In this document: positions 1-64,000 of the stretch, in pieces
Layout: every line of letters begins with the position of its first letter
Numbering within the stretch: position 1 is the first letter of the stretch
DNA from: Chitinophagales bacterium
GTDB lineage: Bacteria; Bacteroidota; Bacteroidia; Chitinophagales; LD1
DNA length: 64,000 bases
Assembly: GCA_046329575.1 (NCBI GenBank)
Contig: JAXLUJ010000006.1
Coordinates: forward strand, 166,121 to 230,120
Direction of reading: 5' to 3'
Notes under the pieces: model-generated
Told to the model about the DNA's origin: nothing
Databases searched by the model: none
Seen by the model: the letters and a program-made list of their open reading frames with translations, nothing else
Made by a program: the position numbers and the translations under genes

Positions 1-3000
1 TGCTGTAGGTAGCATTCACTGCGCCTGAAATGGAACTATTGCCTTTTTTCCATTGGTAAGTAAGATTAGCGCCGGAAGCCACTACGTTGAAATTTACTAA
101 TGAACCCGTGCAAGTAGTTTGTGAAACCGGATTAGTAGTTATTGCTGTAGCCGGATTTACCAAAACTGTTGCAATTGCCGATGTTTTACTGCCACAAGTT
201 CCGGTAATCAGCACGGTATAATTGCCTGAAACTCCTGTTGAAGCGCCGCTTACACTATAGTTGTTTGCAGTAGCAGAAGTAATATCGATGTTATTGCGTT
301 TCCATTGATAGCTCAATCCGGTGCCGGAAGCAGTTACAGAAAGATTGAGATTTCCACCTTCGCAAATGGTTGCGGCAAGCGGTTGTTGCATAATAATTAT
401 GGTGTCGTTTACGGTTACTAATTTCGAAGCTGAAGCCGAACAATTGTTGCCATCGGTTCCGGTAACGCTGTAAGTGGTGCTTATTGAAGGAGAAACATTT
501 TTGGTATTGCCTGAGCCCAAACCGTTGCTCCAATTGAAAGTGAGCGCGCCACCGGCAAGAAGCGTAACCGCACTTCCCTGACAAGTGCTGGTTGCTGTGG
601 ATGGCAAAATCGTAATCACCGGAAGAGCATTCACACTCACCAAACGCGAAGCAGTGGCCGAGCAGTTGGCATCGCTCACCGTAACTGTATAGGTAGTATT
701 TCCCGATGGCGAAACCGTTACTGCCGCATTACTTCCCAAACTATTACTCCATGAATAAGAGGTTCCCCCACTAGCGGTGAGAGTAGTTGAAGTACCTGCG
801 CAAATGGCCACTGAAGATGGCGTGATAGTTGCCGGCGGAAGAGCATTAACGGTAACGATTCGTGAAGCGGTTGCCGTACAGTTATTGGCATCAGTGCCGG
901 TAACCGTGTAGGTGGCTGTATTTGCCGGACTGAATGTGGCAGCAGCATTATTCCCTCCTGAATTGCTCCAATTATAGGTTGAAGCGCCACTAGCCGTGAG
1001 CACTGCAGAACTGCCCGCGCAAATACTGGCCGAGGCCGGTGAAATGGTTACAATGGGTAATGCGTTCACCGTAACTAAACGACTGGCGGTAGCGGAACAA
1101 TTCGCATTTGATACCGTTACGGTATAAGTTGTAATTCCTGTTGGCGAGAAGGTAGCCGCTGCTGCGTTTCCGCCGCTATTGCTCCAACTATAAGTTCCAC
1201 CACCTGATGCAGTCAGCGTAGCCGATGCACCGCTACAAATCGTAACGGTTGCGGGAGTAATAGCAGCCGTTGGCAAAGCATTCACGGTAACAAGGCGCGA
1301 TGCAGTTGCTGAGCAGTTATTTCCATCAGTAACCGTTACCGTGTAGGTAGTGGCGATGGTTGGCGAAACAGAAACCGATGCATTGGTACCAAGCGAATTG
1401 CTCCAGTTAAAACTAGTTGCTCCGCTTGCCGTTAGCGTAGTAGAAGCACCGGCACAAACGGCTGCACTGGCCGGACTAATTGCCGCTACCGGATTGGCAT
1501 TTACATTCAGGCGGCCGATGTTAGAAACGATAGCGCCGCAACTGCCGCCGCCAACCGTAAGCGTATAATTTCCGGAATCAGAAACGGCTACAGCAGCAAT
1601 AGTTAGCGTTGCCGTGGTTGCTCCTGAAACCGCACCTCCGTTTGAAATGGTTACGCCATTTTTCTTCCACACATAAGAAGTTGGTGAGGCACCGGTTGTA
1701 GCAGCAGTAAAGCTTACAGCCGTTCCAACACATTTATTTTGAACTGCAAGAGGCTGTGTGGTAAAGGAAATATTGTTGGCCGACAAAGTGAGTTTTGCTG
1801 TTTTCGATTCTGAACCGTAACATCCATTCAATACAATACAACTATAGTTACCACTATCGCTCAGCGCCAGATTGTTCAGCGTAAGCGAAGCGCTATTTGC
1901 GCCAATAATATCTACTCCATTTTTCTTCCATTGATAAGATAATCCTGTTCCAACTGCAGCAACCGTAAACGTGGCACTATTGCCGCTGCAGGCCGTAACA
2001 TTAGCCGGCTGTTGTGTAATGGCAGGCGCTTCCATCATAGCGCTGATTTCTGTAGCATCTAAAGCGCGATTGTAAATACGAACATCATCAATGGCTCCCT
2101 GCAACACATTACCGCCGCCTTGATCGGCACCAATAATCAATGGATTGCTGTTATTGGTGATGTTTCCTGAAGCAGCGGTGGTGAGAATTAAAACCCCATT
2201 GATGTATTGCTTTACATTGGCGCCATCGTAAGTGCAGGCCAAATGATACCAGGTATTGCTGGAAAGCGAATTGGTAGGATGATAGGCATTACCAAGCATG
2301 ATAACGCGAGGACGGCTCAGGTAAATGTCCATCAAAAAGTTGTTGGAATTATTCTTATCGATCAGGCGCTGATTCGAAGAAATGCTGCTCGATTTCATCC
2401 AGCACGACATGGTAAATTGATTGGTAAAACTTGCGATTGGCACAGCAGAGTTAACACTGGTTTGATTGGGTACCTGAAGCGCAGCATTCGCTGTTCCGTT
2501 ATGATCAGTAGTGTACGCTGCACCTGCTGCCAGTAAGTGAAGTGCATTACCGCTAACATCGTTTACGGCTGCGCCATTTCCCATGGGATAGTGCACTACC
2601 AATCCACTTGCCAATACCACCGATGCCGTTCCGAAATTAATTTTCGCCACATTCGAAGTGGCAGCAGCGCCGTTGCAGTTGGTTACTACGCAAGTGTAGC
2701 TGCCGCTATCGGCATAACTTACATTATTGATTAATAGGGTATCGTTGGTTTGGCCGGCAAGCGCAACATTATTTTTCTTCCATTGGTAAGTACAAAAAGG
2801 AGATGTACCTATGGTAAAAGAAACAGATCCGCCTACACAAGCGGTTTGATCAACCGGCTGATTGGTTATTTGAACGGTTGTAGAAAAACGAAGATGCGCG
2901 GCACTGCTGGTATCGCTGCCACAGGAATTTGTAGCAATCACTTTGTAAAATCCGGTATCGGATGCAGTAACATTTACAAACGAAATGGAATTGGTATTCA

Positions 3001-4693
3001 CACCGCTTAGGTTACCGCTGTTCGCCAGCAGCACATTATTTTTATACCAGGCGTAGCTCACCGCATCGCCATCTACAACAGCGGAAAGGGTGTGCGAAAC
3101 ACCTAAACAAATGCTACTATCGGAAGGAGGAACTGCTACAATGGGTGCACAGCCAATCTTGGCAAGATAACCATCAGTACCTACACTGTTAGTGAATGTA
3201 TTTTTTGAAAGTGTAATCACATTACTAAACCGACCTTCTACGTTCGGACGGTCGTCGAACCCCGACATCCGAAGCGTATGCGTTCCGGTGTTCTTCACCT
3301 TTACATACTTTTCCCAGGTTGCATTTCCGCCGCCTGTATATTTCATTCTGAAAAACAAGGTTCCGTAGTTGGCATTGTTGATAGGATTTAAGGCGGCGCT
3401 TCCGGCAGCAAATGCAGGTGTAAAATTCATGCTTTCCGCACCGGCGCCATTTGTGGTAATGGCCAGCCAAACGCGTCCTGTGGAATCGTAGCAGATACTG
3501 CTTGCAGCGATCTGTGAGTTGTATCCTGAAGAAGCAATATCGTTTTGCCAAACATCTACGAAAGAAGTGTTCATAGCCCGAACATAAATGTGCGTAGGCT
3601 GTGTAGCGAACGATCCGCCTTCGTAGGTGTACGCAATTTCATCGGTTGACTTATTGATGGCCATATCGGTAAGCGTAGTTGGAATGGTGGCCGATAACTG
3701 AAGATTTCCTGTAGAGGCCACATTGCCCAAACTGCCATTTACACGGAAGATACGACCGTAGCGGTTTGAATTTCCTGAAGAAACAGCAAGCGGACCGCCT
3801 CCTGAAAAGGTGAAGGCGCTGGCATTTATAAAATCACATGCAATCAACAAATTGCCGGAGTTATCGGCGGCCAAGGCCTTGATAAATTCCTGTCCGGTAG
3901 TGCCTACGGCACTCATACCAATCCGCTGCGAGGCTACATAATAGCCATTGTCAATATTCACAATTCCATAAAACGCTTCGCGAAAACCGGTGTTGTCGCA
4001 ATTGCCCAAACCGGTAACTACCGCAGGCGAACTTCCCGGACTATAGTGAGAACTGTTATAGGAAGTGTTGGTGGTTGTAGTAGAGAATGCAAAGAACAAT
4101 TTGTTGCGATAACGATTGATGGCCAACTTCATCATATCTACATTTCCCTTTTCGCATTTAAAGCGATTGGTCCATTTTGCAACACCGGAACTATTCAGTT
4201 TGGTGATGTAACCATATTTTTCGTTTACAGGTGTTACACCGGCCAGAAAATAAGTAGTGTCGTTGCCATTGGCAAAGTAGGCACTGCCGTAAGCCACAGG
4301 CGAATAACCACCATAATAAACGTTGGTGTTGCTATCCACAACTATTGAAGATGCTTCAAGCACACAAGTGCCGTTATCAGTGGGCGTGTGCAGCCAGATG
4401 AGATTGCCCGAGGGATTGAATTTGGCCACGAACGGCAGGAAACTGGACGGTGAAACTGTCGAAATACTTTGCGCACCAATAGTGAGTGTGCCGCTGTAAC
4501 GGCCCAGTACATATACGTCGCCATAACGGTCGTGAGTCACATCGGTAGTGTAAGCGTAGCCGCCATTCGAAATTTGTTTAGCCCACTCCCACCCCAATTG
4601 GGCTGTTAGCCGATTGGAACTGAATAAAAAAACGCAACACAGCGCAAAAAAGAACGTCCGCTTTCTTCCTTTTTTGTAAGTATCTAAGTCCAT
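1..4693 (-). CDS. Giant secreted multi-domain surface protein (adhesin-like, probable T9SS cargo); the C-terminus runs off the window edge, so it is missing from the supplied ORF track
   Basis: My own minus-strand translation from the ATG at 4693 (MDLDTYKKGRKRTFFFALCCVFLFSSNRLTAQ, signal-like) stays in frame to position 1; I checked the frame at 4693, 2611 and 4. It contains a LamG/concanavalin-like segment (WYHLACTYDGANVKQYINGV...GAIDDVRIYNRALDATEI, approx 2040-2610) and Ig-like modules with YQWKKNG motifs. About 5 tandem ~76-aa modules (RLVTVNALP..I.P....IC.G.S..LTASG..Y.WSN) lie at approx 400-1500. Confidence 0.85.
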   Translation of the reverse strand, partial: MDLDTYKKGRKRTFFFALCCVFLFSSNRLTAQLGWEWAKQISNGGYAYTTDVTHDRYGDVYVLGRYSGTLTIGAQSISTVSPSSFLPFVAKFNPSGNLIWLHTPTDNGTCVLEASSIVVDSNTNVYYGGYSPVAYGSAYFANGNDTTYFLAGVTPVNEKYGYITKLNSSGVAKWTNRFKCEKGNVDMMKLAINRYRNKLFFAFSTTTTNTSYNSSHYSPGSSPAVVTGLGNCDNTGFREAFYGIVNIDNGYYVASQRIGMSAVGTTGQEFIKALAADNSGNLLIACDFINASAFTFSGGGPLAVSSGNSNRYGRIFRVNGSLGNVASTGNLQLSATIPTTLTDMAINKSTDEIAYTYEGGSFATQPTHIYVRAMNTSFVDVWQNDIASSGYNSQIAASSICYDSTGRVWLAITTNGAGAESMNFTPAFAAGSAALNPINNANYGTLFFRMKYTGGGNATWEKYVKVKNTGTHTLRMSGFDDRPNVEGRFSNVITLSKNTFTNSVGTDGYLAKIGCAPIVAVPPSDSSICLGVSHTLSAVVDGDAVSYAWYKNNVLLANSGNLSGVNTNSISFVNVTASDTGFYKVIATNSCGSDTSSAAHLRFSTTVQITNQPVDQTACVGGSVSFTIGTSPFCTYQWKKNNVALAGQTNDTLLINNVSYADSGSYTCVVTNCNGAAATSNVAKINFGTASVVLASGLVVHYPMGNGAAVNDVSGNALHLLAAGAAYTTDHNGTANAALQVPNQTSVNSAVPIASFTNQFTMSCWMKSSSISSNQRLIDKNNSNNFLMDIYLSRPRVIMLGNAYHPTNSLSSNTWYHLACTYDGANVKQYINGVLILTTAASGNITNNSNPLIIGADQGGGNVLQGAIDDVRIYNRALDATEISAMMEAPAITQQPANVTACSGNSATFTVAAVGTGLSYQWKKNGVDIIGANSASLTLNNLALSDSGNYSCIVLNGCYGSESKTAKLTLSANNISFTTQPLAVQNKCVGTAVSFTAATTGASPTSYVWKKNGVTISNGGAVSGATTATLTIAAVAVSDSGNYTLTVGGGSCGAIVSNIGRLNVNANPVAAISPASAAVCAGASTTLTASGATSFNWSNSLGTNASVSVSPTIATTYTVTVTDGNNCSATASRLVTVNALPTAAITPATVTICSGASATLTASGGGTYSWSNSGGNAAAATFSPTGITTYTVTVSNANCSATASRLVTVNALPIVTISPASASICAGSSAVLTASGASTYNWSNSGGNNAAATFSPANTATYTVTGTDANNCTATASRIVTVNALPPATITPSSVAICAGTSTTLTASGGTSYSWSNSLGSNAAVTVSPSGNTTYTVTVSDANCSATASRLVSVNALPVITILPSTATSTCQGSAVTLLAGGALTFNWSNGLGSGNTKNVSPSISTTYSVTGTDGNNCSASASKLVTVNDTIIIMQQPLAATICEGGNLNLSVTASGTGLSYQWKRNNIDITSATANNYSVSGASTGVSGNYTVLITGTCGSKTSAIATVLVNPATAITTNPVSQTTCTGSLVNFNVVASGANLTYQWKKGNSSISGAVNATYS

Positions 4694-4759
4694 TTTGATT
4701 TTTGTTTGATGCAAAAGTCTGGCCCTGTAACTTTTTAATTTCAGTCACTTCACGAACGG

Positions 4760-4848
4760 TAGGTTTCAGTTCACAAGCAGCAGGCCCTTTTCAGAAATCC
4801 GACTTCGGTGCTGCATTCCGACCGCTCAGAATGGTCAGGTGTTTCAAA
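4760..4848. repeat. Probable degenerate copy (reverse orientation) of the GC-rich interspersed element family
   Basis: The reverse complement contains GCAGCACCGAAGTCGGA...AAAGGGCCTGCTGC. This resembles GGAGCACCGAAGCGATAGCGGA...AAAGCGCGGGTGCCGC in the 44139-44242 copy. Confidence 0.4.
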
Positions 4849-4850
4849 CT

Positions 4851-5003
4851 CGCAGCTCATAGCTCAAAGCTCACAGCTCAAAGCTTTCCTCTTGCATCTT
4901 GCATCTTGCATCTTGCGTCTTGTGCCTTGCATCTTGCGTCTTGCGTCTCGCGTCTCGCATCTTGCATCTTGCGTCTTCCTCTCCCCTCTCTTCCTCCTCT
5001 CTT
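4851..5003. repeat. Heptamer-block array, left arm: AGCTCAN block, CTTGCRT block (about 12 units), CT-rich block
   Basis: 7-nt periodicity read directly from the sequence. It is a module-level reverse complement of 5941-6071. Confidence 0.85.
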
Positions 5004-5031
5004 TTTATAAATTAGCCGGCAATCTGAAATC

Positions 5032-5940
5032 ATGATCAAAAAGTGGCATATCAAGGCTGTTGTGCAGAAAACTATTTCCTGGCTGCCTTACAAGCATTCC
5101 ATAAATTATTTATTTCAGCGGTATGTTACACGCGGCGTCTTACTTACTGATGCCCTTTTTACTGACAAGTTGGAACATCTTCGATTTCATATTGAAAAGC
5201 AGCGTAAATACAGCCACGTGCCTTGTGATGTGTTGGAAATTGGAACCGGCTGGTATCCGGTAATTCCGTTGGGAATGCTGCTGGCCGGGAATAGAAGCGT
5301 ATCCACATTCGATATTGTTCAACTGGTTACTTCACAACAAGTCCGCGATACCTTGCGCTGTTATGTGAGGTGGCATGAAGCGGGCAAGCTGGAATCATAT
5401 ATTCCCAATTACGATCATGCGCTGATTGAAAAGTTTCGCGATGTACTTAAAGAAGAACATCGCGACCCGTTGTTGGAATTCGGCATTCAGTATGTATCGG
5501 GAAATTTTCCGGATGCTTTCAAAAAGCCGGAAGCATTTGATCACATCTGTTCCAACAACACTTTCGAACATATTTATGAAAATGCGCTTCGCGAAACGCT
5601 TTCCATCTTTCGAAAAATTCTTAAACCAAATGGTGTGATGAGCCATCATATTGATATGTCTGATCACTTTGCGCATCTCGATAAAACCATCACCCCATTT
5701 AATTTTCTTCAGTTCAATGATGCCGATTGGCAATGGATTGACAATACCGTTCAACCACAAAACCGACTGCGTTGTTCCGATTTCGAAAAAATGATACGAG
5801 AGGCCGGCTTTGAGATTTTGGAAGAACATCAACTGAGTGGTTCGCTTCATGATTTAGCAAAGATCAGCTTAGCTCAAAAATACAGCCACTACCGGCCGGA
5901 AGATCTTGCGGTGACTCATGTGTATTTTACGTGCAGATAA
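5032..5940 (+). CDS. Class I SAM-dependent methyltransferase
   Basis: 302-aa ORF with motif I VLEIGTGWYP, followed by ICSNNTFEHI and LKPNGVMSHHID (Methyltransf_11/23-like pattern). Confidence 0.8.
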   Translation: MIKKWHIKAVVQKTISWLPYKHSINYLFQRYVTRGVLLTDALFTDKLEHLRFHIEKQRKYSHVPCDVLEIGTGWYPVIPLGMLLAGNRSVSTFDIVQLVTSQQVRDTLRCYVRWHEAGKLESYIPNYDHALIEKFRDVLKEEHRDPLLEFGIQYVSGNFPDAFKKPEAFDHICSNNTFEHIYENALRETLSIFRKILKPNGVMSHHIDMSDHFAHLDKTITPFNFLQFNDADWQWIDNTVQPQNRLRCSDFEKMIREAGFEILEEHQLSGSLHDLAKISLAQKYSHYRPEDLAVTHVYFTCR

Positions 5941-6071
5941 AGGGGAATTTTAGGAGAAGAAGGCGCAAGACACAAGAGGCAAGACACAAGATGCAAGACA
6001 CAAGACACAAGACACAAGAAGCAAGAGTAAAGCTGTGAGTTTTGAGCTATGAGCTATGAGCTACGAGCTGC
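5941..6071. repeat. Heptamer-block array, right arm: AG-rich block, GCAAGAY block (about 9 units), TGAGCTN block
   Basis: It starts on the base after the methyltransferase stop codon. It carries the same three modules as 4851-5003 in inverted order. Confidence 0.85.
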
Positions 6072-6184
6072 TAGTAGGGAAATTCAAACCACTTGCCGGG
6101 AATAACTGACAAACTGGACGTGAAAGACATACAGCGGATTATTGAATCGAACACAACTTCTTATCTTAACATCAAATCTGCATC

Positions 6185-6910
6185 ATGAAAGAAAAACTAC
6201 TATTCATCGCCCTGCTGCTGAGCACCATTCTAAATGCGCAAACTCTTAATGATATAGACGGCGATGGAACGGTGAATTCAGCTGATAATTGTATGTTCTT
6301 TCCTAATCCCGGACAAACTGATTCCGATAATGATGGTGTTGGCGATGCCTGCGATCCTTCGCCAATGGTGGCCAATCCGGTGTGCGATCGGCCCGGTAAT
6401 TCATTCACCTATGTGCAGCCCGACTCTGTAATTTCGGTGGGAACGAAAGTCACCTTTCAGGTTATTACACAACGTCCGGATTCCATAATATGGTATAAGA
6501 ACAATGTTGCTGTAGGAACCAATAGCACTTCTTACGTCGATAGCACGCTAAGCAATTCCGATCGTATTTGGTGCAGTATTGTAATCAACGATGCGTGCCA
6601 TGCGAACCGCATAGAAGTAAAAGGCAACGAGATACAAATGACAGTACATCCATTACACACCGGTGTGGAGGAAGTGCAACCGTCTGTTTCAGTAACCTTG
6701 ATTCCAAATCCTGCTCATGGCCAAATGCAATTGTTTTGCAATCAAAAAATCACCAAGGTTTCGATCATAAATAATATTGGCGCCAAAGTTTCGGAATGGG
6801 AACAACCTGCCTTCTCCCATTTCGATATCAGCAATTTACAGAATGGCATTTATTCTGTTTTGGCAGAACATTTCAATGGAAGAACAGCCGTTCGACTGGT
6901 TGTGGAATAA
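6185..6910 (+). CDS. Secreted protein with thrombospondin type-3-like Ca-binding repeats and a T9SS C-terminal sorting domain
   Basis: Signal peptide [19 protein letters not shown]; [31 protein letters not shown]; C-terminus [13 protein letters not shown]...[22 protein letters not shown]. Confidence 0.8.
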
Positions 6911-6984
6911 CTGATTCAACTTTTCTTCCATCTGGTTTTTACATACACTAAGACGGCTGCTGTTTTCGTTCTATCAAAAACGAT

Positions 6985-7350
6985 ATGAGAAAATTTTTGC
7001 CAATTATTTTTATCACCGTTGTTGGTACAGCTTCCGCTCAAAGCGATTTTAGAAAAATGGGTGGAACGATGTCGAAGGGCGAAGTCTTAAATTTATGGGG
7101 TGTAGAAGCCAAACTTCCCGATTTTGAATACGATGCCAAGTTCACGGTAACTCATTTCGATTTTGTATTACTGAAAAAATCAGGCGAGTTACTTTCAGCC
7201 GATAATTCCGGTGCATTCTTTTCCGACAAAATAAAAAAGTGGCTACGCCAAACCCAGCCGGGCGATATATTGTTTTTTGAGAACATCAAAGCCGTTGGCC
7301 CCGATCGTTTGGAGCGGCATTTGGGTAGAATTGTAGAGAAGGTGTATTGA
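6985..7350 (+). CDS. Small secreted protein; function unknown (a tentative GldM C-terminal-like pattern)
   Basis: Signal peptide MRKFLPIIFITVVGTASAQ. The pattern F.F.L..K.G....ADNSG.F......I......PGDILFFENIKAVGPD is recognised from memory only. Confidence 0.6.
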   Translation: MRKFLPIIFITVVGTASAQSDFRKMGGTMSKGEVLNLWGVEAKLPDFEYDAKFTVTHFDFVLLKKSGELLSADNSGAFFSDKIKKWLRQTQPGDILFFENIKAVGPDRLERHLGRIVEKVY

Positions 7351-7489
7351 GGTATGCAAAAAGTCTGGCTTTGAACAAAAGACCTCTAAACGATTCCGTT
7401 TACAGTTTAACTTTCCGAACTTTTCTGCTACTGTGAGATTTGCGAAGCCATCTCATGAGAGCGGGTAATGATTGGGCAATTTCCTATTG

Positions 7490-9043
7490 TTATTCTTTTA
7501 TAAACGTCCTTGCGATTACGCCGCTACTTCCTTTTAAGGTCAGCACATATGTTCCTTTAGAAAGCGTACTCGTATTCAAAATATACTGAACACCGGTAGT
7601 GATGTGCGATTGCTCCAGCACTTCACGGCCATCTATAGTGGAAACAGCTACATCGTATGCTTTATCCTGCGAATTTCCTGTTACATAAAAATAGAGCACA
7701 TTCGAAGTAGGATTTGGCGACAGGCGAATCTCCGCCAATTCTTTAGTGGATTCCGTAACACCCAAATCGTTTTGGCAACCTGGCACCAGACAACCAAAGC
7801 TATCTAGTTTAATAATCCAGCCGCGTTGGTAAATAGAGTCGTTGGTGTTTTTAGTGTCGCCACAAGCAATTAAACTGCCATCCGGTTGCTCCACTATGTC
7901 GTACAAACTACTGATTTGCGCGTTGCTTAGAGCGCGGTAAGAGCGTTCCCATATAATTTTTGCACTATCGGATTCATCCGAAAACTTAACCAGATAACCT
8001 GCAACATAAACAGACGTATCTTCCGGATTAAGGATGTTTCGCCCAACTGCCACATAATTACCATCATGAACTTTCTTAATACTGAACATGGTGGTAACTG
8101 TTTCAAAGGTAAATTGGGGTATAGGTCTGGTTAACTTCTTATGCCATCGCAGAACCCCGGTGCTTCCTACTTTGCCGATCAATGGTTGATAAGCCAAAAG
8201 GTCCACGGTATTAGAATGATCGAACCAGCTGCTACAAAATACCATAGATTGATCGGACGTATCAATCACAGCCGAGGCAATACCCTGAATACTGTCGGGT
8301 AAAATGAACCTTCGTATTTCGTTGCCCGATGAATCAATATAAAAAACGACGGGATGAAATATAGGAGATACGCTAGCAAGCGGCGTATAACCTGCAACCA
8401 AATGCTCACCGTACCTGGATGGCTTAATGATCTGTGGTACAAAGTCGGCATCAGCAGGTTGAGGATACCAGCGAGTCCAAAGAATAGCACCCGAACTGTC
8501 AAAACAATAAATCCGGATCCTGACCTTTTGATCGGTTAAACTCCGTTGTAAGCCATTGAGAACAAGAGTGGTGTTAAAATCCGTCGGACTAAAATCATAG
8601 AAATAATTGGCTTTATAATTTGAGTCGAAAACGTTTACAGCAAAAACAATGTTTCCGGTAGTGTCAAAAAGGTCTAAAAAATTATAAAATGATCCATCAG
8701 CATATCTTATTGCTGAGCCTCCAATTATCAATTGATTCTTTGAATTAATCCGGGGAGTGTTCTCCACCACAAAATACGTTGCCGCTGTGTCTTGAGTTCC
8801 ACTATTCCACAAAAAGGAAATAGAGCCATTATCATTTAATCTTCCCAATACTACATTTGACTTGGGCTCTGTACCGGAGCTATCGAAATAGTTAAGACTC
8901 ACAAAAGACTTATCAGCTATATTTTTTACACCCGAAACTATGGTGTTTCCATGCACAAACTGATTGGTGACATTATACCCTTGAGCATTTGCATCACTCA
9001 TCCTAATGAATAAGATTATTAATATCAATTTGGCTGTGTTCAT
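7490..9043 (-). CDS. Secreted protein with T9SS C-terminal sorting domain
   Basis: 517 aa with an N-terminal signal peptide. C-terminus LSPNPTSNVLYFYV...KGTYVLTLKGSSGVIARTFIKE. Confidence 0.8.
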   Translation of the reverse strand: MNTAKLILIILFIRMSDANAQGYNVTNQFVHGNTIVSGVKNIADKSFVSLNYFDSSGTEPKSNVVLGRLNDNGSISFLWNSGTQDTAATYFVVENTPRINSKNQLIIGGSAIRYADGSFYNFLDLFDTTGNIVFAVNVFDSNYKANYFYDFSPTDFNTTLVLNGLQRSLTDQKVRIRIYCFDSSGAILWTRWYPQPADADFVPQIIKPSRYGEHLVAGYTPLASVSPIFHPVVFYIDSSGNEIRRFILPDSIQGIASAVIDTSDQSMVFCSSWFDHSNTVDLLAYQPLIGKVGSTGVLRWHKKLTRPIPQFTFETVTTMFSIKKVHDGNYVAVGRNILNPEDTSVYVAGYLVKFSDESDSAKIIWERSYRALSNAQISSLYDIVEQPDGSLIACGDTKNTNDSIYQRGWIIKLDSFGCLVPGCQNDLGVTESTKELAEIRLSPNPTSNVLYFYVTGNSQDKAYDVAVSTIDGREVLEQSHITTGVQYILNTSTLSKGTYVLTLKGSSGVIARTFIKE

Positions 9044-9052
9044 AACTCGAAC

Positions 9053-9397
9053 CTATTTAGCGACGACAAATTGCCTTACAGTAGAAAATCCATTGTCACT
9101 TTGAAATCTAATAAGGTAGCTGCCATTGCTCATGTTTGCAAGTTTCAAGTTTTCTATTCCAAAACCTCGGTTTATTTCCCCTTTTTGAATAAGCCGCCCT
9201 GCTAAGTCGGTAATCTGAAAATAGTTATGGGCAGATTTTGGCATAAAAAATTGTATGGTAATTTGAGTTGTTGCCGGAATCGGATAAATTTTGAAAATAT
9301 TATGTGTAAATTTCTTTTTAACGTACGAAAACTCCTTCTCTTTATTAAACGTCCCTTCTTCTGGGAATGTAGAACTCCCGCGATATTTTCCAAGCAA
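9053..9397 (-). pseudogene. Stand-alone T9SS C-terminal domain, probable remnant of a larger cargo gene
   Basis: The ORF encodes only a CTD (IYPIPATTQITIQF...GSYLIRFQSDNGFSTVRQFVVAK). It has no signal peptide and no upstream passenger domain. Confidence 0.4.
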
Positions 9398-9430
9398 TCT
9401 TGCAAGAGCTGAACCTCACGACATTCCTGA

Positions 9431-9462
9431 AAATAAAAAAAGGCTGCCTTTTCAGACAACCT
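9431..9462 (-). terminator. Rho-independent terminator after tRNA-Pro
   Basis: The minus strand reads AGGUUGUCU-GAAA-AGGCAGCCU, a 9-bp stem with 2 G-U pairs, followed by a U-run. Confidence 0.7.
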
Positions 9463-9469
9463 TTCTAAG

Positions 9470-9544
9470 TCGGGGTACCAGGATTCGAACCTGGGACCCC
9501 CTGCTCCCAAAGCAGGTGCGCTAACCGGGCTGCGCTACACCCCG
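9470..9544 (-). tRNA. tRNA-Pro (anticodon TGG)
   Basis: Manual cloverleaf: CGGGGTG acceptor, anticodon loop TTTGGGA, T-loop TTCGAAT, discriminator A. Confidence 0.9.
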
Positions 9545-9552
9545 AACTTACG

Positions 9553-9641
9553 CGGTGAGAGAGGGATTCGAACCCTCGGTACAGTTTAACCCGTACGTCA
9601 GTTTAGCAAACTGGTGGTTTCAGCCTCTCACCCATCTCACC
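9553..9641 (-). tRNA. tRNA-Ser (anticodon GCT), class II with long variable arm
   Basis: GGTGAGA acceptor, anticodon loop TTGCTAA, long variable arm, T-loop TTCGAAT, discriminator G. Confidence 0.85.
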
Positions 9642-9748
9642 GGGGCGGCAAATATAAAAACCTTTTTTTTTAACCCAACATTCACCTCCATTTTTTCCTT
9701 CCTCCTGCAATATTTCCCAATCCCGGTCGTTTTCTGCCAAATTGTTTT

Positions 9749-10168
9749 ATGAAAAAAATCCTCCCGCTACTCTTGGTATGCACATTGTTTTCCTGCAGAA
9801 AAGATCTACGCTCCAAAACCTATACCCTGCGTGGTTATAACCACTCCGGCGCCACCGGAACCGTTAAGTTTCTCGAAACCTCAGATAAAAATTTTACTAC
9901 CGTATACCTTGAAGCGCATGGCCTTCGCCTCGATACGCTTTACCGCGGCCACCTCCATACCGGCGTTCCGGGAAACCTCACCGGAACACTCCTTTACTTT
10001 GATGCGTTGCGTACGCACACGGGTTCACTCACCTACACCATAAACTGGAATGAAACTTATGATAATGCCATCAACAGCAATACCTGCGTGACCCTTCATA
10101 ATCCTGATTTCTTTTCGAATGATACGGTTGGATATGCGCTGGCCGGCGGCACCGGGAAAAATGAATAA
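9749..10168 (+). CDS. Lipoprotein, possibly CHRD-like
   Basis: Lipobox LLLVCTLFSC. The motif GHLHTGVPGN resembles the CHRD HIH.G motif, but this is a weak match. Confidence 0.6.
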   Translation: MKKILPLLLVCTLFSCRKDLRSKTYTLRGYNHSGATGTVKFLETSDKNFTTVYLEAHGLRLDTLYRGHLHTGVPGNLTGTLLYFDALRTHTGSLTYTINWNETYDNAINSNTCVTLHNPDFFSNDTVGYALAGGTGKNE

Positions 10169-10171
10169 ACC

Positions 10172-11203
10172 CTACTCTTTTATCGGAACAACAGCTCTGC
10201 CCGAAACGCCAACATAATCGGCAAATATGCCTGCCGATAAAAATTTATGATAATTTCCAATTCCCTGAGTGGCATGTAAAATGCCTCGATTTGCAGGTAC
10301 GTAAGCCACCAACTCGCCCGTAGCAGCATTCATTACAAAATGCTCGTAAGTTAAGCGATAAGCCTCACCGGTACTTACTATGGCCGGCGTAATCTCGATA
10401 TAGCAAATATTACTTTTACTGAAAATAGAATTCACTAGCGTATTATAACTTACCACCTCAAATGAATCAGCATAAAAACTCTTGACGTCCTCGGGTTGTA
10501 AACCTGACTGATATAAAAGATCGGATTTAATCATCAATACCGAATGAAATAGCGAACCCTTACTGAATTTTGCCAAATCAAGTGTAGAAAGTTCATATCC
10601 ATGCTCTAACGATTGCATTAACGAAAGCTGCATAAACTGAACTGCAAAAGCTATATCTTCTTTCAAAGGCCATAAATTCGCAATAGTTCGTTGAGCCAGA
10701 TGTTCACTGCTCCCAAACTTCGAGCATCGATCTAAACAAAACCCTGTGAAATATTCAAAATAGTCTCTCTTTTCATTGATTTTGTATAGATCGGGGAAGA
10801 AGTTTAATCCCTTTCGCTCCATTTTTTCAAAATAAGCCTGGTTATTTGGGAAATTGCCTGAATACAGTAAGAGGTAATCTTCGGAATGATTCCGGATCAG
10901 TGGCTCCACTTCAGCCCAAGTTTTGTATTCCACTTTTTGATTAAAAACCCAAAAGGAATCCACCACCTGACGAATACTTCGATTATAATTATCAATCGAT
11001 TTCAAATAAGCTTCCTGAGTAGCAGCGGTCCACTTTTTGGGTATATCCCGGCGTGGACTTTCCAAAATCACAATCAGTGTTTGCTTGCGGTAGCGTTCCA
11101 TTTTTTCTTTAAATGAACCAGCAAACAAAGCATCTACTGCCGAACACATTGCGAGCAATAAACAGCATACTCGAATCATACCGATCTGTTTTTTAAAATG
11201 CAC
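10172..11203 (-). CDS. Hypothetical secreted protein
   Basis: 343-aa ORF with an N-terminal hydrophobic signal (IRVCCLLLAMCSAVDALFA). I recognise no family. Confidence 0.7.
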   Translation of the reverse strand: MHFKKQIGMIRVCCLLLAMCSAVDALFAGSFKEKMERYRKQTLIVILESPRRDIPKKWTAATQEAYLKSIDNYNRSIRQVVDSFWVFNQKVEYKTWAEVEPLIRNHSEDYLLLYSGNFPNNQAYFEKMERKGLNFFPDLYKINEKRDYFEYFTGFCLDRCSKFGSSEHLAQRTIANLWPLKEDIAFAVQFMQLSLMQSLEHGYELSTLDLAKFSKGSLFHSVLMIKSDLLYQSGLQPEDVKSFYADSFEVVSYNTLVNSIFSKSNICYIEITPAIVSTGEAYRLTYEHFVMNAATGELVAYVPANRGILHATQGIGNYHKFLSAGIFADYVGVSGRAVVPIKE

Positions 11204-11608
11204 TTACTTCAAATAATTTTTCCTAATCCGATAAACCGGCCCCGGACATTCTTCCATATGACAGGTGATGCAACTCTTCACCACTATATTGTACTGTGCT
11301 CGCCGGGCCGTATCGCTTTCCGTTTTTTCATACGCATCCAACTCCTTGTAAAACGTGCCAATGTACGCCTCGTGAGCGTCAGACAAATGTTTGGTTTCCG
11401 TTGCTTTCGCCTTTAAGAATTTGGCCTGCTTCACCGGAAATTTCGCCTGCGGCTTGCCTTCTTTCAACCGTACATTTTCTTTCTCCAAATACCACTCCAT
11501 CTTCTGCATCAATTTACTCATCTCGCTTTCGCCTTCGGCCGGCAGGGCTGCAGCTATCAATCCCAACGCCATGATGGCCCAAATTAGTAGCAATACTTTC
11601 GTTTTCAT
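11204..11608 (-). CDS. Class II-type c cytochrome (single C-terminal CxxCH)
   Basis: I re-called the start to MKTKVLLLIWAIMALGLIAA (ATG at 11608). The heme motif CITCH lies about 20 aa from the C-terminus of a ~134-aa helical protein. Confidence 0.65.
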   Translation of the reverse strand: MKTKVLLLIWAIMALGLIAAALPAEGESEMSKLMQKMEWYLEKENVRLKEGKPQAKFPVKQAKFLKAKATETKHLSDAHEAYIGTFYKELDAYEKTESDTARRAQYNIVVKSCITCHMEECPGPVYRIRKNYLK

Positions 11609-11720
11609 GCTGCAAATTAAGCAGTTCCCCAATCGCCCGAAAGCGAAAATTCTGTTAAACAGCCGCCCTTTGCTTTCTTACATAGCGAAAATTCGCTCCA
11701 TTCGTTTTTTCTTTGTATTC

Positions 11721-12677
11721 ATGAAAACACTATTGCGCATCCTGATGGTACTGTTGTTGCTGCCTTGCCTGGTAGCAGCGGGCTTTGTTTACTTGCGGCC
11801 CAATCGCATAGTTTCCAAAAGCGAAGCTATTCAGAAAATTGCCGTTCCAACCTCACACTTTACCATCTGGCGGGGCGCGTCAGTGCACTACACCGATGAA
11901 GGCTCGGGAATTCCGGTGCTGATGATCCATGGCCTTGGCGGTTCCTTCCATAATTTTGATAAACTGAATGCCTTGTTGCCCAAAGATAAATACCGCTGCA
12001 TACGCGTGGATCTTCCGGGTTTTGGATTATCGGATTTTCCAAAAGTGACGGAAGGCGAGAACTACGTAAACGACTATCGCGATTACCTCAATTTTATGAT
12101 TGATGAGTTGCATCTCGATTCGGTTTATGTGATCGGAAATTCAATGGGCGGCGGTATCGGCTGGCTGATGGCGGGCGATCATCCCGATAAAGTAAAACGA
12201 TTGGTATTATTGGGCGCAGCAGGCTATGATACGAAAGAAGTAGCCCATAAACTCTGGATGTTTAAATACAGCGGGCTCGACAAACTTTTCGAACGCGGCG
12301 CACCGCTTTTCTTTTCCCGCCACAATGCCGAAATGTGTTTTTGTGATAAAAGCAAGATCAGTCAGCAGGCGGTTTTTATGAATAATATTTCTACCAATAA
12401 AGAAGGAAACATTCCGTTTCTTTTTCAATTGGCGCGCGCCAATAACTTTCCCGATAGCGCACTGATTCAGCGCGTGGCTTGCCCTACGCTTATCATCTGG
12501 GGCAGGCAAGACCGTATTGTTCCTGTTGAACATGCCGAACGCTTTCATCGCGATATCAAAAACAGCAGCGTGTTATATTTCGATAGCTGCGGTCATGTTC
12601 CTATGATTGAAAAATCAACTGAAACGGCTGCGGCAGTTACCCGTTTTTTTGAAAAGAAACGGAATGCTGACAACTGA
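11721..12677 (+). CDS. Alpha/beta-fold hydrolase
   Basis: I re-called the start to MKTLLRILMVLLLLPCL (ATG at 11721). It has the HGLGGS oxyanion region and the nucleophile elbow GNSMGG, with CGHVPMIE near the C-terminus. Confidence 0.8.
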   Translation: MKTLLRILMVLLLLPCLVAAGFVYLRPNRIVSKSEAIQKIAVPTSHFTIWRGASVHYTDEGSGIPVLMIHGLGGSFHNFDKLNALLPKDKYRCIRVDLPGFGLSDFPKVTEGENYVNDYRDYLNFMIDELHLDSVYVIGNSMGGGIGWLMAGDHPDKVKRLVLLGAAGYDTKEVAHKLWMFKYSGLDKLFERGAPLFFSRHNAEMCFCDKSKISQQAVFMNNISTNKEGNIPFLFQLARANNFPDSALIQRVACPTLIIWGRQDRIVPVEHAERFHRDIKNSSVLYFDSCGHVPMIEKSTETAAAVTRFFEKKRNADN

Positions 12678-12748
12678 TACCCCTTTTGCTGATTTCTGAA
12701 TCTACCTTCTATACAATTTCAGCGCTTAAAAATTCGTTCTTTTACGGT

Positions 12749-13756
12749 ATGAAACAATTGGCAGTTTGCTGTTTGCTGCTTCTGGCACTGGCTAGCGAGG
12801 CTCAAAAAAACCCGGGCAATTTCCGCAAACCCGCGCCATCAGCGCTTTCCCAGCTGCCGGCTACCCCTCAACTATCGCGTAACAACCTAATCGCCATCAA
12901 AAAAATGGAAGACAGTCTTACCCAACTGGCGAATATTATTATGCTGGATACGGTAGATCTCAACAACCGCAAACTGGCATGTTATCAGTTTATTCCTAAA
13001 CTGATTCGTGCGCTGAAATTTGATAACTCTTTTTATTACCCTTTCGATTCACTTTATAATGTATCCCGCATCTATCCGCCCGACAGCAGTTTCCGGCTGC
13101 TTACCTGGCAATTGCATTATCCCAAAGGTCATTTCCGCTATTATGGCATTCTGCAAATGAAATCGCAGAAAATGAAAATATTTCCTCTCAAAGACCTGCG
13201 CGATACGCTGCCTTTCCATACGCAGCAGGTACTCACTAATGAGAATTGGTACGGCCAAATTTACTACCGCATCATTGAGAAAACAGTAAACAAAAAAACC
13301 ATCTACACTTTATTCGGTTTCGAAGCGGCCGATTTTATTTCGAAAAGAAAAATTGTGGATGTGTTGACCTTCGACGAAAAAGGCAGTCCGCATTTTGGAG
13401 CGCCGCTCTTTCAATTTAATTATACCGACAGTTCGTTGCTGAAGATGAAAGATACGCTCAGCCGTTTCTTTATTGAGTATAAATGGAGCGCTATGCCTAC
13501 GTTAAATTACGATGATGCGCTCAACCTGATTGTTTACGATCATTTGGCGCCGCCTGATAAGCGCGCCAAAGGCGCCTACTTTACCTATGTGCAGGACGGC
13601 ACTTACGAAGGTTTTAAATGGACAGGCGATCACTGGCAGTGGGTTGAAAAAGTGTTCACCTTTTCGATTGACGAAGATGACAATCCGCCTATTCCGGCGC
13701 CGTTGTTTAGTACGCCAAAAAAACAACCCGTCCTTCCCGGCGAAGGCGGGAAGTAA
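12749..13756 (+). CDS. Hypothetical secreted protein
   Basis: I re-called the start to MKQLAVCCLLLLALASEAQ (ATG at 12749). I recognise no family. Confidence 0.7.
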   Translation: MKQLAVCCLLLLALASEAQKNPGNFRKPAPSALSQLPATPQLSRNNLIAIKKMEDSLTQLANIIMLDTVDLNNRKLACYQFIPKLIRALKFDNSFYYPFDSLYNVSRIYPPDSSFRLLTWQLHYPKGHFRYYGILQMKSQKMKIFPLKDLRDTLPFHTQQVLTNENWYGQIYYRIIEKTVNKKTIYTLFGFEAADFISKRKIVDVLTFDEKGSPHFGAPLFQFNYTDSSLLKMKDTLSRFFIEYKWSAMPTLNYDDALNLIVYDHLAPPDKRAKGAYFTYVQDGTYEGFKWTGDHWQWVEKVFTFSIDEDDNPPIPAPLFSTPKKQPVLPGEGGK

Positions 13757-13785
13757 CGGGCTGCATCATTTTTCTATCTAAAAAC

Positions 13786-14355
13786 TTAGGAAGCCTTGCG
13801 AGGGGTGGTGATCTTTTTAACCGCACCACTTGGTTTTGCCGTAGCCTTTGTTTTTGTAGCCGCCGTAGCCTTAGGTTTAGCTTCTTTCTTTGGCTTGTCT
13901 TCTTTGGCGGCTTTTTCCTTTTCCGGTTTTTCAGTGCCTTCAGCAGCCACTTCTTTCTTCTCGTCGGCAATCAATTCCTCAATCAAATTCTTGCCATTAA
14001 GGATATTGTACCAGCTCACCATCTTCTTGATATGACTTACATACACTTTTTCCTTATCGTAATCAGGAACTACTTTCCCAAAATAGGCTTTCAGTTCCTC
14101 ATCCGTCTTTAAATTAGTTGGAGCATCTTTTTTCTCCATTTTTTTCATGGCAGCGAAGATTTCTTTCAATTCGCGGTTGTCGCCGGTAGTGTAAACAGTA
14201 ATATTGTCCAGCGTGCTGAACAAATGCTGACGGCCTGAAACAAATTTGGTTTGGCCATCTACTAATGAGGTAACAATCAAGCCATCGTTGCGCTTGGCGC
14301 CTGCCTTGTAAAGCCCCGGCAATCCGGTAATTGAAACTACTTCTGAAAGCGTCAT
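13786..14355 (-). CDS. DUF5606-family protein with Lys/Ala/Pro-rich (histone H1-like) C-terminal tail
   Basis: I re-called the start to MTLSEVVSITGLPGLYKAGAK (ATG at 14355). The N-terminal pattern is typical of Bacteroidota DUF5606. The tail reads KPEKEKAAKEDKPKKEAKPKATAATKTKATAKP. Confidence 0.7.
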   Translation of the reverse strand: MTLSEVVSITGLPGLYKAGAKRNDGLIVTSLVDGQTKFVSGRQHLFSTLDNITVYTTGDNRELKEIFAAMKKMEKKDAPTNLKTDEELKAYFGKVVPDYDKEKVYVSHIKKMVSWYNILNGKNLIEELIADEKKEVAAEGTEKPEKEKAAKEDKPKKEAKPKATAATKTKATAKPSGAVKKITTPRKAS

Positions 14356-14456
14356 ATCGAAATTATTTCCGGCGAAAATAGAAAATCGTGGTTGGGCTGC
14401 AAGAAAAAAAGGGCGTCCCGTGAAGGACGCCCATAAACCCAACTACCCTTAAAAAT

Positions 14457-14804
14457 TTATGATGCTTTCTTTACAATCTTGCCGATCTTCAATTTGGCCA
14501 GAAACGTTTCTTGTTCCAACCTTCTAATCCGTTCACGGAATTTGTTGGTTTGCAATACATCTTCCTGTTCAATTGCTTCTTCCTTTCCCTTATATTTTTC
14601 AAATAAGAAGCGCTGCGCCTGATCCAGATCAGTAATCAGAATTTCCAACCGGTTCCGCATTTCTACCAACAACATTTTTGATTCGTGGAAAAAAGCGGCC
14701 TCAGGCGCCAGAATGTCCAGTTCCTTCTCATAGTTCTTCACCATATCCTTCCACATCAGGAAACGGTCGAAAAACCGCCCTCCGTTAAAACTTACCGTAG
14801 TCAT
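14457..14804 (-). CDS. Hypothetical coiled-coil protein
   Basis: The start is placed at the internal MTTVSF by arithmetic from the ORF track. The sequence is heptad-like and charged. Confidence 0.5.
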   Translation of the reverse strand: MTTVSFNGGRFFDRFLMWKDMVKNYEKELDILAPEAAFFHESKMLLVEMRNRLEILITDLDQAQRFLFEKYKGKEEAIEQEDVLQTNKFRERIRRLEQETFLAKLKIGKIVKKAS

Positions 14805-14817
14805 AAAACTTCCTTCT

Positions 14818-15177
14818 TTACAAAAACAACAAACTTCCTGCATTGAGTTTAATCAACAGCAGCGCCTGTTCAGCAGCAGCCGTCATTTTTTTAATGTTTA
14901 AAATCAATCCGGGGTGGTTAAGTGAGGAGGTTTCTGAAATGCGTTTCCTGAAAACCCGCAACTGGGTTTGCAATACGGTCAATTTATTTCGTTCCGTCAG
15001 CACCTGCGCCTCTACATATTCAACCTGTTGATAGGTGCCGGTTTCGAACGACTTTAATTTGGCGGAACGCAGTTCTGTACGAAGATGATCCAACTCGCTT
15101 AACAGTTGCGTCACCCTCCGATCGGCCTTCCCTAAACGGCGAAATAAATGCGATTCACGAAAAGTTTGCGCTTTCAT
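14818..15177 (-). CDS. Hypothetical coiled-coil protein
   Basis: 119-aa ORF directly upstream of and co-directional with 14457-14804. Confidence 0.5.
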   Translation of the reverse strand: MKAQTFRESHLFRRLGKADRRVTQLLSELDHLRTELRSAKLKSFETGTYQQVEYVEAQVLTERNKLTVLQTQLRVFRKRISETSSLNHPGLILNIKKMTAAAEQALLLIKLNAGSLLFL

Positions 15178-15287
15178 ATCCTCTCCTTTTACAACTAACG
15201 TATAAAATGATGTGCCAGTTTGTAAAAACGTTGGACGATTAACAAATCCTTAGAGATTTGACAGTATAATGACAAATGAAAAAGAAG

Positions 15288-17092
15288 CTATCCGGTCCCT
15301 TCTGTAAATGCCTTTAACACCAGCGCCGCCTTAGATTTGCCAACTACAGCGGCAATTTCTTCCTCTGAAGCAGCCTTTAACTTCTTAATACTTTTAAAGT
15401 GCTGCAATAAACTTTCAAAAGTTTTTTCGCCAACACCCTTGATTTGGGTAAGTTCAGAAGTGGTGAAATTTCGGCTGCGCTTGTTGCGATGCGCCGTAAT
15501 GCCAAAGCGGTGCGCTTCATCGCGCAATTGCTGAATCAACTTCAAACTTTCCGATTTCTTATTAATGTAGATCGGAATGGTATCGCCCGGGAAATAGATT
15601 TCTTCCAGGCGTTTCGCAATACCTATCACCGGAATTTTGCCATAAATACCCAGCTTTTCTAAACTTTTCACGGCTGCGCTTAATTGTCCTTTTCCCCCGT
15701 CGATGATTACCAGATTCGGTAATGGCTCGCCTTCTTCCAGCATTCGCCGGTATCTTCTAAACACGGCTTCTTCCATAGTGGCGAAGTCGTCAGGACCTTC
15801 CACTGTTTTTACATTGAAGAACCGATAATCTTTTTTCGAAGGTTTGGCATCGCGAAAAACCACTATAGAAGAAACGGCATTCGTTCCCTGAAAGTTCGAG
15901 TTATCGAAACATTCGATATGGCGGGGCAGGTCTTGCAATTTCAAGTCGTCTTTTAACGTACGCATAATTCGGAATGCGGGCTTTTTTTCTTCAGCCGTCA
16001 TGCTCTGATTGATGCGTTCTTGTTTCATGTAGAGCGAATTTTTGGTTGCCAGATCTACCAGCTTTTTTTTATCACCCAATTGCGGAACCGTAATGGCCAC
16101 ATTTTCGAATTCCATATCCACTTCGAAAGGCAACAAAAATTCTTTGCTTACTTTTTCGTGGGCAAAACTCATTTCGCTGATGGCCATGGTCAGCAATTCT
16201 TCCCGGCTTTCGTTCAGCACTCTGCGGATTTCCGAAGAACGCACCTGAACGATAGTGCCATTCGCAATACGCATGTAGTTGATAAACGCAAAGCCTTCGG
16301 TTTCAGCATAACCATAAACATCTACTTCATTCAGCCGTGGATTTACGATGGTGCTTTTGCTTTGATAGCGCTCCAGCGTTTCTATTTTTTCTTTAAACTC
16401 ATTCGCCTTTTCAAACTCCAGATTTTCAGCAAAGGCATTCATTTTTTTGGTGAGATAATTCAATACCGTATTGAAATTACTTTTCAGAATTTCCCGAATA
16501 TTCTGAATGCTTTCGTTGTATTCTTCTTCGCTTTGAAGCGCTTCGCAAGGCCCTAAACAATTTTTCAGATGGTATTCCAGACACACTTTGAACTTGTGCG
16601 CTTCAATATTTTTCTCGGTTAATGCCAAACTGCAATTGCGGATGGGGAAAATGGAAATCAGCATTTGCAAAATAGTTCGCACCTGCATTACCGAAGTGTA
16701 AGGACCCAGATATTCCGAACCATCCCGGATGTATTGTCGGGTAAGAAATACGCGCGGAAAGCGTTCCTTTTTGATAACGATGTAAGGATACGTTTTATCG
16801 TCGCGCAGGCTCACATTATACCGCGGCTGATGTTGTTTAATCAAACTATTTTCAAGCAACAGCGCATCCTGTTCGGTTTCTACGATGGTGAATTCCAGTC
16901 TTTCGATGGAATGCACCATCAGCCGGATGCGATTGGTATGGTCGTTCTTTGTAAAATAGCTAGACACGCGTTTGCGAAGGTCCTTAGCCTTACCGATATA
17001 AATAATTTGCCCTTCGGCATTGAAATACCGATACACACCGGGCTGATTGGGAATGGTGTCGCGATAGCGGGCTACAAATTCATCGTAATTCA

Positions 17093-17093
<1 letters not shown>
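15288..17093 (-). CDS. uvrC: Excinuclease ABC subunit C
   Basis: GIY-YIG N-terminus (GVYRYFNAEGQIIYIGKAKDLRKRV), a UvrBC-interaction region, and a C-terminal endonuclease with (HhH)2. Confidence 0.95.
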
Positions 17094-19210
<2,117 letters not shown>

Positions 19211-19410
19211 TTAAGGTTTCCCGATTTTTATCATTTTCCGGCAAGAAGTTTTAAAACGAGGCCGGCCCTGTGCGATCAGGTCAGCGCCTTGTTTTTCACA
19301 ATGAAAATGGCCCGTTTTAACTGCGTTTACTTTGGCCACAAAATCACAAAGATTTGTTAAACATTAGCTAAAAATACTATTTGGCCAATTGCCCGACACA
19401 AAAAAGGCAC

Positions 19411-19418
19411 TACATTTG
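19411..19418 (+). promoter_or_regulatory. Candidate Bacteroidota -7 promoter box (TAnnTTTG)
   Basis: TACATTTG lies 43 nt upstream of the 19461 ATG. Confidence 0.35.
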
Positions 19419-19460
19419 TCAGGTATCAAATCGTAATCAAATTATCAAACAAAATTTACA

Positions 19461-20018
19461 ATGAAAATGAAAAAGTTCTTTCTGATGATGGCTATGGGTG
19501 CTTCTCTGTTCACCTTTGCTCAAACTCCGGCCACAGCTACAACACCGGCTCCGGATCCTAATGCTCCTGAAATTAAGTGGGAAAACATGACGATCGACTA
19601 CGGCAAAGTGAAAAAAGGCGACGAGAACAACTCTACCCGCTACTTCAAATTCACTAACGTAGGTAAAACGCCGCTGATCATTTCTTCTTGTCATGGTTCT
19701 TGCGGTTGTACGGTGCCTCAGTGTCCAACTGAGCCCATCCTTCCAGGCAAACAAGGTGAAATCAAAGTTCATTACGACATTAACCGTTTGGGTAACTTCA
19801 CTAAAACTGTTAGCGTTTCTTCAAATGCAAAAAACAATAACGAAACGTTGAAAATTACCGGTGAGGTATTTGAAGAAGCTGCTGCTCCGGCACCGGCTCC
19901 TGCAACACCAATGGTAACGCCAACTTCAGCTCCTGCTGAGAAAAAAGCAGAGCCTTCAAAACCAGTTGAAAAGAAAGGCACTAAACAAGCTTCTGAGAAA
20001 AAACCGGCAGGCAAATAA
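19461..20018 (+). CDS. DUF1573 domain protein with Ala/Pro/Lys-rich tail
   Basis: Signal peptide. The core motif is F.FTNVGKTPLIISSCHGSCGCTVPQCPTEPILPGKQGEIKV. Confidence 0.8.
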   Translation: MKMKKFFLMMAMGASLFTFAQTPATATTPAPDPNAPEIKWENMTIDYGKVKKGDENNSTRYFKFTNVGKTPLIISSCHGSCGCTVPQCPTEPILPGKQGEIKVHYDINRLGNFTKTVSVSSNAKNNNETLKITGEVFEEAAAPAPAPATPMVTPTSAPAEKKAEPSKPVEKKGTKQASEKKPAGK

Positions 20019-20041
20019 TTATCCGGTTTCATAACATTTCA

Positions 20042-20073
20042 AACGGGTTCCCAACGGAACCCGTTTTTGTTTT
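20042..20073 (+). terminator. Rho-independent terminator
   Basis: 10-bp perfect stem AACGGGTTCC / GGAACCCGTT with loop CAAC, followed by TTTGTTTT. Confidence 0.8.
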
Positions 20074-20087
20074 CGTACTTTTACAAA

Positions 20088-21137
20088 GTGGAAAAACGGA
20101 CCGACATACGAAAACTGAATCGCGATCAATTAGCGGCGGCCTTTAAGGAACTGAACGAGCCAGCCTTCCGCGCCAGGCAAGTGTACGACTGGCTTTGGAA
20201 CAAATCGGCGCGCAGTTTCGATGAAATGACCAATCTGTCGAAATCGTTACGCGAAAAGCTGCAACAGCAATTTGATTTTTATGCGGTTGAAGAAAGTATT
20301 CTTCAGAAAAGCAAGGATGGCACGCTGAAGCTAGGCATGAAATTAAGCGACCACCGATTGGTGGAAGGTGTGATGATTCCCGATGAAGACCGGAACACCG
20401 CCTGCGTTTCGTCGCAGGTAGGTTGTTCGCTGAGCTGCACCTTTTGCGCCACCGGCTTTTTGAAACGCGAACGCAATCTCGATTTTGGTGAAATTTACGA
20501 TCAGGTGGTTTTGCTCAACAACCGAGCAAAAGAAACCACAGGCCGCGGCCTTACCAATATTGTGTATATGGGCATGGGCGAGCCTTTGCTGAATTACGAC
20601 AATGTGATGCAAAGTATCAAACTGATTACGTCACCGGAAGGTTTGGGAATGGCGCAGAAACGGATTACGGTTTCTACTTCGGGCATTTCCAGAGGTATTC
20701 GCCGCTTAGCCGATGAAGACATGAACTTTAATTTGGCACTGTCGTTACACGCGGCTACCAACGAGAAACGCAATGAGATTATGGACATCAACCGCAGCAA
20801 TCCGCTGGAAGAAGTGATGGAAGCGCTGCTGTACTTTAATGAAAAGACCGGCAACAAAATCACGTTTGAATATATTTTGTTCGACCGGTTCAATGACCGT
20901 ATTGATGATGCGGAGCATTTGGTGAAGCTGGTGAAAAAAGTACCGGCCTTTGTAAATCTTATTGAATACAACAATGTAGAAGGGGTTACGCTGAAACGCG
21001 CCAAACCTGAGCGGCGCGATGCCTTTTTAAGGCATTTGCACCTCAATGGCATTAGCGCTGCGGTGCGCCGAAGCCGCGGCAAAGACATTGATGCTGCATG
21101 TGGGCAGTTAGCGAATAAAGCCGGAGAAAAGAACTGA
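20088..21137 (+). CDS. rlmN: 23S rRNA/tRNA A2503/A37 C2-methyltransferase (radical SAM)
   Basis: CSLSCTFCATG radical-SAM cluster and the MGMGEPL motif. I moved the start to the GTG at 20088 because the track start at 20067 lies inside the upstream terminator. The exact start is uncertain. Confidence 0.9.
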   Translation: MEKRTDIRKLNRDQLAAAFKELNEPAFRARQVYDWLWNKSARSFDEMTNLSKSLREKLQQQFDFYAVEESILQKSKDGTLKLGMKLSDHRLVEGVMIPDEDRNTACVSSQVGCSLSCTFCATGFLKRERNLDFGEIYDQVVLLNNRAKETTGRGLTNIVYMGMGEPLLNYDNVMQSIKLITSPEGLGMAQKRITVSTSGISRGIRRLADEDMNFNLALSLHAATNEKRNEIMDINRSNPLEEVMEALLYFNEKTGNKITFEYILFDRFNDRIDDAEHLVKLVKKVPAFVNLIEYNNVEGVTLKRAKPERRDAFLRHLHLNGISAAVRRSRGKDIDAACGQLANKAGEKN

Positions 21138-21160
21138 AAGTTGAAAGTTTATAGCTGAGT

Positions 21161-21244
21161 TGCGTGAGCGGGCGCAGTGAAAAGCCCGCAAGCGAGCGAG
21201 GAACGAGCGAGTGCGGACTTGTAACGAAGCACGCGACCCCGGGC
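21161..21244. repeat. GC-rich interspersed element copy, flanked by short GAAAGTT-type heptamer arms (21137-21160 and 21247-21270)
   Basis: Hairpin GCGGGC-(10 nt)-GCCCGC at 21068+100 offset, i.e. 21168-21189. GAGGAACGA and GTAACGAAGCAC are shared with other copies. Confidence 0.55.
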
Positions 21245-21338
21245 AATTACTTTTAATTTGAATATTAGTTACGGCCAAAAGCCCGGGGGCACGCCATAAA
21301 AAATAAATTTCGCAAAATTGCTTTTAGAATAAGGCGGT

Positions 21339-22274
21339 TCACTTCTTTTCGATTTTCTTCTTAATCTTTAACCGAAGTTCATCGTATTCTTCGTTATAGC
21401 GTTCGCTGCGCAGATACAGATAAAAAGAAAAAATGGAAAGTCCGTTGAACAAATGCCATAAACTGTGCGGACTGATCCAGGCATTGGGATCGCACATCAG
21501 TTTTTTGATGTCGAATTCGAAGAAAATACCGGCCAACAGAATACAACAAATGGTAGCCATCAGGTAATCTTTATTGGTTTGGCCCGGGTCGCGGCGTTCC
21601 AGATAGAATCCGAAGCCGATAATAAAGAAGATGATGCCGGCCACAATCAGATGTACCTGATGCATGGGAATTACAAAGGTGAGCAATATGTAGAGCGAAC
21701 CAAATACGGAAATCATGATAATGCGTTCGTTCCAGTGTTTTACATTGGTAGGTTTACCCCGAAGCACCAGGGTAAGGCGATGGGTGAGGTACATTAACGG
21801 AAATAGCGTGATGCTGTACACTGCCGAAAAATCCATTTTAGAAGCCGAGAGCGCCAGTGAGGAATGAAAGAACGAACTGCTGATGAACACATACAGCATA
21901 ATGATGGAATACACAAAAGAATAGAAGTGATTTGCGGTAATGAGATTGTAGTTGCGGTTGCGCTTTTTATCTTCTAACCCTTTGCTGAACGAATAAATAC
22001 AGAGCACCAGATAAATGAAGTTGGTGAAGGTGTTCATAGGCTGCCTGATCACCCGGTTCATATCGGTATATTCGCAAAACCAATGGCCGATATTGGCTTC
22101 GGTGACCCAATTATCCCAAATGTGGCTGGGATAGAAGATATTGTTGATAATGGTTATCAGCGTTCCGAAAATGACGGTGGCTACGAATGAAATCAGAATC
22201 CGCTGGCGGTAAGCTTCCCAGAAATAGTGGCGGAGAAAGGCAAGGTGGCGACGCAAACGGTAGCGAACTGTCAT
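21339..22274 (-). CDS. Ceramidase-family (alkaline phytoceramidase-like) integral membrane protein
   Basis: I re-called the start to MTVRYRL (ATG at 22274). It is multi-TM, with WFCEYTD...QPMNTFTNFIYL and a C-terminal SLWHLF motif. Confidence 0.6.
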   Translation of the reverse strand: MTVRYRLRRHLAFLRHYFWEAYRQRILISFVATVIFGTLITIINNIFYPSHIWDNWVTEANIGHWFCEYTDMNRVIRQPMNTFTNFIYLVLCIYSFSKGLEDKKRNRNYNLITANHFYSFVYSIIMLYVFISSSFFHSSLALSASKMDFSAVYSITLFPLMYLTHRLTLVLRGKPTNVKHWNERIIMISVFGSLYILLTFVIPMHQVHLIVAGIIFFIIGFGFYLERRDPGQTNKDYLMATICCILLAGIFFEFDIKKLMCDPNAWISPHSLWHLFNGLSIFSFYLYLRSERYNEEYDELRLKIKKKIEKK

Positions 22275-22353
22275 GGCTGTAATTAGCAAGGTGAAAATAG
22301 CAGTAATAAAAATTAAGAAACAAGTTTCGGGCAGCTTGTTACATTTGCCGCCT

Positions 22354-22782
22354 ATGAAAAAACTTTTTGTGTTAGCGCTTCTGTGCGGAGTAATGCTCAC
22401 AGCCTGCCGCAAAAAAGGCAATCCCAATGCCGGATTACCTGCTTCTATTTTAAAAGATACCACCACCATTCAGTTTGAGGAAACCGAATACAATTTCGAT
22501 ACCATCAAACAAGGTGAGAAGGTGACGCACATTTTTAAAGTAAAAAACACCGGCGAGCGCGACCTGATTATTGCCAATGCAGTAGGTTCGTGCGGCTGCA
22601 CGGTTCCTGAATATCCTAAAGAACCGGTGGCCAAAGGCGCTACGGCCGAAATTAAAGTTACGTTCAATTCGGAAGGCAAAAGCGGCGAACAACACAAATC
22701 GGTAACGCTTCAGGTGAATACCGCACGCCATAACGAAATGATTTTCCTTAATGGTTTTGTAAACGCTCCAAAAGAAGACTAA
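22354..22782 (+). CDS. DUF1573 lipoprotein
   Basis: I re-called the start to MKKLFVLALLCGVMLTAC (ATG at 22354). Core motif F.VKNTGERDLIIANAVGSCGCTVPEYPKEPV. Confidence 0.8.
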   Translation: MKKLFVLALLCGVMLTACRKKGNPNAGLPASILKDTTTIQFEETEYNFDTIKQGEKVTHIFKVKNTGERDLIIANAVGSCGCTVPEYPKEPVAKGATAEIKVTFNSEGKSGEQHKSVTLQVNTARHNEMIFLNGFVNAPKED

Positions 22783-23054
22783 TGGATCCAAAAATGAATT
22801 TTCTGTTTATCGGCGGCATGTTGGCCGTGATGTATTTCTTTTTCATTCGCCCGCAAAGCCAAAAGGTGAAAAAGGAAAAAGAGTTTGTAGATGCCTTAAA
22901 AAAAGGCGATAAAGTAGTGACCACGGCCGGAATCCATGGCACAGTTGAGCGCGTGGAAGACGACGCGATTATTCTGGAAATTGCCAAGGATGTAAAAATC
23001 AAAGTGGCCAAAGCGGGCATCTCGGGCGAAATGAGCCAGACAAGCGCAAAGTGA
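22782..23054 (+). CDS. yajC: Preprotein translocase subunit YajC
   Basis: One TM segment, then IRPQSQKVKKEKEF...LKKGDKVVTTAGIHGTV. Confidence 0.85.
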   Translation: MDPKMNFLFIGGMLAVMYFFFIRPQSQKVKKEKEFVDALKKGDKVVTTAGIHGTVERVEDDAIILEIAKDVKIKVAKAGISGEMSQTSAK

Positions 23055-23166
23055 AAAGTTATAAGTTCTGAGTTCTAAGTTCTGAGTTCTGAGTAAAAAT
23101 GGAGCGTTCAAACTCCGTGACCCAATTACCCTTAATTTTAAACTTATAACTTGTAACTTAAAATTA
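23055..23166. repeat. Self-contained heptamer-array hairpin (RAGTTCT-type arm, approx 37-nt centre, inverted AACTTRT-type arm) directly after yajC
   Basis: Left arm 23055-23094, right arm 23132-23166. The complementarity is imperfect and tolerates register shifts. Confidence 0.75.
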
Positions 23167-23173
23167 CCTGCGC

Positions 23174-24436
23174 ATGATTCCATTGCCGGAGCGGCTGCGG
23201 CCGAAGCGTTTTGAAGATTTTGTTGGGCAGCAACATTTGTTGGGCGAAGGCAAAGTGCTTCGAAAACTGATTGAATCGCAGGCCATTCCTTCCATGATTT
23301 TTTGGGGGCCTCCGGGGGTGGGCAAAACTTCTATTGCTCGTTTTATTGCCGAAAAAGCTACGCTTCCTTTTTATGCGCTTAGCGCCATTGATGCCGGCGT
23401 GAAAGAAGTGCGCGCCGTGATCGAAAAGGCCACGCAGCAAGGTCAGGCCATTCTGTTTATTGATGAAATTCATCGTTTCAACAAGGCGCAACAAGATGCA
23501 TTGTTAGGCGCTGTGGAACGCGGCACCATCATCCTGATTGGCGCCACTACCGAAAACCCGTCATTCGAAGTGATCTCAGCGCTGTTGTCGCGCTGCCAGG
23601 TGTACATTTTAAAATCACTGGAACGCAGTGAGCTGGAACAATTGGTGCATAGTGCGTTGCAAAAAGACGAATGGCTACGTACGAAAAATGTGACTATTGA
23701 AGAAACAGAAGCCTTGCTGCGCTATAGCGGCGGCGATGCGCGGAAGTTGCTGAATGTACTGGAATTGGTAGTGAAATCGTTTGACGAAAATCAACAACCT
23801 AAAAACATCACCAATGCTTTTGTGGAATCGGCCATTCAACAAAAAATGGCGATTTACGATAAAAGCGGAGAACAGCACTACGACATCATTTCAGCCTTTA
23901 TCAAATCCATTCGGGGCAGTGATCCCAATGCGGCTTTGTATTATTTAGCCCGAATGATTGAAGGCGGTGAAGACCCGAAGTTTATTGCGCGGCGTTTACT
24001 GATTCTAAGCAGTGAGGATATCGGCAATGCCAATCCGAATGCGCTGCTGCTGGCCAATGCCTGTTTTCAGGCGGTAACTACCATTGGCTATCCCGAATGC
24101 CAGCTCACCCTTTCACAAACTGTAATTTATTTAGCTACGTCTCCGAAAAGCAACAGCGCCACCACAGCCATTGGCGAAGCCCGCGCTAAGGTGCGCGAAA
24201 CCGGCGATTTGCCTGTTCCGCTGCATTTGCGCAATGCACCAACCAAACTGATGAAACAATTGAACTATGGGAAAGATTATCAGTATGCGCACAGCCATGA
24301 AGGCAATTTCATAGCCGATGAGTTTTTACCCGAAAAAATAAGCGCCACCAAATTTTATGAACCGGGCAACAACGCCCGCGAAAATGAAACCCGCAAACAG
24401 TTACGCCAGTGGTGGAAGGAGAAGTACGGATATTGA
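23174..24436 (+). CDS. rarA: Replication-associated recombination protein A (AAA+ ATPase)
   Basis: Walker [10 protein letters not shown], Walker [13 protein letters not shown], and the MgsA C-terminal region [12 protein letters not shown]. Confidence 0.9.
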
Positions 24437-24496
24437 AAGGGGAAAGTTGAAAGTTTCAAGTGAAAAATTTTAAGTGGAAAGAGAAAGTTGGAAGTC
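24435..24496. repeat. Heptamer-block array (GTTGAAA/GTGAAAA/GTGGAAA type), left boundary of the AT-rich island
   Basis: Reads GAAAGGGGAAAGTTGAAAGTTTCAAGTGAAAAATTTTAAGTGGAAAGAGAAAGTTGGAAGTC. Confidence 0.7.
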
Positions 24497-24608
24497 TTTC
24501 ATGTTTTTAAGACGCAAGAAATAGAAATCGAAACCCAAATGTCGAAAACAATATTTCAGCTTAGGAAAAGCGAGTTTAGGTAAAACAAAAAAACTAATAA
24601 TTGCTTTC

Positions 24609-24869
24609 CTAATTTACCTTCACCAAATCACTAAGAGATAAGTCAAGAGCGTCTGCGATTTTTTTTAGAGAACAAATAGAGACATTTAATTCACCACGTT
24701 CAATCCGGCCAATTTGTTCAGCGTGATTATTAATTCTCACGGCTAAGTCCAACTGAGTATATCCTTTTGAAAGACGAACGGAGCGAATTCTTCTACCTAG
24801 TAGTTCTAAAAAGCCATCATCTTTTACCGATTGCACTCCACAACAATGGGTCCCTAAGCCAAGAAACAA
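24609..24869 (-). CDS. XRE-family helix-turn-helix transcriptional regulator
   Basis: LGRRIRSVRLSKGYTQLDLAVRINNHAEQIGRIERGELNVSICSLKKIADAL. The track start is a TTG inside the palindrome; a GTG at 24836 is an alternative start. Confidence 0.8.
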   Translation of the reverse strand: MFLGLGTHCCGVQSVKDDGFLELLGRRIRSVRLSKGYTQLDLAVRINNHAEQIGRIERGELNVSICSLKKIADALDLSLSDLVKVN

Positions 24870-24892
24870 TAGAACATATATGTTCTATTGTT
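24865..24892. promoter_or_regulatory. Perfect 28-bp palindrome, candidate operator of the XRE regulator
   Basis: AACAATAGAACATATATGTTCTATTGTT equals its own reverse complement. It sits at the 5' end of the XRE gene in the divergent intergenic region. Confidence 0.6.
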
Positions 24893-25038
24893 AAATAATT
24901 CTCTTATCTTCGAAAAAATCTTCGCCTATGGTATGACAAACGAAAATTCTGTCCTTTGATTTGCGGACAAAAATTAAAGCAAATCGAGCGTTCGCCGAAA
25001 AGCTATATAGAGTAGGTGTCAACTAACCAAAAATCAAA

Positions 25039-25494
25039 ATGAAAAAACTAATTTTAATTTGTTCGTTATCTATTGCATCCGTAAATTTTTGTAGTGCACT
25101 CGCATATGTCTGCTATTCTACTTCATGGGGGCCAAACTGTTTTGGATCAAATGGTAACTGTGACTATTTCTATAGCCATGGATGTAATACAAACTGCACG
25201 TGCACACAACTTTTACAATATCAACCAATTTGGAATAGAACAGATTTCACTTTCGGTTCAGAAAAGGAAAACTCTGTTTCCATAAAAAATTCTGAAGGAA
25301 AAATTATTGCCAATTTAGAACTCAATGACATTCCGGAAGGATCAGTTTTCCGTATAGATTATATCGAAAGTCTTAATATTATGTGCTTCCGCTTTTACAA
25401 CGGTGTTTTGCTTTCAAAAATTTCGGATATAAAAAATGCTAGTCCGTGTGAATTCGATGAGGCTTTGGTTAAAGAGATTAAAATATCTATTTAA
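25039..25494 (+). CDS. Small secreted Cys-rich protein, unknown function
   Basis: Signal peptide MKKLILICSLSIASVNFCSA. The Cys-rich stretch is YVCYSTSWGPNCFGSNGNCDYFYSHGCNTNCTC. Confidence 0.6.
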   Translation: MKKLILICSLSIASVNFCSALAYVCYSTSWGPNCFGSNGNCDYFYSHGCNTNCTCTQLLQYQPIWNRTDFTFGSEKENSVSIKNSEGKIIANLELNDIPEGSVFRIDYIESLNIMCFRFYNGVLLSKISDIKNASPCEFDEALVKEIKISI

Positions 25495-26308
25495 CTTTCT
25501 AATAATAAAACAAGGAGGAATCATTTGGGTCTTCCTTGTTTTATCAACAAAACTGATAGCCCAAAGCAATCTGGTTCAGAACGGAGATTTCGAAAGTCTA
25601 TTGAAAATCCCCGCAATTAATCTCTCGAACGGACCGCAGAGCGGGGCGGTTATAATTGAAGATTCATCGGTAGGATGGCAGGTTTCAAATCGTGAATTGG
25701 TTCCGGTAATATCTGATTTCTGGAATTTTTCTGACATGAATAACCGTGTTTGTTGCAATGCTTTTTACAGTGATTCCAATATTGCATATAGTGGCAAGGT
25801 GTTTTCCTATTGCTATCTCATCAATATGATTTCAGAAAAAGAAGGTTCAGCAGTTTTGCTGATCGGAACTCTTGCTCAGCCTTTGCAATCAGGCAAACTG
25901 TATCGCCTCTCATTTAAGGCAAAATACTTTTCCGGGACGGTTACAAGCGACAGCATCGCCGTTGGCTTAACAAAAAAACCACCAATTCAAGAAGTGAACT
26001 ACACTTCAAGAAATGATCGCTTGCTTTCAAATGCTGCATCATGGTCAAATACTCGTTTGCCTATGAGGAGAGAAATTGATGACTACCAATTGCTCACCTT
26101 TGAATTTAAAGCGAAAGGCAGTGAAAAGTATATCGCCTTAGGCGCTGACGGAAATTTCAAATTCAAGAAATTAAAAAAACCATTTGGCAAATTCCGAAAC
26201 GACAATCACCTACCCTTTTTGATGATAGCGATAGACGATGTACGTGTTGAACCCATAGAACCTGAAAAAAATGGTTTAGGTAAAACCATAATCAGAAGTG
26301 CGGAATAA
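25457..26308 (+). CDS. Secreted protein with N-terminal NLVxNGDFE jelly-roll (CBM4_9/galactose-binding-like) signature
   Basis: Hydrophobic leader IIWVFLVLSTKLIAQ followed by SNLVQNGDFE. The start is uncertain (25436 or 25457), and the ORF overlaps the upstream ORF. Confidence 0.6.
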   Translation: MRLWLKRLKYLFNFLIIKQGGIIWVFLVLSTKLIAQSNLVQNGDFESLLKIPAINLSNGPQSGAVIIEDSSVGWQVSNRELVPVISDFWNFSDMNNRVCCNAFYSDSNIAYSGKVFSYCYLINMISEKEGSAVLLIGTLAQPLQSGKLYRLSFKAKYFSGTVTSDSIAVGLTKKPPIQEVNYTSRNDRLLSNAASWSNTRLPMRREIDDYQLLTFEFKAKGSEKYIALGADGNFKFKKLKKPFGKFRNDNHLPFLMIAIDDVRVEPIEPEKNGLGKTIIRSAE

Positions 26309-26410
26309 ACTATCTGAGATGTCTTGAATCTTACAGCAACTGCCCTTAGTTTCTCCATCAGAATCGATGAAACTAGTTTTAACTTCAGCGTAGATTACAA
26401 ACACCAAGCT

Positions 26411-26447
26411 AAATCAATTTTTCACTGTCCACTTAAAATTTAAAACT
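26411..26447. repeat. Inverted heptamer-block arm, right boundary of the AT-rich island
   Basis: Its reverse complement AGTTTTAAATTTTAAGTGGACAGTGAAAAATTGATTT carries the same GTGAAAA/TTTTAAGTGGA blocks as 24435-24496. Confidence 0.6.
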
Positions 26448-27350
26448 CTAAAACAGTCCGAAAAGCTCCGTATTCACGCGGTGGATTACATCTGACAGCG
26501 CGTTTTCATCTTCGGCAAAGTTGGTTTGATCAACATCAATAATCAATAACCTGCCGGTGTAGGAACTAATCCATTTTTCGTAGAATTCGTTCAGTCTTTT
26601 CAAATAATCTAAACGAAGATTATCTTCATACTCGCGGCCACGCTTCTGAATTTGATTCACTAAAGTGGGTACCGATGCACGCAAATAGATTAACAAATCT
26701 GGCGGACGAATCAGCGAACCAATAGTTTCAAACAAACGCGTATAATTTTCAAAATCGCGAGTGCTCATCAACCCCATGCTGTGCAGGTTGGGGGCAAAAA
26801 TGCAAGCATCTTCATGAATGGTGCGATCCTGAATCACTACTTCTTCGCCTTTCTGGATTTCGATGATTTGACGGAATCGCGAATTGAGGAAGAACACCTG
26901 AAGGTTGAACGACCATCGCGGCATATCTTCATAAAAATCGTTCAGATAGGGATTGTTTTCTACATCCTCATAATGAGGTAACCAACCGAAATGTTTGGCC
27001 AGCAAACGCGTGAGCGTACTTTTGCCGGCACCAATGTTTCCGGCTATGGCAATATGCCTGATCTTATCTTTCGGTATTCTTGGTACGCCTTTATTTGCGA
27101 CACTTTTCTCCACTTCCGCCACCGGTTTTTTGGCAGCCGGAATTTTCACTTTTGCGGCAGCCTTGGGAGCAGGTTTCGCAGCCGGTTTTGGAGCAGGTTT
27201 CGCAACTGCTTTGGCCTTCACTGCCTTTTTTGCAGGCGCTGCGGCTTTCTTCAAAGCCTTCTTCGCCGGCTTTTTGGCAACTGATTTAGGGGCTGTTTTT
27301 TTCTTCACTGGCATACCGAGGGATTTGGGAAGCATTGCTGCTCCATTCAT
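26448..27350 (-). CDS. Deoxynucleoside kinase with an approx 95-aa Ala/Lys/Pro-rich N-terminal extension
   Basis: P-loop [14 protein letters not shown], then [27 protein letters not shown] and a DR motif region. The N-terminus reads [42 protein letters not shown]. There is no ATG between that region and the kinase core. Confidence 0.8.
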
Positions 27351-27394
27351 AATTAGGTGCGCCGAAAATAGAAAAATTCTTCTCCAGTATTTGC

Positions 27395-27402
27395 TATTTT
27401 TG
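27395..27402 (+). promoter_or_regulatory. Candidate Bacteroidota -7 promoter box (TAnnTTTG) for gcvP
   Basis: TATTTTTG lies 25 nt upstream of the ATG at 27427. Confidence 0.35.
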
Positions 27403-27426
27403 CGGCCTAAAATTCTACGGCTTTCT

Positions 27427-30303
27427 ATGCTGAATTTACGTTCTACCGACGCGTTTGTAAACCGTCACTTAGGTCCCAACTCACACGAAACTTCTGAAAT
27501 GCTCAAAGCCATTGGCGTAGCCAGTGTGGATGAACTGATTGCACAAACCGTTCCGGCAGCCATTTTGCGCAACCGACCGTTACAGTTACCTGAAGCCCAA
27601 AGCGAATACGACTACCTTCGCTTTCTTCGTCAGAAGGCCGCAAAAAACAAACTCTTCAAAAATTTCATCGGTTGCGGTTATTACGGCACCATCACTCCTG
27701 CTGTGATCCGGAGAAATATTCTCGAAAATCCGGGTTGGTACACCCAATACACACCTTATCAGGCCGAAATCGCACAAGGCCGCCTGGAAGCATTGCTGAA
27801 TTTCCAAACTATGATCAGCGACCTCACCTCCATGCCGGTGGCCAATGCCTCGCTGCTGGATGAAGGTACGGCAGCCGCCGAAGCCATGCACATGTTCTGG
27901 GGAGTAAAGAATAAACGCGAAGCAGAATTCAATAAGTTTTTTGTATCCGAAAAATGTTTCCCGCAAACTATTGATGTAATCAAAACCCGCGCACACATCC
28001 TGGGTATTGAAGTAGTAATTGGCGATCACAACACTATTGCAATTGACCAGCAATTCTTCGGGGCTTTACTGCAATATCCGGCTATTGATGGAAATGTTCA
28101 CGATTACAGCCCTTTTGTAAGTAAATGTAAGGCGGTGGAATGTTATGTGACGGTAGCCGCCGACCTGCTCGCACTCACGCTCCTGACGCCGCCGGGCGAA
28201 TGGGGCGCTGATTGTGTAGTTGGAAATTCTCAGCGCTTTGGAATCCCGATGGGTTATGGCGGTCCGCATGCCGCATTCTTCGCCACGCGCGACGACTTCA
28301 AACGCATTCTTCCCGGCCGTATCATTGGCGTTTCGATAGATGCGCAACAACAACCCGCCTTGCGCATGGCGCTGCAAACGCGCGAGCAACACATCCGCCG
28401 CGAAAAAGCTACTTCCAATATTTGTACGGCTCAGGCCTTGTTAGCCATTATGGCGGGCATGTATGGCGTTTACCACGGCGGCACAGGTATTAAGGCTATC
28501 GCACTTCGTATCAACACCCTGGCGCTTACACTTCATCAGGAATTAAAGAATCTGGGATTTGAAGTGAACCAACAGCCATTGTTCGATACCGTTTGTGTGA
28601 ACACCAAAGGTTCGGAAAAATTGCACGACAAGATCCACCACATGGCGCTGGAACGCGAAATGAATTTCTTTTACGATGTGCACGCTATTTATATTTCGGT
28701 TGATGAAACCACATCGCCCGAAGATGTTACTGCCATTTGTGGTTTGTTTGCCGAAGCACACGGAAAAACCAATTATGCTTTTGCTATCGAAAAAGCGGCT
28801 GCGGCCGTAAAACCTTATGCACCGCGCACTTCGGCGTATCTCACTCATGCAGTGTTCAACACCCACCGCAGCGAAACCCAATTGATGCGCTACATCAAAT
28901 CACTGGAGAATAAAGACCTAAGCCTCACCAAAAGCATGATACCGCTGGGAAGCTGCACCATGAAACTGAATGCGGCAGCTGAACTGGAGCCCGTGAGCTG
29001 GCCGGAGTTTGGCGGATTGCATCCTTTCGTGCCACAGGAACAGGCTGCGGGATTTCAGGAAATCTTACGTGAATTGGAAAGTTACCTCAGCGAAATTACC
29101 GGCTTTGCCGGAACTTCGCTGCAACCCAACAGCGGTGCTCAAGGCGAATATGCCGGATTGCAGGTAATTCGCGCCTATCAAAAGGACAACGGACAAGCCC
29201 ATCGCGATGTAGCCCTCATTCCGGCTTCGGCGCATGGCACCAACCCCGCTACAGCCGTAATGTGTGGATTAAAAGTGGTAGTGGTAGCTACGAATGAAAA
29301 AGGCGAGATCGACTTTAACGATCTGATGAAAAAGGCAGAGGAACACCGCGATAACCTCTGCTGCCTCATGGTTACTTACCCTTCTACGCATGGCGTTTTT
29401 GAACACAACATCAAAGAAGTTTGCGATTTGATTCACGCACATGGCGGACAAGTTTATATGGATGGCGCGAATCTGAACGCTCAGGTAGGATTGACCGGCC
29501 CGGGTTTCATTGGCGCTGATGTGAACCACATCAATCTGCACAAAACCTTTGCTATTCCTCACGGTGGCGGCGGTCCGGGCATGGGTCCTATTTGTGTGGC
29601 CGAACACCTCACACCTTATCTGCCGGGTAATCCGCTTATCCAAACCGGTGGCGAAAAAGCAATCACGGCTATATCATCAGCGCCTTATGGCAGCGCCAGC
29701 ATTTTGCTAATCTCCTACGGTTATATCCGTATGCTGGGCGCCGAAGGCTGCACGGCTGCTACGAAGTATGCCATTCTAAACGCCAACTACATTAAAGCGC
29801 GGCTGGAAGATCACTTCCCGGTTTTATACACCGGCGATATTCACGGCCGCGTGGCGCATGAACTGATTGTTGATTTCCGCCATTACAAACATACCGTAGG
29901 CATTGAAGTGGAAGACGTGGCCAAACGGTTGATGGATTATGGTTTCCACGCGCCAACGGTTTCGTTCCCGGTTGCCGGAACGTTGATGATTGAACCTACT
30001 GAAAGTGAAGATAAGGCCGAATTGGACCGTTTGTGCGATGCGCTGATTGCTATCAAAGGCGAGATTGAAAAAATTCATGGAAAGGTGTGGGATGCCACTA
30101 ACAATCCACTGAAAAATGCACCGCATACGCTCGAACTGATTACAGCTAACGAATGGACTCGTCCTTACACCCGCGAAGAAGCCGCGTTCCCGCTGCCGTG
30201 GGTTCGCCATAACAAGTTCTGGCCAAGCGTAAGCCGGGTGAACAACTCACATGGCGATAGAAATCTGATTTGTACTTGCCCGGCAGTGGAGGAGTATATG
30301 TAG
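27427..30303 (+). CDS. gcvP: Glycine dehydrogenase (aminomethyl-transferring), glycine cleavage P protein
   Basis: 958 aa from [18 protein letters not shown]. It has the [25 protein letters not shown] and [18 protein letters not shown] motifs. The track ORF's earlier start is an antisense artefact. Confidence 0.95.
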
Positions 30304-30305
30304 AT

Positions 30306-30387
30306 ACAATTCACAATGGACAATGAACAATGAACAATGAACGATGAACGATGTGTCATAAGTCATTGTAAATTGTGAATTGTAAAT
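30306..30387. repeat. Self-contained heptamer-array hairpin (ACAATGA arm / TCATTGT-AATTGTR arm) directly after gcvP
   Basis: Left arm 30306-30352, centre TGTCATAAGT, right arm 30364-30387. Confidence 0.75.
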
Positions 30388-30669
30388 GGCGTTGTTGCAT
30401 GAAATTATAGTCTAAACAGGATTTTTATTTTTGCGGATGCCGGGCTGTTCGCTGCAAGTCCTCAGCCGCGGCCTAACTTTTGTGATCCTTGAAATGCAGC
30501 AGTGGCGCGGCTTCCGGGCTTTCCGCTACCATCCCTACCGCGGTTTGCCAAAATATAAAGCCAAACTCATTTTGAACAACACACACAAGTCCTTTTAAAT
30601 ATTTCATCACCTTTTATGAGGCAATGCCCATCCTTGGCGCGTCTGAATTATTCATGCAACAACGCCATT
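30385..30669. mobile_element. MITE-like 285-bp non-coding insertion with 19-bp perfect terminal inverted repeats; contains a GC-rich family element (approx 30436-30545, reverse orientation)
   Basis: AATGGCGTTGTTGCATGAA (30385-30403) is the exact reverse complement of TTCATGCAACAACGCCATT (30651-30669). The flanks on both sides are ATTGTRA heptamers that would be contiguous without the segment. Confidence 0.45.
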
Positions 30670-30704
30670 GTAAATTGTAAATTGTGAATTGTGAATTGTG
30701 AATT
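30667..30704. repeat. ATTGTRA heptamer array (about 5 units), left arm of the 30.7-31.9 kb cassette
   Basis: Reads ATTGTAAATTGTAAATTGTGAATTGTGAATTGTGAATT. Confidence 0.8.
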
Positions 30705-30913
30705 TTCACAAGGTGTATCATACCAAGTATCACTTTAACAAGGTTATTGCATCACCAACCCTTTCAGCAGGTATCAGCTACAAAATAAATTCCCGAATGA
30801 ATCTCAGGATTGAACCTGAATTCCGGTTCAGCGCTATACCGTTGGAAAACGCTCCGATTCACGAATATTTGTATAGCGGCGGGCTGAACATCAGCTACCT
30901 TTTTGGCTTGTAA
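30698..30913 (+). pseudogene. Possible C-terminal fragment of an outer-membrane beta-barrel protein
   Basis: The 71-aa ORF ends in an alternating beta-strand pattern, GGLNISYLFGL. It has no signal peptide and the 5' end lies inside the repeat array. Confidence 0.3.
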
Positions 30914-30926
30914 CGCCAATGTACTT

Positions 30927-31664
30927 CTACCAATTCCGGAAGGCGCGGACATCAACATTCGAATTGTTGTTGTCGATGAAATCGCCGCTAATGCTATCGC
31001 CATTAAGTGTGCCCAGGATTTTTCCGCTGTCGTCTAAAAGCTGATTGGAAGAATTAATGGGCGATGGTCCAAATGTGGAACTGCTATTCGAGGTTGTGGC
31101 ACGCGAGCTGCCGCCATACAGTTTGGCCGTGCGCGAAAGCAGCACATTAAATGTGCCTCTCTCATTTACCGCGCCATTTTTTGTAGTGACGTAAGAACCC
31201 AGAAAACACTCCACTAAGTTGGAGGAAGTTTCTTTATACACATCAAAACTGGCGGTAGGATGGCCTGGAATATTGCTGGAAACCACCACCGGATTAGCTC
31301 CTGTTGGATCAACCGAAAAGGTAACCGAAACCGGATTGCCGTTGTAGGTTCCTGTGAAATCGCTCACATAAGGCTGTCCGGCCGACCATGACACCGCAGC
31401 GGTTAGTACAGTAGTGATGCCATCTAACACCATAGTAGCTTTTATGGTAGAACCGCTATTCAGTATGTCGAACATAATAGTTCCGGTGCTGCCGATGATC
31501 ACGCCTTTATACACGCCTTTGCTGCTATTGTCATTTGCCGCCAGCGCATCCGGTTTGGTAACACAGGTTTTACAGGTATTAGGCGCAGTGCTGTTTTCCG
31601 ACTTTTTACAACCGGAGTTGAAGAGCAATATTATAAGAATGAGAATAGCCGAAACATTTTTCAT
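30927..31664 (-). CDS. Hypothetical lipoprotein
   Basis: Lipobox ILLFNSGCKK. The protein is Ser/Thr/Gly/Asn-rich and I recognise no family. Confidence 0.7.
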   Translation of the reverse strand: MKNVSAILILIILLFNSGCKKSENSTAPNTCKTCVTKPDALAANDNSSKGVYKGVIIGSTGTIMFDILNSGSTIKATMVLDGITTVLTAAVSWSAGQPYVSDFTGTYNGNPVSVTFSVDPTGANPVVVSSNIPGHPTASFDVYKETSSNLVECFLGSYVTTKNGAVNERGTFNVLLSRTAKLYGGSSRATTSNSSSTFGPSPINSSNQLLDDSGKILGTLNGDSISGDFIDNNNSNVDVRAFRNW

Positions 31665-31785
31665 AGTGCTTTGATTTTAGCACGAATGTAAAAGCTGCGT
31701 TTTTTAACGGCCTTCCGAATTCCGGCAAAATCTTACCGCAGAAAAGAAGACTTTTTTTGAGGGGTTTTTGTTGGGGATTAGAGTA

Positions 31786-31895
31786 GGCCCGGCTTCGAAG
31801 CGGCCGGGATTGGAATGGTGCCGCCGAAGGCGGCAGTGCGTAGTGAAACGAAGCACCGGAGCGATAGCGAAGCCATGCAAAGCCCGTAAGCCGCC
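31786..31895. repeat. GC-rich interspersed element copy
   Basis: About 80 percent identical, by my manual alignment, to 44139-44242 (GATTGGAATGG...AGCACCGGAGCGATAGCGAAGCCATGCAAAGCCCGTAAGCCGCC). Hairpin TGCCGCC-GAA-GGCGGCA at 31819-31835. Confidence 0.75.
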
Positions 31896-32017
31896 AAAAT
31901 TCAATTTACAATGAACAATACACAATGGACAATGGACAATGAACAATGAACAATGAACAATGAACAATGAATAATGAATAATGAATAATCGACAATGGAC
32001 AATTCAAAATTTAAAAT
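31896..32017. repeat. ACAATGA heptamer array (about 17 units), right arm of the 30.7-31.9 kb cassette
   Basis: 7-nt periodicity with variants ACAATGG, ATAATGA and ACAATAC. It is the reverse complement class of 30667-30704. Confidence 0.85.
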
Positions 32018-32109
32018 GCACGATAAACAAGGAGTGTGACTATTTGCAATACATGCTGAAGGATGGTAGTTCAACCAGGTATAAGAGAACGGAAAAACCT
32101 TCTAAATTC

Positions 32110-34533
32110 ATGATTATGTATAGAAAAAACTTTCACTCACTTGTTTTGCTTTTATACGTATGGATACCCCATGCATTGTTTTCGCAACAGGCTAACGATA
32201 CCATCAACGCACAACAGTTCAATGCTGCCTTTGCGGAAAAAGTATTTTTGGAAGAAGTAAATCGCTTTCGCAATTCCTCGGGAATCGACCCTTTAATTTC
32301 AGATGAAGCGCTTCAAAAATCTGCTAACGATCAGGCACAATATTGCCGTTACAATAACAAACTTACCTATACTCAGGAACGCAATACCGAAAAGGCTGAT
32401 GCCGTGAAACGCGCGCGGTACTTCAAGTCTAACGCTTTTTTAATAGGCGAATCGAACGCTATGGTGTTCGTTCGCCAACCGTTTACGCACCCGGTAACGC
32501 ATGCGCCTACCACGATCGAAACGTACAAGCAACTGGCACAATATCTGTTTTCTATTTGGTGGAAAAACAAAAACGATAACGGTCCAATTGCAGACGGCAC
32601 CTACGTTTCAACAGGTTTGGGATTCAGCTTTAGCGACAACGGTCATCTTCTTTTTGTAGTGCAATCGCTGGGCTCGGCATCTTATAAGCCGATGAAAAAT
32701 CGTTTGGTTTACAGCGATACTACTTTTGGCATTCACGATTATTCCGGGCGGTGTAAAGTGCCCGACGACAACAATTTTCTCGCTCACATTTTATCGAATT
32801 ATCTGGTAAGGCGGGATGATAGTCTGTTCATTTATTACATGGCCGAGCAGCGGTTCAAAAGACTCATTCAACGGCCCAACGACGGCATTGCCGTAGATTT
32901 ATTATTCAGCGATCAGTTCAGTTGCAAAGGCGAAAACAATTTACATCCGTCATCAGTATTCGACGGCTATTTGTTGCCTCCGGTATATCGCGATGATCTT
33001 ATCAAAAACGATGAATTTAAGGACGAACGGTTTTTGTCGTTTGTAGGTGTAATTCCGGCTGCTGTGGCCAACGCGCCCGATTTGCAGTTCAACACCTTAC
33101 TGATTCAAAACGGCAATTTGTGCCGGTATTCGTTTCCGGTAGAAGTGCTTTCCGATTTGATAGAAGATGTTTCCATTGCGCCGCAGTGGTGCGAAGAGCA
33201 GGGAACTATTAAAACCGGGAAAGCTGCTTTTGTAAAGGAATTTGAAATTCCATTTGAACGAAATGAAACCAATGCCGACAGTTTTTATTTTGAAAAGCTG
33301 GACCGATTGATTGATGTTTTCGGCACCAGCATTCATCATATCGAAATTACGGCATACAGTTCAGTAGAAGGCAAGGAGGCCATCAATTTAAGCTTGCAAA
33401 CCCAGCGCGCCGCCTTTTTGGAGAAGTATATTTCAGAACGTTTGCAGAAAAAGGTTCCCATTGCAAAAAAGGCGGAAGAAAACTGGAATTTGTTTTATGA
33501 GCAAGTGAAGGGAACGCCCTATGCGCGCGACTTTCAGGGCATGACTACGGAACAGATCCGCACTGCGGTAAACAGTTCGGAAAGTGCGGTAATTCAGCAT
33601 TGGCTCGATTTGCAGCGGCATTCCACCATTCGCATTTATGTTGAAAAGGAGTACAATCAATGGAGTCCGGCAGGAGATATGCCGTTAGTGCTTTACGATG
33701 CCCTGCAACGCAACGATACATCGCAGGCCCGGATTGCATACACTAAAATAATCAAGGCTGTAGAGCGTAATGAGATCAGGAAGTATTACCTCACTGCAGT
33801 TGAGGTGCCTTTAAAAGAAGCGTATTTGCCACTGATCAGCAATTACCTGGCTTCGATTATTGTAGAATCCGATGTTTTCAATTACAGCCATTTCAGCAGC
33901 GGGTATTTCGATTATATCGACAGCGCCCAAAGGCGTTTCCCTGATTTTGTGCCCTTGCTATTCAATCTGGAAATTTTCAAAATGCATTGTTATTTGCGCG
34001 GACTGGCGTATAACGAACGCCAAACGAATGAAGAGACTTTTAGAAGAATTTCTGCAGGATTATTGAAATTAAAGCAGACCGGGCTAATTGACACTGCTGT
34101 TATGAATGCGGCGTTTTACAATTATTATTTGACTGCCGCAGTTTACTACCGCAATATTTATAGGTATAAAGAAATGGGCGAATCGTTCGACAAGTTGAAA
34201 CCGTATTTGCCATTAAGCAAACTCAACGCAGCCGATGTATTTACGATCGGGAAGTTCTTCAACTATTTTTACCGGTTAGACATGACCATTGATTTGCTGG
34301 AGCGTTATGAAAAAATTTATCCTGACGATAAGGACCTCATCTATCTGTATGTGAGCAGTGGCGCGCTATTTATGATGGATGAAAGTTCCAGGAGCAAGAA
34401 ATACTATGAGAAACTGGATCAATTTTCGAAATATGATAAGAGCCGCTTCTGCGAATGGATTAATAGTAATTATCAACTGCTGCGTTATGAAAAAATGAAG
34501 GCATTGGCTTGTGGTGTTTGCGGCAGAAAATAG
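32110..34533 (+). CDS. Large secreted multi-domain protein (N-terminal CAP/SCP-like region; central OmpA-C-like signature; helical repeat C-terminus), function unknown
   Basis: I re-called the start to MIMYRKNFHSLVLLLYVWIPHALFSQQ (ATG at 32110), because the track start lies in the heptamer array. Signatures: EEVNRFRNSSGIDPLISDEALQKSANDQAQYC and IEITAYSSVEGKEAINLSLQTQRAAFLEKYI. Confidence 0.7.
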   Translation: MIMYRKNFHSLVLLLYVWIPHALFSQQANDTINAQQFNAAFAEKVFLEEVNRFRNSSGIDPLISDEALQKSANDQAQYCRYNNKLTYTQERNTEKADAVKRARYFKSNAFLIGESNAMVFVRQPFTHPVTHAPTTIETYKQLAQYLFSIWWKNKNDNGPIADGTYVSTGLGFSFSDNGHLLFVVQSLGSASYKPMKNRLVYSDTTFGIHDYSGRCKVPDDNNFLAHILSNYLVRRDDSLFIYYMAEQRFKRLIQRPNDGIAVDLLFSDQFSCKGENNLHPSSVFDGYLLPPVYRDDLIKNDEFKDERFLSFVGVIPAAVANAPDLQFNTLLIQNGNLCRYSFPVEVLSDLIEDVSIAPQWCEEQGTIKTGKAAFVKEFEIPFERNETNADSFYFEKLDRLIDVFGTSIHHIEITAYSSVEGKEAINLSLQTQRAAFLEKYISERLQKKVPIAKKAEENWNLFYEQVKGTPYARDFQGMTTEQIRTAVNSSESAVIQHWLDLQRHSTIRIYVEKEYNQWSPAGDMPLVLYDALQRNDTSQARIAYTKIIKAVERNEIRKYYLTAVEVPLKEAYLPLISNYLASIIVESDVFNYSHFSSGYFDYIDSAQRRFPDFVPLLFNLEIFKMHCYLRGLAYNERQTNEETFRRISAGLLKLKQTGLIDTAVMNAAFYNYYLTAAVYYRNIYRYKEMGESFDKLKPYLPLSKLNAADVFTIGKFFNYFYRLDMTIDLLERYEKIYPDDKDLIYLYVSSGALFMMDESSRSKKYYEKLDQFSKYDKSRFCEWINSNYQLLRYEKMKALACGVCGRK

Positions 34534-34545
34534 ACGGACCGGTTA

Positions 34546-34923
34546 AGGGAGAGGCAAGACACAAGATGCAAGACGCAAGAGGCAAGCCATGAGCCGATAG
34601 TTATGAGCTGCGAGCTACAACACACTCACGCTACCAATACACCGATACACGGATACACGTTTAGATGCAAGACGCAAGACACAAGACGCAAGTCGCAAGC
34701 TGTGAGCTGAGAGTTATGAGCTGTGAGCTTCAACACACTAACTCTACCAATACACCGATACACGGATACACGTTTAGATACAAGACGCAAGACACAAGAT
34801 GCAAGACGCAAGAGGCAAGCCATGAGCCGATAGTTATGAGCTGTGAGCTTCTACACACTCACCAAACTTACCAAACTCACCACACCTACCACACCTACCA
34901 CACCTACCACACCCACCATACCC
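34546..34923. repeat. Composite tandem array: three 113-bp units, each made of a GCAAGAC block, a TGAGCTN block and an ACACAC/ATACACGGATACACG block; the last unit ends in CACCTACCA 9-mers
   Basis: Unit starts are at 34554, 34667 and 34780. 34554-34610 is identical to 34787-34843 (57 nt), and 34631-34666 is identical to 34744-34779 (36 nt), by my reading. Confidence 0.9.
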
Positions 34924-34925
34924 TT

Positions 34926-36065
34926 TTACAAAGCCTTTCCGTACAACATTCTGAAATCGGCGCGACTTACCGGTTTTGGATTGTTAGGATGTGCGAAATC
35001 GGCAAAAGCTAGATCGGCCAACGTTTCCAGATGCTCCTCCTTCACATGAATATCGCGCAGGCGATGCGGAATGCCAATTCGAGAGTTCAAATCGAAAAGG
35101 TATTTCACTACAGCCGCGCCATGCTCTTCTTTCAGTTCAAGCGTGCGGGCTATCCTTTTAAACTTTTCTTCAAACCCTTCAATATTGTATTCCATGCCAT
35201 AAGGAATGTTTACCGCATTGGCCAAACCATGGTGTGTATCCAGCAAACTGGAAAGCGGATGCGCCAGAGAATGCACCACTCCTAAGCCTTTCTGAAATGC
35301 GATAGCGCCCATCATCGAAGCCAATAACATATTCGATCGCGATTCCACATCCGGTTGTTTCACAGCTTTTTCCAGCGAAATAGAAATCAGTCGAATTCCC
35401 TCCAATGCAATACCATCGCAAATCGGATGATAATTCTTCGCCAAAAATGCTTCCATGTTATGCGTCAACGCATCCATTCCCGTGGCAGCTGTGATAAATC
35501 CCGGCAAATCCATGGTGAGCATCGGATCGGCAAAAACGATTTTCGCCAATAATTTAGGCGAAAACAAAATCTTCTTTTGGTGCGTTTCATCATCGGCAAT
35601 AATGGCGCTTCTGCCTACTTCGCTACCTGTTCCCGAAGTGGTGGGAATAGTGATGAAATGCGGTACATCATTGGTTACATACACATCGCCACCAATCAGG
35701 TCGTCATATTTAAAAAGATCTTCGCGATGGTGCGTACGCAATACGATAGCGCGCGCCACATCCAAAGCGGCGCCCCCACCAATGCCAATTATACAATCGC
35801 TTCGATACTGATCAAAAGCATCTGTACCCTTATACACATCACTTTTAACGGGGTTTTTATGAATGTTTGAAAAAACTTCAACTCCTAAACCGGCGCTTTT
35901 CAAATCGCTGACAATTGCTTTCAGAAAAGGCAATTGTGCCACCGTAGGATCGGTAACGATCAGCGGATTTTTAAGTTGATTTTTCTTGAGATATTCCGGA
36001 AGTTCCTTTACCACACCTGCACCAAAACGTATGGTGGTGGGAAAATTAAATTGTGAGATCGCCAT
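34926..36065 (-). CDS. Iron-containing (group III) alcohol dehydrogenase
   Basis: 379 aa with GGGAALDVAR, TTSGTGSEV and His-rich metal site motifs (HNMEAF, HSLAHPL). Confidence 0.85.
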   Translation of the reverse strand: MAISQFNFPTTIRFGAGVVKELPEYLKKNQLKNPLIVTDPTVAQLPFLKAIVSDLKSAGLGVEVFSNIHKNPVKSDVYKGTDAFDQYRSDCIIGIGGGAALDVARAIVLRTHHREDLFKYDDLIGGDVYVTNDVPHFITIPTTSGTGSEVGRSAIIADDETHQKKILFSPKLLAKIVFADPMLTMDLPGFITAATGMDALTHNMEAFLAKNYHPICDGIALEGIRLISISLEKAVKQPDVESRSNMLLASMMGAIAFQKGLGVVHSLAHPLSSLLDTHHGLANAVNIPYGMEYNIEGFEEKFKRIARTLELKEEHGAAVVKYLFDLNSRIGIPHRLRDIHVKEEHLETLADLAFADFAHPNNPKPVSRADFRMLYGKAL

Positions 36066-36124
36066 GCGTCAAAATTAATTTTTTTCTTCCGAAGCCGGGC
36101 CGTTTCACTGATGAAAAAGCAGCA

Positions 36125-37483
36125 TTAAATGATCTCGAAATAGCGTTTCATTTCCCAATCGGTCACCGCCTTAGAAAACTGCCGCCACTCCCACTCCCGG
36201 GTTTGTGTAAAGTGCTGCACAAAAGTTTCTCCAAACAATTCTTTGGCAATTTTCGAATCGCGCATTTTCACCGTAGCCTCGTGCAGATTCTTTGGAAATT
36301 TTCCGTAGCGCTCTTCACGATAGCCATTGCCCAAAACCGCAGGCTGCTTCAGTTGCAATTTATGCTTCACACCATATAAACCTGCGGCCAAACAAGCCGC
36401 CATAGCCAGATAGGGATTACTGTCGCTACCTACCACTCTGGTTTCCAGCCGCGATGATTTGCTACCGCCAGGAAGCGCCCGTAAAGCCACCGTACGGTTA
36501 TCTACGCTCCAGGTGACCGTAGTGGGCGCCCACGCTCCTTCTACCAAACGTTTATAGGAATTTACCGTTGGCGCTACCATAGGTAAAATTTCGGGAAGGC
36601 AATAGAGTTGTCCGGCCAGATAGCTCCTGAACACCGCACTCATTTTGAGTGGATCTTTATCATCGTGAAAAAGGTTTTTCGAACCTTTTTTATCCCACAA
36701 ACTTTGGTGCACATGGCCGCTGCAACCGGGTAAATTTTCAGATATCTTGGCCATGAATGTGGCGATAATGCCATAATGATATCCAATTTCTTTAGCTGCG
36801 GTTTTGAACAACACAGCGCGGTCAGCAGCTTCCAGCGGTGCCGAATAGGTGATGGCCGCTTCATAAACTCCCGGACCGGTTTCGGTATGCAAACCTTCCA
36901 ATGGTATGCCGAAATTTTTCATTCCATCGAACAACGCATTGAAATAATCGTTGCGGTAAGTGCTGCGTAATATAGAATAGCCAAACATTCCCGGAGTGAG
37001 CGGTTGCAATTTTTGGAAGTTTTTTTCCTGAAGGCTCTGAGGGGTTTCTTCAAAATTGAACCATTCAAATTCCTGCGAAAAGCAAGTGGTGTAGCCGGCT
37101 TTATCGGCCTGAGCAATGATTTTTTTCAGCAATTGGCGCGGACAAATTTCAAGCGGTTGCTCCCCGCCTGAAATAAATTCGCCCAAAAAGAATGGCACAT
37201 CGTTTTCCCAAGGAATCTTGCGAAAAGTGGAAAGATCGATTCGAGCCTTGGCATCAGGATAACCACTGTGCCATCCGGTAAACGACGCATTATCGTAAGC
37301 TACATCGGCAGCGTCCCACCCAAAAACCACATCACAAAATCCAAAATCGGAATTCGCTACAGAAAGAAATTTTTCTGCGCTCATGTACTTTCCCCGCAGC
37401 ACGCCATCTATATCGGTAATGGCTACTTTTACTTTCCCCGATGGATGTTTGGCTACGTAATCCAGAATCTGTTTGGTTGTCAT
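36125..37483 (-). CDS. Glutamine synthetase-family gamma-glutamyl-amine ligase (PuuA/GlnA4-like)
   Basis: I re-called the start to MTTKQILDYV (ATG at 37483). GS beta-grasp N-terminus and catalytic domain (FEWFNFEE, PGCSGHVHQSLW, NSYKRLVEG, SRLETRVVGSDSNPYLA). Confidence 0.8.
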   Translation of the reverse strand: MTTKQILDYVAKHPSGKVKVAITDIDGVLRGKYMSAEKFLSVANSDFGFCDVVFGWDAADVAYDNASFTGWHSGYPDAKARIDLSTFRKIPWENDVPFFLGEFISGGEQPLEICPRQLLKKIIAQADKAGYTTCFSQEFEWFNFEETPQSLQEKNFQKLQPLTPGMFGYSILRSTYRNDYFNALFDGMKNFGIPLEGLHTETGPGVYEAAITYSAPLEAADRAVLFKTAAKEIGYHYGIIATFMAKISENLPGCSGHVHQSLWDKKGSKNLFHDDKDPLKMSAVFRSYLAGQLYCLPEILPMVAPTVNSYKRLVEGAWAPTTVTWSVDNRTVALRALPGGSKSSRLETRVVGSDSNPYLAMAACLAAGLYGVKHKLQLKQPAVLGNGYREERYGKFPKNLHEATVKMRDSKIAKELFGETFVQHFTQTREWEWRQFSKAVTDWEMKRYFEII

Positions 37484-37535
37484 ATCGCTAAGTTTCTTTT
37501 GCAAGTTCAGGAATCTAATTATGAAAATTGATGTA

Positions 37536-38834
37536 TTATTTAAACAACTTAAACACCACAAAACTCACGGCCAGCAATCCAAAGAAAAGCAACGCCAGAA
37601 AAGCGTTATACCAGGCCAAGGCAATTACGGCTACAACCGCAATACTAAGAGCAATTAATGGTAGAATAGGATAGAACGGCACCCTAAAAGGCCGTTCCAG
37701 ATCGGGTTCGGTACTGCGTAATTTGATTATAGAAAGACAGGAAAATATGTAGAGCAGCAGCGCACCAAACACGCTGAGTGTAATAATATCGCCGGTGCGT
37801 TTGGTGAATAGCGCTACAATGCCTATGGCCATATTGAACACCAGGGCGTAATGTGGCGTTTGAAAGCGAGGGTGCACTTTTCCCAGTTGGGATGGGAAAT
37901 GTTTGGTACGGCCAAACTCATAAGTGGCGCGGCCTGCAGCCAACAGCAATCCATTGAACGAGGCCAGAAAGCCAAACAGACCGATGCTTACCAGCAGATG
38001 ATACATTAAACCTCCCTCGCCGGTGATTTGCGCCAACGCCATGGGCAGTGGCGAATCACTTACGGCACCATTCTTATCATAAACAACTTTTTCCCAACCG
38101 CCGATTCCTACGGAAGCCGCAAACGTAATCGTAGCCAGAATTCCCAATGTGATCATACTATAAGCAAACCCTTTGGTGATATTTTTTTGCGGATCAATCG
38201 TCTCTTCTGCCACATTCGCCAATCCTTCCATTCCCAAAAAGAACCAGATTGCAAAAGGTATGGCGGCAAATATGCCCGGAATGCCATGTGGCAGCGGATT
38301 TTGCACGATATGCCGCCATTCAAAATGCGGTAAAGTGAGCGATGCATACAAGCTCAACTCCCCTACAGCAATAAGGGTAACCACCAGTTCCAGCATAGCG
38401 GAAAGGTGGACGCCAAGCACATTCACCGTAGTGAAAAAAAAGTAAGCGATTACCGCAAAATACAATTGATCAACAGCCGGAAAAAGCAAGTGAAAGTAAG
38501 CGCCAATGCCCAGCGCAATGGCCGGAGGGGCAAACACAAATTCGATCCACTGCGCCATACCTGCTATAAAACCTACATCTTTTCCAAAAGCCCGCGCGGC
38601 ATAGTCGAACGCGCCACCGGCCTTTGGTATGGCACAGGCCAGTTCAGAATACGAAAGTGAAAAAGTGATGTACATCACCAGAATAAAAAAAGTGGCAATG
38701 GCCAGGCCCAGCGTTCCGCCTTTATCAAGCCCAATATTCCAGCCGAAATACATGCCGCTGATTACATAGCCCACGCCCAGTCCCCACAACATGAGTGGAG
38801 TAAGCGTTCGTTTCAACCCCTGCGTTTCGCTCAT
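37536..38834 (-). CDS. APC-superfamily amine permease, ethanolamine-permease (EAT)-like
   Basis: 12-TM protein. The N-terminus LMLWGLGVGYVISGMYFGWNIGL...AIPKAGGAFDYA matches my memory of EAT-family permeases. Confidence 0.75.
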   Translation of the reverse strand: MSETQGLKRTLTPLMLWGLGVGYVISGMYFGWNIGLDKGGTLGLAIATFFILVMYITFSLSYSELACAIPKAGGAFDYAARAFGKDVGFIAGMAQWIEFVFAPPAIALGIGAYFHLLFPAVDQLYFAVIAYFFFTTVNVLGVHLSAMLELVVTLIAVGELSLYASLTLPHFEWRHIVQNPLPHGIPGIFAAIPFAIWFFLGMEGLANVAEETIDPQKNITKGFAYSMITLGILATITFAASVGIGGWEKVVYDKNGAVSDSPLPMALAQITGEGGLMYHLLVSIGLFGFLASFNGLLLAAGRATYEFGRTKHFPSQLGKVHPRFQTPHYALVFNMAIGIVALFTKRTGDIITLSVFGALLLYIFSCLSIIKLRSTEPDLERPFRVPFYPILPLIALSIAVVAVIALAWYNAFLALLFFGLLAVSFVVFKLFK

Positions 38835-38923
38835 GTAGTGAATGTAAAATTATTTTTTGCCGAATAGAGCGATGGCCGCACAGTTCATTAAACTTTCAAT
38901 TATATTCACCTTACGCAAATCAG

Positions 38924-40369
38924 ATGGAAATGGAAGCAACAATGGCACCGCCGGTACACACCAGCGCTAATACCGATATAAAAGAAGTGAAACGCCTGTA
39001 CGACCTGCAAAGGTCTAACCTGCAAAATCTGAAAAACGAACGGATAGCCGATCGGGTTTCTAAGATTGAAAAATTGCAAAAGGCAGTGCTGGCCAACCGC
39101 GAAAAAATTGAAAAGGCGCTGTATGATGATTTCCGCAAACCGGCAATTCACACTGCCTTCAGCGAAATTTATCCCGTTGTGGCCGACTGCCGGACCTATC
39201 GCGCCAATTTGCATCAATGGGCCGAACCGGAAGAAATTGATGTACCGCTGGTATTCACCGGAACAACAGCAAAACTGGTTTATGAACCCAAAGGCCATTG
39301 CCTCATCCTTTCGCCGTGGAATTACCCGTTCCAAATTCCGGTACGGGCCCTCATCAGCGCCGTTGCGGCCGGCAATGCGGTGTTGCTGAAACCATCGGAG
39401 TTTACACCACATACTGCCGAAATTTTAAAACTGATTCTAAAAGAAGTATTTTCTGAGAACGAGGTAGCAGTAATCACCGGCGATCTTTCGGTTTCTCAGG
39501 CCGTGCTGGATATGCGTTTCGATCATATCCACTTTACAGGAAGCCCGGCCATAGGAAAGCAGATCATGAAAAAAGCTGCCGAAACGCTTACCAGTGTTAC
39601 CCTCGAATTGGGTGGAAAATCGCCATTCATTATCGACGAAACCGCTAACCTGCAAAAGGCTGCGCGAAACATCGTTTTTAGCAAGTATATGAATAACGGC
39701 CAAACCTGCATTGCTGCCGATTACATTTTGGTGAAAGAAGAAGTGAAGGATGCATTTGTTACCGCCCTGCAAAAAGAAATCACCAAATCGTTTGGCGCCG
39801 ATCCTAAAACGTCGTCGGCTTATTGCCGTATGGTGAATGCCAAACACCATGCTCGTGTTGCAAAACTGATGGAAGATGCCATTCTGAAAGGCGCAAAAAT
39901 TGAAGCCGGCGGACAAACCGACATCGCAGAAAATTATATTGCACCAACCATTCTCACCAACGTAACAGCCGATATGCTGCTGATGCAGGAAGAAATTTTT
40001 GGTCCGGTGCTGCCGGTGCTCGGTTTCAAAACCATTGAAGAAGCCATAAACCTGGTTAACGCGGGCGAAAAACCTTTGGCGCTGTATATTTTCAGCAAGC
40101 GGAACAGCGCGCAGCAATATATCATTAACAACACTACGTCCGGAGCGGTTTGCATTAATGATTCTATGATTCAGAACAGCTATGCCGGTTTGCCGTTTGG
40201 CGGCGTCAACAATTCCGGAATTGGCAAAAGTTATGGCATTTGGGGCTTTAAAGATTTCAGTAACGAAAAACCGGTGGTGAAAGCCTACATTCCGCCTACT
40301 GATTTGCTAACCCCGCCCTACAATAAAATGAGCGAAACACTGGTGAACGCCATGCTTCGTTTTTTATAG
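38924..40369 (+). CDS. NAD(P)-dependent aldehyde dehydrogenase (class 3-like)
   Basis: FTGSPAIGKQIM, ELGGKSP, catalytic QTCIAADY, and EEIFGPVLPV. Confidence 0.9.
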   Translation: MEMEATMAPPVHTSANTDIKEVKRLYDLQRSNLQNLKNERIADRVSKIEKLQKAVLANREKIEKALYDDFRKPAIHTAFSEIYPVVADCRTYRANLHQWAEPEEIDVPLVFTGTTAKLVYEPKGHCLILSPWNYPFQIPVRALISAVAAGNAVLLKPSEFTPHTAEILKLILKEVFSENEVAVITGDLSVSQAVLDMRFDHIHFTGSPAIGKQIMKKAAETLTSVTLELGGKSPFIIDETANLQKAARNIVFSKYMNNGQTCIAADYILVKEEVKDAFVTALQKEITKSFGADPKTSSAYCRMVNAKHHARVAKLMEDAILKGAKIEAGGQTDIAENYIAPTILTNVTADMLLMQEEIFGPVLPVLGFKTIEEAINLVNAGEKPLALYIFSKRNSAQQYIINNTTSGAVCINDSMIQNSYAGLPFGGVNNSGIGKSYGIWGFKDFSNEKPVVKAYIPPTDLLTPPYNKMSETLVNAMLRFL

Positions 40370-40405
40370 AACGAAATTCCTATTATTACGAATTCAATTG
40401 ATTCG

Positions 40406-40858
40406 ATGAAAAATTTTGTTGCGATATTCTTTGTTCTTCTTGCATTGGCAGGGGCTACATCTTGTAAAAAGACGAGCGAGATGGCTATTTCAGAACCCAT
40501 TACTATTGTAACTCCTGATTCTAATTTCATCAGGCTGCTGCCCGGCCGCGATCAGCCGCTGGACATTCGTTTCACTACCGATCGTCCCATTCAATTTGTA
40601 AAAGGCATGTATGAAATCGACAGCGTAGAAATTCCCGGCCATGTTTATACGTTTCCTGATACGTTGTTCTACACTATTCTCGACTCGGTGGGCGTAACCA
40701 CCAAAGTGAACAAATACCAATACACCGGAACATTCCATGTGCCTGATACGCTTTTGGGCGAAGAAATTATTCGCTTCCGCATTAGCATGCAAGCTAAGAA
40801 CGATGCGGCTTCCAGCACCATCAACTATCAGAAGGAATTCAAGATTGGAGTAAAATAG
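40406..40858 (+). CDS. Hypothetical lipoprotein
   Basis: Lipobox LALAGATSCKK. I recognise no family. Confidence 0.65.
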   Translation: MKNFVAIFFVLLALAGATSCKKTSEMAISEPITIVTPDSNFIRLLPGRDQPLDIRFTTDRPIQFVKGMYEIDSVEIPGHVYTFPDTLFYTILDSVGVTTKVNKYQYTGTFHVPDTLLGEEIIRFRISMQAKNDAASSTINYQKEFKIGVK

Positions 40859-40956
40859 TTATAAGTTATAAGTGGAAAATTGAAAGTAAAATTGAAGTGG
40901 CTGAGATTTTGCCAATCGTCCATTTTACATTTTCAACTTTCAACTTTTAATTTAAT
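40859..40956. repeat. Self-contained heptamer-array hairpin (GTGGAAA/TTGAAAG arm, 19-nt loop, inverted arm)
   Basis: Left arm 40859-40900, loop 40901-40919, right arm 40920-40956. Confidence 0.75.
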
Positions 40957-41070
40957 GGCGGCACCCGCGCTCTACGTTCCAATCTTTTTGCGCGGCCACT
41001 GATTCATTACTTCCGAGGTTGCGGAATGCCGCGCAAAAAGGATTTCCACTTCGATCGCTGCCGCGGTTGG
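40957..41070. repeat. GC-rich interspersed element copy (reverse orientation)
   Basis: The reverse complement starts CCGCGGCAGCGATCGAAGTGG and ends AGCGCGGGTGCCGCC, like the 44139-44242 copy. The internal hairpin has a 13-bp perfect stem, CTTTTTGCGCGGC (40984-40996) / GCCGCGCAAAAAG (41028-41040). Confidence 0.7.
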
Positions 41071-41160
41071 TCACAAAACGGAAAGGTCAAATCACGCATA
41101 AAATCACCGGCATTTTCTTTTCCGGTTATTTCCATGAGAATTGCTACTTTTTCGCATTGA

Positions 41161-41883
41161 TTGAACATGGAAAAAAAGCTACGCATCGGCCTCACCTTTT
41201 CTGAAACGCGCTACGAAAATTATCCGAAATGGCTACTGGAAGATCCGCGGGTGGAACTGGTGGAACTGCATTGGAAAAATCACAATGATGATGAAATTTG
41301 GGAAGCCGTGGAAAGCTGCGATGGCCTGGTTTTGAGCGGCGGCGTGGATATTCACCCGCAATTTTACGACAATGAAAATCTCACCTTTCCCAATGGTGAT
41401 GGTAACTTCAACACCGAACGCGATGAATTTGAAATGCATGTTTTTGAAACGGCCCTCAATTTTCACTTGCCGGTGCTGGCCATTTGCAGAGGATTGCAAT
41501 TAGTGAACGTGGCCCTGGGCGGCGATTTAATTCAGGATCTGGAAGCGGCAGGCAAGAAAAACCACCGGAGGATAAACAACACCGATGATCGTCATGCCAT
41601 AACTATTGAAAACGAAAGTTTATTGTTGGCTATTGCAGGTTCACCAACAGGTGAAGTAAACGGCGCACATCATCAGGCTACCGGCCTTATAAGTGAAGAA
41701 CTCACCCCTACGGCATGGTCGGCCGATGGCGTAGTAGAAGCGCTGGAATGGAAGGACAAAGCCGGCGCAAACTGGCTGCTGGCGGTGCAATGGCATCCGG
41801 AACGCATGATGGATAAGGATTCCAATCCACTTTCCAAAAATATCAGAGAGGCCTTCTTAAATGAAGCGATGAAACATGAATAA
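41161..41883 (+). CDS. Gamma-glutamyl-amide hydrolase (peptidase C26 / class I glutamine amidotransferase, PuuD-like)
   Basis: LAICRGLQLVNVALGG (nucleophile Cys), and HHQA...VQWHPE. Confidence 0.8.
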   Translation: MNMEKKLRIGLTFSETRYENYPKWLLEDPRVELVELHWKNHNDDEIWEAVESCDGLVLSGGVDIHPQFYDNENLTFPNGDGNFNTERDEFEMHVFETALNFHLPVLAICRGLQLVNVALGGDLIQDLEAAGKKNHRRINNTDDRHAITIENESLLLAIAGSPTGEVNGAHHQATGLISEELTPTAWSADGVVEALEWKDKAGANWLLAVQWHPERMMDKDSNPLSKNIREAFLNEAMKHE

Positions 41884-42553
41884 CTTCCATTTGTATTTGG
41901 ATGTTGCTGCGTTTATCGCACTTATTTTTGCGTTGTTCCTTTTCTACAAACAAAAAAAAGTTCAAAGTGGCGATGCGGCTCGTTTGCAGCAGGAATTGAA
42001 CTTGTTGCAATCGCAAATCAATCCGCATTTTTTGTTCAACACATTGAACAGCATTTACGCATTGGCATTAAAAAAAAGCGACAGCGCTCCTCAGGCGGTG
42101 CTGAAGCTATCGTCGCTAATGCGCTACACTATTACCGATGCGCGCCAACAGTTAGTTGCGGTGGAAACCGAAGTAAAACAACTTCAGGCTTACATTGATT
42201 TGCAGCGGCTGCGATTAAATGCCAATACCGAAGTGAAATTTGAAGTAAGCGGCGTAACGCATCAAATGATAGCGCCGGTGTTGTTACTGCCTTTCGTGGA
42301 AAACGCCTTCAAGTATGGCGCTGCCGCAGTAGAACAAACTACAATTGCCATAACATTGAAAATGGAACCCGATGGATTGCACTTTACCTGCTGGAACCGC
42401 ATTTTTGACAATCCCGAAGTGCGAAAAGAAAGTTCCGGCCTGGGCATCGAAAATGTGAAGCGGCGCCTGGAGTTGCTTTATGCCGGCAAATATCATCTGG
42501 ATATTCGCCAGATTCCCAGCGATTTTTTTGTAGAATTGAAGATCAATTTATGA
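41876..42553 (+). CDS. Sensor histidine kinase, LytS/YehU-type (His_kinase + HATPase), single N-terminal TM
   Basis: QINPHFLFNTLNSIYAL and LLLPFVENAFKYG. The start overlaps the PuuD-like stop codon (ATGAATAA). Confidence 0.8.
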   Translation: MNNFHLYLDVAAFIALIFALFLFYKQKKVQSGDAARLQQELNLLQSQINPHFLFNTLNSIYALALKKSDSAPQAVLKLSSLMRYTITDARQQLVAVETEVKQLQAYIDLQRLRLNANTEVKFEVSGVTHQMIAPVLLLPFVENAFKYGAAAVEQTTIAITLKMEPDGLHFTCWNRIFDNPEVRKESSGLGIENVKRRLELLYAGKYHLDIRQIPSDFFVELKINL

Positions 42554-43239
42554 TTAAATGCGTTGCCATTGACGACGAACCGCTGGCGCTGGAACTGATG
42601 CGTGAGCATATCAGTTCTAAACCCAGTATTGAACTGATTGCTACTTTTAATAATCCAATTGAAGGCCGCGACTTTTTAAGGGACCATAAAGTGGATCTGC
42701 TTTTCCTGGACATTCAAATGCCGGGCATGACGGGAATCGAACTTTTGAAATCGATTAATGCTCCGGAAGCAGTGATTTTCACTACCGCTTATCCGCAGTA
42801 TGCAGTTACCGGCTATGAACTGAATGCGCTGGACTTCCTGCTTAAGCCCATTGAACCGGAACGATTTGAAAAGGCCGTAACCAAGGCGCTTCAGTATTTT
42901 CAATACACCCGTCAGCTCAGCGGCCGCGAGTTCATATTTGTGAAAAGTGAATATCAGCTCATGAAGATTGATGTGGGTGATATCCGGTACATTGAAGGCC
43001 TGGACGATTATGTGAAAATTTACGTACAGGGTCCACGGCCGATACTTTCGCACATTACTATGAAGGCGTTGCACGAAAAATTGCCTAAAGAAAATTTCAT
43101 AAGGGTGCACCGGTCTTTTATAGTGCCGCTGAGCAAGATCGAATCGGTGCGCAACAAAAAAATCAGAATCGGTGAGAAAGAAATTCCTTTGGGAGAAAGT
43201 TATCAGGAAGAATTTATGCGCATTTTCATGAAAGGCTGA
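42550..43239 (+). CDS. LytTR-family response regulator
   Basis: Receiver domain (CVAIDDEP...DLLFLDIQMPGMTG) plus a LytTR C-terminus (IRYIEGLDDYVKIY...FIRVHRSFIV). Confidence 0.9.
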   Translation: MIKCVAIDDEPLALELMREHISSKPSIELIATFNNPIEGRDFLRDHKVDLLFLDIQMPGMTGIELLKSINAPEAVIFTTAYPQYAVTGYELNALDFLLKPIEPERFEKAVTKALQYFQYTRQLSGREFIFVKSEYQLMKIDVGDIRYIEGLDDYVKIYVQGPRPILSHITMKALHEKLPKENFIRVHRSFIVPLSKIESVRNKKIRIGEKEIPLGESYQEEFMRIFMKG

Positions 43240-43269
43240 CTTATTTCGGAAGTTGTAGGGCTTAGTTGT

Positions 43270-43277
43270 TATTTTTG
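43270..43277 (+). promoter_or_regulatory. Candidate -7 promoter box (TAnnTTTG) implying a leaderless or near-leaderless mRNA
   Basis: TATTTTTG ends 4 nt before the ATG at 43282. Confidence 0.35.
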
Positions 43278-43281
43278 TGCT

Positions 43282-44061
43282 ATGATTAAAAATATACTGC
43301 CTTTAGTTGCAGTGCTCCTATTTGGTTGCAACCATCAGCCGGCTACACCACCGGCAGCGAACCTTCACTTCACTACTAAAACCATTATAAAGAGTACGGG
43401 ACCTTGCAAAGACTCGGTATCGGTTTGTGCCAAAGTAACTTTTGAATTTCCGGTGTTTGAAGGCGAAGATGCCGATAGTTTAAATGCTTTGGTGGCTTTA
43501 AAGATGGGCGCCGGATATCTCGACACGCTTCACCATAGTAACTACAAGGAAGTAGCAGAACAATTCCTTAGTAGCTATGATACTATTTTAAAGCAGATGA
43601 CTGATTATACGCTGCCTTGGGAATGGACGAAGAAGGTGGAAGTGTTTTCGCAATCAAATGGCCTGATAACGTTGCACGTTTATAATTACGATTTTGCAGG
43701 TGGCAATCACGGAAATGAGTATAACGAATATCTTCACTACGATTTGTTGCAACATCGTTCGTTGCATTATACCGATGTGATTGAAACCGGGAAAAGCACC
43801 GCTTTTACTGCTATTGCCGAAAATATTTTTCGGGAGAATTTTCATTTAAAAAAGGATGAGCCCCTGGATAGCGTGGGATTTTTCTTTGACGAAGGAAAGT
43901 TCACCCTTCCTGAAAACTATTGGTTTACCGACACCGGAATTGTTTTTCATTATAACGATTATGAATTGCGATCGCATGCCGAAGGTCCTTATGATTTAAT
44001 GATTCCATATGATGCCTTCGATTCGTTGCGAAAAAAGGCAGCGCCCGAAAAAAATTCCTGA
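43282..44061 (+). CDS. DUF4163/DUF3298 (RsiV/PdaC N-terminal-like) lipoprotein
   Basis: Lipobox VLLFGCN and the characteristic FAGGNHGNEY motif. Confidence 0.7.
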   Translation: MIKNILPLVAVLLFGCNHQPATPPAANLHFTTKTIIKSTGPCKDSVSVCAKVTFEFPVFEGEDADSLNALVALKMGAGYLDTLHHSNYKEVAEQFLSSYDTILKQMTDYTLPWEWTKKVEVFSQSNGLITLHVYNYDFAGGNHGNEYNEYLHYDLLQHRSLHYTDVIETGKSTAFTAIAENIFRENFHLKKDEPLDSVGFFFDEGKFTLPENYWFTDTGIVFHYNDYELRSHAEGPYDLMIPYDAFDSLRKKAAPEKNS

Positions 44062-44138
44062 ACTGAGTTTGAGTTCGTTCACCTTGCTGTATATACTGGC
44101 TTGGTTAGGCGTGAAGAGCAACTTCCGTTTGATGTTGC

Positions 44139-44242
44139 CCCGCGGCAGCGATTGGAGTGGCGCTCCTGAAAGGAGCGGTGCGCAGGGAGGAACGACCGGA
44201 GCACCGAAGCGATAGCGGAGCCACGCAAAGCGCGGGTGCCGC
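44139..44242. repeat. GC-rich interspersed element, reference copy
   Basis: CCGCGGCAGCGATTGGAGTGG, then hairpin CGCTCC-TGAAA-GGAGCG (44161-44177), then ...GGAGCACCGAAGCGATAGCGGAGCCACGCAAAGCGCGGGTGCCGC. Confidence 0.75.
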
Positions 44243-44248
44243 AAAAAT

Positions 44249-44345
44249 AGTTACAAGTGATAAGTTGAAAGTTACAAATTTAAAATGCAAAATTTCCAGA
44301 AGCTGCGCTTTCCACTTTCATCTCTCATCTCTCATCTCTCCACTC
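44249..44345. repeat. Heptamer-block arrays (AAGTTRA type, then inverted CATCTCT/CCACTTT type) abutting the cytochrome c stop codon
   Basis: 44249-44287 and 44308-44345. They are inverted at the module level only, and nucleotide complementarity looks weak by eye. Confidence 0.55.
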
Positions 44346-45335
44346 TTAAAGTTCTTCTTTGTCCCACTGGCGGTTCACTTCGTTTTTGAGGGCGGGAACG
44401 CTGTGCAAATAGGTCCAGATGGCATGAATTTCGGCATCGGTCATTGCATTGTAAGCAGGCATTGGCATGCGAAGCTGACGCTGATTTTTAGAAATACTTT
44501 TACGCATGGCATTGGCGAAATCGGTTTCGGTCCATTTGCCAATTCCGGTTGATTCATCGCAAGTAATATTGGCGGTATAAATCAGGTTTCCGGCAGCAGT
44601 TACCATCGCATTGCCGCCGCCCAAATAACCGCCACTGTGCTCGGGCGTTTGCATGTCCATGCTTTTGAAATCGGCAGAATGACAAGGAAAACAGTCGTAA
44701 CGCGCACAAACCAAATACCGCCCAAAAGCCGCGGCATCATTGCTATCGGGCGTTTCGACAGACGACTTCGGATAATCAACTTTTCTAAAATTATCGGTTT
44801 GACTAAGAAACTTGGTCATCAAACTATAATGCGAAGGTACCGAAGCGATTTCCGACGATTGAACTACGGGATTTTCGGAACGAAGAAAAGTAATGATACC
44901 GCGGAGGTCATCATCGCTCAGCCGCGGATACTTGGGCATGATAGGCGAAAATGTTCCTGAGGGTTTTACACCGGTGCGAAGAAAATAAACCAATTGTTCG
45001 TCGGTCCAGTTACCAATACCATGCGTTTTGCTATGAGTAATATTTGCCGAATACACCTCGCCAAAAATTTCAGGCAGCTCCGTTATTTTCCTTCCGCTTA
45101 GTTTTCCATCGCTACCCATATGACAAACCACACATTGCACGGCGGCAATTTTTTCGCCTTTAGCCAATGATGCAGCATCTTTCACGGAGGTATCAAAATG
45201 AATTTTCTCTACCTCATAAACCGGAAGGCCTCTAAAGTGCAGATAGGCCATCGCACTAATCAAAATCACGGCCACAGCGGCCACCAGCAACAACACCATG
45301 CGTAACCCTTTGTTCATATTACGGATTATTTTCAT
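44346..45335 (-). CDS. Membrane-anchored dihaem c-type cytochrome
   Basis: Two CxxCH motifs (CVVCH, CFPCH) and an N-terminal TM segment. I moved the start to the ATG at 45335 (or 45317), because the track TTG start lies in the ftsZ terminator U-run. Confidence 0.8.
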   Translation of the reverse strand: MKIIRNMNKGLRMVLLLVAAVAVILISAMAYLHFRGLPVYEVEKIHFDTSVKDAASLAKGEKIAAVQCVVCHMGSDGKLSGRKITELPEIFGEVYSANITHSKTHGIGNWTDEQLVYFLRTGVKPSGTFSPIMPKYPRLSDDDLRGIITFLRSENPVVQSSEIASVPSHYSLMTKFLSQTDNFRKVDYPKSSVETPDSNDAAAFGRYLVCARYDCFPCHSADFKSMDMQTPEHSGGYLGGGNAMVTAAGNLIYTANITCDESTGIGKWTETDFANAMRKSISKNQRQLRMPMPAYNAMTDAEIHAIWTYLHSVPALKNEVNRQWDKEEL

Positions 45336-45357
45336 GCAATATAGAAGTCTGCCGAAC

Positions 45358-45386
45358 AAAAAAAAATCCCGGCGTTACCGGGATTT
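45358..45386 (-). terminator. Rho-independent terminator closing the dcw operon after ftsZ
   Basis: The minus strand reads AAATCCCGG-TAACG-CCGGGATTT, with the stem running into a 9-U run. Confidence 0.85.
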
Positions 45387-45393
45387 ATGGGAG

Positions 45394-47100
45394 TTAATCA
45401 ACGTTATCGTGGAGATGTCGGTTATCGCGCCGCATTTCGGGGCGGCCGGTGCTGTAATCTTGCCCGATCGAAAACCTCGACATTTCGGTTTGTTCGCTTG
45501 GCATGCTGGAGTTCACTTCCACACCTTTGCGCATATAAGCAGGTACACTTTCCAGTTCGCTCATTTTCGATTTATTCAGCGAGCGGAAGCTGAGGTTGGC
45601 CAGAATTTTTTTGCGATCCTGCAGCACTTGTTCCTGAGTAGGTTTTGTATTTGAAACGGTGTTGGAGTGTTCATAGCTCTTCACCTTAAACACTTCAAAC
45701 ACTTCTTCTTCTTTTTCTTCACCTTTCAATTTTTCTAATTCAGAAGTGCTTTGTTCGGCAGCGGCGGTTAATGCTTCAATTGAAGGCATTTCTACCACTT
45801 CTTCATTTGTTTTTTCCGGCGTTTCGAATTCGAACACTACTACATTTTCGCGGGTCGTTTCTTCTTCGTTGGAAAGCATGGAGAAGAGCGAATAGCTTTC
45901 TTCTTCAGCCAGCAAGGGCGTTTCTACAGTGGTTTCTGTTTTTGCCAGTGGTGTTTCCAATACTTGTTCCTGCGCCGTTTCCAACGGTTTTACTTCTTCT
46001 TCATCTAACAAAAGTACGTTTGCTTTTGGCGCTTCCACTTTTACCACTTCTGCCACAGGTGCCGAAACGGTTGTAGGTTTCACTTCATCAAGCTCGCGCA
46101 CCACGCGGTTCACCGGTGTGAGGTAAGCCGGTTTGTAAGTAGCTTCAAACCCTGTAGCGATAAGGGTTACAGAAATTTTCTGACCCAGATTTTCATCGTC
46201 GCAGGTTCCGAAAATAATATCGGTATCTTTAGCTACTTCCTGAATATATTCATTGATCTCGGTAATTTCATCGATAGTAACTTGTTCGCTACCTGAAGAA
46301 ATATTCACCAGTATTTTCTTTGCGCCGCGAATATCATTATCGTTCAGCAATGGCGAATTCAATGCTGCTTTTACGGCATTAAGCGCGCGGTTTTCGCCTT
46401 CGGCCACTGCGCTGCCCATAACAGCGGCGCCGCCGTTGGTCATTACGTGTTTCACATCGGCAAAGTCAACGTTGATATATCCGGGAACGGTGATGATTTC
46501 GGAAATACTTTTTGCTGCTGAGGCCAGAATATTGTTGGCATGATTGAAGGCATCGCTTTGGCGGGCATTGCCATACATTTCGCGAATCTTATCATTCGAA
46601 ATCACCAGAATGGTATCTACATGGGCTTTTAGGCGCTCAATGCCTTCCAAGGCCTGATTGTACTTGCGTTTTCCTTCAAACGAAAATGGCGTAGTTACGA
46701 TACCCACGGTGAGGATGCCCATTTCTTTGGCAATGCGGGCTACTACCGGAGCGCCACCGGTTCCGGTGCCGCCGCCCATACCGGCTGTAACAAAAACCAT
46801 TTTGGTATTCTTGGCAAGAATTTCTCTTACCTCTTCAATAGATTCTTCTGTGGCCTGCATTCCGCAATCGGGATTGGATCCGGCGCCCAAACCTTGCGTG
46901 AGTTTAGGGCCCAACTGAATTTTATTGGGAACGCGGCTGAGGTCAATGGCCTGCGAATCGGTATTGCACACCACGAAATTTACGCCAATGATACCTTGAT
47001 TAAACATATGATTTACGGCATTGCTGCCACCGCCGCCAACGCCTATCACTTTGATGATGGAGGATTGATCTTTTGGAAGATCGAACTGTAGATTCGTCAT
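45394..47100 (-). CDS. ftsZ: Cell division GTPase FtsZ with long acidic linker
   Basis: GVGGGGSNAVNHM and GMGGGTGTGGAPV, with a C-terminal conserved peptide region containing VPAYMRKG. Confidence 0.95.
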   Translation of the reverse strand: MTNLQFDLPKDQSSIIKVIGVGGGGSNAVNHMFNQGIIGVNFVVCNTDSQAIDLSRVPNKIQLGPKLTQGLGAGSNPDCGMQATEESIEEVREILAKNTKMVFVTAGMGGGTGTGGAPVVARIAKEMGILTVGIVTTPFSFEGKRKYNQALEGIERLKAHVDTILVISNDKIREMYGNARQSDAFNHANNILASAAKSISEIITVPGYINVDFADVKHVMTNGGAAVMGSAVAEGENRALNAVKAALNSPLLNDNDIRGAKKILVNISSGSEQVTIDEITEINEYIQEVAKDTDIIFGTCDDENLGQKISVTLIATGFEATYKPAYLTPVNRVVRELDEVKPTTVSAPVAEVVKVEAPKANVLLLDEEEVKPLETAQEQVLETPLAKTETTVETPLLAEEESYSLFSMLSNEEETTRENVVVFEFETPEKTNEEVVEMPSIEALTAAAEQSTSELEKLKGEEKEEEVFEVFKVKSYEHSNTVSNTKPTQEQVLQDRKKILANLSFRSLNKSKMSELESVPAYMRKGVEVNSSMPSEQTEMSRFSIGQDYSTGRPEMRRDNRHLHDNVD

Positions 47101-47155
47101 AGCTCCTGTTTTTGTTTTTTAATCGGCCGGGCGAAGGTGAAATGAAATTTTATTC

Positions 47156-48556
47156 TTAATTAAAATCGTTATTAACACTCTCGTCTTCGAACCAGTCTTT
47201 CACATTGGTGAGCAAACCTTTGATCCACGACGTGTTTTTCTTTTTGTGCTGTTCATCGGCAGGCTGCTTGTAAACCGGCTCTGATGTTTGTTCTGCTTCT
47301 ACCAATTCTTGTTCCGGTTCGGCAACAGTTTGCTGTACCGGAATTTCCACAACTTCCTGTACCACCTGTTTTGGTTTGCGGCGGTTTAGTTCGCGCTCTT
47401 GTTCGTTCAGTTCTTCAAACCCTTTTATGATCAAACCGATACCGGTAGCATAAATCGGGTTCTTCAATTCATCTTTGGTACCTTTCGAAAGATATTCTGT
47501 TGGGTATCCGATACGCGCATTCAGTCCGGTTTCAAACTCCATCAATTGCTTGAGATGTTTCATTTGCGAGCCGCCGCCGGTAATTACAATACCGCCGATG
47601 AGCTTATTGGCATATCCGCTGCTGCGGATTTCGAAATACACTTGCTGGATGATCTCTTCCATGCGGGCATGGATGATTTCAGAAAGCGTTTTCATCGAAA
47701 TCTCTTTGCGCTCGCGGCCGTTTATGCCGGGTATAGAAATGATTTCATTCTCATGAGCTTCATTCGGCAAGGCGCTACCGAAGCGAACTTTAAGTTTTTC
47801 CGCTTGCTTTTTCAAAACCATGCAGCCGGTTTTGATGTCTTCGGTAATAATGTTTCCGGCAAACGGAATCACGGCTGTGTGACGGATTATTCCATCCTGG
47901 AAAATGGCGATGTCGGTAGTTCCGCCGCCTATGTCAACTAAGCACACACCGGCTTCCATTTCTTCATCGTTCAAAACCGCTGCTGATGAGGCCAGGGGTT
48001 CCAGGATCAGTCCCAGCATTTCCAGTCCGGCGCGTTCGATACATTTTTTGATGTTTTGAGCAGCGGCCACTTTACCGGTGATGATATGGAAGTTGGCTTC
48101 TAAACGGCTGCCGCACATACCTACCGGCGTTTTAGTAACCGGATTTCCATCCAGGAAAAACTCTTGCGGCAACACATGAATAATTCGCTCGCCGGGCTCC
48201 AGCGCCAAACGGTGCATATTGGCGATCATGGCTTTGATATCGCTATCGGCCACTTCAGTATCCGGATCAGGAAGTGTATAGATATCGCGGTTTTGTTTGC
48301 TGGAAATGTGTTCGCCGGCAATACCAACGTACACCACTTTGATTTCCACGCCCGACTGTCTTTCGGCCTCTGCCACCGCTTCACGAATGGCTTTCACCGT
48401 CATTTCGATGTTCACCACTTCGCCACGGGCCACGCCATACGAATCGGCGCGACCGATGCCAAGGATGTTGAACTTTCCGTATTGATCTTGCTGGGCTACT
48501 ATTGCCGCAATTTTGGTGGTTCCGATGTCGAGTCCTACTACAATGGGTTGCTCCAT
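47156..48556 (-). CDS. ftsA: Cell division protein FtsA
   Basis: Actin-fold motifs VGLDIGTTKIAAIV and DIGGGTTDIAIF. Confidence 0.95.
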   Translation of the reverse strand: MEQPIVVGLDIGTTKIAAIVAQQDQYGKFNILGIGRADSYGVARGEVVNIEMTVKAIREAVAEAERQSGVEIKVVYVGIAGEHISSKQNRDIYTLPDPDTEVADSDIKAMIANMHRLALEPGERIIHVLPQEFFLDGNPVTKTPVGMCGSRLEANFHIITGKVAAAQNIKKCIERAGLEMLGLILEPLASSAAVLNDEEMEAGVCLVDIGGGTTDIAIFQDGIIRHTAVIPFAGNIITEDIKTGCMVLKKQAEKLKVRFGSALPNEAHENEIISIPGINGRERKEISMKTLSEIIHARMEEIIQQVYFEIRSSGYANKLIGGIVITGGGSQMKHLKQLMEFETGLNARIGYPTEYLSKGTKDELKNPIYATGIGLIIKGFEELNEQERELNRRKPKQVVQEVVEIPVQQTVAEPEQELVEAEQTSEPVYKQPADEQHKKKNTSWIKGLLTNVKDWFEDESVNNDFN

Positions 48557-48601
48557 GACTGTGTTATTAAGCGTTTGAGTTTTGAGGTGTATTTTTAAAA
48601 A

Positions 48602-49555
48602 TCAATTTGTTGTTAAACTATCTTTCACTATGGTTGCTGAGGTGAGCGTATCCGGTAAGGTGAGCGCGGCTGCCGGGCGTCTTTCACAAACCACCTGGCC
48701 GTTGTACTTCACATTCACGCGGCTGTATTTTTCCCATCCCATTTTGGCTAGTCCTTCCCGGTAAAAGATTTTAAGGCGATCGAACTTCTCTGCCATTTGC
48801 TCATCGGCTCTGCCAAATTCCACCACATGACCACCCCATTTCGGATGGATGTCTAATTCGCCTCTTACATTCACCGTTACATGATCTACCATGGCATTCA
48901 AAAAAGAATCGGCGCTCACATACTTCGCGAAATGATAGAGCTCGTCCAAAATAATGCTGTCGCCATACAGGTCTTCCCGGGTTTCTACCGTACCAATAGC
49001 TAAAAGAACGTTTGCTGTAAAATTATCTGATAACGGTATGCGCTCGTTCTTATCGGATATATAATAACTCACACCATCGTTGTTAATTACACGAATTAGC
49101 GGCTGCTTCTGGGTTACACTGGCATGAACGATCTGTTGTTGATCGGAATACACTTCGGCATGATCTACATAAGGATTGCGGCGAAGTTCGCGCTCCAATG
49201 TCCTGAAATCCACTGCCGACAAGGGTTTCCCTTCAATTTGACCACCGCTCAATTCATTGATTTTGGCCACCACATCTTCAGCAGAAATGAAGTTGATGCC
49301 GTTTTCGAAGTGCACATCGGCATGTACACCTTTACATACAAGGCCACGTTGTTTCTGCACGGCTGCTGTTAATATCACCACGAAAGCGCCAACACCCAAT
49401 ACGGAGCCGGTAATTACCAGCACTTTTAGCATTATGGTCTTAAATCGTTTCACGTTAAGCGGTAAGGCGCTCCATCGCCTGTTTGATTTTCGGAACCAGT
49501 TTATCAATATCTCCTGCGCCAATGGTAACCACCACTTGCGGTTTAGCTTTTTCAA
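48602..49555 (-). CDS. ftsQ: Cell division protein FtsQ (POTRA-containing)
   Basis: Position in the dcw order, a single TM segment (VLVITGSVLGVGAFVVILTAAV) and a POTRA-like region. The start is uncertain: the longest ORF overlaps murC by 101 nt, and an alternative ATG lies at 49432. Confidence 0.75.
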   Translation of the reverse strand: MKKLNRKWWLPLAQEILINWFRKSNRRWSALPLNVKRFKTIMLKVLVITGSVLGVGAFVVILTAAVQKQRGLVCKGVHADVHFENGINFISAEDVVAKINELSGGQIEGKPLSAVDFRTLERELRRNPYVDHAEVYSDQQQIVHASVTQKQPLIRVINNDGVSYYISDKNERIPLSDNFTANVLLAIGTVETREDLYGDSIILDELYHFAKYVSADSFLNAMVDHVTVNVRGELDIHPKWGGHVVEFGRADEQMAEKFDRLKIFYREGLAKMGWEKYSRVNVKYNGQVVCERRPAAALTLPDTLTSATIVKDSLTTN

Positions 49556-50849
49556 TATGCGAAACTACCTCCTCCTTTTGAACGATCTTTTTTACCGATG
49601 AGGTGGCTTTATCAAGAATCAGTTTGCTGGTAACGCCTTCCATGGGCAGTTCACGGGCCGGATAAATATCAAGCAGCAACAGCTCATCGGCAATGCTTAA
49701 GGTGCTGGCGAATTCAGTTGCAAGATCTTTTGTTCTGGAGAACAGATGCGGCTGAAACACAGCAGTGATCTTGCGTTCAGGATAACGTTCCTTTACCGAT
49801 TCCAGAAAAACACGAATCTCTTCGGGGTGATGGGCATAATCATCAATATACACGCCGTTTTCGTTTTCTACTACTATTTCAAAGCGGCGTTTGATGCCGG
49901 AGAAAGAAGCCAGTCCGTCTTTGATTTCTTCATTGCTTAACTGTAATTCTTTGCAAATGGTAAATGCGGCCAGTGCATTTTCTATATTGTGAAAACCGCC
50001 CACATTCAGCCGGAAACCCACATATTCCTCACCGAAATAACTGATGGTGAAAATGTACCCTTTCTCGGTTACCCAGTATTTTTTGCAGAACACATCGGCA
50101 GTTTCATGATGAAGATCGTAGAAAGCTTTGTCGAGAGTGGGCAATTGCTCTTGAATGCTTTGATCTTGTTTAATCACCAAAAAACCTTCTTCATCAATAC
50201 GACTAGTGAATTCAAGAAAGGCTTCATCGATCTTTTCTTTCGAACCATAAATATCGAGATGATCGGTATCAACGGCAGTAATCACGCCCATGTTAGGTTT
50301 CAACCTATGAAAAGAACGATCGAACTCATCGGCCTCCAACACTACTGCTTCTTTTATCAGTTTGTTCACTGCTTTCGGTTTCGCAACCGGAACCAGATAG
50401 TTAGAGTTGTAATTGGTAGCGATACCTCCTAAAAAGGCATGAACATTTCTTCCGGAATGAATGAGAATATGGGCAATCATTGCGCTTACGGTAGTTTTAC
50501 CATGTGATCCTGCCACTGCAATTGAAAAGTTCTCATTGCTGATTAAACCCAATACCTCACTGCGTTTCATTAAAGGAATTGCACTTTCGCGGTAGCTATT
50601 CCACCCCACATGATCTTTGGGAATTGCCGGTGTGTAAATCACCAGATCCACATCGTTAGGATAGTTGGAAAGCTCGTCTTCAAAAACTATGGGCATTCCT
50701 TCCGCGCGCAATGCATCAGTTAGCGAAGTGGATGTGCGATCATAACCCATTACTTCTTTCCCTTGCATTTTGAAATAACGTGCCAGCGCCGACATTCCGA
50801 TGCCGCCAATTCCGAGAAAAAAAATCCTTTTTACATTTTTCAATTCCAT
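49455..50849 (-). CDS. murC: UDP-N-acetylmuramate--L-alanine ligase
   Basis: FLGIGGIGMSALA and AVAGSHGKTTVSAM, in Mur ligase architecture. Confidence 0.95.
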   Translation of the reverse strand: MELKNVKRIFFLGIGGIGMSALARYFKMQGKEVMGYDRTSTSLTDALRAEGMPIVFEDELSNYPNDVDLVIYTPAIPKDHVGWNSYRESAIPLMKRSEVLGLISNENFSIAVAGSHGKTTVSAMIAHILIHSGRNVHAFLGGIATNYNSNYLVPVAKPKAVNKLIKEAVVLEADEFDRSFHRLKPNMGVITAVDTDHLDIYGSKEKIDEAFLEFTSRIDEEGFLVIKQDQSIQEQLPTLDKAFYDLHHETADVFCKKYWVTEKGYIFTISYFGEEYVGFRLNVGGFHNIENALAAFTICKELQLSNEEIKDGLASFSGIKRRFEIVVENENGVYIDDYAHHPEEIRVFLESVKERYPERKITAVFQPHLFSRTKDLATEFASTLSIADELLLLDIYPARELPMEGVTSKLILDKATSSVKKIVQKEEVVSHIEKAKPQVVVTIGAGDIDKLVPKIKQAMERLTA

Positions 50850-50851
50850 AT

Positions 50852-51925
50852 TCAGAGAGAAAGAATTTCGTCAACAATTCGTTCCGCAGCGTTGCTAATG
50901 GCCATGGCTGCAATGTTTGCGCTGAGGGCCGCTGTTTGCTTATCGTCTTGCAATAGTGCCAGCGCGGTATTCATCAACTTCAATTTTGCTTCAGCATCTT
51001 TAACCAATATGGCGGCTTGCCTATGCACCAAAGCCATGGCGTTATGTGTTTGATGATCGTCAGTAACATTCGGGCTTGGCACCAGAATCACGGGTTTGCC
51101 AATATTCTGTAATTCGGAAACCGAAAGGGCGCCTGCTCGGGAAATAATCACATCTGCCGCGGCATAAGCCATTTCCATTTTTTCAATAAAAACCAATTGA
51201 CGTACCTGCGGCAACTTACGGTCGGCCTTCTGCCATGTTTTACCCGTTTGCCATATTATTTGAACATTTTCATGCCCGCTTTCATTAAGAAAAGCATCCA
51301 CACTTTCGTTCAATGTTCGCGCGCCCAAACTTCCACCTGAAACAAAAATGGTTTTTACCGATTCGCTCAAACCAAAGTAGTGTAAGGCTTCTGACCGGTT
51401 CACTTTATTTTGAAGAATTTCTGCACGAACCGGATTTCCTGTAAGTATCACTTTTTCTTTTGGAAAAACACGATCCATTCCGGAATAGGCTACGCAGATT
51501 TTTTTTGCGAAGCGCGATAGTATTCGGTTGGTAACGCCGGCAAAAGAATTTTGTTCTTGAATTAAGGTAGGAATACCGCATAGCGTAGCGCCAAAAAGAA
51601 GTGGTCCGCTGGCATAGCCTCCTACGCCAATTGCAGCATGGGGTTTAAAGCTTTTTAAAATTTTTATGGCATCCCATTCACTGCTGATAATTTTGAAAGG
51701 AAGAGACCAGTTTTTCCAAATGGCGGTACGCTGAAATCCGGCAATATTCAATCCGCGTATTTTGTAGCCGGCATTGGGCACTTTCTCCATTTCCATTCTG
51801 CCATTGGCTCCTACAAACAAAATTTCACAACCATCCACCCGCTTTCGCAAGGCGTTGGCAATGGCCACTGCGGGGAATATATGCCCGCCGGTACCACCTC
51901 CACTGATGATGAATCGGGTTTTCAT
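50852..51925 (-). CDS. murG: Undecaprenyldiphospho-muramoylpentapeptide beta-N-acetylglucosaminyltransferase
   Basis: ISGGGTGGHIFPAVAIA N-terminus and a GT28 C-terminus. Confidence 0.95.
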   Translation of the reverse strand: MKTRFIISGGGTGGHIFPAVAIANALRKRVDGCEILFVGANGRMEMEKVPNAGYKIRGLNIAGFQRTAIWKNWSLPFKIISSEWDAIKILKSFKPHAAIGVGGYASGPLLFGATLCGIPTLIQEQNSFAGVTNRILSRFAKKICVAYSGMDRVFPKEKVILTGNPVRAEILQNKVNRSEALHYFGLSESVKTIFVSGGSLGARTLNESVDAFLNESGHENVQIIWQTGKTWQKADRKLPQVRQLVFIEKMEMAYAAADVIISRAGALSVSELQNIGKPVILVPSPNVTDDHQTHNAMALVHRQAAILVKDAEAKLKLMNTALALLQDDKQTAALSANIAAMAISNAAERIVDEILSL

Positions 51926-53184
51926 GCTGTTGCCAATGCTCCTTCTGTTTCGTTTTCCTCTTCCTCCGCTTCTTCGCTTTGCAATTCAATGTTCCGGCTT
52001 ACACTCATAATAATTCCGAAGGCCAGACTGGTAAACACCACCGAGCTGCCGCCCATGCTCACCAGTGGCAGGGTTACCCCGGTAACCGGAAACAATCCAA
52101 CGGCAACGGCCATGTTAATCATTGCCTGTAACACCAAACTAACGCCAAGGCCCACGGCCAAAAAAGCGCCAAACGCTTTGGGTGCTTTTAAAACAATTTT
52201 AATGCAGCGGTACAACAAAAGCAGGTATAGGAATAAAATGAAAATCCCGCCTATGAGTCCGTACTCTTCAATAATGATGGCGAAAATGAAATCGGAATAG
52301 GCTTCCGGTAAAAAATGTTTTTGCATGGAATTGCCCGGTCCGTTTGGCAACAAGCCGCCGCGTGCAATGGCAATACGAGCCTGCATTTGCTGATACTCAG
52401 CATCAGGACTTACTTCCTTTTTTATAAAGTGTGTTTCTACGCGTTTCTTCCATGTAGGCATCCTTCCCACTAACATACTATCGGGAAGTGCAAACAGCAA
52501 CGCCAAAAACAGACCTAGTAACAAACCACTGGCGCCAAAAAGCATGGCGATGTGTTTAATAGCCATTCTTCCGATGAACATGATAAAAACAGAAGTAAAA
52601 AATAAGATCAGCGCGGTTGACAAATTATCCTTGGCTATCATGATAACGGGTAAAACCACTAAACCCAATATCGGTAGCACGGTCTTTTTAAAATCGGCGA
52701 TCTCATTCTGCTTAAGTGAGAGCATGCGCGCCAGAAACATAATCACCGCCAATTTGGCGAGATCGGAAGTTTGAAACGTCCATCCAATTCCCGGAAGTTT
52801 GATCCAACGGCTGGCGTTATTGATCTTTGCTCCCCAGAACATCGTATAGAAAAGAAGAGGAATCGAGATGATCCACAGGATTTGCGCTAACCGCGAATAG
52901 TATCGGTAATCAACCAGATGGGCCATATACATCAACAGAATGCCTCCCAATGCGCTCAGTACCTGTTTCACTAAATAATGCGAAGCGTTGCCATCGGCTG
53001 TTTTGAAAGCCAGTGAACTGGATGCACTATAAACTGCAAGCATAGAGAACAAAAACAGCGACACCACAACCAGCCAAATGACTTTGTCGCCCCGAAACGT
53101 AGACACAGCGCCATTTACATCCAGCACATCCCTGAACTTTTCTGACGTAAAATCAGACATACTCTGTTGTGAGCGATTGGCCAT
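51922..53184 (-). CDS. ftsW: Lipid II flippase / SEDS glycosyltransferase FtsW
   Basis: Polytopic SEDS protein (PEAYSDFIFAIIIEEYG, TGVTLPLVSMGGSS) in the dcw position. Confidence 0.9.
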   Translation of the reverse strand: MANRSQQSMSDFTSEKFRDVLDVNGAVSTFRGDKVIWLVVVSLFLFSMLAVYSASSSLAFKTADGNASHYLVKQVLSALGGILLMYMAHLVDYRYYSRLAQILWIISIPLLFYTMFWGAKINNASRWIKLPGIGWTFQTSDLAKLAVIMFLARMLSLKQNEIADFKKTVLPILGLVVLPVIMIAKDNLSTALILFFTSVFIMFIGRMAIKHIAMLFGASGLLLGLFLALLFALPDSMLVGRMPTWKKRVETHFIKKEVSPDAEYQQMQARIAIARGGLLPNGPGNSMQKHFLPEAYSDFIFAIIIEEYGLIGGIFILFLYLLLLYRCIKIVLKAPKAFGAFLAVGLGVSLVLQAMINMAVAVGLFPVTGVTLPLVSMGGSSVVFTSLAFGIIMSVSRNIELQSEEAEEEENETEGALATA

Positions 53185-53186
53185 TA

Positions 53187-54527
53187 CTATAGTTCGATTA
53201 CTGCTTCTTTGAATTTCTTTCCGCGGTCTTCATAATTTTGGAACAAATCGAACGAAGCGCAAGCCGGCGAGAGCAACACGGCATCGCCAGGATTACCAAG
53301 TTGGTAACTCATTCTAACCGCATCGCGCATGTTGTTGCAGTTCACCACCACATCCACCATTTTGCTGAATGCGGCATGCAACTTCGTATTGTCGGTACCT
53401 AAACAAATCATCGCTTTCACGTGTTTCTTTACCAACGGTTCCAGAATGGCATAGTCGTTACCTTTGTCAACACCACCGGCAATCCATATTACCGGCCGGC
53501 TCATGCTTTCGAGCGCAAACCAGGTGCTGTTCACATTAGTTGCTTTTGAATCGTTGATGAATTCAATGCCGCGCACTTTGGCCACTGTTTCTAAACGGTG
53601 TTCCAGCCCTTTGAAGTTCATCAAACTTTCACGGATCTGTTCTTTGCGCAGTCCGTATGGATTTACTGCGATGCCCGCAGCCATGGAGTTGTACACATTG
53701 TGCCTCCCTTTGATTCCGATTTCCTGAATTGACATGTTAAATGGATTGTGGTTTTTTAATGTTATATAAATGGAATTGTCTTTCACATAAGCGCCTTCTT
53801 CAACCTGCTTCTCGTAACTGAACGGCACCATTTTGGCGCGGATACCGAACTTTTCAATATTGGCCATGGTGATCTCATCGTCTAACGAATAGATGAACAG
53901 ATCATCAGCAGTTTGATTTTTAGCAATTGCGAACTTGGCAGCTACATAGTTGGCCAGTTCGTAATTGTAACGATCGAGGTGATCGGGAGTAATATTGGTT
54001 AGAATGGCGATGTGAGGCCGGAAGGTCTCGATATCGTCTAACTGAAAACTGGATATTTCCAAAACATAATGCTGGTGCGGATCGTGGGCCACCATCATCG
54101 CAAAACTATTTCCGATGTTACCGCCTAAACCTACATCTATACCTCCTTCTTTAAGGATTTGATAAATCAAGCTGGTAGTAGTGGTTTTACCATTCGAGCC
54201 GGTGATGGCAATAATTTTGGAAGAAGTGAACCAACTTGCGAATTCAATTTCACTTACTATGCGAATCCCTTTTTCACGAAGCTTTTTAATAATGGCGGCC
54301 TTCTCCGGAATTCCCGGACTTTTCACAATCAGGTCGGCATTCAAGATTTTCTCTTCGGTATGTGTGTTCTCTTCAAAAGAAATACCCCGCTGCTCCAGCT
54401 CTTTGCGGTAAACTTCCTTGATGGCGCCGGCATCACTTACAAAAACGTCATAGCCCTGCTGCAAGCCCAATGCTGCTGCACCTACTCCACTTTCTGCTGC
54501 CCCTAAAATTACCAAGCGCCCTTTCAT
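53187..54527 (-). CDS. murD: UDP-N-acetylmuramoylalanine--D-glutamate ligase
   Basis: ILGAAESGVGAA and ITGSNGKTTTTSL. Confidence 0.95.
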   Translation of the reverse strand: MKGRLVILGAAESGVGAAALGLQQGYDVFVSDAGAIKEVYRKELEQRGISFEENTHTEEKILNADLIVKSPGIPEKAAIIKKLREKGIRIVSEIEFASWFTSSKIIAITGSNGKTTTTSLIYQILKEGGIDVGLGGNIGNSFAMMVAHDPHQHYVLEISSFQLDDIETFRPHIAILTNITPDHLDRYNYELANYVAAKFAIAKNQTADDLFIYSLDDEITMANIEKFGIRAKMVPFSYEKQVEEGAYVKDNSIYITLKNHNPFNMSIQEIGIKGRHNVYNSMAAGIAVNPYGLRKEQIRESLMNFKGLEHRLETVAKVRGIEFINDSKATNVNSTWFALESMSRPVIWIAGGVDKGNDYAILEPLVKKHVKAMICLGTDNTKLHAAFSKMVDVVVNCNNMRDAVRMSYQLGNPGDAVLLSPACASFDLFQNYEDRGKKFKEAVIEL

Positions 54528-54530
54528 GGC

Positions 54531-55784
54531 TTACCGAATCTTTAATGTTACAATGCTCAAAACCGCCAATAGAATCCCGATGATCCAAAACCTGGATACG
54601 ATCTTGCTTTCATGCCATCCCAACTTCTGATAATGGTGATGCAATGGCGACATCAAAAAAATGCGCTTGCCTTCACCCGTTTTTCTTTTTGTGTACTTGA
54701 AGTAACTTACCTGAATCATCACACTAATGTTCTCTATCAAAAAAATACCGCACATCAGTGGAATCAGCAATTCCTTTCTTACCGCTATGGCCAGTGTGGC
54801 AATTATTCCACCAAGCGCCAATGAGCCGGTATCGCCCATAAATACCTGAGCCGGAAAAGCATTCCACCATAAGAAACCAACACAAGCGCCAACAAATGCA
54901 GCAATAAAGATGGTGAGCTCCGCACAGTGCGGGATGTACATAATGTTGAGGTAATCGGCAAAAATGATGTTACCCGATACGTAGGCAAACACCAACAGCG
55001 TAGCGCCAATAATGGCCGAAGTGCCGGTGGCCAAACCATCAATACCATCGGTAAGGTTGGCGCCGTTCGATACGGCCGTAATAATGAAGATTACTATGGG
55101 AATGAATACCAGCCAGGCGTACTTCGACCAATTTTCATTGATAGAAGTAACAATCAGCGAATAATCAATTTCATGTGTTTTGAAAAAAGGAATGGTAGTG
55201 GAAAGGTCTTTCACACGAACCATATAGTGCAAATCACCACGCTCATCGCGAAGTTGAGTGATATCTTCTTTAGCATAAGCGCTGATTTTAGAAGGATCGA
55301 TTTCCTCCTTCGTATAAACATTCTTGTTGAAATACAATACGATTCCCACTATAAGACCCAAGCCTACTTGACCTATGATTTTGAATGTTCCGGCAAGGCC
55401 TTTTTTATCTTTTTTGAACACTTTAATGTAATCATCAGCAAAACCGATAGCGCCCAGCCATACAGTTGTTACCAGCATCAGGATGATATAAACGTTCTCG
55501 AGTTGTGCGAGCAATAAGGTAGGGATCAGAATAGCTGCGTGAATAATGAAGCCGCCCATTGTTGGTGTACCGCGCTTCAGGTTTTCGCCTTGCAACCCCA
55601 GTTCACGAATATTTTCACCAATCTGCTTGCGTTGCAGCATCGCAATGATGTTCTTTCCATAAATCATGGAAATCATCAGCGACAACACAATGGCCAAAGC
55701 CGCCCGAAACGAAATGTATCCGAACAGCCCCGCACCGGGAATGTGATAGTGTGCGTTAAGGTATTTGAAAAGATAATATAACAA
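54531..55784 (-). CDS. mraY: Phospho-N-acetylmuramoyl-pentapeptide transferase
   Basis: [29 protein letters not shown] and PLHHHYQ. Confidence 0.95.
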
Positions 55785-55806
55785 GTGGGTAGTTTTTAAG
55801 TTGGTT

Positions 55807-57270
55807 TTAATGTGTTTCTAATCCTAATGCATGCCTCAGTTCGTCTTTATCATCAAAAGGGAATTTCACGCCCTTTATTTCCTGATATTTTTCATGGCCT
55901 TTGCCGGCAACCAGTATTACATCATTAGGCCGGGCCATCATCACTGCTGCCCGAATAGCCTCTCGCCGGTTGGTAATGGCTAACACCTTCTGTCTGGAAA
56001 CCACATCCACTCCTGCTTTCATTTCTTCAATAATAGCCTCGGGATTTTCGCTGCGTGGATTATCGGAAGTAAGAACACAATGATCAGAGTAATGTGCTGC
56101 AACCTGCGCCATTACTGGCCTTTTGGCCGCATCGCGGTCGCCACCGCAACCCACTACGGTTATAAGTTTGCCATTGCCATTGCGGATACTGTTGATGGTT
56201 TGCAACACGTTTTTCAACGCATCCGGAGTGTGAGCATAATCAACTATGGCAGTAATTTGTTTTTCGGTTGAAACCACCTGATCGAAACGACCTTCAGGTG
56301 GCGCAATAGCGCTTAAGGCAACCAGCGCCTCCATTTTATCGGTACCCAGTAAACGGGCAGCGCCATACACCGCTAGTAAATTGTAGGCGTTGAACTCACC
56401 AATTAAACGAGTGAAGAATTCCGCGCCATCCATTTCGAGTTGCAAACCGTTAATGCCGTTCTCTACAATTTTCGCTTTAAAATCGGCTGGCGACTTCAAC
56501 GCATAACTTACTTTTTTTGCAAGCGTATTCTGCAACATCACTTTCCCGTTCCGGTCGTCAATATTGCTCAAGGCAAATGCCGATTCCGGCAGTTGGTCGA
56601 AGAACTGTTTCTTCGCTTTCAGATAATTATCGAACGTTTTGTGATAGTCGAGATGATCGTGGGTAAGGTTGGTAAAAATGCCTCCTGCGAAAGGTATTCC
56701 TGCAATGCGATTCTGATGAACAGCATGACTGCTTACTTCCATAAAACAATAACTGCATCCGGCTGCAGCCATCCGGTGCAACAATTCACTTAATTGAACA
56801 GCATCAGGGGTGGTATGGGTAGAAGGAATTACCGTATCGTCGATCTGATTCTGAACAGTAGAAAGTAAGCCGCAGTGTTCGCCCAAACTGCGATACAATC
56901 GAAACAAAATGGTGGCCACAGAAGTTTTTCCATTCGTTCCGGTTACACCAACAATTTTCATCTTCTTACCGGGATGGTTATAAAAGTTGGCAAGCATCAA
57001 GCCAAGAGCTTTCGACGAATCTTCTACCAGCACCACAGTAATAGCAGTGAGATTGGCAGGCAGTTCTTCGCAAACAATTATGCTCACGCCTTTGCGCAAA
57101 ACATCTTGTATGTAACCATGTCCATCAGCGTTCACACCGCGCACAGCCACAAAAATATCACCGGGCTGCACCTTGCGCGAGTCCATCGAAATGCCATGCA
57201 CCGGCACATCACGCAAACCGTGAATTTCCCGCACCGGCACCCCTTCCAATATGTTTTCCAGCGTATGCAT
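55807..57270 (-). CDS. murE: UDP-N-acetylmuramoyl-L-alanyl-D-glutamate--2,6-diaminopimelate ligase
   Basis: VTGTNGKTS, a DNPR motif ([10 protein letters not shown]), and Mur ligase architecture. Confidence 0.9.
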
Positions 57271-59363
57271 CAGCCTAATAATATTTTTATGGTAGAACCC
57301 TTATTGATCTTTTCACCGGCATTGATACTTTGCCGGCGCACATTTCCATTTCCTTCAAACTGCACTTTCAATCCGCGCGATTCCAACAGATAAAGCGCAT
57401 CTTTCAAACCCATTCCTACCACATCGGGAACTGTATTAGCTTTCATTTCATTTGCCGCAAATTGCTTATCACCACTAGCCTTTACCCATTCTCCCGCCAC
57501 TGCCGGAGCGGCAAATCCGAACTGCGCATAAATTTTTTCTACATCGTAATAATGCGCGCTCTGCACTTGAGGGGCATAGGTAATTTGACCGGTATTAACC
57601 GGACGGTGCATATCCAAAGAAATGGAGTACACTTTATCGGCCACTTCACGGAAAACCGTTCCGGCTACTACGTTTCCGTAATAAACGCCATTGCTTGGCG
57701 AGTTCACTACCACAATCATGGAATACTCTGGTTTCTCGGCCGGGAAATAGCCAACAAAACTGGCCTGATACTTTTTGTTACCGCGATAGCCATGGTTCGA
57801 AATCACAGCAGTACCGGTCTTACCCGCAATTTGCAGATAGTCGTTCTTCAAATTTCTGGCGGTTCCATTCGCTACCACGCCTTCAAGAATATCACGTAGT
57901 GCTTTCACCGTTTTTTCGCTCAATAAATGCTCATTCAGCACCATTGCGCCCGGCGAATCAACTGTAGTGTTATATTCCCTGATCTTCTCGATTAACGTGG
58001 GCTTAACCATTACGCCACCATTGGCAATAGCATTATAGAATTGGAGCGTGTGCAATGCAGAAACCTGAACTTCGTAACCATGTGCAATAAATGCGCTAGA
58101 TACACCCGACCATTTTTTCGCCGGTGCCAGCACCGGCCGCGCACTTCCGCCCAACTCAATACTCACCGGCTCGGTGAAACCAAAGGCCTTCAAATGATCG
58201 TAGAATTTTGAAGGTTTTGCGGAGTAGTTGGCAAAAGCCAGTTTTGCAATAGCAACATTAGAAGATACTTCTATGGCGCGCTTCAGTGAAAGCGATGGCG
58301 TTTCAGGCGCCTCATGATCTTTTATGGTTAGATTGTAGAATTGCTTCACCCCATTTTCGCAATCCACTGAAGTGTTTTCGTTTACCAATCCGTCTTCCAT
58401 CAAAGCCGCAACTGTAGCCAGTTTGAAGGTAGATCCGGGCTCTGTAGCTTCTCCAATTGCATAGTTGAAAAGCTCTTTATAGTTTGCCGAATCTTTCCTG
58501 CCTAAATTGGCAATAGCACGGATTTTTCCGGTTTTCACTTCCATTAAAATGGCACATCCGTGTTCAGCATTAAAACTGGTGAGCGAACGGCGCAAGGCAT
58601 CTTCAGCAACATCCTGAAGGTTCACATCAATGGTAGTATAAATGTCGCGGCCCGATTGCGAAGCCACATCATCTTTTGTGTCCAACGGCTTGGAAGCGCC
58701 ACCGGAAAGTTTGCGATACAACTTCATTCCGGCCAAACCGCTAAGATCTTTGTTGTATTTTAATTCCACGCCCGATGAGTAAATACCGTCGTGATTTTCG
58801 TCGCTTCCTAAAGTGCGGAGCGCGATATCGCCAAAGGGATGGTCGCGCCATTCTTTGGTTTCCACTATCATGCCAGAAGTATTTTTGCTTTGCCGAAACC
58901 ACGGCCATTGCTTCATGGCATTCAACTCGGCCAGCGAAATGTTGCGCTTCAGCAAATAATACGCATCTTTCTTTTTACGATGAAAAACAAACTCGCGGCG
59001 ATAGTCTTCCTTTGATTTATCGCCAAAAGTTTCGGCCATCATCATCGCCACCGAATCTACATTCTGATTGCTGAACACCTTATCGGTTAATCCATCAGCA
59101 TTAAAGTCAATGTGCACATCAAAAATGGGAAGTGAACTGGCCAGCAGCTTTCCATCGCACGAATAAATATTGCCGCGCTCAGCCTCAACTTTTTTCGGAA
59201 AAATCGTCAAACTATCAGCATGGGCAATTAAAGCCGGACCATCATAAATTTGCGTTTGTGCCGCTTTGAAAATGATGCCGGCGCCAAGCAATGCGATAAA
59301 TACGAATCCAATGTAGATTCGCACCATCACTTCCCGCTTTTTGTTGCTGCCTTTCATTTCCAA
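57270..59363 (-). CDS. ftsI: Peptidoglycan D,D-transpeptidase FtsI (PBP3-type)
   Basis: N-terminal TM, PBP dimerisation domain, transpeptidase motifs STFK (GSTFKLATV), SSN (EVSSNVA) and KTG (GKTGTA), and a C-terminal PASTA-like tail. Confidence 0.9.
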   Translation of the reverse strand: MEMKGSNKKREVMVRIYIGFVFIALLGAGIIFKAAQTQIYDGPALIAHADSLTIFPKKVEAERGNIYSCDGKLLASSLPIFDVHIDFNADGLTDKVFSNQNVDSVAMMMAETFGDKSKEDYRREFVFHRKKKDAYYLLKRNISLAELNAMKQWPWFRQSKNTSGMIVETKEWRDHPFGDIALRTLGSDENHDGIYSSGVELKYNKDLSGLAGMKLYRKLSGGASKPLDTKDDVASQSGRDIYTTIDVNLQDVAEDALRRSLTSFNAEHGCAILMEVKTGKIRAIANLGRKDSANYKELFNYAIGEATEPGSTFKLATVAALMEDGLVNENTSVDCENGVKQFYNLTIKDHEAPETPSLSLKRAIEVSSNVAIAKLAFANYSAKPSKFYDHLKAFGFTEPVSIELGGSARPVLAPAKKWSGVSSAFIAHGYEVQVSALHTLQFYNAIANGGVMVKPTLIEKIREYNTTVDSPGAMVLNEHLLSEKTVKALRDILEGVVANGTARNLKNDYLQIAGKTGTAVISNHGYRGNKKYQASFVGYFPAEKPEYSMIVVVNSPSNGVYYGNVVAGTVFREVADKVYSISLDMHRPVNTGQITYAPQVQSAHYYDVEKIYAQFGFAAPAVAGEWVKASGDKQFAANEMKANTVPDVVGMGLKDALYLLESRGLKVQFEGNGNVRRQSINAGEKINKGSTIKILLG

Positions 59364-59379
59364 TTTTCAGTTTCAGTTT

Positions 59380-59724
59380 TCAATTTTCCGCTTTCACTTC
59401 AATCAGGTAGGGCGGCTGATGGAGTTCTTTCAATCCATACGGCTCTACCAGTTTGGCCACTTCGCCTAACCGGCTTTTCTTCATCAGATTGTTCGTAGTT
59501 TCCATGTACTCCCACCTTAGGTTTCTCACCTGCTTGTCGGTCCGCGCGATCTGCCGCGCATAGCTTTCTGCCAGGTGATTGTTGGCTATATGCAGAAATC
59601 CCAAAACCACAAGAAAAAGCACAAATGGCAGGCTCATCACAATGCTGCGAAAGCCTTCGCCCTCTACAATGTCGAACACCTGCAGAAAACGTCCTATCCC
59701 TTTCTTATTTTTTTGTTCCTCCAT
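59380..59724 (-). CDS. ftsL: FtsL-like small bitopic division protein
   Basis: I re-called the start to MEEQKNKKG (ATG at 59724, abutting the rsmH stop codon). One TM segment plus a coiled coil, in the dcw position. Confidence 0.7.
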   Translation of the reverse strand: MEEQKNKKGIGRFLQVFDIVEGEGFRSIVMSLPFVLFLVVLGFLHIANNHLAESYARQIARTDKQVRNLRWEYMETTNNLMKKSRLGEVAKLVEPYGLKELHQPPYLIEVKAEN

Positions 59725-59725
59725 T

Positions 59726-60676
59726 TTATGTTCGTTCCGCCACCCGCAATTTGGCCGATCGCGAGCGGCTGTTTTCCTTTTGTTCGCTATCGCCTGCCAC
59801 AATGGGCTTTTTGGTGATCAGCTTCCACTTTCTTTCCGTTTTTCCAAAGGCGTCTTTTTCCGGCTCATCTGAAAAATTGCCATGCTTCATATAGTTCTTC
59901 ACCAATCGGTCTTCCAGTGAATGAAAAGTGATCACGCATAACCGACCTCCGGTTTTGATGATCTCCTCACTTTGCAAAAGCAGTGCTTTCAATGCATCCA
60001 GTTCGCCGTTCACTTCAATTCGCAAGGCTTGAAATACCTGAGCAAAGTATTTATGCTTTTCGCCTATGGCATGCTGCTCCAGCAGTTGCACCAAATCAGC
60101 AGTTCGGCGGAATTCACGCACTTTCCGTTGCGCCACAATTGCTGCAGCAAGCGTTTTGGCATTTCGCACTTCGCCATAGCTTCCTAAAACTTCCTGCAAC
60201 CTTGCAGCAGGAAATTCGTTTAACACCATAGCTGCCGTTGTGGCGGCCCGAACGTTCATGCGCATATCCAAAGGTCCGTCGAAACGAAAACTGAATCCGC
60301 GATGCGGCGTATCGAACTGAAAAGAACTAACACCTAAATCGGCAAGCAATCCGTCCAGTTGCTGCACGCCATGCAATCGCAGAAACTTTTTTATTTGACT
60401 GAAATTGCTGTTCACGGCAGTAAACCGGTCGTCTTCAATGGCGTTGGCCAGCGCATCCGCATCCTGATCAAAACCCAGCAAACGACCCTGCGCACCCAGG
60501 TGCTTTAGGATTTCGCGCGAGTGACCGCCGCCGCCAAATGTGGCATCGGCATAAGTGCCATCAGGCTGCAACTGAAGTCCTTCCAGACATTCATGTAAAA
60601 GAACGGGTATGTGATAAGCCGCTGCTTTCTCTTCCTGTTCCGAATGAAAGCGCTCGTTCGGTTTATCCTTTTTCAT
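59726..60676 (-). CDS. rsmH: 16S rRNA (cytosine1402-N4)-methyltransferase
   Basis: HIPVLLHECLEGL, DATFGGGGHS, and ITFHSLEDRLVK. Confidence 0.95.
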   Translation of the reverse strand: MKKDKPNERFHSEQEEKAAAYHIPVLLHECLEGLQLQPDGTYADATFGGGGHSREILKHLGAQGRLLGFDQDADALANAIEDDRFTAVNSNFSQIKKFLRLHGVQQLDGLLADLGVSSFQFDTPHRGFSFRFDGPLDMRMNVRAATTAAMVLNEFPAARLQEVLGSYGEVRNAKTLAAAIVAQRKVREFRRTADLVQLLEQHAIGEKHKYFAQVFQALRIEVNGELDALKALLLQSEEIIKTGGRLCVITFHSLEDRLVKNYMKHGNFSDEPEKDAFGKTERKWKLITKKPIVAGDSEQKENSRSRSAKLRVAERT

Positions 60677-61118
60677 CTAAATATTTCGAAACCACATCTG
60701 CCAGATGCGAGATATTTCCATGCTGCGAAGCAATGAACTGATCGTATTTCGAACTCTCCCATATCTGGATCTTATCGAACATTCCTTTCAGCACCACTTC
60801 CTTCGCATTTCCGATATAACGCATCAATTGTTTTGAGATCAGAAACCTTCCGCTGTTGTCAAACTCCACTTCGGTAAGGCCGGCGGTAATTCCATTAATG
60901 AAATTCCGGTGCTCGGGGTTATAGGTATTCAGCTTGCGAAGTTTGGCCTCTTGCTCCGCCCAGGTTTGCATAGGATAAATCACCAGACAATCGTCAATAT
61001 CCTTGGCGATATAAAAACAGCCCTTATCCTCAGCAGGGAACTGCTTGAAAAACGATGAAGGCATCTTGATTCTGCCTTTGTCGTCAACCGTGCATGTGAT
61101 CTCTCCGAGAAACTTCAT
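60663..61118 (-). CDS. mraZ: Transcriptional regulator MraZ
   Basis: I re-called the start to MKFLGEITCTVDDKGRIKMP (ATG at 61118). It has two SpoVT/AbrB-like halves (DDKGRI.. / DNSGRF..). Confidence 0.9.
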   Translation of the reverse strand: MKFLGEITCTVDDKGRIKMPSSFFKQFPAEDKGCFYIAKDIDDCLVIYPMQTWAEQEAKLRKLNTYNPEHRNFINGITAGLTEVEFDNSGRFLISKQLMRYIGNAKEVVLKGMFDKIQIWESSKYDQFIASQHGNISHLADVVSKYLDEKG

Positions 61119-61130
61119 TCTGATGATTAC

Positions 61131-61183
61131 TTCCCACAAAAGTAGAACTAATTCCCACTTTGAACCACTATCTACCACTTTTT
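61131..61183 (-). promoter_or_regulatory. Candidate MraZ operator: direct repeats of AAGTGG(T/G) with 10-bp phasing
   Basis: The minus strand reads AAAGTGGTAG-ATAGTGGTTC-AAAGTGGGAA. CCAC on the plus strand lies at 61155, 61165 and 61175, with a fourth box (TTGTGGGAA, 61134) 21 bp closer to the ATG. Confidence 0.55.
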
Positions 61184-61355
61184 TAGACAGAAAGTTGTCA
61201 ACAGCATTCAAAAAACCACACAAACCATTGTGTATCCTACGTTTCAATGGTGGTAAAAAGTGGGATAATTAATGTTGAAAACGTATTTTCAAGCTTTAAA
61301 CGTGCATATACATCCACTTTTTAACATCTTATCCACAATTTGAAGAAGTTCATTA

Positions 61356-61522
61356 GGCTGTAAATTCATTGAAAACCAAGGTGTCTACCACCCTATCGGG
61401 AATCCAAAAGAGAAAACAGGTGCTGTAAATTCATTGAAAACCAAGGTGTCTACCACCCCTACGAACTTTGTGAGGCTCAGAAAGCATGCTGTAAATTCAT
61501 TGAAAACCAAGGTGTCTACCAC
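61356..61522. CRISPR. CRISPR-like mini-array: 3 perfect 36-bp direct repeats with two unique spacers (29 and 30 bp); no cas genes in the window
   Basis: GCTGTAAATTCATTGAAAACCAAGGTGTCTACCACC occurs at 61356, 61421 and 61487. The spacers are CTATCGGGAATCCAAAAGAGAAAACAGGT and CCTACGAACTTTGTGAGGCTCAGAAAGCAT. An AT-rich flank lies at 61262-61355. Confidence 0.45.
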
Positions 61523-61546
61523 CATAGTTTTCTGTTTCTTTGCAGA

Positions 61547-61972
61547 ATGAAACGAACCTTAGGGCTTTTGCTGGTAGTAGCCGTTCTATTTGCAGGCTAT
61601 TTATGGGTAATGAAACCCAAGCCCCCAGTATGTAAAGGATTGGAAAAAGTAAGTTTCGACTCGATTTCACCAACCGGCCGCGAACTTAAGGGGGAACTGT
61701 TATTTGCAAACGAATCGAAACTGCGAACGCAATTGGGTGAAATTGAGTTTAAGGCAAAGATTAACGGTACAGAAGTAGGCGCCATCCATCAGGAAGTAAG
61801 CAGCGGCATTTCAAAACAGGAAACGTATCGCTTGCCTTTCCAACTTCGATTTTCGACCGACGAAATTGTGCTGCAACCGCCTTACCGTATCGAAGTGACC
61901 GGCGAAGCGCGTTCTACCACTTTGTTCGCCAACTATCGCGCACCAATTCAAATCAATCTGGAAATCCAATAA
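61547..61972 (+). CDS. LEA_2 (LEA14/NDR1-HIN1-like) family membrane-anchored protein
   Basis: N-terminal TM, then a pattern typical of bacterial LEA_2 proteins (F.A.ING.EVG....). This assignment is moderately confident. Confidence 0.6.
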   Translation: MKRTLGLLLVVAVLFAGYLWVMKPKPPVCKGLEKVSFDSISPTGRELKGELLFANESKLRTQLGEIEFKAKINGTEVGAIHQEVSSGISKQETYRLPFQLRFSTDEIVLQPPYRIEVTGEARSTTLFANYRAPIQINLEIQ

Positions 61973-61973
61973 C

Positions 61974-62432
61974 GTGAGAATATTTTTTTTCATGGCCTTA
62001 TTGGCCACTGCCCTTTCTTCCTGTCACATCACAGCTCCTATTTATAAGCGTACCGAAAATTTCGATTTCCACCGCGTTGACCAAGTGGGATTTCATTTGG
62101 GCGCCAATGCCATTTTTTATAATCCGAACAAAGTAAAGTTCAAAATCGAAAAGCTTACGATGGACATCTATTTTGACGGAAAAAAAATTGGCACCATTGG
62201 CGACAGCTCTCAGGTTCGTATCGAAAAGCGCTCGGAGTTTGCCATACCCATGAATATTGTGGTAAACCCCGAGGTTACCTTACCACAGGGTTTGAACACG
62301 CTCTTTAAAGTACTGGCTACACTTGAGGCTACTGTTGACTTGCGCGGCGTAGTAGTTGTAAAGGCATACGGACTAAAATTCCCAATTACCGTAAACGAAA
62401 CGCAAAAAGTAGATCTCACGAAATTGCGTTGA
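61974..62432 (+). CDS. LEA_2 family lipoprotein (paralogue of the upstream gene)
   Basis: GTG start and lipobox LATALSSCH. NPNKVKFKIEKLTMDIYFDGKKIGT. Confidence 0.6.
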   Translation: MRIFFFMALLATALSSCHITAPIYKRTENFDFHRVDQVGFHLGANAIFYNPNKVKFKIEKLTMDIYFDGKKIGTIGDSSQVRIEKRSEFAIPMNIVVNPEVTLPQGLNTLFKVLATLEATVDLRGVVVVKAYGLKFPITVNETQKVDLTKLR

Positions 62433-63389
62433 TCAGCCTTTCACAAATTGCTGCAGCCATCTGCAATCTTCATGCTCAATCTGTAAAAAATACGTTCCCT
62501 TTTTTAAATCAGAAACATCAATGCCTTCCGCATTTTCTTTCAAACGGCGATCAGCAATCAGTTTGCCGGTTTGATCAAAGATTTGAACACGCCCCGGCAC
62601 CTTTTTACTGTCACTCCAATAAATCATGTTGGTTGCCGGAACGGGAAAAATTCGGATATCACCATTCCATAAAGCATCTACCGCAGCAGGCTGCACTACA
62701 TGCTCAAAACGAAAAACGGTTCCCGGAGCGGGAACGCCATACAATCCCGGAAGGGAAACGCTATGCGACGAATCGGCCTGAAAAGAACTGGAATCGCCGG
62801 TGAGCCAAATTTTTTCATAAACCGTGGTCAAATCATTTTTGGCAAAGATCAATCCCGTCTTTGGTCCATTTGATGAATTGTAACCATCGAAATTTCCGGT
62901 TGATGGACCGAAGTGATATTCTATGCTTCCGGTATTGCGATACATCCATATCTGAAAGCTCAACTCGTTATCGGCAGGTCCGTTTCTAAATTTAAAATGT
63001 TCCCATTCCACCTTCAGAATACTTCCGGTTCCGGAAATTTCAGTACTGTAAGAAATCTGCGAGGACGCATCAATGGAATCCAGCCGTCCGCGCAATCCGT
63101 TTAACGCAACAATATTTTGAGGATCTTCTATATCCAGAAATCCATCGGCTGAAATGCCAATATAGGTAGTGGTATCATTCATCAAATGGTTGCTACCAAA
63201 TAACGAGAAGTTTTGGCCGTGCAGCGGTATTCGAAAAACATCACCCGAACTACCGGCCAGGCCGTTCACCGCAGTACCCACCGTTAAGGCGTGATAGGGC
63301 TGTTGTAAAATTTGTAGCGAATAGTAATTATTTTGAGCAGATGCCATTAAATAACAGCAAAACGCTAATGCAGAAAAAAATCGTTTCAT
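62433..63389 (-). CDS. Secreted protein with T9SS C-terminal sorting domain
   Basis: Signal peptide MKRFFSALAFCCYLMASAQ. C-terminus IRIFPVPATNMIYW...KKGTYFLQIEHEDCRWLQQFVKG. Confidence 0.8.
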   Translation of the reverse strand: MKRFFSALAFCCYLMASAQNNYYSLQILQQPYHALTVGTAVNGLAGSSGDVFRIPLHGQNFSLFGSNHLMNDTTTYIGISADGFLDIEDPQNIVALNGLRGRLDSIDASSQISYSTEISGTGSILKVEWEHFKFRNGPADNELSFQIWMYRNTGSIEYHFGPSTGNFDGYNSSNGPKTGLIFAKNDLTTVYEKIWLTGDSSSFQADSSHSVSLPGLYGVPAPGTVFRFEHVVQPAAVDALWNGDIRIFPVPATNMIYWSDSKKVPGRVQIFDQTGKLIADRRLKENAEGIDVSDLKKGTYFLQIEHEDCRWLQQFVKG

Positions 63390-63505
63390 GGCTTTTTTTC
63401 TTCAAAGCTGAAGTATTGCAAATGCCATGAATTGTATAAAAGCAGCGCGGTAGAGGCTAAAGGTTGCGCCGGCTACATGTGATTGACAATGAACCTAAAG
63501 ATTTT

Positions 63506-63539
63506 ATTAAAAAAGCCCCGCTTCGAATAGAAGCGGGGC
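63506..63539 (-). terminator. Rho-independent terminator after tRNA-Leu
   Basis: 10-bp perfect stem GCCCCGCTTC / GAAGCGGGGC (63515-63539) with a 5-nt loop, followed by a U-run on the minus strand. Confidence 0.8.
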
Positions 63540-63624
63540 TGGTGCCCAGGAAGGGACTCGAACCCCCACACCTTGCGGCTCTCGCACCTGAAACGAGCGC
63601 GTCTACCAATTTCGCCACCTGGGC
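63540..63624 (-). tRNA. tRNA-Leu (anticodon CAG), class II, encoded CCA
   Basis: GCCCAGGTGGCGAAATTGGTAGACGC 5' half, anticodon loop TTCAGGT, long variable arm, T-loop TTCGAGT, and 3' ACCA. Confidence 0.9.
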
Positions 63625-63832
63625 GCTTAGCTCTGCAACAGCGAGCTACGCTAAATTTCAGTGGCGCGAATGTAAGCAAAGATTGGAATTGCGCAACCAA
63701 CCCACATCAATTAATACAATTGGATTTTGCACAATTTTATTGGATGATCACAGTCATACGCTCCACGAATTCCGAAAATCCGGCACCGCCCCGGCAAGCT
63801 CCCTTATTTCAGTCCTAATGTTTATCCCTAAA

Positions 63833-64000
63833 CCCTTGCGTCTTGCATCTTGCGTCTTGTGTCTTGCGTCTTGCGTCTGGACGTGTATCCGTGTATTAGT
63901 TTATCCGTATGTTCGTGTGGCATAGCTAAAAGCTCATGGCTCACGGCTCACGGCTCGCAACTTGCCCCTTACGTCTTGCCCCTTGTGTCTTGCGTCTTGC
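63833..64000. repeat. Composite heptamer-block array, reverse-complement orientation of the 34546-34923 family; continues past the window edge
   Basis: GTCTTGC block, then ACGTGTATCCGTGTAT (the reverse complement of ATACACGGATACACGT at 34.65 kb), then an AGCTCA/GGCTCAC block, then a GTCTTGC block. Confidence 0.85.

Follow-up and report, generated by a model that had tools for sequence, protein, structure and literature searches.

Stop-proximal heptamer hairpins in a Chitinophagales bacterium read as intergenic heptanucleotide simple-sequence repeats

Three hairpins assembled from 7-nt units lie directly past stop codons in the 64,000-nt stretch of Chitinophagales DNA analysed here (the window). 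Our preferred reading, held with roughly even confidence, is that they are intergenic heptanucleotide simple-sequence repeats of the LSSR/STRR kind and not a dedicated new element, with the hairpins themselves probably a tolerated or mildly useful by-product rather than a specialised class of terminator.

Each locus consists of a degenerate 7-mer run, a short centre and a run of reverse-complement 7-mers (at about 23056-23159, 30305-30384 and 40858-40959), and at all three the array sets in 0-3 nt past a stop codon:

23055..23099, + strand: locus 1, 5' arm; AAGTTAT/AAGTTCT/GAGTTCT units from the first base after the yajC stop
23100..23129, + strand: locus 1, unique centre, with a small inner hairpin GGAGCG...CTCC at 23101-23116
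23130..23166, + strand: locus 1, 3' arm; AACTTAT/AACTTGT/AACTTAA units
30304..30353, + strand: locus 2, 5' arm; ACAATTC/ACAATGG/ACAATGA/ACGATGA units
30358..30392, + strand: locus 2, 3' arm; TCATTGT/AAATTGT/GAATTGT units
40857..40897, + strand: locus 3, 5' arm; GTTATAA/GTGGAAA/ATTGAAA/GTAAAAT units
40915..40958, + strand: locus 3, 3' arm; CATTTTA/CATTTTC/AACTTTC/AACTTTT units, with a U-rich end
44244..44348, - strand: a fourth, weak hairpin of the same build, after a cytochrome c gene (44346-45359, minus strand)

An earlier note, made from the sequence alone, had described this anatomy and placed the loci at the stops of yajC, gcvP and a lipoprotein gene, with a different 7-mer family at each. 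TRF and folding bear out the arrangement, the three stops are indeed all 0-3 nt away, and the arms belong to distinct unit families. yajC spans 22782-23054 (Pfam YajC, 1.5e-27) with its TGA at 23052-54; the locus 1 array runs from 23055/56, its 3' arm stopping 7 nt before the rarA ATG at 23174. A faint 7-nt phase also reaches back into the final yajC codons, from 23042. The gcvP stop (TAG) occupies 30301-03, and the locus 2 array begins at about 30304-30306. Locus 3 starts at 40857, overlapping the TAG (40856-58) of ORF 40406-40858, which has no Pfam match and an N-terminus, MKNFVAIFFVLLALAGATSC, that looks like a lipoprotein signal. TRF reports AAGTTCT x5.6 at 23056-94 and AACTTAT x2.9 at 23141-60 for locus 1, ACAATGA x5.9 at 30313-53 and ATTGTAA x3.3 at 30365-87 for locus 2, and AGTTATA x2.4 at 40857-73 and TTTCAAC x2.4 at 40931-47 for locus 3; a purpose-written repeat detector agrees on tandem 7-nt copies in the arms, the 3' arms being short and degenerate. 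In the fourth hairpin, GAGTGGA/GAGATGA units begin 1 nt past the stop and are partnered by AACTTTC/AACTTAT/CACTTGT, then TATTTTT. Locus 1 is not an assembly artefact, since the independent Logan contigs L088 and L089 carry an identical copy.

Predicted RNA folds of loci 1, 2 and 3 reach -27.2, -28.8 and -27.8 kcal/mol (z -3.8, -4.6 and -4.3), 200 dinucleotide shuffles yield no equally good fold, and the arm-to-arm duplexes have z of -3.4, -6.9 and -3.6. The best arm offsets all differ by multiples of 7, in line with the earlier suggestion that the arms pair in several registers. The stems have 30-38 bp (20-26 A-U, 8-9 G-C and 2-4 G-U pairs, i.e. ~65% A-U) around centres of 10-40 nt, and the longest near-continuous pairing is about 25 bp. 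The fourth hairpin folds at -22.4 kcal/mol on the sense strand vs -10.9 on the opposite one; its z reaches only -1.4, and that of its arm duplex -0.7. All four window hairpins fold more strongly on the sense strand, but this advantage is not general, because two loci from other genomes (L062 and L082) fold better antisense; G-U asymmetry was accordingly not accepted as proving that the sense RNA is under selection. Class-wide extra structure was also tested and not seen: taken together, array-bearing 3' spacers have folds no stronger than those of spacers that lack both array and terminator.

The three loci were selected from the 11 array-bearing spacers among 30 in the window, and most of these arrays have no inverted partner. 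The hairpins are thus not the self-contained class that the earlier note took them for, but the foldable minority of period-7 arrays spread over the window, and the link to housekeeping genes falls away too, since arrays also follow rarA, rlmN, cytochrome c, methyltransferase and CAP-domain genes. The purpose-written detector counts 16 period-7 arrays in the 64-kb window; at 83 other Bacteroidota loci (1.52 Mb) it counts 54, vs 5-21 for periods 5, 6 and 8-11. The autocorrelation scan proposed earlier gives peaks at lag 7 (0.315) and lag 14 (0.310) vs about 0.26, restricted to intergenic DNA. Arrays in the window beyond the four hairpins include the following:

24433..24495, + strand: unpaired array of TTGAAAG-type units, from within the rarA stop codon; no inverted partner, fold z 0.0
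59352..59396, - strand: unpaired array, NNTGAAA/NNGGAAA (minus strand), into the PBP/ftsI start codon
30667..30704, + strand: ATTGTGA array of the locus 2 unit family, inverted vs 31908-32003
31908..32003, + strand: ACAATGA x13.7 array; lies before, or runs into, the start of the ORF whose end is at 34533
4844..4977, + strand: composite array (AGCTCAN)n(TCTTGCN)n, inverted partner of 5965-6069
5965..6069, + strand: composite array (NCAAGAC)n(GAGCTNN)n, past the stop of the gene at 5032-5940

An inverted partner exists for ~20% of arrays (11/53, vs 1-2/53 in composition controls). Specific enrichment of inverted partners was rejected, as same-family direct neighbours are equally common (11 vs 11), many of these being interrupted arrays; a looser count allowing one mismatch was uninformative. 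Two further ideas were set aside: (i) arrays are not pinned to the stop codon, with 24/93 lying within 3 nt vs ~16 expected under uniform placement, a modest excess; (ii) a three-frame stop device, an idea that rested on period 7 shifting the frame at each unit, finds all frames closed in 11/33 stop-adjacent vs 10/24 start-adjacent arrays, i.e. no difference.

Comparison with relatives shows how the arrays change. In strain L087 (1.1% diverged) bases 23057-23070, two units of the locus 1 5' arm, are missing, and this deletion is the only indel in 2.27 kb. The change in 7-nt steps that the earlier note had thought worth looking for is therefore present, as a difference of exactly 14 nt in one arm, which points to slippage; whole-unit length change rests here on one event at one locus. 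The other arm is unchanged, nothing compensates, and the spacer still folds at -21.8 kcal/mol. At greater distance the arrays are absent: none was seen at 53 distant yajC 3' ends, nor after orthologues of the lipoprotein gene (ORF150) at 66-69% identity, one of which (L161) carries GC-rich stem-loops at the corresponding position. The yajC-rarA adjacency is not kept in relatives at about 80% identity, an exact 23-mer search of JGI metagenomes for same-species DNA gave no match, and neither did exact-protein look-ups of RarA and ORF150. Within one clade (L082-L086), both arms are kept in four of the five genomes (L082, L083, L085 and L086), with the centre varying from 20 to 250 nt in length while the complementary arm families persist. 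The view of the hairpins as a slippage by-product does not account for this persistence. The leader-side motif GCAATCATAAATC is retained in all five, in L084 without a partner arm.

The earlier note had asked whether such hairpins terminate transcription, remarking that ordinary terminators also occur in the window; these are present, at 20041-66, about 45360-90, about 9431-55 and about 63510-35. Beside arrays, canonical terminators (GC-rich hairpin plus T-run) are scarce, found in 2/44 array-bearing 3' spacers vs 106/430 others (p = 0.0011). This depletion of about 5-fold holds within the same loci (2/44 vs 41/155) and for matched gap lengths, and in convergent spacers the counts are 1/16 (array-bearing) vs 46/154. 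Slippage by-products do not account for it. The near-exclusion would be expected if the heptamer hairpins acted as factor-independent terminators (bidirectional in convergent spacers), or as insulators, in place of GC-stem/U-run terminators. The hairpins begin at the stop codon, loci 2 and 3 and the fourth hairpin have no directly following co-oriented gene, and two of these end U-rich (the run CUUUUAAUUUAAU at locus 3, UAUUUUU at the fourth hairpin). The GC-rich stem-loops of the L161 orthologue occupy the corresponding site, and Xanthomonas transcripts begin or end at G4-capable heptamer repeats more than at control repeats (PMC4692102). We nonetheless regard this explanation as unlikely. 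An intrinsic terminator is marked by a short, GC-rich stem closed by a loop of 3-8 nt; the hairpins have none, their stems being interrupted and mostly A-U, and the U-tract is absent at loci 1 and 2. About 80% of arrays are partnerless and cannot form a hairpin, array-bearing spacers show no more structure than do other spacers devoid of terminators, and L087 lost two units from one arm uncompensated. Locus 1 ends so close to the rarA ATG that a rarA promoter would fit only inside the hairpin, and the distant yajC 3' ends and lipoprotein-gene orthologues do without an array. A sigma-70 promoter scan was set aside as uninformative for Bacteroidota.

The arrays follow a strand rule relative to genes: on the sense strand, those after stops are C-poor and those before starts G-poor. 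Stop-adjacent arrays have the composition A40 C8 G22 T30, with G exceeding C in 23/33, and start-adjacent arrays A42 C16 G8 T34, with G exceeding C in 7/24 (Fisher p = 0.0034; 0.0085 without the window). Baseline composition is C17 G18 after stops, and G-depleted upstream of starts. In Xanthomonas the strand that is sense at the stop (overlapping it or within 50 bp) is likewise the G-rich one, and the strand that is sense upstream of ORFs is the C-rich one (PMC4692102), an arrangement that the Bacteroidota arrays reproduce. That the rule is common to arrays without G4 potential and to those of Xanthomonas points to a shared cause at the level of the transcript. Perhaps the arrays serve across phyla as RNA-level punctuation of gene boundaries, C-poor arrays marking the position after a stop and G-poor arrays that before a start, with complementary pairs that tolerate register shifts and stems that replace terminators, insulate neighbouring cistrons or pair the ends of an mRNA around an entire gene. 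We think this decidedly unlikely and keep it under consideration because the strand rule is common to Xanthomonas and 84 Bacteroidota loci, because canonical terminators are ~5-fold depleted beside arrays, and because both arms persist in the L082-L086 clade despite the variable centre.

Some inverted arrays enclose a gene. The composite arrays at 4844-4977 and 5965-6069 bracket the gene at 5032-5940 (duplex -137 kcal/mol, z -16), and elsewhere such pairs flank a gene with a 23S-rRNA-IVS-protein domain in L083 (-82 kcal/mol) and rarA in L029 (-45 kcal/mol). Complementarity of this strength, together with hairpin stems that reach about 25 near-continuous bp, might suggest that inverted arrays form long dsRNA marking out transcripts, as RNase III processing stems or by pairing of mRNA ends, whether in short hairpins or in stems that enclose an entire gene. 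We give this a very low probability: it assumes both arms on one transcript, only three bracketing cases occur in about 1.6 Mb, and the complementarity follows automatically from the strand rule and a common unit family.

For co-oriented spacers, i.e. locus 1 and those of L082-L086, a translational role can be envisioned in which the after-stop arm hides the leader array of the next start until a ribosome that terminates at the preceding stop codon unwinds the outermost units and so exposes the start. Translation initiation in Bacteroidota proceeds largely without Shine-Dalgarno pairing and needs unstructured, G-poor leaders, a dependence with which the baseline G depletion before starts agrees. 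The geometry is also suitable, since at the outer ends of the stem the 5' units touch the stop codon and those on the 3' side lie 4-14 nt from the ATG, and in L082-L086 the complementary after-stop array accompanies the universally retained leader motif in 4/5 genomes despite the variable centre. Such occlusion or coupling is nevertheless quite improbable: it is inapplicable where no start codon lies beside the 3' arm, as at loci 2 and 3 and the fourth hairpin, and L084 keeps the leader motif without its partner.

Rfam holds no family for the hairpins, its sole match there being a chance sub-threshold plant microRNA precursor at locus 3. Three of the four window hairpins adjoin a Flavo-1-like element, locus 1 being the one without:

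40959..41066, - strand: Flavo-1 RNA motif (RF01705), 52.5 bits (gathering score 42), antisense to the upstream gene; abuts the locus 3 3' arm
30434..30553, - strand: Flavo-1-like, below the Rfam threshold (26.9 bits), 47 nt past locus 2 and enclosed by a perfect 17-nt inverted repeat (30386-30402 and 30654-30670)
44143..44243, + strand: third Flavo-1-like element, with no Rfam match and related through alignment only; abuts the fourth hairpin and has the common termini TTTTTGCGGCACCCGCGC ... ATCGCTGCCGCGG

Neighbours of this kind at 3/4 hairpins are not predicted by the by-product view. Each of the three copies sits immediately 3' of a hairpin, their relative orientation is the same throughout, and they have in common a junction that consists of a T-run and then GCGGCACCCGCGC. 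Flavo-1 matches in Flavobacterium psychrophilum are sense, antisense or outside transcribed regions (PMC9723704), as expected of a dispersed repeat. On these grounds the hairpins and the Flavo-1-like repeat could jointly make up a composite element, mobile or REP/MITE-like, or the hairpins could be the repeat's preferred insertion target. This is hardly probable, given that arms and centres differ wholly between loci with no centre repeated in the window, that locus 1 has no such neighbour, and that Flavo-1 was found neither in seven related loci nor by a pattern scan of all loci. Neither target-site duplications nor a transposase were seen, and within the 64 kb the combination of terminal inverted repeats, target-site duplication and multiple copies that defines a MITE is not present.

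Under our preferred reading, arrays of 7-nt units evidently arise and change length by replication slippage, and the orientation in which they persist, which tracks the neighbouring gene statistically, would be set by that gene. Same-family arrays in the after-stop and before-start orientations within one spacer would then be reverse complements, and would bracket whatever lies between them, whether a core of 10-40 nt or an entire gene. Our guess is that the second, inverted array may come from local copying via template switching. The transcript would carry a stem of 30-38 bp from 0-3 nt past the stop, and multi-register pairing would let such a stem survive gain or loss of units. Its most likely effect would be that of a generic REP-like 3' stem-loop acting as a barrier to 3'-exonucleases, and it could possibly also be a weak pause or terminator; all these RNA-level effects are read from sequence and predicted folding. 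The near-exclusion of canonical terminators sharpens the question of whether the repeats are functional 3' elements. If the hairpins are non-functional, they illustrate clearly how microsatellite dynamics can generate secondary structure in passing, and they are a caution for the prediction of terminators and RNA motifs in Bacteroidota.

In mechanism, the hairpins would most resemble the enterobacterial REP/BIME, imperfect palindromes that lie after stops or between operon genes, form 3' stem-loops and can stabilise upstream mRNA. REP is a conserved sequence family of 35-40 nt copied hundreds of times, whereas here arms and centre are particular to each locus, the arms consist of tandem repeats, and self-comparison of the 64 kb found no second copy of a centre. 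With intrinsic (Rho-independent) terminators the hairpins share a stem-loop shortly past the stop codon, and differ in stems that are long (30-38 bp), interrupted and AU-rich and, at loci 1 and 2, in having no U-tract. The arrays in the window belong to a kind of repeat known previously from Xanthomonas and cyanobacteria. The earlier note's comparison with heptameric tandem repeats holds, in the tandem copies, the period-7 excess and the whole-unit length change. Cyanobacterial STRR units are CCCCAGT and similar; those of the window are unrelated, and their host is a Chitinophagales MAG rather than a heterocystous cyanobacterium. The intergenic period-7 excess is shared with LSSR as well as STRR. 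As relayed in PMC4679880 and PMC4692102, Mrazek et al. (2007) found heptanucleotide repeats to be over-represented in bacterial intergenic DNA more than any other long microsatellites, and proposed polymerase slippage as the cause, with abundance varying by lineage.

The claim that no equivalent had been described was too strong, in view of the convergent inverted pairs at stop codons in Xanthomonas (PMC4692102) and the heptamer direct repeats of a few Bacteroidetes (PMC4679880). MacGregor (2015; PMC4679880) described TAACTGA direct repeats in Beggiatoaceae, cyanobacteria and five Bacteroidetes, and 'other heptamer direct repeats' in intergenic DNA of Gramella forsetii and Aequorivita sublithincola. 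Both sets include heptamer direct repeats beside start codons; unlike ours, that study covers one unit, with essentially no inverted pairs, and proposes a translational role. Paired inverted heptamer arms are reported as rare in Nostoc (PMC4692102, PMC4679880). Rehm et al. (2015; PMC4692102) described GGGAATC heptameric repeats in Xanthomonas campestris and X. axonopodis, with 70-75 convergent inverted array pairs per genome as potential stem-loops, and positions kept between species while lengths differ. The window arrays are like these in their intergenic tandem 7-nt units, inverted pairs and gene-relative strand rule. The host phylum differs, and the Xanthomonas repeats are G-rich and G4-capable with one dominant unit per genome, whereas here several unrelated unit families coexist and are AT-rich, the AAGTTCT, ACAATGA and TTGAAAG units being free of G3 tracts. 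The G4 explanation offered for Xanthomonas is thus inapplicable to these AT-rich arrays, and the window stands beside the known systems as a dense heptamer case without G-quadruplex potential.

Three hairpins, each made of a run of degenerate 7-mers (5' arm), a short unique centre and a run of the reverse-complement 7-mers (3' arm), lie at gene ends in this window (G+C 44.9%), together with a fourth of the same build:

22782-23054: yajC (Pfam YajC), TGA stop at 23052-54
23055-23166: hairpin locus 1, its 7-mers starting on the base right after the yajC stop
23174: start of rarA (MgsA/AAA, Pfam)
30301-03: TAG stop of gcvP
30306-30387: hairpin locus 2, array from 30306
40406-40858: ORF with an N-terminus of lipoprotein type and no match in a Pfam search, TAG stop at 40856-58
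40859-40956: hairpin locus 3, array from 40857
44244-44348 (-): fourth hairpin, 3' of a cytochrome c gene

Tandem Repeats Finder (TRF) detected period-7 arrays in both arms of loci 1-3. Plus-strand RNA of the three was predicted to fold at -27.2, -28.8 and -27.8 kcal/mol (z -3.8, -4.6 and -4.3), energies reached by none of 200 shuffles, and the arms pair better with each other than with shuffled partners (duplex z -3.4, -6.9 and -3.6). The fourth hairpin is weak (fold z -1.4, arm duplex z -0.7). Optimal pairing offsets are separated by multiples of 7, and the top register scores at locus 1 lie close together (19.5, 19.0, 18.5, 16.5), bearing out the earlier note's suggestion that the arms can pair in several registers. 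That the stems serve RNase III or end pairing seems to us very improbable. Locus 1 is not an assembly artefact, since it recurs base for base in L088 and L089, independent assemblies from Logan. It fills nearly all of the 119-nt yajC-rarA spacer, with the stem ending 14 nt and the array 7 nt upstream of the rarA ATG; translational occlusion or coupling at co-oriented gene pairs, which such placement brings to mind, we consider improbable.

These hairpins had been described as self-contained, a view that did not survive a wider search: period-7 arrays occur window-wide (26 TRF rows), also 3' of rarA, rlmN, methyltransferase, CAP-domain and cytochrome c genes, at the ftsI gene start and in divergent spacers, and some are partnerless and unstructured (24433-24495, 3' of rarA, z 0.0; 59352-59396 (-), before ftsI, z +0.5). 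Of the 30 spacers that measure 25 nt or more, 11 contain an array. Intergenic DNA (8.1 kb) has autocorrelation peaks at lag 7 (0.315) and lag 14 (0.310), the level elsewhere being ~0.26, and coding DNA gives a 3-nt signal only. Unit families reappear at far-apart sites (the CAAGACN+GAGCTNN composite at 4.8, 6.0, 34.6 and 63.9 kb; ACAATGA units at 30.3, 30.7 and 31.9 kb), and no second copy of any hairpin centre was found within the 64-kb window. When a single uniform array detector was applied to 83 other Bacteroidota loci (1.52 Mb), it returned 54 arrays of period 7 versus 5-21 for periods 5, 6 and 8-11; array density in the window is ~7-fold above that of other Bacteroidota loci. Two arrays lie at gene starts: (i) the NNTGAAA/NNGGAAA array at 59352-59396 (-) enters the ATG of the PBP/ftsI gene in a cell-division gene cluster, and apparently comes after the point where an unannotated ftsL-like ORF stops; (ii) ACAATGA x13.7 at 31908-32003, with ATG and TGA both within each unit, is directly upstream of a large CAP-domain ORF or overlaps its start.

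The earlier note also proposed looking for changes in arm length by 7-nt steps between strains, and such a change was seen. L087 (a Logan contig, DRR438477) is from the same species, 1.1% diverged; its sole indel in 2,267 aligned bases is the absence of AGTTATAAGTTCTG (23057-23070), 14 nt that are exactly two units of the locus 1 5' arm. The 3' arm is unchanged, with no compensating change, and the shortened spacer folds in an alternative register (-21.8 kcal/mol, z -1.8). This deletion fits slippage.

At greater distance the hairpins at the window's own loci are species-specific. No period-7 array lies within 180 nt of any of 53 distinct yajC 3' ends taken from relatives (at most 59% identity), and none accompanies lipoprotein-gene orthologues of 66-69% identity; GC-rich stem-loops occupy the array position in the L161 orthologue. 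The next-closest relatives of RarA have ~80% identity, and yajC-rarA adjacency is not retained there. A second clade, made up of five comparison loci (L082-L086; RarA identity 87-96% within the clade), retains a gene cluster (S49 peptidase, AAA_18, dCMP deaminase, rarA) with spacers packed with heptamer arrays. The spacer separating the deaminase gene from rarA has a TGATTTA-type array that begins inside the stop codon and one of AATCATA type whose end is 4-10 nt short of the ATG. Both are present in 4 of the 5 genomes, around a centre of 20, ~80, ~90 or ~250 nt (arm duplex z -1.9 to -3.5); L084 has lost the 5' arm and retains the leader motif GCAATCATAAATC. Thus the arrangement can persist across genus-level distances, in one lineage. 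By direct reading, unit variants of one arm are not mirrored in the other. At L085 2157-2225 a GC-rich stem-loop (CCTGCC...GGCAGG) stands inside the after-stop array, past the first unit, giving the impression that a canonical terminator-like hairpin has been inserted there.

Arrays from all loci (the window and L001-L086) follow a strand rule. Those within 10 nt after a stop have a C-poor sense strand (A40 C8 G22 T30; G>C in 23/33), and those within 15 nt before a start a G-poor one (A42 C16 G8 T34; G>C in 7/24; Fisher p = 0.0034, or 0.0085 without the window). The baseline has no skew after stops (C17 G18) and is slightly G-depleted before starts (C16 G12). The two array classes have opposite skews under the same transcription direction and therefore transcription-coupled mutation bias, considered as a cause, is ruled out; a transcript-level filter of some kind is implied. 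It also follows from the rule that same-family arrays sharing one spacer are automatically reverse complements, so that the rule by itself would be enough to yield hairpins. The best-supported reading, to which we give an even chance, is of slippage-driven heptanucleotide SSR arrays filtered by gene orientation, with a putative REP-like RNA effect. Slippage would drive growth and loss of the arrays, orientation relative to genes would filter them, a spacer receiving both orientations would form a hairpin, and the RNA would likely act as a generic REP-like 3' stem-loop.

The original proposal, that the hairpins are terminators or insulators, finds some encouragement in the scarcity of canonical terminators beside arrays. 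A canonical terminator was called where a hairpin no longer than 40 nt, with G+C of at least 50% and -8 kcal/mol or better, was followed by a T-run, at most 200 nt after the stop; those named in the earlier note are present in the window. Over all loci (window, L001-L086) one occurs in 2/44 array-bearing 3' spacers versus 106/430 others (p = 0.0011), a ~5-fold depletion. Gap medians are 139 nt (array-bearing) and 134 nt (others), and tandem and convergent shares are equal in the two groups.

Canonical terminators in subsets of 3' spacers (array-bearing; others; p)
Same-loci comparison: 2/44; 41/155; 0.0014
75-300 nt gaps: 1/34; 70/285; 0.002
Convergent spacers: 1/16; 46/154; 0.07
Tandem spacers: 1/28; 60/276; 0.02

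The depletion speaks for a role of some kind at the 3' end, or for competition over one position. As a class, however, array-bearing 3' spacers fold no better than array-less, terminator-less ones (median z -0.79 vs -0.76; z <=-3 in 22% vs 27%), and spacers with canonical terminators have a median of -3.9. The stems are moreover dominated by A-U pairs (20-26 per hairpin, with 8-9 G-C and 2-4 G-U), and a U-tract is absent from loci 1 and 2. We regard a terminator or insulator function as unlikely.

Other repeats lie among the arrays, including three elements of the Flavo-1 RNA motif (RF01705) or its like:

30434-30553 (-): Flavo-1-like, under the Rfam threshold
40959-41066 (-): Flavo-1, alone in reaching the threshold
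~44143-44243 (+): Flavo-1-like, no Rfam hit

Each of the three sits immediately 3' of a heptamer hairpin and in antisense orientation to the gene upstream, and they have termini in common (T-run + GCGGCACCCGCGC ... ATCGCTGCCGCGG), which suggests a composite repeat or insertion beside hairpins; as an explanation of the hairpins, a composite with Flavo-1-like repeats is the least probable that we considered. A perfect 17-nt inverted repeat (AATGGCGTTGTTGCATG / CATGCAACAACGCCATT; 30386-30402 and 30654-30670), either copy flanked by ATTGTRA heptamers, surrounds one Flavo-1-like element. Mirror-image composites at 4844-4977, (AGCTCAN)n(TCTTGCN)n, and 5965-6069, (NCAAGAC)n(GAGCTNN)n, enclose an entire methyltransferase-like gene (5032-5940), with a predicted duplex of -137 kcal/mol (z -16). 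In L083 a gene with a 23S-rRNA-IVS-protein domain, missing from L082, is bracketed in a similar way (2023-2111 / 2626-2685), as is rarA in L029. The convergent spacer at 34550-34923 is wholly occupied by a 113-bp unit (two heptamer arrays and an 8-mer repeat) x2.6, then a 9-mer array, ACCACACCT x7; an inverted copy of the unit stands at the window end (63835-64000). Long GC-rich palindromic sequences (21150-21338, ~-45 to -53 kcal/mol) in the convergent spacer of rlmN and a Per1-like gene may be another repeat family, unrelated to the heptamers. A 66-bp tandem repeat (x2.6, 61357-61523) lies upstream of gene 61547-61972, and a DUF805b RNA motif match below threshold (24985-25018 (+), 23.8 bits vs a gathering score of 35.6) upstream of ORF 25039-25494.

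According to Mrazek et al. (2007), as cited in PMC4679880 and PMC4692102, heptanucleotides outnumber every other class of long SSR, and polymerase slippage was put forward as the cause. Heptamer direct repeats are reported in a few Bacteroidetes (MacGregor 2015, PMC4679880). The nearest precedent is the GGGAATC repeats of Xanthomonas (Rehm et al. 2015, PMC4692102), which form convergent inverted pairs, 70-75 per genome; their positions are 83% conserved between two species, lengths varying and pair type mostly kept, and transcript starts and stops are commoner at G4-capable repeats than at control repeats. This precedent removes most of the novelty claimed for paired inverted heptamer arms. 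Unlike GGGAATC, the units of the window are AT-rich, belong to several families and have no G-quadruplex ability. The Xanthomonas sense strand is G-rich within 50 bp of or overlapping a stop codon and C-rich upstream of ORFs (PMC4692102), and the strand rule found here is the same rule, in another phylum and with unrelated units.

Follow-up and report, generated by a model that had tools for sequence, protein, structure and literature searches.

The interval between the convergent housekeeping genes rarA and dnk, located in a 64,000-nucleotide stretch of DNA from a Chitinophagales bacterium (hereafter, the window), is best explained as a small composite accessory islet sitting at a rearrangement breakpoint and not as a self-mobile element, a reading to which we give a probability of roughly 0.6. 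As read from homology and phylogenetic distribution, the islet is made of two parts rather than being one unit, namely (i) a regulatory block and (ii) a two-gene cassette. Only three ORFs, all with intact reading frames, lie between the two flanks:

23174 to 24436, plus strand: rarA/mgsA, recombination factor AAA+ ATPase, left housekeeping flank (Pfam MgsA_C 4e-70, AAA_assoc_2 and AAA; 48.1% G+C)
24609 to 24836, minus strand: XRE/Cro-C1-type HTH repressor, 75 aa from GTG 24836 (Pfam HTH_3, E 6.5e-11)
25039 to 25494, plus strand: ORF2, 151-aa predicted secreted protein; N-terminal module with six Cys, then ~95 aa of C-terminal sequence
25457 to 26308, plus strand: ORF3, 283-aa predicted secreted protein (290 aa from ATG 25436), homologous to the N-terminal domain of OmpA-family proteins
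26448 to 27350, minus strand: dnk, deoxynucleoside kinase, right housekeeping flank (Pfam dNK 2.7e-52; 45.4% G+C)

In terms of base composition, positions 24437-26447 stand at 36.05% G+C, whereas 2-kb windows of the genome average 44.6% (sd 2.6%), which places this segment in the lowest 0.8% of the 17,205 genomic 2-kb windows. GC3 is likewise low, at 0.267 for the XRE gene (0.35th percentile in the genome), 0.278 for ORF2 (0.8th percentile) and 0.375 for ORF3 (6th percentile), compared with 0.514 for rarA and 0.46 for dnk. Both base composition and codon usage are atypical, as in genomic islands, and the AT-rich island proposed in an earlier note on this DNA is borne out by the windowed G+C profile together with the low GC3 of all three genes; the count of 15 G+C reported there for positions 25039-25098 proved exact. 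As a separate observation, the cassettes of two other genomes of the order (G107 and G215) are also somewhat AT-richer than their own flanks, and part of the AT bias may, for that reason, be intrinsic to the cassette genes.

The regulatory block comprises the XRE gene and two elements lying between it and ORF2:

24865 to 24892, no strand: perfect 14+14 palindrome, AACAATAGAACATA followed by TATGTTCTATTGTT (inverted repeat I7, 28 bp, 100% complementary)
24985 to 25018, plus strand: DUF805b-like leader box (GCCGAAAAGCT..AGAGTAGG), 20 nt 5' of the ORF2 ATG (Rfam RF02914, 23.8 bits)

Encoded on the minus strand, opposite to ORF2 and ORF3, the XRE regulator is indeed divergent, as the earlier note had it, and scores 42.5 bits against PF01381 (HTH_3) for a cut-off of 23; its best PADLOC match is an R-M "control protein" (3e-11). 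The longest ORF starts at TTG 24869 and specifies 86 aa; its same-genus orthologues, with 58% (G006) and 51% (G003) identity, align from residue 9 of this ORF, and the homologues called in G003, G335 and G227 start with MQYVKDE, aligned with the GTG 24836 start. The palindrome core, ATAGAACAT-NN-ATGTTCTAT, adjoins the XRE orthologues in G006, G003, G335 and G227; it occurs a single time in each of 5 out of 67 same-family genomes, against 0 of 270 genomes from the other 25 families of the order, and a reversed-pattern control gave 0. Being an inverted repeat placed beside the XRE gene and conserved with the protein in four other genomes, the palindrome at 24865-24892 is a probable XRE operator.

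As for the leader, the copy in the window scores 23.8 bits, i.e., below the RF02914 gathering score of 35.6, the loss being due to one broken pair and a 1-nt deletion, and it is referred to here as DUF805b-like rather than as a member. At the orthologous positions, the scores are above the gathering threshold (38.5 bits in G006 and 37.6 bits in G003), and a copy ahead of the G107 cassette reaches 48.3 bits. Like the DUF805b motif, a candidate cis-regulatory element of Bacteroidota, the element spans 35 nt, has a 4-bp stem, carries the conserved AGAGUAGG tail and is positioned ~20 nt before the first start codon of an operon, but the genes downstream are not DUF805 genes. No link between XRE regulators and DUF805b was found in the literature searched. 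The genomes G006 and G003 both have the XRE orthologue, the same palindrome core and the same leader, and the homology between the two (343 nt, 79% identity) has its limits exactly at the XRE stop codon and the DUF805b end, while the cargo downstream of the block differs among G006, G003 and G335/G227. As such, the block of some 0.4 kb formed by the XRE gene, its putative operator and the leader is, by sequence comparison, typical of the organism's own family and is followed by an unrelated secreted-protein cargo in each lineage.

This arrangement recalls phage cI/Cro-type switches and R-M controller (C) proteins in that the XRE protein of the islet is a small (75 aa) single-domain HTH_3 protein with a perfect inverted-repeat operator candidate directly upstream of its start, facing a divergent operon and conserved together with the protein in relatives; unlike in these systems, the cargo here consists of predicted secreted proteins, with neither a lytic set nor an R-M system. 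In the mechanism we propose, an XRE dimer probably binds the perfect palindrome between the XRE start and the divergent promoter, and would from there repress both its own gene and an ORF2-ORF3 operon beginning behind the DUF805b-type leader.

The cassette starts with ORF2, in which 8 Cys are present in the first 55 residues and 10 overall. The earlier note had counted about 9 Cys in a ~35-aa stretch after the signal peptide, a figure to be lowered, as on recount 6 Cys lie past the likely cleavage site (positions 25, 34, 41, 49, 53 and 55). No sequence relative was found in the PDB with an ORF2-family profile, and an HMM built from three homologues outside the window had ORF2 as its sole match among the 25,659 ORF segments of the genome (E 1.2e-5); ORF2 matches no Pfam or NCBIfam family and belongs to an undescribed one. 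The overlap between the two secreted-protein ORFs described earlier was recovered and amounts to 38 nt, with the ORF3 start taken at 25457. A predicted structure is found at the junction:

25505 to 25544, plus strand: hairpin with a 15-bp stem, just past the ORF2 stop codon and within the 5' end of ORF3 (inverted repeat I6)

As RNA, this hairpin folds at -18.9 kcal/mol (z -4.5), none of 200 shuffles being as stable.

Searched with phmmer against 1.8 billion representatives, ORF3 returned 37 matches (best E = 1.4e-19) at 25-32% identity, mostly to proteins of ~380-420 aa. Against the family profile, it scores 285 bits over positions 3-301, consistent with homology over the N-terminal domain (~260 aa). 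The relatives are Bacteroidota "OmpA family proteins" of ~400 aa with an N-domain of the type NLxxNGxFE...YAIDDV; ORF3 aligns over this whole domain and has a similar signal peptide, but differs by its identity of only 25-32% and by the lack of the C-terminal PF00691 peptidoglycan-binding domain, which is present in 13 of the 16 aligned relatives. ORF3 ends ~23 residues past the IDDV motif; no OmpA domain (PF00691) is detected in it by Pfam, and the 139 nt from ORF3 to dnk contain no significant OmpA remnant, the read-through alignment being of low confidence. In the protein database, the underlying gene call covers just the last 160 codons of ORF3.

ORF3 opens with an NLVxNGDFE strand and closes with an IDDV strand, both of which look typical of CBM4/9, CBM16 and galactose-binding-like jelly-roll modules. 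Sub-threshold Pfam CBM_4_9 matches in 3 of 16 family members and weak Foldseek matches point the same way, whereas ORF3 itself, unlike CBM4/9 and CBM16 modules, is without a Pfam match. The Foldseek top matches, namely CBM16, CBM4, MAM and gingipain adhesin domains (E >= 1.6e-3, query TM <= 0.33), were obtained with a poor AF2 model (pLDDT 48, pTM 0.54), and the ORF3-family profile matches PDB chains through the OmpA domain only. The jelly-roll label of the earlier note is in this way weakly supported, by the sub-threshold matches in relatives and by the Foldseek matches of the pLDDT 48 model, and the N-terminal-type domain of ORF3 is probably CBM-like.

The cassette would then encode two products, first a small secreted protein rich in disulfides and then a probable CBM-like domain of the beta-sandwich type, and the two may interact once exported. 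In the usual form of the family, the N-terminal domain is tethered to peptidoglycan via the C-terminal OmpA domain; since this anchor is absent, the ORF3 product would be a soluble binder, periplasmic or secreted, or else a remnant in decay that may be non-functional. Among the functions once suggested, a surface-interaction module fits better than a toxin or bacteriocin because the relatives of ORF3 are OmpA-anchored envelope proteins. A role as toxin or bacteriocin, or in defence, is unsupported, neither ORF2 nor ORF3 having a match in Pfam, NCBIfam, PADLOC or PHROGs.

Regarding origin, the ORF2 family is present in 4 of 301 genomes of the order and in none of the 31 other own-family genomes sampled. 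Pairs in which an ORF2-like gene immediately precedes an ORF3-like one occur in G107, G215 (twice) and G024, i.e., in three other genomes from two other families (f7 and f26) of the order, and every ORF2 homologue is so placed. In the same order sample, matches including the ORF3 N-domain come from other families only, among the matches listed. From its foreign composition and patchy distribution only, the ORF2/ORF3 cassette is probably an accessory, horizontally acquired module; as even the nearest relatives of ORF3 share only 25-32% identity with it, they reveal no donor and any transfer was not recent. Of the horizontally acquired module formerly proposed, the foreign composition holds, as does a cassette missing from 31 own-family genomes and present in two other families, but not the notion of one module, the XRE block being typical of the own family and the cassette distributed otherwise. 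The composite islet would thus join an own-family regulatory block to a two-gene cassette whose members are also found paired in other families.

An old, vertically inherited locus, having become AT-rich through weak expression, fast evolution or decay and having been lost repeatedly in relatives, would be in line with the missing OmpA domain of ORF3, the very distant nearest relatives of the cassette, an XRE block native to the family and the AT-richer cassette copies elsewhere. Such a history is nonetheless improbable, in that a cassette not found in the 31 other own-family genomes sampled yet present in f7 and f26 would have to be lost independently many times, the GC3 of XRE and ORF2 is extreme (percentiles below 1%), and the three reading frames are all intact.

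The location of the islet bears on the same question. None of 30 relatives has rarA and dnk convergent, and no empty site was found, the DNA of these relatives being only about 75% identical to this genome; in G012, dnk is immediately upstream of rarA on the same strand. On account of both observations, the present rarA-dnk order appears to have arisen by rearrangement. The segment is bounded on both sides by repeats:

24434 to 24496, plus strand: left "arm", degenerate heptamer array (GAAAGTT / AGTGAAA / AATTTTA units) starting at the rarA stop codon (direct repeat D1, inverted repeat I1)
26411 to 26452, minus strand: right "arm", degenerate heptamer array (AGTTTTA / AATTTTA / AGTGGAC / AGTGAAA on the minus strand) starting at the dnk stop codon (inverted repeat I1)

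The inverted arms reported earlier are real, with 26 of 33 nt matching between 24454-24486 and 26420-26452 (79% complementary) around a 14-nt exact core, AAATTTTAAGTGGA, but they are not terminal repeats of a special kind. They belong to a class spread across the genome, made of tandem units with a period of 7 that lie between genes and close to gene 3' ends, and the arm arrays are degenerate representatives of it. Such arrays number 378 in the genome, 150 in convergent and 26 in divergent intergenic regions, and the arms, as the heptamer arrays at the 3' ends of rarA and dnk, are of a class enriched between convergent genes. The D1 units are 41 nt apart, close to 6 x 7 = 42, the arms being in 7-nt register by eye, and the left arm resembles a GTTGAAA microsatellite at C26:262150. 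Similar abundant noncoding period-7 arrays are the heptameric simple-sequence repeats of Xanthomonas and Nostoc (Rehm et al., 2015; PMC4692102) and the cyanobacterial STRR repeats. The former sit no more than 50 bp from a stop codon and seldom occur between divergent ORFs (PMC4692102), and the present arrays are likewise near stop codons on the sense strand and scarce between divergent ORFs. Unlike the Xanthomonas and Nostoc heptamers, the units here are A/T-rich (GAAAGTT, AATTACG, AAGACGC) and not G4-forming, and many arrays are inverted pairs forming hairpins.

The likeness of the arms exceeds that of 99.8% of random 3'-flank pairs, so two independent arrays are not the whole story. Plausibly, and in line with the split-hairpin site suggested in the earlier note, the 1.9-kb island was inserted in the loop of a hairpin once shared by convergent rarA and dnk, leaving half-arrays as arms, which would be compatible with most of the composite-islet reading. 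Inverted-array hairpins with 20-50-nt spacers, where inverted pairs peak, are common in this genome (58 pairs), and the arrays are concentrated in convergent intergenic regions; when every 33-mer of the 3.5-Mb genome is compared with the left arm, the right arm shares first place, and of 2,844 gene 3' flanks just 4 equal it in their alignment to the left spacer. Once joined, the arms have a folding energy of -25.9 kcal/mol (the left arm alone folds no better than shuffles, z -0.97), and a methyltransferase gene at 5032-5940 is flanked by 116-nt inverted arrays. Even so, we consider an insertion of this kind unlikely: with no convergent rarA-dnk pair in the 30 relatives and the same-strand order of G012, the ancestral shared hairpin is hypothetical, and among pairs of same-class arrays with 1-2-kb spacers, the inverted orientation (26 pairs) is not favoured over the direct one (20 pairs). 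Moreover, array-flanked genes are not AT-rich (1 of 23 below 40% G+C), so that the arrays do not seem to be places where foreign DNA generally lands.

Far less credible is that the arms are the terminal inverted repeats of a non-autonomous transposable element moving the three genes as a unit, to which their 33 nt, 79% complementarity and 14-nt exact core, along with the AT-rich, foreign-looking content, might lend themselves. No integrase, transposase or other mobility gene is encoded within the three-ORF segment, and no significant direct repeats flank it; the arms abut the stop codons directly, leaving no room for a target-site duplication, and the islet is single-copy in the genome, when a TIR or MITE element is defined by duplication and multiple copies. 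The arm sequence is furthermore a heptamer array as found at many gene ends, and the XRE block and the cassette differ in phylogenetic distribution and occur elsewhere in different contexts.

As its arms are 7-base repeat arrays of an ordinary sort that follow many genes in this genome, the locus is of modest interest and does not represent a novel type of mobile element. As a composite accessory islet, it joins a family-typical repressor module to a rare two-gene cassette for predicted secreted proteins.

The genome from which the window derives comprises 3.50 Mb in 30 contigs with an overall content of 44.6% G+C, the window being located on contig C27, and the best named relatives of its RarA protein are found in Chitinophagales and Chitinophagaceae MAGs (65-70% identity). 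In this genome, rarA and the deoxynucleoside kinase gene (dnk) are convergent and separated by 2,011 bp, in which three intact ORFs are present.

Genes of the island between rarA and dnk, and its flanks (window coordinates)
23174-24436, plus strand: rarA/mgsA (MgsA_C, 4e-70), housekeeping flank
24609-24869 as the longest ORF, minus strand: XRE-type HTH gene (HTH_3, 6.5e-11)
25039-25494: ORF2, 151 aa
25436 or 25457 to 26308: ORF3, 290 or 283 aa, overlapping the end of ORF2
26448-27350, minus strand: dnk (dNK, 2.7e-52), housekeeping flank

The earlier note had described the segment between these two housekeeping genes as an AT-rich island, and both the windowed composition and the third codon positions bear this out. 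With 36.05% G+C, the island belongs to the lowest 0.8% of the genomic 2-kb windows (17,205 overlapping windows, mean 44.6%, sd 2.6%), and GC3 is low in the XRE gene (0.267, i.e., the 0.35th percentile of 2,850 ORFs), ORF2 (0.278, 0.8th percentile) and ORF3 (0.375, 6th percentile), the flanking rarA and dnk standing at 0.514 and 0.46, respectively; the 15 G+C formerly counted by reading in 25039-25098 proved exact on recount. As for the flank itself, the dnk ORF is extended at its N-terminus, ahead of the P-loop, by about 95 residues rich in Ala, Lys and Pro and, on the opposite strand, a 1,102-aa ORF (26995-30303, plus strand) looks by eye like a glycine dehydrogenase gene, the N-terminal extension by which it overlaps dnk appearing spurious.

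Respective to the regulator, alignment with the XRE homologues of two genomes of the same genus (58% identity in G006 and 51% in G003) begins only at residue 9 of the 86-aa ORF, and the homologues called in G003 and in two further genomes of the family (G335 and G227) start with MQYVKDE, so that the window gene most likely begins at GTG 24836 and would encode a product of 75 aa. Its likeness to the controller proteins of R-M systems lies only at the level of a generic HTH. Upstream of GTG 24836 is found a perfect 14+14 palindrome (24865-24892), the core of which, ATAGAACAT-NN-ATGTTCTAT, occupies the same position beside the XRE orthologues in genus g1 (G006 and G003) as well as in genus g2 (G335 and G227). 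Within the family, 5 of 67 genomes contain this core, each of them a single time (0 for a reversed-pattern control), and it was not found in 270 genomes representing 25 other sampled families of the order, which provides good comparative evidence for the palindrome as a putative operator.

On the other side of the operator, a conserved box (GCCGAAAAGCT..AGAGTAGG) located some 20 nt ahead of ORF2 resembles DUF805b (Rfam RF02914), a candidate cis-regulatory RNA motif, and remains sub-threshold in the window because one pair is broken and 1 nt is deleted.

DUF805b copies (gathering score 35.6 bits) and the cargo following the regulatory block
Window, 24985-25018: 23.8 bits
G006, orthologous position: 38.5 bits; 178-aa secreted protein and 143-aa lipoprotein
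G003, orthologous position: 37.6 bits; two other secreted proteins or lipoproteins, beside a TraG-like fragment
G335 and G227: 213-aa protein bearing a T9SS sorting tail, its gene flanked by parB and an ABC-transporter gene
Source genome, further copies (L148-L151): C28:92606-92638 (minus strand); C28:265409-265441 and 265447-265479 (plus strand, in tandem); C9:62379-62411 (plus strand)

Nucleotide homology between G006 and G003 takes the form of a discrete 343-nt block of 79% identity (1494-1836 of locus L138 versus 1396-1738 of locus L139), which starts exactly with the XRE stop codon and closes with the final base of the DUF805b box, the sequences outside it being unrelated. In all, five genomes of a single family carry the block composed of the XRE gene, the operator and DUF805b (about 0.35-0.4 kb), and the secreted-protein cargos behind it are of four unrelated kinds. 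Each of the four further DUF805b copies of the source genome, three of which exceed the gathering score while the fourth reaches 34.1 bits, is found some 8-24 nt upstream of the first gene in a small-protein operon; these operons are mostly AT-rich and signal-peptide-like N-termini are present in most. One of these copies adjoins an integrase-like gene within a 24-kb low-GC region. On DUF805b, nothing was found in the literature beyond the discovery paper. The discrete block with its swappable secreted cargo constitutes the most novel lead of the analysis. That it serves as a portable expression platform is rather unlikely, at a probability of roughly one in five, and DUF805b could correspond either to a junction for the exchange of cargo operons or to a promoter or leader controlling such accessory operons.

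Considering the cargo present in the window, a genome-contig scan with ORF3 found no relative and the one scan of metagenomes gave a single locus; the view of ORF2 and ORF3 as orphans, as drawn from word-based searches, was overturned by an exhaustive HMMER search together with the inspection of gene neighbourhoods. In the ORF2 protein, Cys residues are found (i) inside the signal peptide (positions 8 and 18), (ii) downstream of the likely cleavage site between SALA and Y (25, 34, 41, 49, 53 and 55), and (iii) further on (116 and 137); the stretch following the signal peptide, credited with about nine Cys in the earlier note, thus contains six. Related small Cys-rich secreted ORFs, for which the family pattern is [VI]CY...C[FY].[ST]N..C.[DY][FI]...C...C.C, are located directly upstream of ORF3-like genes in three genomes of other families, namely G107, G215 (two loci) and G024. 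With an HMM built from three non-window members alone, ORF2 was the sole match (E 1.2e-5) among 25,659 genomic ORF segments. Of the 301 genomes sampled from the order, 4 were found to contain the ORF2 family, which adjoins an ORF3-like gene every time; among the other 31 genomes of the own family, the count is 0. Since many ORF3-like genes occur singly, in housekeeping contexts, the pairing is frequent rather than obligatory.

For ORF3, the exhaustive phmmer search recovered 37 relatives (25-32% identity, mostly about 380-420 aa), with the first 260 residues or so of which ORF3 aligns (NLxxNGxFE ... YAIDDVxVxP), and a C-terminal OmpA domain (PF00691) is found in 13 of the 16 aligned family members. 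ORF3 itself, which scores 285 bits against the family profile, ends about 23 residues past the IDDV motif; reading through the 139 nt that follow (26309-26447) for a remnant of OmpA gave a low-posterior alignment and none that was convincing. Among the matches listed for the ORF3 N-domain in the same 301-genome sample, all belong to other families of the order, mainly f26, f18, f24, f7 and f13. Neither this domain nor the ORF2 protein is covered by a Pfam or NCBIfam model. Sub-threshold CBM_4_9 matches occur in 3 of 16 relatives, and the AF2 model of ORF3 is poor, i.e., pLDDT 48 and pTM 0.54 with a 5-sequence alignment and pLDDT 42 from the single sequence, the top Foldseek matches of the former being CBM16, CBM4, MAM and gingipain adhesin domains (E of at least 1.6e-3, query TM of at most 0.33). 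On this weak evidence, the predicted fold is probably a CBM-like beta-sandwich.

In G107, which belongs to a different family, the pair is likewise headed by a DUF805b box, which scores 48.3 bits and lies 22 nt ahead of the start codon, and in G024 an XRE-type gene precedes the pair in the same orientation. The G107 cassette (locus L018, G107:C2:847764-851900) is flanked, as judged by eye, by a divergent LytTR-type regulator fragment (414-689, minus strand) on one side and by an IS200/RAYT-like Y1 transposase gene (2935-3420, plus strand) on the other. The cargo of the island is a conserved gene pair, probably from outside the own family. The island is thus a chimera, in which a regulatory block native to the family is joined to a cassette of patchy distribution.

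As regards function, the architecture of the locus and the conservation of the operator suggest that an XRE dimer would bind the palindrome and repress the promoter of its own gene together with the divergent promoter/leader of ORF2-ORF3. Upon derepression, the operon would yield two proteins exported by means of their predicted signal peptides, namely a disulfide-rich small protein and a putative beta-sandwich binding domain; in the canonical family, OmpA tethers the latter to peptidoglycan, the island copy being untethered or defunct. A stable hairpin with a 15-bp stem (25505-25544, -18.9 kcal/mol, z -4.5), ahead of which lies the run AAGGAGGA, directly follows the stop codon of ORF2 and falls among the signal-peptide codons at the 5' end of ORF3; it may act as an attenuator between the two cistrons or couple their translation, and could set the ratio of the ORF2 and ORF3 products. 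The tight and recurrent linkage of the two genes suggests that their products act together in the envelope. Of the two roles on which the earlier note had speculated, that of a toxin or bacteriocin finds no support, nor does one in defence, ORF2 and ORF3 matching no toxin, bacteriocin, phage or defence family and no PDB sequence; a role at the surface or in the envelope is the likelier one.

The inverted arms at the island edges do exist, as formerly noticed; 24454-24486 and 26420-26452 are 79% complementary over 33 nt, with a 14-nt exact core. Across the genome, where period-7 microsatellites abound, 821 period-7 hits were reported by TRF, of which 378 qualify as arrays (score of at least 34), with several unit classes including GAAAGTT, AAGACGC, AATTACG and GAGCTAC. 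Convergent intergenic regions harbour 150 of these 378 arrays, though they represent 526 of 2,820 spacers, and divergent spacers harbour 26; same-class inverted pairs peak sharply at 20-50-nt spacers (58 versus 5 direct pairs), so these pairs form hairpins. This distribution matches the heptamer repeats of Xanthomonas and Nostoc, over-represented in non-coding DNA, scarce between divergent ORFs and lying at most 50 bp from stop codons on the sense strand (PMC4692102). Each arm starts at the stop codon of its own gene, that of rarA on the left (...TAT TGA AAG GGG AAA GTT GAA AGT) and that of dnk on the right (minus strand, ...TTT TAG AGT TTT AAA TTT TAA GTG GAC AGT GAA AAA), and the left arm resembles another microsatellite of the genome, made purely of GTTGAAA, that likewise starts within a stop codon. 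As such, the arms bracketing the island are heptamer arrays and mostly a genome-wide repeat phenomenon; of the horizontally acquired module once proposed, what stands is a segment that is accessory and probably acquired. Inside the outer arms, AAGACGC-type fragments on the left (24497-24540) and the reverse-complement type GTCTTGA ATCTTAC on the right (26318-26345) add a second, weak inverted symmetry nested within that of the arms, in which about 12 of 18 bases agree by eye. Elsewhere in the window, a 302-aa ORF (5032-5940), formerly read as a methyltransferase, lies between inverted arrays (4848-4963 and 5960-6075) of 116 nt with TCTTGCR / AAGACAC heptamers, 79-87% complementary and far longer than the island arms.

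The similarity of the two arms nonetheless exceeds what would be expected of arrays paired by chance: no 33-mer of the genome, on either strand, matches the left arm better than the right one, which ties for first place (26/33), its local alignment score of 34 is reached by 4 of 2,844 gene 3' flanks, and the joined arms are predicted to fold at -25.9 kcal/mol, which makes insertion of the island in the loop of a former inverted-array hairpin a live possibility. Against such an origin, rarA and dnk are convergent in 0 relatives, same-class pairs at 1-2-kb spacers are no commoner inverted than direct (26 versus 20), and bracketed genes are not AT-rich, 1 of 23 having less than 40% G+C versus 8% of unflanked genes. 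The same pair counts and the composition of array-flanked genes led to the rejection of arrays as landing pads for foreign DNA, and a transposon was rejected in the absence of a transposase, of room for a target duplication and of a second copy. Among 30 relatives, rarA and dnk are found on separate contigs or in another arrangement, with 3' flanks devoid of arrays. In one of them (G012, locus L005, G012:C1:277511-281051), dnk precedes rarA on the same strand at a distance of about 70 nt and, in another (G008, locus L120, G008:C1:453000-457200), the gene that follows rarA is orthologous to the membrane-protein gene at 21339-22469 of the window; the window order therefore implies a local inversion or rearrangement with its breakpoint at the island. 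Three Logan metagenome contigs (SRR26348419, SRR26348420 and SRR26348422) exhibit an arrangement identical to that of the window.

In the source genome, genes bracketed by inverted arms are thus largely a side effect of 3'-end heptamer arrays, which calls for caution in reading other findings made in it. Taken by itself, the islet is an ordinary small accessory locus, where an XRE repressor would control a divergent operon. Its cargo adds to Chitinophagales-type Bacteroidota a new, conserved gene pair associating a disulfide-rich small secreted protein with a CBM-like, OmpA-anchored envelope protein. As for DUF805b, this orphan motif is here tied to a specific repressor and operator as well as to AT-rich accessory operons, mostly for small secreted-looking proteins, and these ties offer a concrete way to test its role.

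Follow-up and report, generated by a model that had tools for sequence, protein, structure and literature searches.

The BIMEs of enterobacteria are composed of imperfect palindromic REP units of approximately 35 nt, which are present in alternating orientation and form hairpins; these elements are also associated with a RAYT transposase and are bound by IHF, gyrase or Pol I. A different type of repeat is the higher-order repeat of eukaryotic satellites and minisatellites, where the monomers diverge, a block of several monomers becomes the new unit through unequal exchange, and homogenisation proceeds in a mosaic fashion. Cyanobacteria reportedly carry short tandemly repeated repetitive (STRR) heptamer sequences, which Mazel et al. 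are said to have described in 1990. Long simple sequence repeats with units of 5-11 nt (LSSR5-11) were surveyed by Mrazek, Guo and Shah in 2007 and, as related in PMC4679880, heptanucleotides were the most abundant among these; the proposal was that they expand by slippage, tied to a polymerase contact of 7 nt. MacGregor (2015; PMC4679880) reported assemblages of heptamer direct repeats in Gramella forsetii, Aequorivita sublithincola and Elizabethkingia anophelis. According to the same paper several different heptamer arrays lie side by side in Bacteroidetes intergenic regions, nearly identical "larger assemblages of heptamer repeats" are present at more than one locus in Elizabethkingia, the arrays are absent from the syntenic spacers of close relatives, a link to rearranged gene neighbourhoods was suggested, and short-read contigs end within the repeats (PMC4679880).

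We report that the intergenic spacer at 34.5 kb in the window, i.e. the whole 64-kb stretch of DNA that was analysed, holds a composite array of the STRR/LSSR type, a class of heptamer arrays that is known but poorly understood, and that this array is not BIME-like. It is made by tandem iteration of 7-nt units, it is intergenic and, at the scale of the window, there are many dispersed loci and families of units. With its 377 bp on the plus strand the array fills nearly all of a 392-bp spacer between two convergent genes, which is where the initial annotation had placed it. The upstream gene encodes a CAP/SCP-domain protein whose true start is probably near 32110 (an exact look-up of the 807-aa version returned no record), and the convergent gene encodes an iron-containing alcohol dehydrogenase (ADH). 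The window contains Flavo-1 RNA, a GldM domain and T9SS sorting domains, which are Bacteroidota features; the host is a Chitinophagales bacterium, a soil-type member of this phylum. The parts of the array and its flanking genes are:

31981-34533, plus strand: upstream flanking gene, CAP/SCP-domain protein; stop codon 14 nt before the array
34547-34923, plus strand: whole composite array, three tandem units of ~113 bp and a 9-mer tail (TRF; repeat family)
34553-34587, plus strand: A sub-block of unit 1, NNCAAGA x4 and GGCAAGC (in-phase parse; TRF period 7/14 at 34550-34586)
34588-34615, plus strand: B sub-block of unit 1, CATGAGC CGATAGT TATGAGC TGCGAGC, in the same phase as A
34616-34665, plus strand: X block (ACAACACACTCACGC), C block and TTTAGA linker of unit 1; 36-nt stretch identical to unit 2
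34633-34659, plus strand: C block of unit 1, 8-mer micro-array of ACACNNAT, approximately x3 (TRF period 8)
34666-34778, plus strand: unit 2, with A at 34666-34700, B at 34701-34728, X at 34729-34744, C at 34745-34772 and linker at 34773-34778
34779-34848, plus strand: A and B of unit 3, with six A heptamers at 34779-34820 and B at 34821-34848
34848-34932, plus strand: tail, X-block motif CACACTCAC grown into a 9-mer array (CAAACTYAC, CACACCTAC)
34926-36065, minus strand: convergent flanking gene, ADH; stop codon 3 nt from the tail

All three 113-bp units are direct and arranged head-to-tail. TRF detected a period of 113 at 34550-34859 (2.6 copies, 84% matches, score 487) and the units start at 34554, 34667 and 34780; the initial annotation, which had given these starts and an exact 113-bp period, was borne out with the modification that the three copies of the repeat family are spaced by 113 and 120, since unit 3 has one additional heptamer (six in its A block compared with five in unit 1) and the internal register is thus 113 and then 120. 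The longest identical stretches are 57 nt between units 1 and 3 and 36 nt between units 1 and 2, exactly as annotated, and 20 nt between units 2 and 3; unit 3 is a mosaic that reads as unit 1 for 57 nt and then as unit 2 for 20 nt. The units are contiguous and internally repetitive and unique spacers are absent, so the array differs from a CRISPR array, in which repeats of 25-50 nt are separated by unique spacers of similar length.

Within the 113-bp units TRF predicted period-7 arrays with 5.3-5.6 copies per unit (34550-34586, 34663-34699 and 34781-34819), and the A blocks also contain period-14 and period-28 sub-repeats; the structure is therefore of higher order at several scales. A period-8 array with 2.9-3.2 copies is present at 34633-34659 and again at 34746-34772, where the segment ACACACTCAC leads into a three-copy array of the 8-mer, and in unit 3 the same motif leads to 9-mers instead. 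The latter, which had been noticed at the end of the third unit, were detected as a period-9 array with 6.9 copies at 34861-34922. Periods of 7, 8 and 9 are hence nested within one of 113, in keeping with the original view of a higher-order repeat that is itself built from short repeats.

Three further loci in the window carry the A and B blocks:

4844-4979, minus strand: A+B array between divergent genes; TRF 12.6 copies at 4890-4977
5962-6071, plus strand: A+B array, NNCAAGA x9, GTAAAGC and NNTGAGC x6, downstream of a methyltransferase-like ORF
63833-64000, minus strand: second full composite (A-B-X-C-A), cut by the window end (sequence, alignment)

All four A/B loci are intergenic and together occupy divergent, co-directional, convergent and tRNA-upstream spacers, the last of these being 63833-64000, upstream of tRNA-Leu (63540-63624) on the minus strand. 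Self-comparison confirmed that this locus recurs in reverse complement relative to the array at 34.5 kb (157 nt, 77% identity, E ~1e-29) with unique flanks, and the match comprises a full unit and the next A block. The recurrence near the methyltransferase at 5 kb had been called partial, and this is what we observe: the arrays at 4844-4979 and 5962-6071 form an inverted pair around the methyltransferase-like ORF (5032-5940), consist of A and B blocks only and have an idiosyncratic boundary unit in common. Array edges are ragged and unlike between loci. Judging from the sequences, the recurring order of blocks is best read as paralogous copies of one composite. The initial annotation went further and had the element dispersed around the chromosome; dispersal in both orientations within the 64-kb window stands, and the window is the scale at which it can be demonstrated.

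The window as a whole is rich in heptamer arrays. At one threshold 24 period-7 arrays were predicted, compared with 0-2 for each other period between 4 and 12; after merging, 17 arrays remain with a total of 697 nt in 64 kb, and at least 10 heptamer families are present at approximately 12 loci. The orthologous 21-kb loci of four relatives have 0-2 small arrays each. Other heptamers seen in the window are ACAATGA, ATTGTRA, AAGTTCT, TTGAAAG, TCATCTC and TTTCAGT.

The four A/B loci were parsed in a fixed 7-nt phase and 78 units were tabulated without a core filter. The parse revealed that the GCAAGAC and TGAGCTN blocks constitute one continuous in-phase heptamer array with the consensus YRYRAGM. 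AG is present at unit positions 5-6 in 78 of the 78 units, positions 1-4 read Y-R-Y-R in 69-74 and either A or C occupies position 7 in 66, where the 78 units are to be taken as non-independent events since period-14 and period-28 sub-repeats exist. At positions 3-4 and 7, A-type units read CA and A and B-type units read TG and C; the two blocks therefore differ at three unit positions. Units at the A/B boundary are stepwise intermediates (GGCAAGC or G[GT]AAAGC), corresponding to the series CAAGA, CAAGC and TGAGC, and forms with CG also occur (CGCGAGA, TGCGAGC and TACGAGC). Deamination of CpG as a general source of the CG/TG/CA variation was considered and rejected: CpG is undepleted in the window (observed/expected 1.17), and for this reason we claim only a transition-type pattern for the unit variation. 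The A-to-B pattern matched 14 times in the 64-kb window and never in 100 shuffles, which excludes a chance origin. What had been described as a grammar of independent modules is weakened by the single 7-nt phase and by the boundary intermediates; the blocks are micro-arrays derived from neighbouring sequence.

Folding of RNA from either array strand was no better than that of shuffles (z = -0.24 and +1.04), and array sub-regions gave z = +0.5 and +1.2. Inverted repeats are absent from 34400-35000, and Rfam 15 gave no match at the gathering threshold, nor at E<=1 for 34400-35000. There are no terminator-like sites on either strand in 34300-35200 and no promoter consensus was found at the array; counts from the consensus terminator and promoter scans were at background level. 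Three other loci in the window are pairs of inverted heptamer arrays located right after stop codons and form long hairpins (z = -3.9, -4.2 and -4.4). Heptamer loci of both a structured and an unstructured kind are therefore present in the genome, and the array at 34.5 kb is of the latter kind. As a separate observation, canonical terminators are missing from gene ends that carry heptamer arrays, and the few convincing terminators are at array-free ends (very few cases).

The closest homologs of the ADH are 84-88% identical and originate from MAGs named Chitinophagales. In four Chitinophagales relatives (ADH 84-87% identical), genes for a peptidase-C26/GATase, a histidine kinase and a LytTR regulator come after ADH in the same direction; the spacers measure 3-156 nt, and the A/B array is absent next to ADH in all four. 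Compared with these genes, the stretch between aldehyde dehydrogenase and ADH, both included (34926-40858), has been inverted in the window; the array lies at one end of the inversion, and a heptamer hairpin unrelated to it lies at the other (40.9 kb). Being absent from the relatives and lying at the end of an inverted block, the array is young or specific to its lineage and is associated with a rearranged neighbourhood. We considered whether the arrays mediated this inversion by homologous recombination and rejected it, because the ends at 34.5 and 40.9 kb carry unrelated heptamers and have no repeat in common. In two of the relatives the GATase start codon is directly preceded by a heptamer array of another kind (TAACTAC/TCAATAC); locus-specific heptamer arrays thus arise repeatedly in the clade.

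To cover other lineages, the GTDB representative genomes (the source genome not being among them) were scanned with the pattern CAAGANNCAAG, gap, TGAGCTNNGAGCT. This gave 41 loci compared with ~34 expected by chance (calculated), and approximately 17 are real period-7 arrays. Over 19 A-to-B instances across many genomes, 17 are intergenic, and the orientation is the same as that of the upstream gene in eight and opposite in seven. The real arrays include two Chitinophagaceae MAGs, one with a palindromic A-B...B'-A' arrangement (L018) and an A-to-B boundary (CAAGAGGCAAGC-Y-ATGAGC) close to that of the window; others are present in Bacteroidales, Marinilabilia, Desulfobacterota, Acidobacteriota, Chloroflexota and Cellvibrionaceae. 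In a Nitrospinota MAG the same heptamer types are the arms of a ~170-nt palindromic element with at least five near-identical copies. CAAGA/GAGCT heptamer pairs were found in at least seven phyla, and in nearly all real cases inspected B follows A in an unbroken 7-nt register, with several phase relations. A metagenome scan (JGI) for the C-to-A junction, the defining feature of the 113-bp unit, gave no match, and a scan for the specific A-to-B boundary gave 47 matches, all due to chance and without period-7 structure; short-read assemblies probably cannot hold such arrays. No match was obtained among viral contigs, or by BLAST against plasmids and phages with a query that the low-complexity filter may mask. 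We find it doubtful that NNCAAGA followed in phase by NNTGAGC or GCTATGA represents a widespread and sequence-specific class of arrays rather than a local accident; an equally doubtful range for such a class would be Bacteroidota, Acidobacteriota, Desulfobacterota, Chloroflexota, Nitrospinota, Gammaproteobacteria and Omnitrophota. If true, its recurrence would imply horizontal spread of a cryptic element or a conserved machinery that generates or recognises the arrays, i.e. a dedicated polymerase, a primase, a template-switching activity or a conserved nucleic-acid-binding protein.

Taken together, the reading that we prefer, with a probability of roughly 0.6, is that a heptamer cluster made by slippage was re-duplicated by unequal exchange into a 113-bp repeat, was copied to a few spacers and is largely neutral, being neither a dedicated regulatory nor a mobile element; most likely the array has no dedicated function. 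In its favour are the dominance of period 7, the single phase of A and B with its boundary intermediates, the mosaic unit 3 with its additional heptamer, the sub-repeats at several scales, the lack of structure, of inverted repeats and of transposase-like genes, the varied intergenic contexts and mixed orientations, the absence from relatives, and the precedent in PMC4679880 both for such behaviour in Bacteroidetes and for slippage. Specifically, replication slippage with a strong preference for the 7-nt register would first build up an array of heptamers in non-coding spacer DNA. Variant units would arise from point changes (for the most part transitions) at unit positions 1-4 and 7, and slippage would re-expand these units into sub-blocks, i.e. 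the apparent GCAAGAC and TGAGCTN modules of one array, and adjacent motifs would likewise seed the 8-mer and 9-mer micro-arrays. Misaligned pairing of two A sub-blocks, by slippage or unequal crossing-over, would then duplicate the A-B-X-C segment, and later exchange between the units would leave a mosaic of identical stretches. Finally, segmental duplication or inversion would place copies at other intergenic sites. We infer slippage and unequal recombination to be the generators and the array to be, most likely, a selectively near-neutral filler with side effects, namely a hotspot for recombination and assembly breaks and a source of unstructured spacer sequence.

Some observations speak against neutrality. 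The AG core is invariant and only Y/R alternatives are seen elsewhere in the unit, which could reflect selection on a motif rather than a recent origin. Neither the likeness of the L018 boundary nor the occurrence of CAAGA/GAGCT in at least seven phyla is predicted by pure local neutrality. In addition, the most extreme G-free and C-rich tract of the window sits exactly between two convergent genes, and the array-bearing gene ends, a small sample, lack canonical terminators.

That tract, the tail at 34848-34932, is the part of the array for which a role at the RNA level can be argued. It is an 85-nt run without G and with 52% C, and no other G-free run in the window is as long; it has the strongest excess of C over G (C-minus-G 0.50 in a 78-nt window compared with 0.31 for the next best), 17 YC dinucleotides in 85 nt, and an MFE of -0.8 kcal/mol for 86 nt, i.e. 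it is essentially unstructured. The tail, and only the tail, has the composition of a rut site (~80 nt, C-rich, G-poor, unstructured and downstream of a gene), a resemblance rather than a proof. It could act as an insulator by serving as a rut-like loading site for Rho, halting read-through from the CAP gene before antisense entry into ADH, and this we regard as rather unlikely; that the T-poor and unstructured array transcript stands in for the missing intrinsic terminator appears somewhat far-fetched to the same degree. The tail does lie exactly where read-through into the convergent gene would need to be stopped, an intrinsic terminator is lacking between the two genes, and convincing terminators elsewhere sit at array-free gene ends. 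However, the A and B blocks have no excess of C over G, other heptamer arrays that follow a gene contain no C or are neutral in this respect (e.g. 24433-24495), A/B arrays are found in every intergenic context and in both orientations relative to genes, and a G-free composition is the trivial outcome of expanding one CACCTACCA unit. Propagation as a mobile or recombination-driven element, with A-B(-X-C) as a non-autonomous MITE/REP-like unit that is moved by a trans-acting enzyme and has the arrays as its ends, is in our judgement improbable. It would account for the full composite being present at two loci that are separated by 29 kb, oppositely oriented and uniquely flanked, for the inverted A/B pair that brackets a single gene, for the palindromic arrangement in the Chitinophagaceae MAG and for the near-identical palindromic copies (at least five) with the same heptamer types in the Nitrospinota MAG. 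Yet terminal inverted repeats and target-site duplications are absent at the 34.5-kb locus, none of the 31 scanned ORFs of the window, the neighbouring ORFs among them, is transposase-like or RAYT-like, searches of plasmids, phages and viral contigs gave no match, the edges are ragged and differ between loci, and the 77% identity fits an old segmental duplication or inversion equally well.

An AG in YRYR context every 7 bp could also be a reiterated putative binding site on the DNA for a nucleoid-associated, regulatory or single-strand-binding protein. The AG in all 78 units, the variation of the other positions within the purine or pyrimidine classes only, the similar heptamers in unrelated phyla and the inverted ADH block with heptamer-rich DNA at both ends are consistent with this, and MacGregor 2015 (PMC4679880) suggested links between heptamers and both gene rearrangement and RNA-binding regulators. 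We nevertheless hold such an array of sites to be quite unlikely, and an effect of it on local topology, on recombination (inversions) or on expression of the flanking genes to be no less questionable: at a spacing of 7 bp one site would not face the same side of the helix as the next, the two inversion ends have no homologous repeat in common and no candidate protein was identified. Moreover, the same genome has arrays of many further heptamers that are unrelated (ACAATGA, AAGTTCT, TTGAAAG and others), which favours a generic process over one binding specificity. As for the DNA itself, a long-read assembler might have spuriously expanded a shorter repeat, given that we found no independent contig that spans the three-unit 113-bp arrangement, and that short-read contigs stop at the array edge. 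We consider such an expansion very improbable. Logan short-read contigs of run SRR26348422 carry the exact ADH and the exact methyltransferase-like proteins of the window, and one of them (L094) equals window positions 4909-8940 with 0 differences in 4,032 nt; it spans the related array at 5962-6071 entirely and ends inside that at 4844-4979, at position 4909. A second contig (L001) reaches 37 nt into the 9-mer tail before it breaks off; these first 37 nt of the tail are present in it with one base different, in one 9-mer at the contig tip. With regard to length polymorphism between strains, the comparison covers this one other sample of the organism, in which L094 matches the window throughout and the single base in L001 is the only hint. 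The units have moreover diverged in a mosaic fashion rather than being identical copies, and the same composite is present at a second locus (63833-64000). An artefact is unlikely because of the exact match of L094, the tail match of L001 and the mosaic divergence between units.

A slippage-made and largely neutral composite therefore remains the reading that we carry forward, and the locus provides a dissected example of bacterial heptamer microsatellites that mature into composite higher-order repeats, in which seemingly distinct modules can be variants of one array. Such arrays explain the fragmentation of short-read assemblies at intergenic spacers in this lineage and could serve as hypervariable strain markers. 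The G-free tail and the cross-phylum heptamer pair could also give an experimental handle on the long-standing question of why 7-nt units dominate in certain bacteria and whether they have any effect, provided that the organism or a relative can be cultured.

Compared with the systems outlined above, the array has in common with REP/BIME elements that it is intergenic, dispersed and made of short motifs in a mosaic, and these elements are often located between convergent genes as well. Unlike them it lacks palindromes and inverted repeats and shows no folding beyond that of shuffled sequence, and its units are all direct; the analogy with BIME/REP elements drawn in the initial annotation fails because their defining features, palindromic units and alternating orientation, are absent. 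Likewise, the 34.5-kb locus has unique flanks and ragged edges and lacks the terminal inverted repeats and target-site duplication of a MITE or transposon. With eukaryotic higher-order repeats it shares the pattern of diverged monomers, a block that acts as the unit and a mosaic, but unlike satellites it has three units in 377 bp of a bacterial spacer and no centromeric or structural role.

The likeness to cyanobacterial STRR heptamers, also proposed initially, is apt: tandem 7-nt units, an intergenic location, several heptamer families, dispersed loci and no established function are common to both. STRRs belong to heterocystous cyanobacteria and the present array to Bacteroidota/Chitinophagales, and the STRR1-3 units (CCCCAGT, TTGGTCA and CAACAGT) are unrelated to YRYRAGM; the array is thus not an STRR sensu stricto, which is defined by a cyanobacterial host and the STRR1-3 consensus. 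A further difference from STRR is that several micro-arrays have here been joined and then duplicated again as a higher-order unit of 113 bp. The LSSR5-11, as far as the survey is summarised in PMC4679880, have in common with the array that heptamers dominate, that they occur in free-living bacteria whose genomes are larger, mostly in non-coding DNA, and that slippage was proposed and no specific role assigned; in that summary the survey is without the Chitinophagales lineage and arrays were apparently treated singly and not as composite higher-order units.

The closest precedent is MacGregor 2015 (PMC4679880), and all five behaviours described there are also found at the present loci. The heptamers differ (TAACTGA was the search key), and neither a regular higher-order period nor an in-phase derivation of B from A was reported. 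Our literature search by literal sequence gave no relevant paper with these array sequences, and we found no published description of such arrays for the order Chitinophagales. The earlier statement that this is not a described family hence holds for the sequences themselves and has to be given up for the class, which PMC4679880 describes. The in-phase derivation of B from A and the regular 113-bp period are accordingly additions to the published picture of a kind of element that was already known.

Inverted pairs of heptamer arrays are positioned directly 3' of stop codons at three sites in the window (23050-23170, 30300-30395 and 40855-40960), where they fold into long AU-rich hairpins with z-scores of -3.9, -4.2 and -4.4, respectively, and none of the 200 shuffled controls folded as well as these three loci. 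The inverted pairs constitute a second, structured class of heptamer locus in the window, with a possible role in termination or in stabilising 3' ends. The hairpin at 40.9 kb adjoins an ncRNA:

40959-41066, minus strand, Flavo-1 RNA (Rfam RF01705, 52.5 bits)

An inverted repeat of 33 nt was detected at 30365-30704 (arms at 30371-30403 and 30651-30683, enclosing 247 nt). The perfect part of its arms reads AATGGCGTTGTTGCATGAA / TTCATGCAACAACGCCATT, ATTGTRA heptamer arrays are present on both sides, and the repeat is either MITE-like or a very long hairpin.

The block at 34926-40858 encodes an aldehyde dehydrogenase, an amino-acid permease, a glutamine-synthetase-like protein and an Fe-ADH. Compared to four Chitinophagales relatives (L043-L046), it is inverted relative to the downstream GATase, histidine kinase and LytTR genes, and both ends of the inversion lie in heptamer-rich spacers, the units of which are unrelated to each other.

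Upstream of the CAP-domain gene, the divergent spacer carries an (ACAATGA)n array of approximately 14 copies (31908-32003). The longest ORF of this gene starts inside the array, at 31981, while the start near 32110, which gives a protein with a signal peptide, is likely the true one; hence, stop-free arrays inflate ORF calls. Spurious ORFs over heptamer arrays were also found at 4702-5010 and 63464-63925. The array at 4.8 kb has the following divergent neighbour:

2-4744, minus strand, very large gene, the reading frame of which stays open over 1,581 aa or more and runs past the left end of the window

Three identical copies of a 36-nt direct repeat, GCTGTAAATTCATTGAAAACCAAGGTGTCTACCACC, with unique sequences of 29-30 nt between them, were identified at 61357-61523, in the intergenic spacer upstream of:

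60663-61247 and 59726-60676, minus strand, mraZ-rsmH

This layout of identical repeats and unique spacers resembles a CRISPR mini-array. However, no cas-like genes are present near the repeats, and for this reason we consider that they could alternatively be reiterated MraZ operator sites.

Related heptamers are present in other phyla. The Nitrospinota MAG NC_groundwater_1031 (L024, 4570-4760 and 5280-5420; L032, L036, L037 and L042) has a multi-copy intergenic palindromic element of ≈170 nt, the arms of which are successive heptamer arrays (GCAGAGN, GCAAGAN, AGCTGAA / TTGAGCT, TCTTGCT, TCTCTGC), and a separate perfect fold-back, (GCAAGAT)x8 followed by its own reverse complement. Moreover, interleaved GCCAAGA and GCTATGA/GCTACGA heptamers are common to Marinilabilia, two Bacteroidales MAGs, Desulfosarcina and a Syntrophobacteraceae MAG (L006, L035, L038, L004 and L014), hosts that belong to different phyla.

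Finally, in two different Chitinophagales genomes the same GATase gene has a TAACTAC/TCAATAC heptamer array immediately 5' of its start codon (L044, 11266-11292; L045, 11164-11193), a position that recalls the TAACTGA repeats that precede start codons in Beggiatoaceae (MacGregor 2015, PMC4679880).

Follow-up and report, generated by a model that had tools for sequence, protein, structure and literature searches.

The locus and the anatomy of the element

The window analysed here, a continuous stretch of 64,000 nucleotides from the genome of a Chitinophagales bacterium, carries at positions 44139-44242 a GC-rich element (~65% GC, vs ~45% across the window) whose sequence matches the description given in the first-pass annotation of this DNA. 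It sits between two convergent genes, one encoding a DUF3298/PdaC protein (43282-44061, +) and the other a cytochrome c (44346-45359, -). Its parts are listed below; copies are referred to throughout by the start positions first assigned to them.

44142-44242, +: flagged element from P0 to P0, a putative branched Flavo-1-like variant
44142-44146, +: 5' strand of P0 (GCGGC), which pairs with GCCGC at 44238-44242; predicted independently by RNAalifold
44148-44160, +: 5' box GCG-A-UU-GGA-GUGG, made up of the 5' sides of P1a, P1b and P1c and of a GGA internal loop; pairs with 44221-44233
44161-44177, +: hairpin A, CGCUCCU-GAA-AGGAGCG, the variable hairpin of the first-pass annotation
44178-44204, +: hairpin B, GUGC...GCAC with a purine-rich loop; three of its four stem pairs appear in the RNAalifold consensus
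44205-44220, +: junction single strand CGAAGCGAUAGCGGAG, near-invariant in alignment A1
44221-44233, +: 3' box CCAC-GCA-AA-G-CGC, comprising the 3' strands of P1c, P1b and P1a (pair counts, RNAalifold)
44238-44247, +: 3' strand of P0 (GCCGC) followed by an A tract

The "conserved ends" reported earlier are the two strands of a single interrupted basal helix (P0, P1a, P1b, P1c), as in the Flavo-1 RNA motif. In the flagged copy this basal part reads GCGGC-A-GCG-A-UU-GGA-GUGG ... CCAC-GCA-AA-G-CGC-GGGU-GCCGC, with conserved purine-rich internal loops (ex. GGA opposite GCA) separating the short helices, and its 5' box is the counterpart of the Flavo-1 5' arm ccGAUuGaAGcGG. The P0-equivalent pairs of the metagenome copies, read by eye, are GUGUU/AACAC and GCGUU/AACGC. 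In the 44139, 31786 and 30436 copies, as in two copies from a related metagenome-assembled genome (MAG; L001 and L003), P0 runs into an A-rich tail, which is weaker in the 40957 copy (CAUUAAAUUAAAAG).

The branched subtype comprises hairpins A and B plus a near-invariant purine-rich strand, CCGNAGCGAUAGCGRAGCC. The junction strand is invariant except at two positions in the seven copies of alignment A1, which come from Bacteroidota, Spirochaetota and a metagenome. Read by eye, the 3' side of the flagged copy resembles a canonical Flavo-1 3' arm (GAU-AGCGGA) with part of another 3' arm (AYGSAAAGCSSG) behind it, a doubling which suggests that the subtype may have originated by duplication of an arm module.

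Copies in the window

The first-pass annotation had listed six copies in 64 kb, of which four are solid, one (21161) is a decayed relative belonging to another subtype, and one (4760) is false. Besides the flagged element, the copies are:

31800-31894, +: second branched-subtype copy, found by blastn to 44139 (E=2e-14); core 95% identical to that of L001
40959-41066, -: canonical unbranched Flavo-1 copy (RF01705, 52.5 bits, E=1.7e-8), with end boxes shared with the flagged copy
30434-30553, -: Flavo-1-like copy below the Rfam threshold (RF01705, 26.9 bits; R1, 24.9 bits, E=3e-5)
21161-21244, +: decayed Flavo-1 copy of the GCGUGAG...AGCCCGACC subtype, from pairwise alignment to published rows

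The homology of the 44139 and 31786 copies was borne out by blastn (74.8% identity over 107 nt, E=2e-14), with 81% identity outside the variable hairpin. The 44139 and 40957 copies, in turn, are joined by blastn only through ~20 nt at each end, both 90% identical. With up to three mismatches allowed, the window's only matches to the 5' box are those at 44140-44160 (+) and 41046-41066 (-), with none expected by chance and none found in 100 shuffles; the 3' box falls in the same two copies (44227-44242, +, and 40958-40973, -).

When aligned to the RF01705 model, the boxes of the 40957 copy pair as GCG/CGC, UC/GA, GU/AC and AAUC/GAUU with purine-rich loops between them, and the best pairwise match of this copy is the Treponema denticola row of the 2010 Flavo-1 alignment (z=13). 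The copy at 30434-30553 reaches z=11 against the published Flavo-1 rows, and its minimum-free-energy fold shows the ladder typical of Flavo-1, built from helices of 2-3 bp and 3x3 loops. Both are also retrieved, via the basal helix, by R1, a covariance model trained solely on the flagged (branched) subtype: with filters off, its scan of the window returned 30423-30547 (-) at 24.9 bits (E=3e-5) and 40948-41070 (-) at 21.3 bits (E=3.5e-4), with the next match at E=0.14. The flagged copy itself scores 119.7 bits with R1, as a training sequence and thus by construction.

The 21161-21244 copy is matched by neither R1 nor RF01705 (Rfam scan of 21120-21290). Its local alignment to the Flavobacterium johnsoniae Flavo-1 rows (z=14.3, 0/300 shuffles) argues for a decayed copy of a different Flavo-1 subtype. 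The sequence at 4760-4848 (-) gave nothing by blastn, R1, RF01705 or pairwise alignment, and is not a member.

Assignment to the Flavo-1 family

The Flavo-1 RNA motif was described by Weinberg et al. (2010, Genome Biol 11:R31; PMC2864571) from 239 examples in Bacteroidetes and a few Spirochaetes; covariation was marked in the alignment, and the motif was judged non-cis-regulatory with no function proposed. Single records were matched repeatedly in that set, ex. NC_009441 and NC_009613 (PMC2864571 supplement), and Flavo-1 ranks with the most abundant sRNA families in Rfam (PMC9029176).

The first-pass annotation had found the element not assignable to any known family. This does not hold for the window, as one copy exceeds the RF01705 gathering threshold (42 bits in Rfam 15) and another lies below it. 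The Rfam search that it had proposed was run and matched a known family, an outcome which it had itself named as reducing novelty. The flagged copy gave no RF01705 hit at E<=10 in a 221-nt scan, only chance-level matches (ex. P10, PVT1), and the 31786 copy gave no RF01705 match in the whole-window scan. Given that the flagged copy fails the Rfam model, its membership rests on the shared ends and on bridging sequences, such as a Treponema copy of the flagged subtype (L002) which scores 29.6 bits with RF01705 and thereby links the branched subtype to the family.

Several defining features of Flavo-1 are present. The flagged subtype has the same basal helix, in which a 5' arm SSGAUUGNAGYGG pairs with a 3' arm ...AAGCSS (box ...AAAGCSSG) through a ladder of 2-4 bp helices with purine-rich loops, below a variable distal part. 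It is likewise multi-copy (4-5 copies in 64 kb), intergenic, found in either orientation, without a fixed neighbour, and distributed over Bacteroidota and a few Spirochaetes. A T9SS sorting domain is encoded in the window.

The architecture differs in the distal part. Whereas canonical Flavo-1 is one long unbranched hairpin with a terminal stem of variable length, the flagged subtype bears two hairpins and the conserved strand CCGNAGCGAUAGCGRAGCC distal to P1c, and an extra module in the 3' arm displaces the canonical GNAGCGGA block into the junction. The sequence GCGAUAGCGGAGCC is absent from the 2010 Flavo-1 alignment and GCGAUAGCG occurs there once, in a terminal loop; the outer stem is GCGGC/GCCGC, while the flanks of Flavo-1 in Flavobacteria are GCGUKAG...GACC or UAGCC...GGGA. 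Taken on sequence and predicted structure, the flagged element is very probably a divergent, branched member of the Flavo-1 superfamily.

Covariation and folding

Pairing was evaluated on a structure of five helices (26 pairs) in alignment A1, a sample of seven sequences that includes two sequence pairs near-identical in the core and three non-Chitinophagales rows poorly aligned at hairpin A. In this alignment 91.9% of cells pair, vs 33-51% when partners are slid by 1-3 columns, and the covariation score is 0.33, vs 0.175 in shuffles. Changes on both sides with pairing kept are seen at 10 of the 26 pairs across the seven copies (0/500 shuffles), which upholds the earlier proposal that a GC-rich family scattered through this DNA is selected to fold as a single strand. 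P1a and P1c are 100% paired in the seven copies: one P1a pair occurs as GC, AU or CG and the next as GC or CG, and P1c opens with a pair that is G-C in four copies, A-U in the other three and never broken. Without an input structure, RNAalifold recovers P0, P1a, P1c and hairpin B. Among the window copies, the second P1b pair, read from the sequence, is U-A in 44139 and 31786, C-G in 40957 and G-C in 30436. Selection keeps pairing in P1a, P1c and hairpin A, together with the exact sequence of formally unpaired nucleotides.

Every stem of the Chitinophagales copies is Watson-Crick only, with no G.U pair, and both strands fold about equally well, so that the fold would fit either strand, as RNA or as single-stranded DNA; only the conserved purine-rich loops point to the strand modelled by Rfam. 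Fold energies of single copies are weakly better than those of shuffles (z -0.8 to -2.1).

The variable hairpin

The hairpin first reported at 44161-44177 exists and is really 7 bp long (CGCUCCU/AGGAGCG, with a GAA loop), and the homologous position in the 31786 copy does carry the reported UGCCGCC/GGCGGCA stem. With the two copies from the related MAG, four different stems occupy the same alignment column in four Chitinophagales copies: CGCUCCU (44139), UGCCGCC (31819-31835), CCGCGCC (L001) and UGUACGCC (L003), all of them perfect Watson-Crick stems of 7-8 bp with 3-nt loops. The earlier claim of a hairpin fixed in position, with pairing kept despite turnover of its sequence, is therefore sound for these copies. 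Identity in hairpin A is 53% between 31786 and L001 and 24% between 44139 and L003, yet both members of each comparison are perfectly paired; hairpin A is thus constrained only to pair. Relative to the UGCGNAGCA motif, the variable hairpin is slightly shifted in the copies from Treponema and the metagenome.

The stems that had been listed for the 21161 and 40957 copies occupy a structural position different from that of the 44161 hairpin, and the 13-bp stem of 40957 is an ordinary variable distal stem of Flavo-1 rather than an equivalent of hairpin A. Hairpin A is only one of several variable distal parts, and the best-behaved covariation lies in the paired ends; a conserved basal scaffold with free distal hairpins is the general rule. 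Comparison of hairpin A with ±400 nt of flanking sequence gave no match beyond that of shuffles, and no second copy of any hairpin was found; the idea of hairpin A as a guide thus gained no support.

Relatives in other genomes

Five further copies of the branched subtype were identified, from a related Chitinophagales MAG (two), a Treponema MAG (one) and a metagenome (two).

L001 and L003, Chitinophagales MAG STL-BAC28: branched subtype, pattern scan of species genomes
L002, rumen Treponema MAG: branched subtype, pattern scan of species genomes
L004 and L005, metagenome: AT-rich copies

Scanning 185,579 species genomes with the pattern GATTGGARTGGN{30,60}AGCGATAGCGRAGCC returned three loci and scanning metagenomes with AGCGATAGCGRAGCCAYGSAAAGC returned two, both patterns being too strict for these counts to support a claim of rarity for the branched subtype. 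Across the seven sequences of A1 the block CCGNAGCGAUAGCGRAGCCAYGSAAAGC is invariant save at its degenerate positions, and a 30-nt block is found again in other phyla. A blastn search of plasmids with both subtypes gave no match. Viral contigs gave six exact 17-mer matches, all weak against R1 (<=15.7 bits, E>=0.017).

Outside hairpin A, the core of the 31786 copy is 95% identical to that of L001 (74/78) and the core of the 44139 copy 91% identical to that of L003 (71/78). Of the available relatives of the source genome, STL-BAC28 is one of the closest, and its GcvP is 79% and its cytochrome c 55% identical to the proteins encoded there. A core conserved at 91-95% while proteins stand at 55-79% suggests either strong purifying selection on the core or recent exchange.

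Sub-threshold Flavo-1-like matches of 24-34 bits were also observed in the related Chitinophagales MAG and a metagenome contig, at 6812-6966 (-) and 11455-11559 (-) of L007, 22256-22418 (+) of L015 and 3662-3785 (-) of L005; in this material the family is dense and mostly below the gathering score. The density of Flavo-1-like copies is 4-5 in the 64-kb window and ~5 in the ~50 kb sampled from STL-BAC28, or ~1 per 10-15 kb.

Genomic context

The neighbouring genes differ at every copy. Of the five copies in the window, three occupy convergent spacers and the 31786 copy a divergent one, and the 40957 copy sits in the spacer of a tandem gene pair, antisense to both genes, so the earlier placement of the element at the 3' side of genes does not describe the set; the five outside copies are equally mixed in orientation to their neighbours. 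Nor is synteny conserved. The gcvP locus of STL-BAC28 carries no element after gcvP, and its cytochrome c locus has a Flavo-1-like match ~490 nt downstream, antisense as in the window; a second relative has none.

Every copy had also been said to adjoin a heptamer array. By an approximate hand tally of arrays detected with TRF, such arrays occur in 3/5 element-bearing spacers vs ~8 of the ~18 spacers of at least 100 bp (Fisher p=0.61), and the association is not significant.

The location of three of the five copies between convergent genes, and the occurrence of GC-rich elements in a 45% GC genome, could be read as ordinary GC-rich terminators or look-alike chance hairpins. No terminator-like site, however, was found overlapping or following any copy, while a classic one was found at 45386-45364; the end boxes have zero chance expectation, and the same 30-nt block occurs in other phyla. 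The candidate of an intrinsic terminator was further rejected on the A tract, rather than U tract, that follows the element. The terminator or chance reading is effectively refuted, and we assign it only a marginal probability.

The window and the related contigs hold several other features. Arrays of 7-nt units lie at 4854-4977, 5965-6069, 23056-23094, 30313-30353, 30667-30704, 31908-32003, 34550-34922, 44311-44346 and 63835-63993, with units that differ per array (AGCTCAA, TCTTGCA, CAAGACA, ACAATGA, ATTGTGA, AGACGCA, TCTCATC, CTTGCGT). Nearly half of the longer intergenic spacers contain such arrays, which are reminiscent of cyanobacterial STRR repeats; L001 and L003 have no heptamer arrays beside their elements. 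Longer tandem repeats are found at 34550-34859 (a 113-bp unit x2.6 made from heptamer blocks), 34854-34923 (a 9-nt unit, CACACCCAC/ACCACACCT, x7-8) and 61357-61523 (a 66-bp unit x2.6). The 30434-30553 copy lies in a 247-bp segment bounded by a 33-nt inverted repeat (30371-30403/30651-30683), whose arms are 82% complementary and share a perfect 19-nt core (TTCATGCAACAACGCCATT); heptamer arrays are present outside both arms in direct orientation, and no other copy is bracketed in this way.

An ORF of >1570 codons (1-4714, -) runs off the left end of the window, and the sequence at 4760-4848 is found a short way upstream of the start of this ORF rather than at the 3' side of a gene. Three tRNA genes are present (9470-9544, 9553-9641 and 63543-63624, all -), and the antisense of the second gives a spurious sub-threshold match to a plastid 3'UTR family. 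A 600-bp spacer contains a sub-threshold match to DUF805b RNA (24985-25018, +; 23.8 bits vs 35.6, E=0.023); no Pfam family was matched by the ORF that closely follows it (25039-25494), and the expected association with a DUF805 gene was not seen. On a related metagenomic contig (L017), the Acido-Lenti-1 RNA motif (RF01687) was detected at 4238-4282 (-) with 41.8 bits (threshold 37), ~120 nt upstream of an IS200-like Y1 transposase gene (3667-4119, -; Y1_Tnp, E=2e-26), just downstream of gcvP. This arrangement suggests that the Acido-Lenti-1 motif may form the folded terminus of an IS200/IS605-type element.

Comparison with known repeat classes

The element resembles REP/BIME and REPIN sequences in being a high-copy extragenic palindromic unit that occurs in either orientation, often between convergent genes, and in having a structure conserved above its stem sequence. 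REPs, however, are 20-40 nt long and carry a GT[AG]G foot, whereas the flagged element is ~100 nt long and has conserved internal loops and cross-phylum sequence conservation. The REP/REPIN hairpin-and-foot arrangement was rejected, as GT[AG]G is not conserved here: hairpin A is preceded by RUGG, which is AUGG in three of the seven copies. RAYTs are usually single-copy, and within the 64 kb covered no Y1_Tnp gene is found among the copy-flanking genes with a Pfam family.

Pneumococcal BOX elements have the structure boxA-boxB(n)-boxC and are confined to one genus. They are comparable to the flagged element in their constant end modules that pair together, exchangeable or variable middle, dispersed intergenic copies and lack of an encoded protein; there is no sequence relationship between the two, and the flagged core, unlike BOX, is conserved across phyla.

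Other candidates were rejected as well. The ends of the element pair (P0) as in a MITE, but no direct repeat flanks the 44139, 31786, 40957 or 30436 copies. By eye, an integron attC site was dismissed for want of a GTTRRRY core and a cassette array, and a protein-coding reading on account of indels between copies whose lengths are not divisible by three (ex. hairpin A, with 17 or 19 nt) and of compensatory substitutions.

A function at the level of DNA, in which a single-stranded fold is recognised by a transposase or recombinase that copies the element, in the style of REP/RAYT systems or IS200/IS605 ends, would account for multiple copies dispersed in non-homologous spacers. It would also suit the perfect Watson-Crick stems without G.U and the equal folding of the two strands, as well as the two copies that share identical termini around unrelated interiors, from which the ends may be the recognised part. 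A RAYT subclass particular to Bacteroidota (2.6) also exists, and "atypical" structures flank it (PMC6006769). The REPs of this subclass, however, are 24-35 nt GCTRG-plus-hairpin units unlike Flavo-1 (PMC6006769 Table S1), and were rejected as relatives of the element. Furthermore, the GT[AG]G foot is absent, no target-site duplication is visible at the copy boundaries, and no Y1 or other transposase is found among the copy-flanking genes with a Pfam family; the plasmid search by blastn found no match and viral contigs only weak ones. We consider a DNA-level element unlikely.

Proposed mode of action

Evidence on transcription of Flavo-1 bears on a second alternative, that the copies are stand-alone small RNA genes, each transcribed alone, with a core that binds a common protein and a hairpin A that gives each paralogue its specificity. 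Core conservation far above that of proteins, together with one hairpin that varies but always pairs, is consistent with this, as is the presence of copies in both orientations and in unrelated contexts, as for independent genes. The Rfam type of Flavo-1 is "Gene; sRNA", and Flavo-1 regions have been reported as unannotated transcripts in Leptospira (bioRxiv 10.1101/2023.03.29.534852). In Flavobacterium psychrophilum, on the other hand, Flavo-1 matches fall on the sense or the antisense strand of transcribed regions, and many of them show no transcription (PMC9723704). The copies studied here have neither a terminator-like site nor, by eye, a shared upstream motif, and P0 is followed by an A tract and not a U tract. 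Given that hairpin A matches nothing in the flanks and is not repeated elsewhere, it has no evident target. Independent sRNA genes thus seem an improbable explanation of the set.

The reading that we prefer, at a probability of roughly 55% for the whole, is that of a branched Flavo-1 variant acting as a generic folded module. The mode of action can be proposed only tentatively. The element would be a context-independent folded module comparable to REP/BIME or pneumococcal BOX, in which the basal helix with its G.A-type loops may serve as a recognition platform for a conserved protein while the distal hairpins would need stability only. It could be carried in any transcript that reads through it, or be exposed as single-stranded DNA, and its role would not be tied to the regulation of one particular gene. 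A generic role is argued for by neighbours that differ at every copy, by the mixed orientations and by the STL-BAC28 gcvP locus that lacks the element; presence at non-homologous intergenic sites implies some copying or mobility; and a conserved core combined with complete turnover of one hairpin argues for a conserved trans-acting partner.

A more far-reaching interpretation is that the branched subtype forms a distinct functional class derived from Flavo-1, with an ultra-conserved core shared by Bacteroidota and Spirochaetota, probably through horizontal transfer, and a hairpin that is deliberately diversified but kept paired. We regard this as quite improbable, more so than either of the two alternatives above. 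If true, the hairpin would be the specificity or "address" module of an RNA-guided, ssDNA-guided or mobile system, and not neutral decoration.

Significance

To our knowledge, no function has become known for Flavo-1 since 2010. The element flagged in this window is a real, folded, multi-copy intergenic repeat of an already described family, and the branched form is, as judged from its sequence and predicted fold, a Flavo-1 variant that the current Rfam model misses, from which it follows that current Flavo-1 counts underestimate the family. For annotation, these elements should be labelled Flavo-1-like and not as a new family. The Flavo-1 family thereby extends into the Chitinophagales, at about one copy per 10-15 kb.
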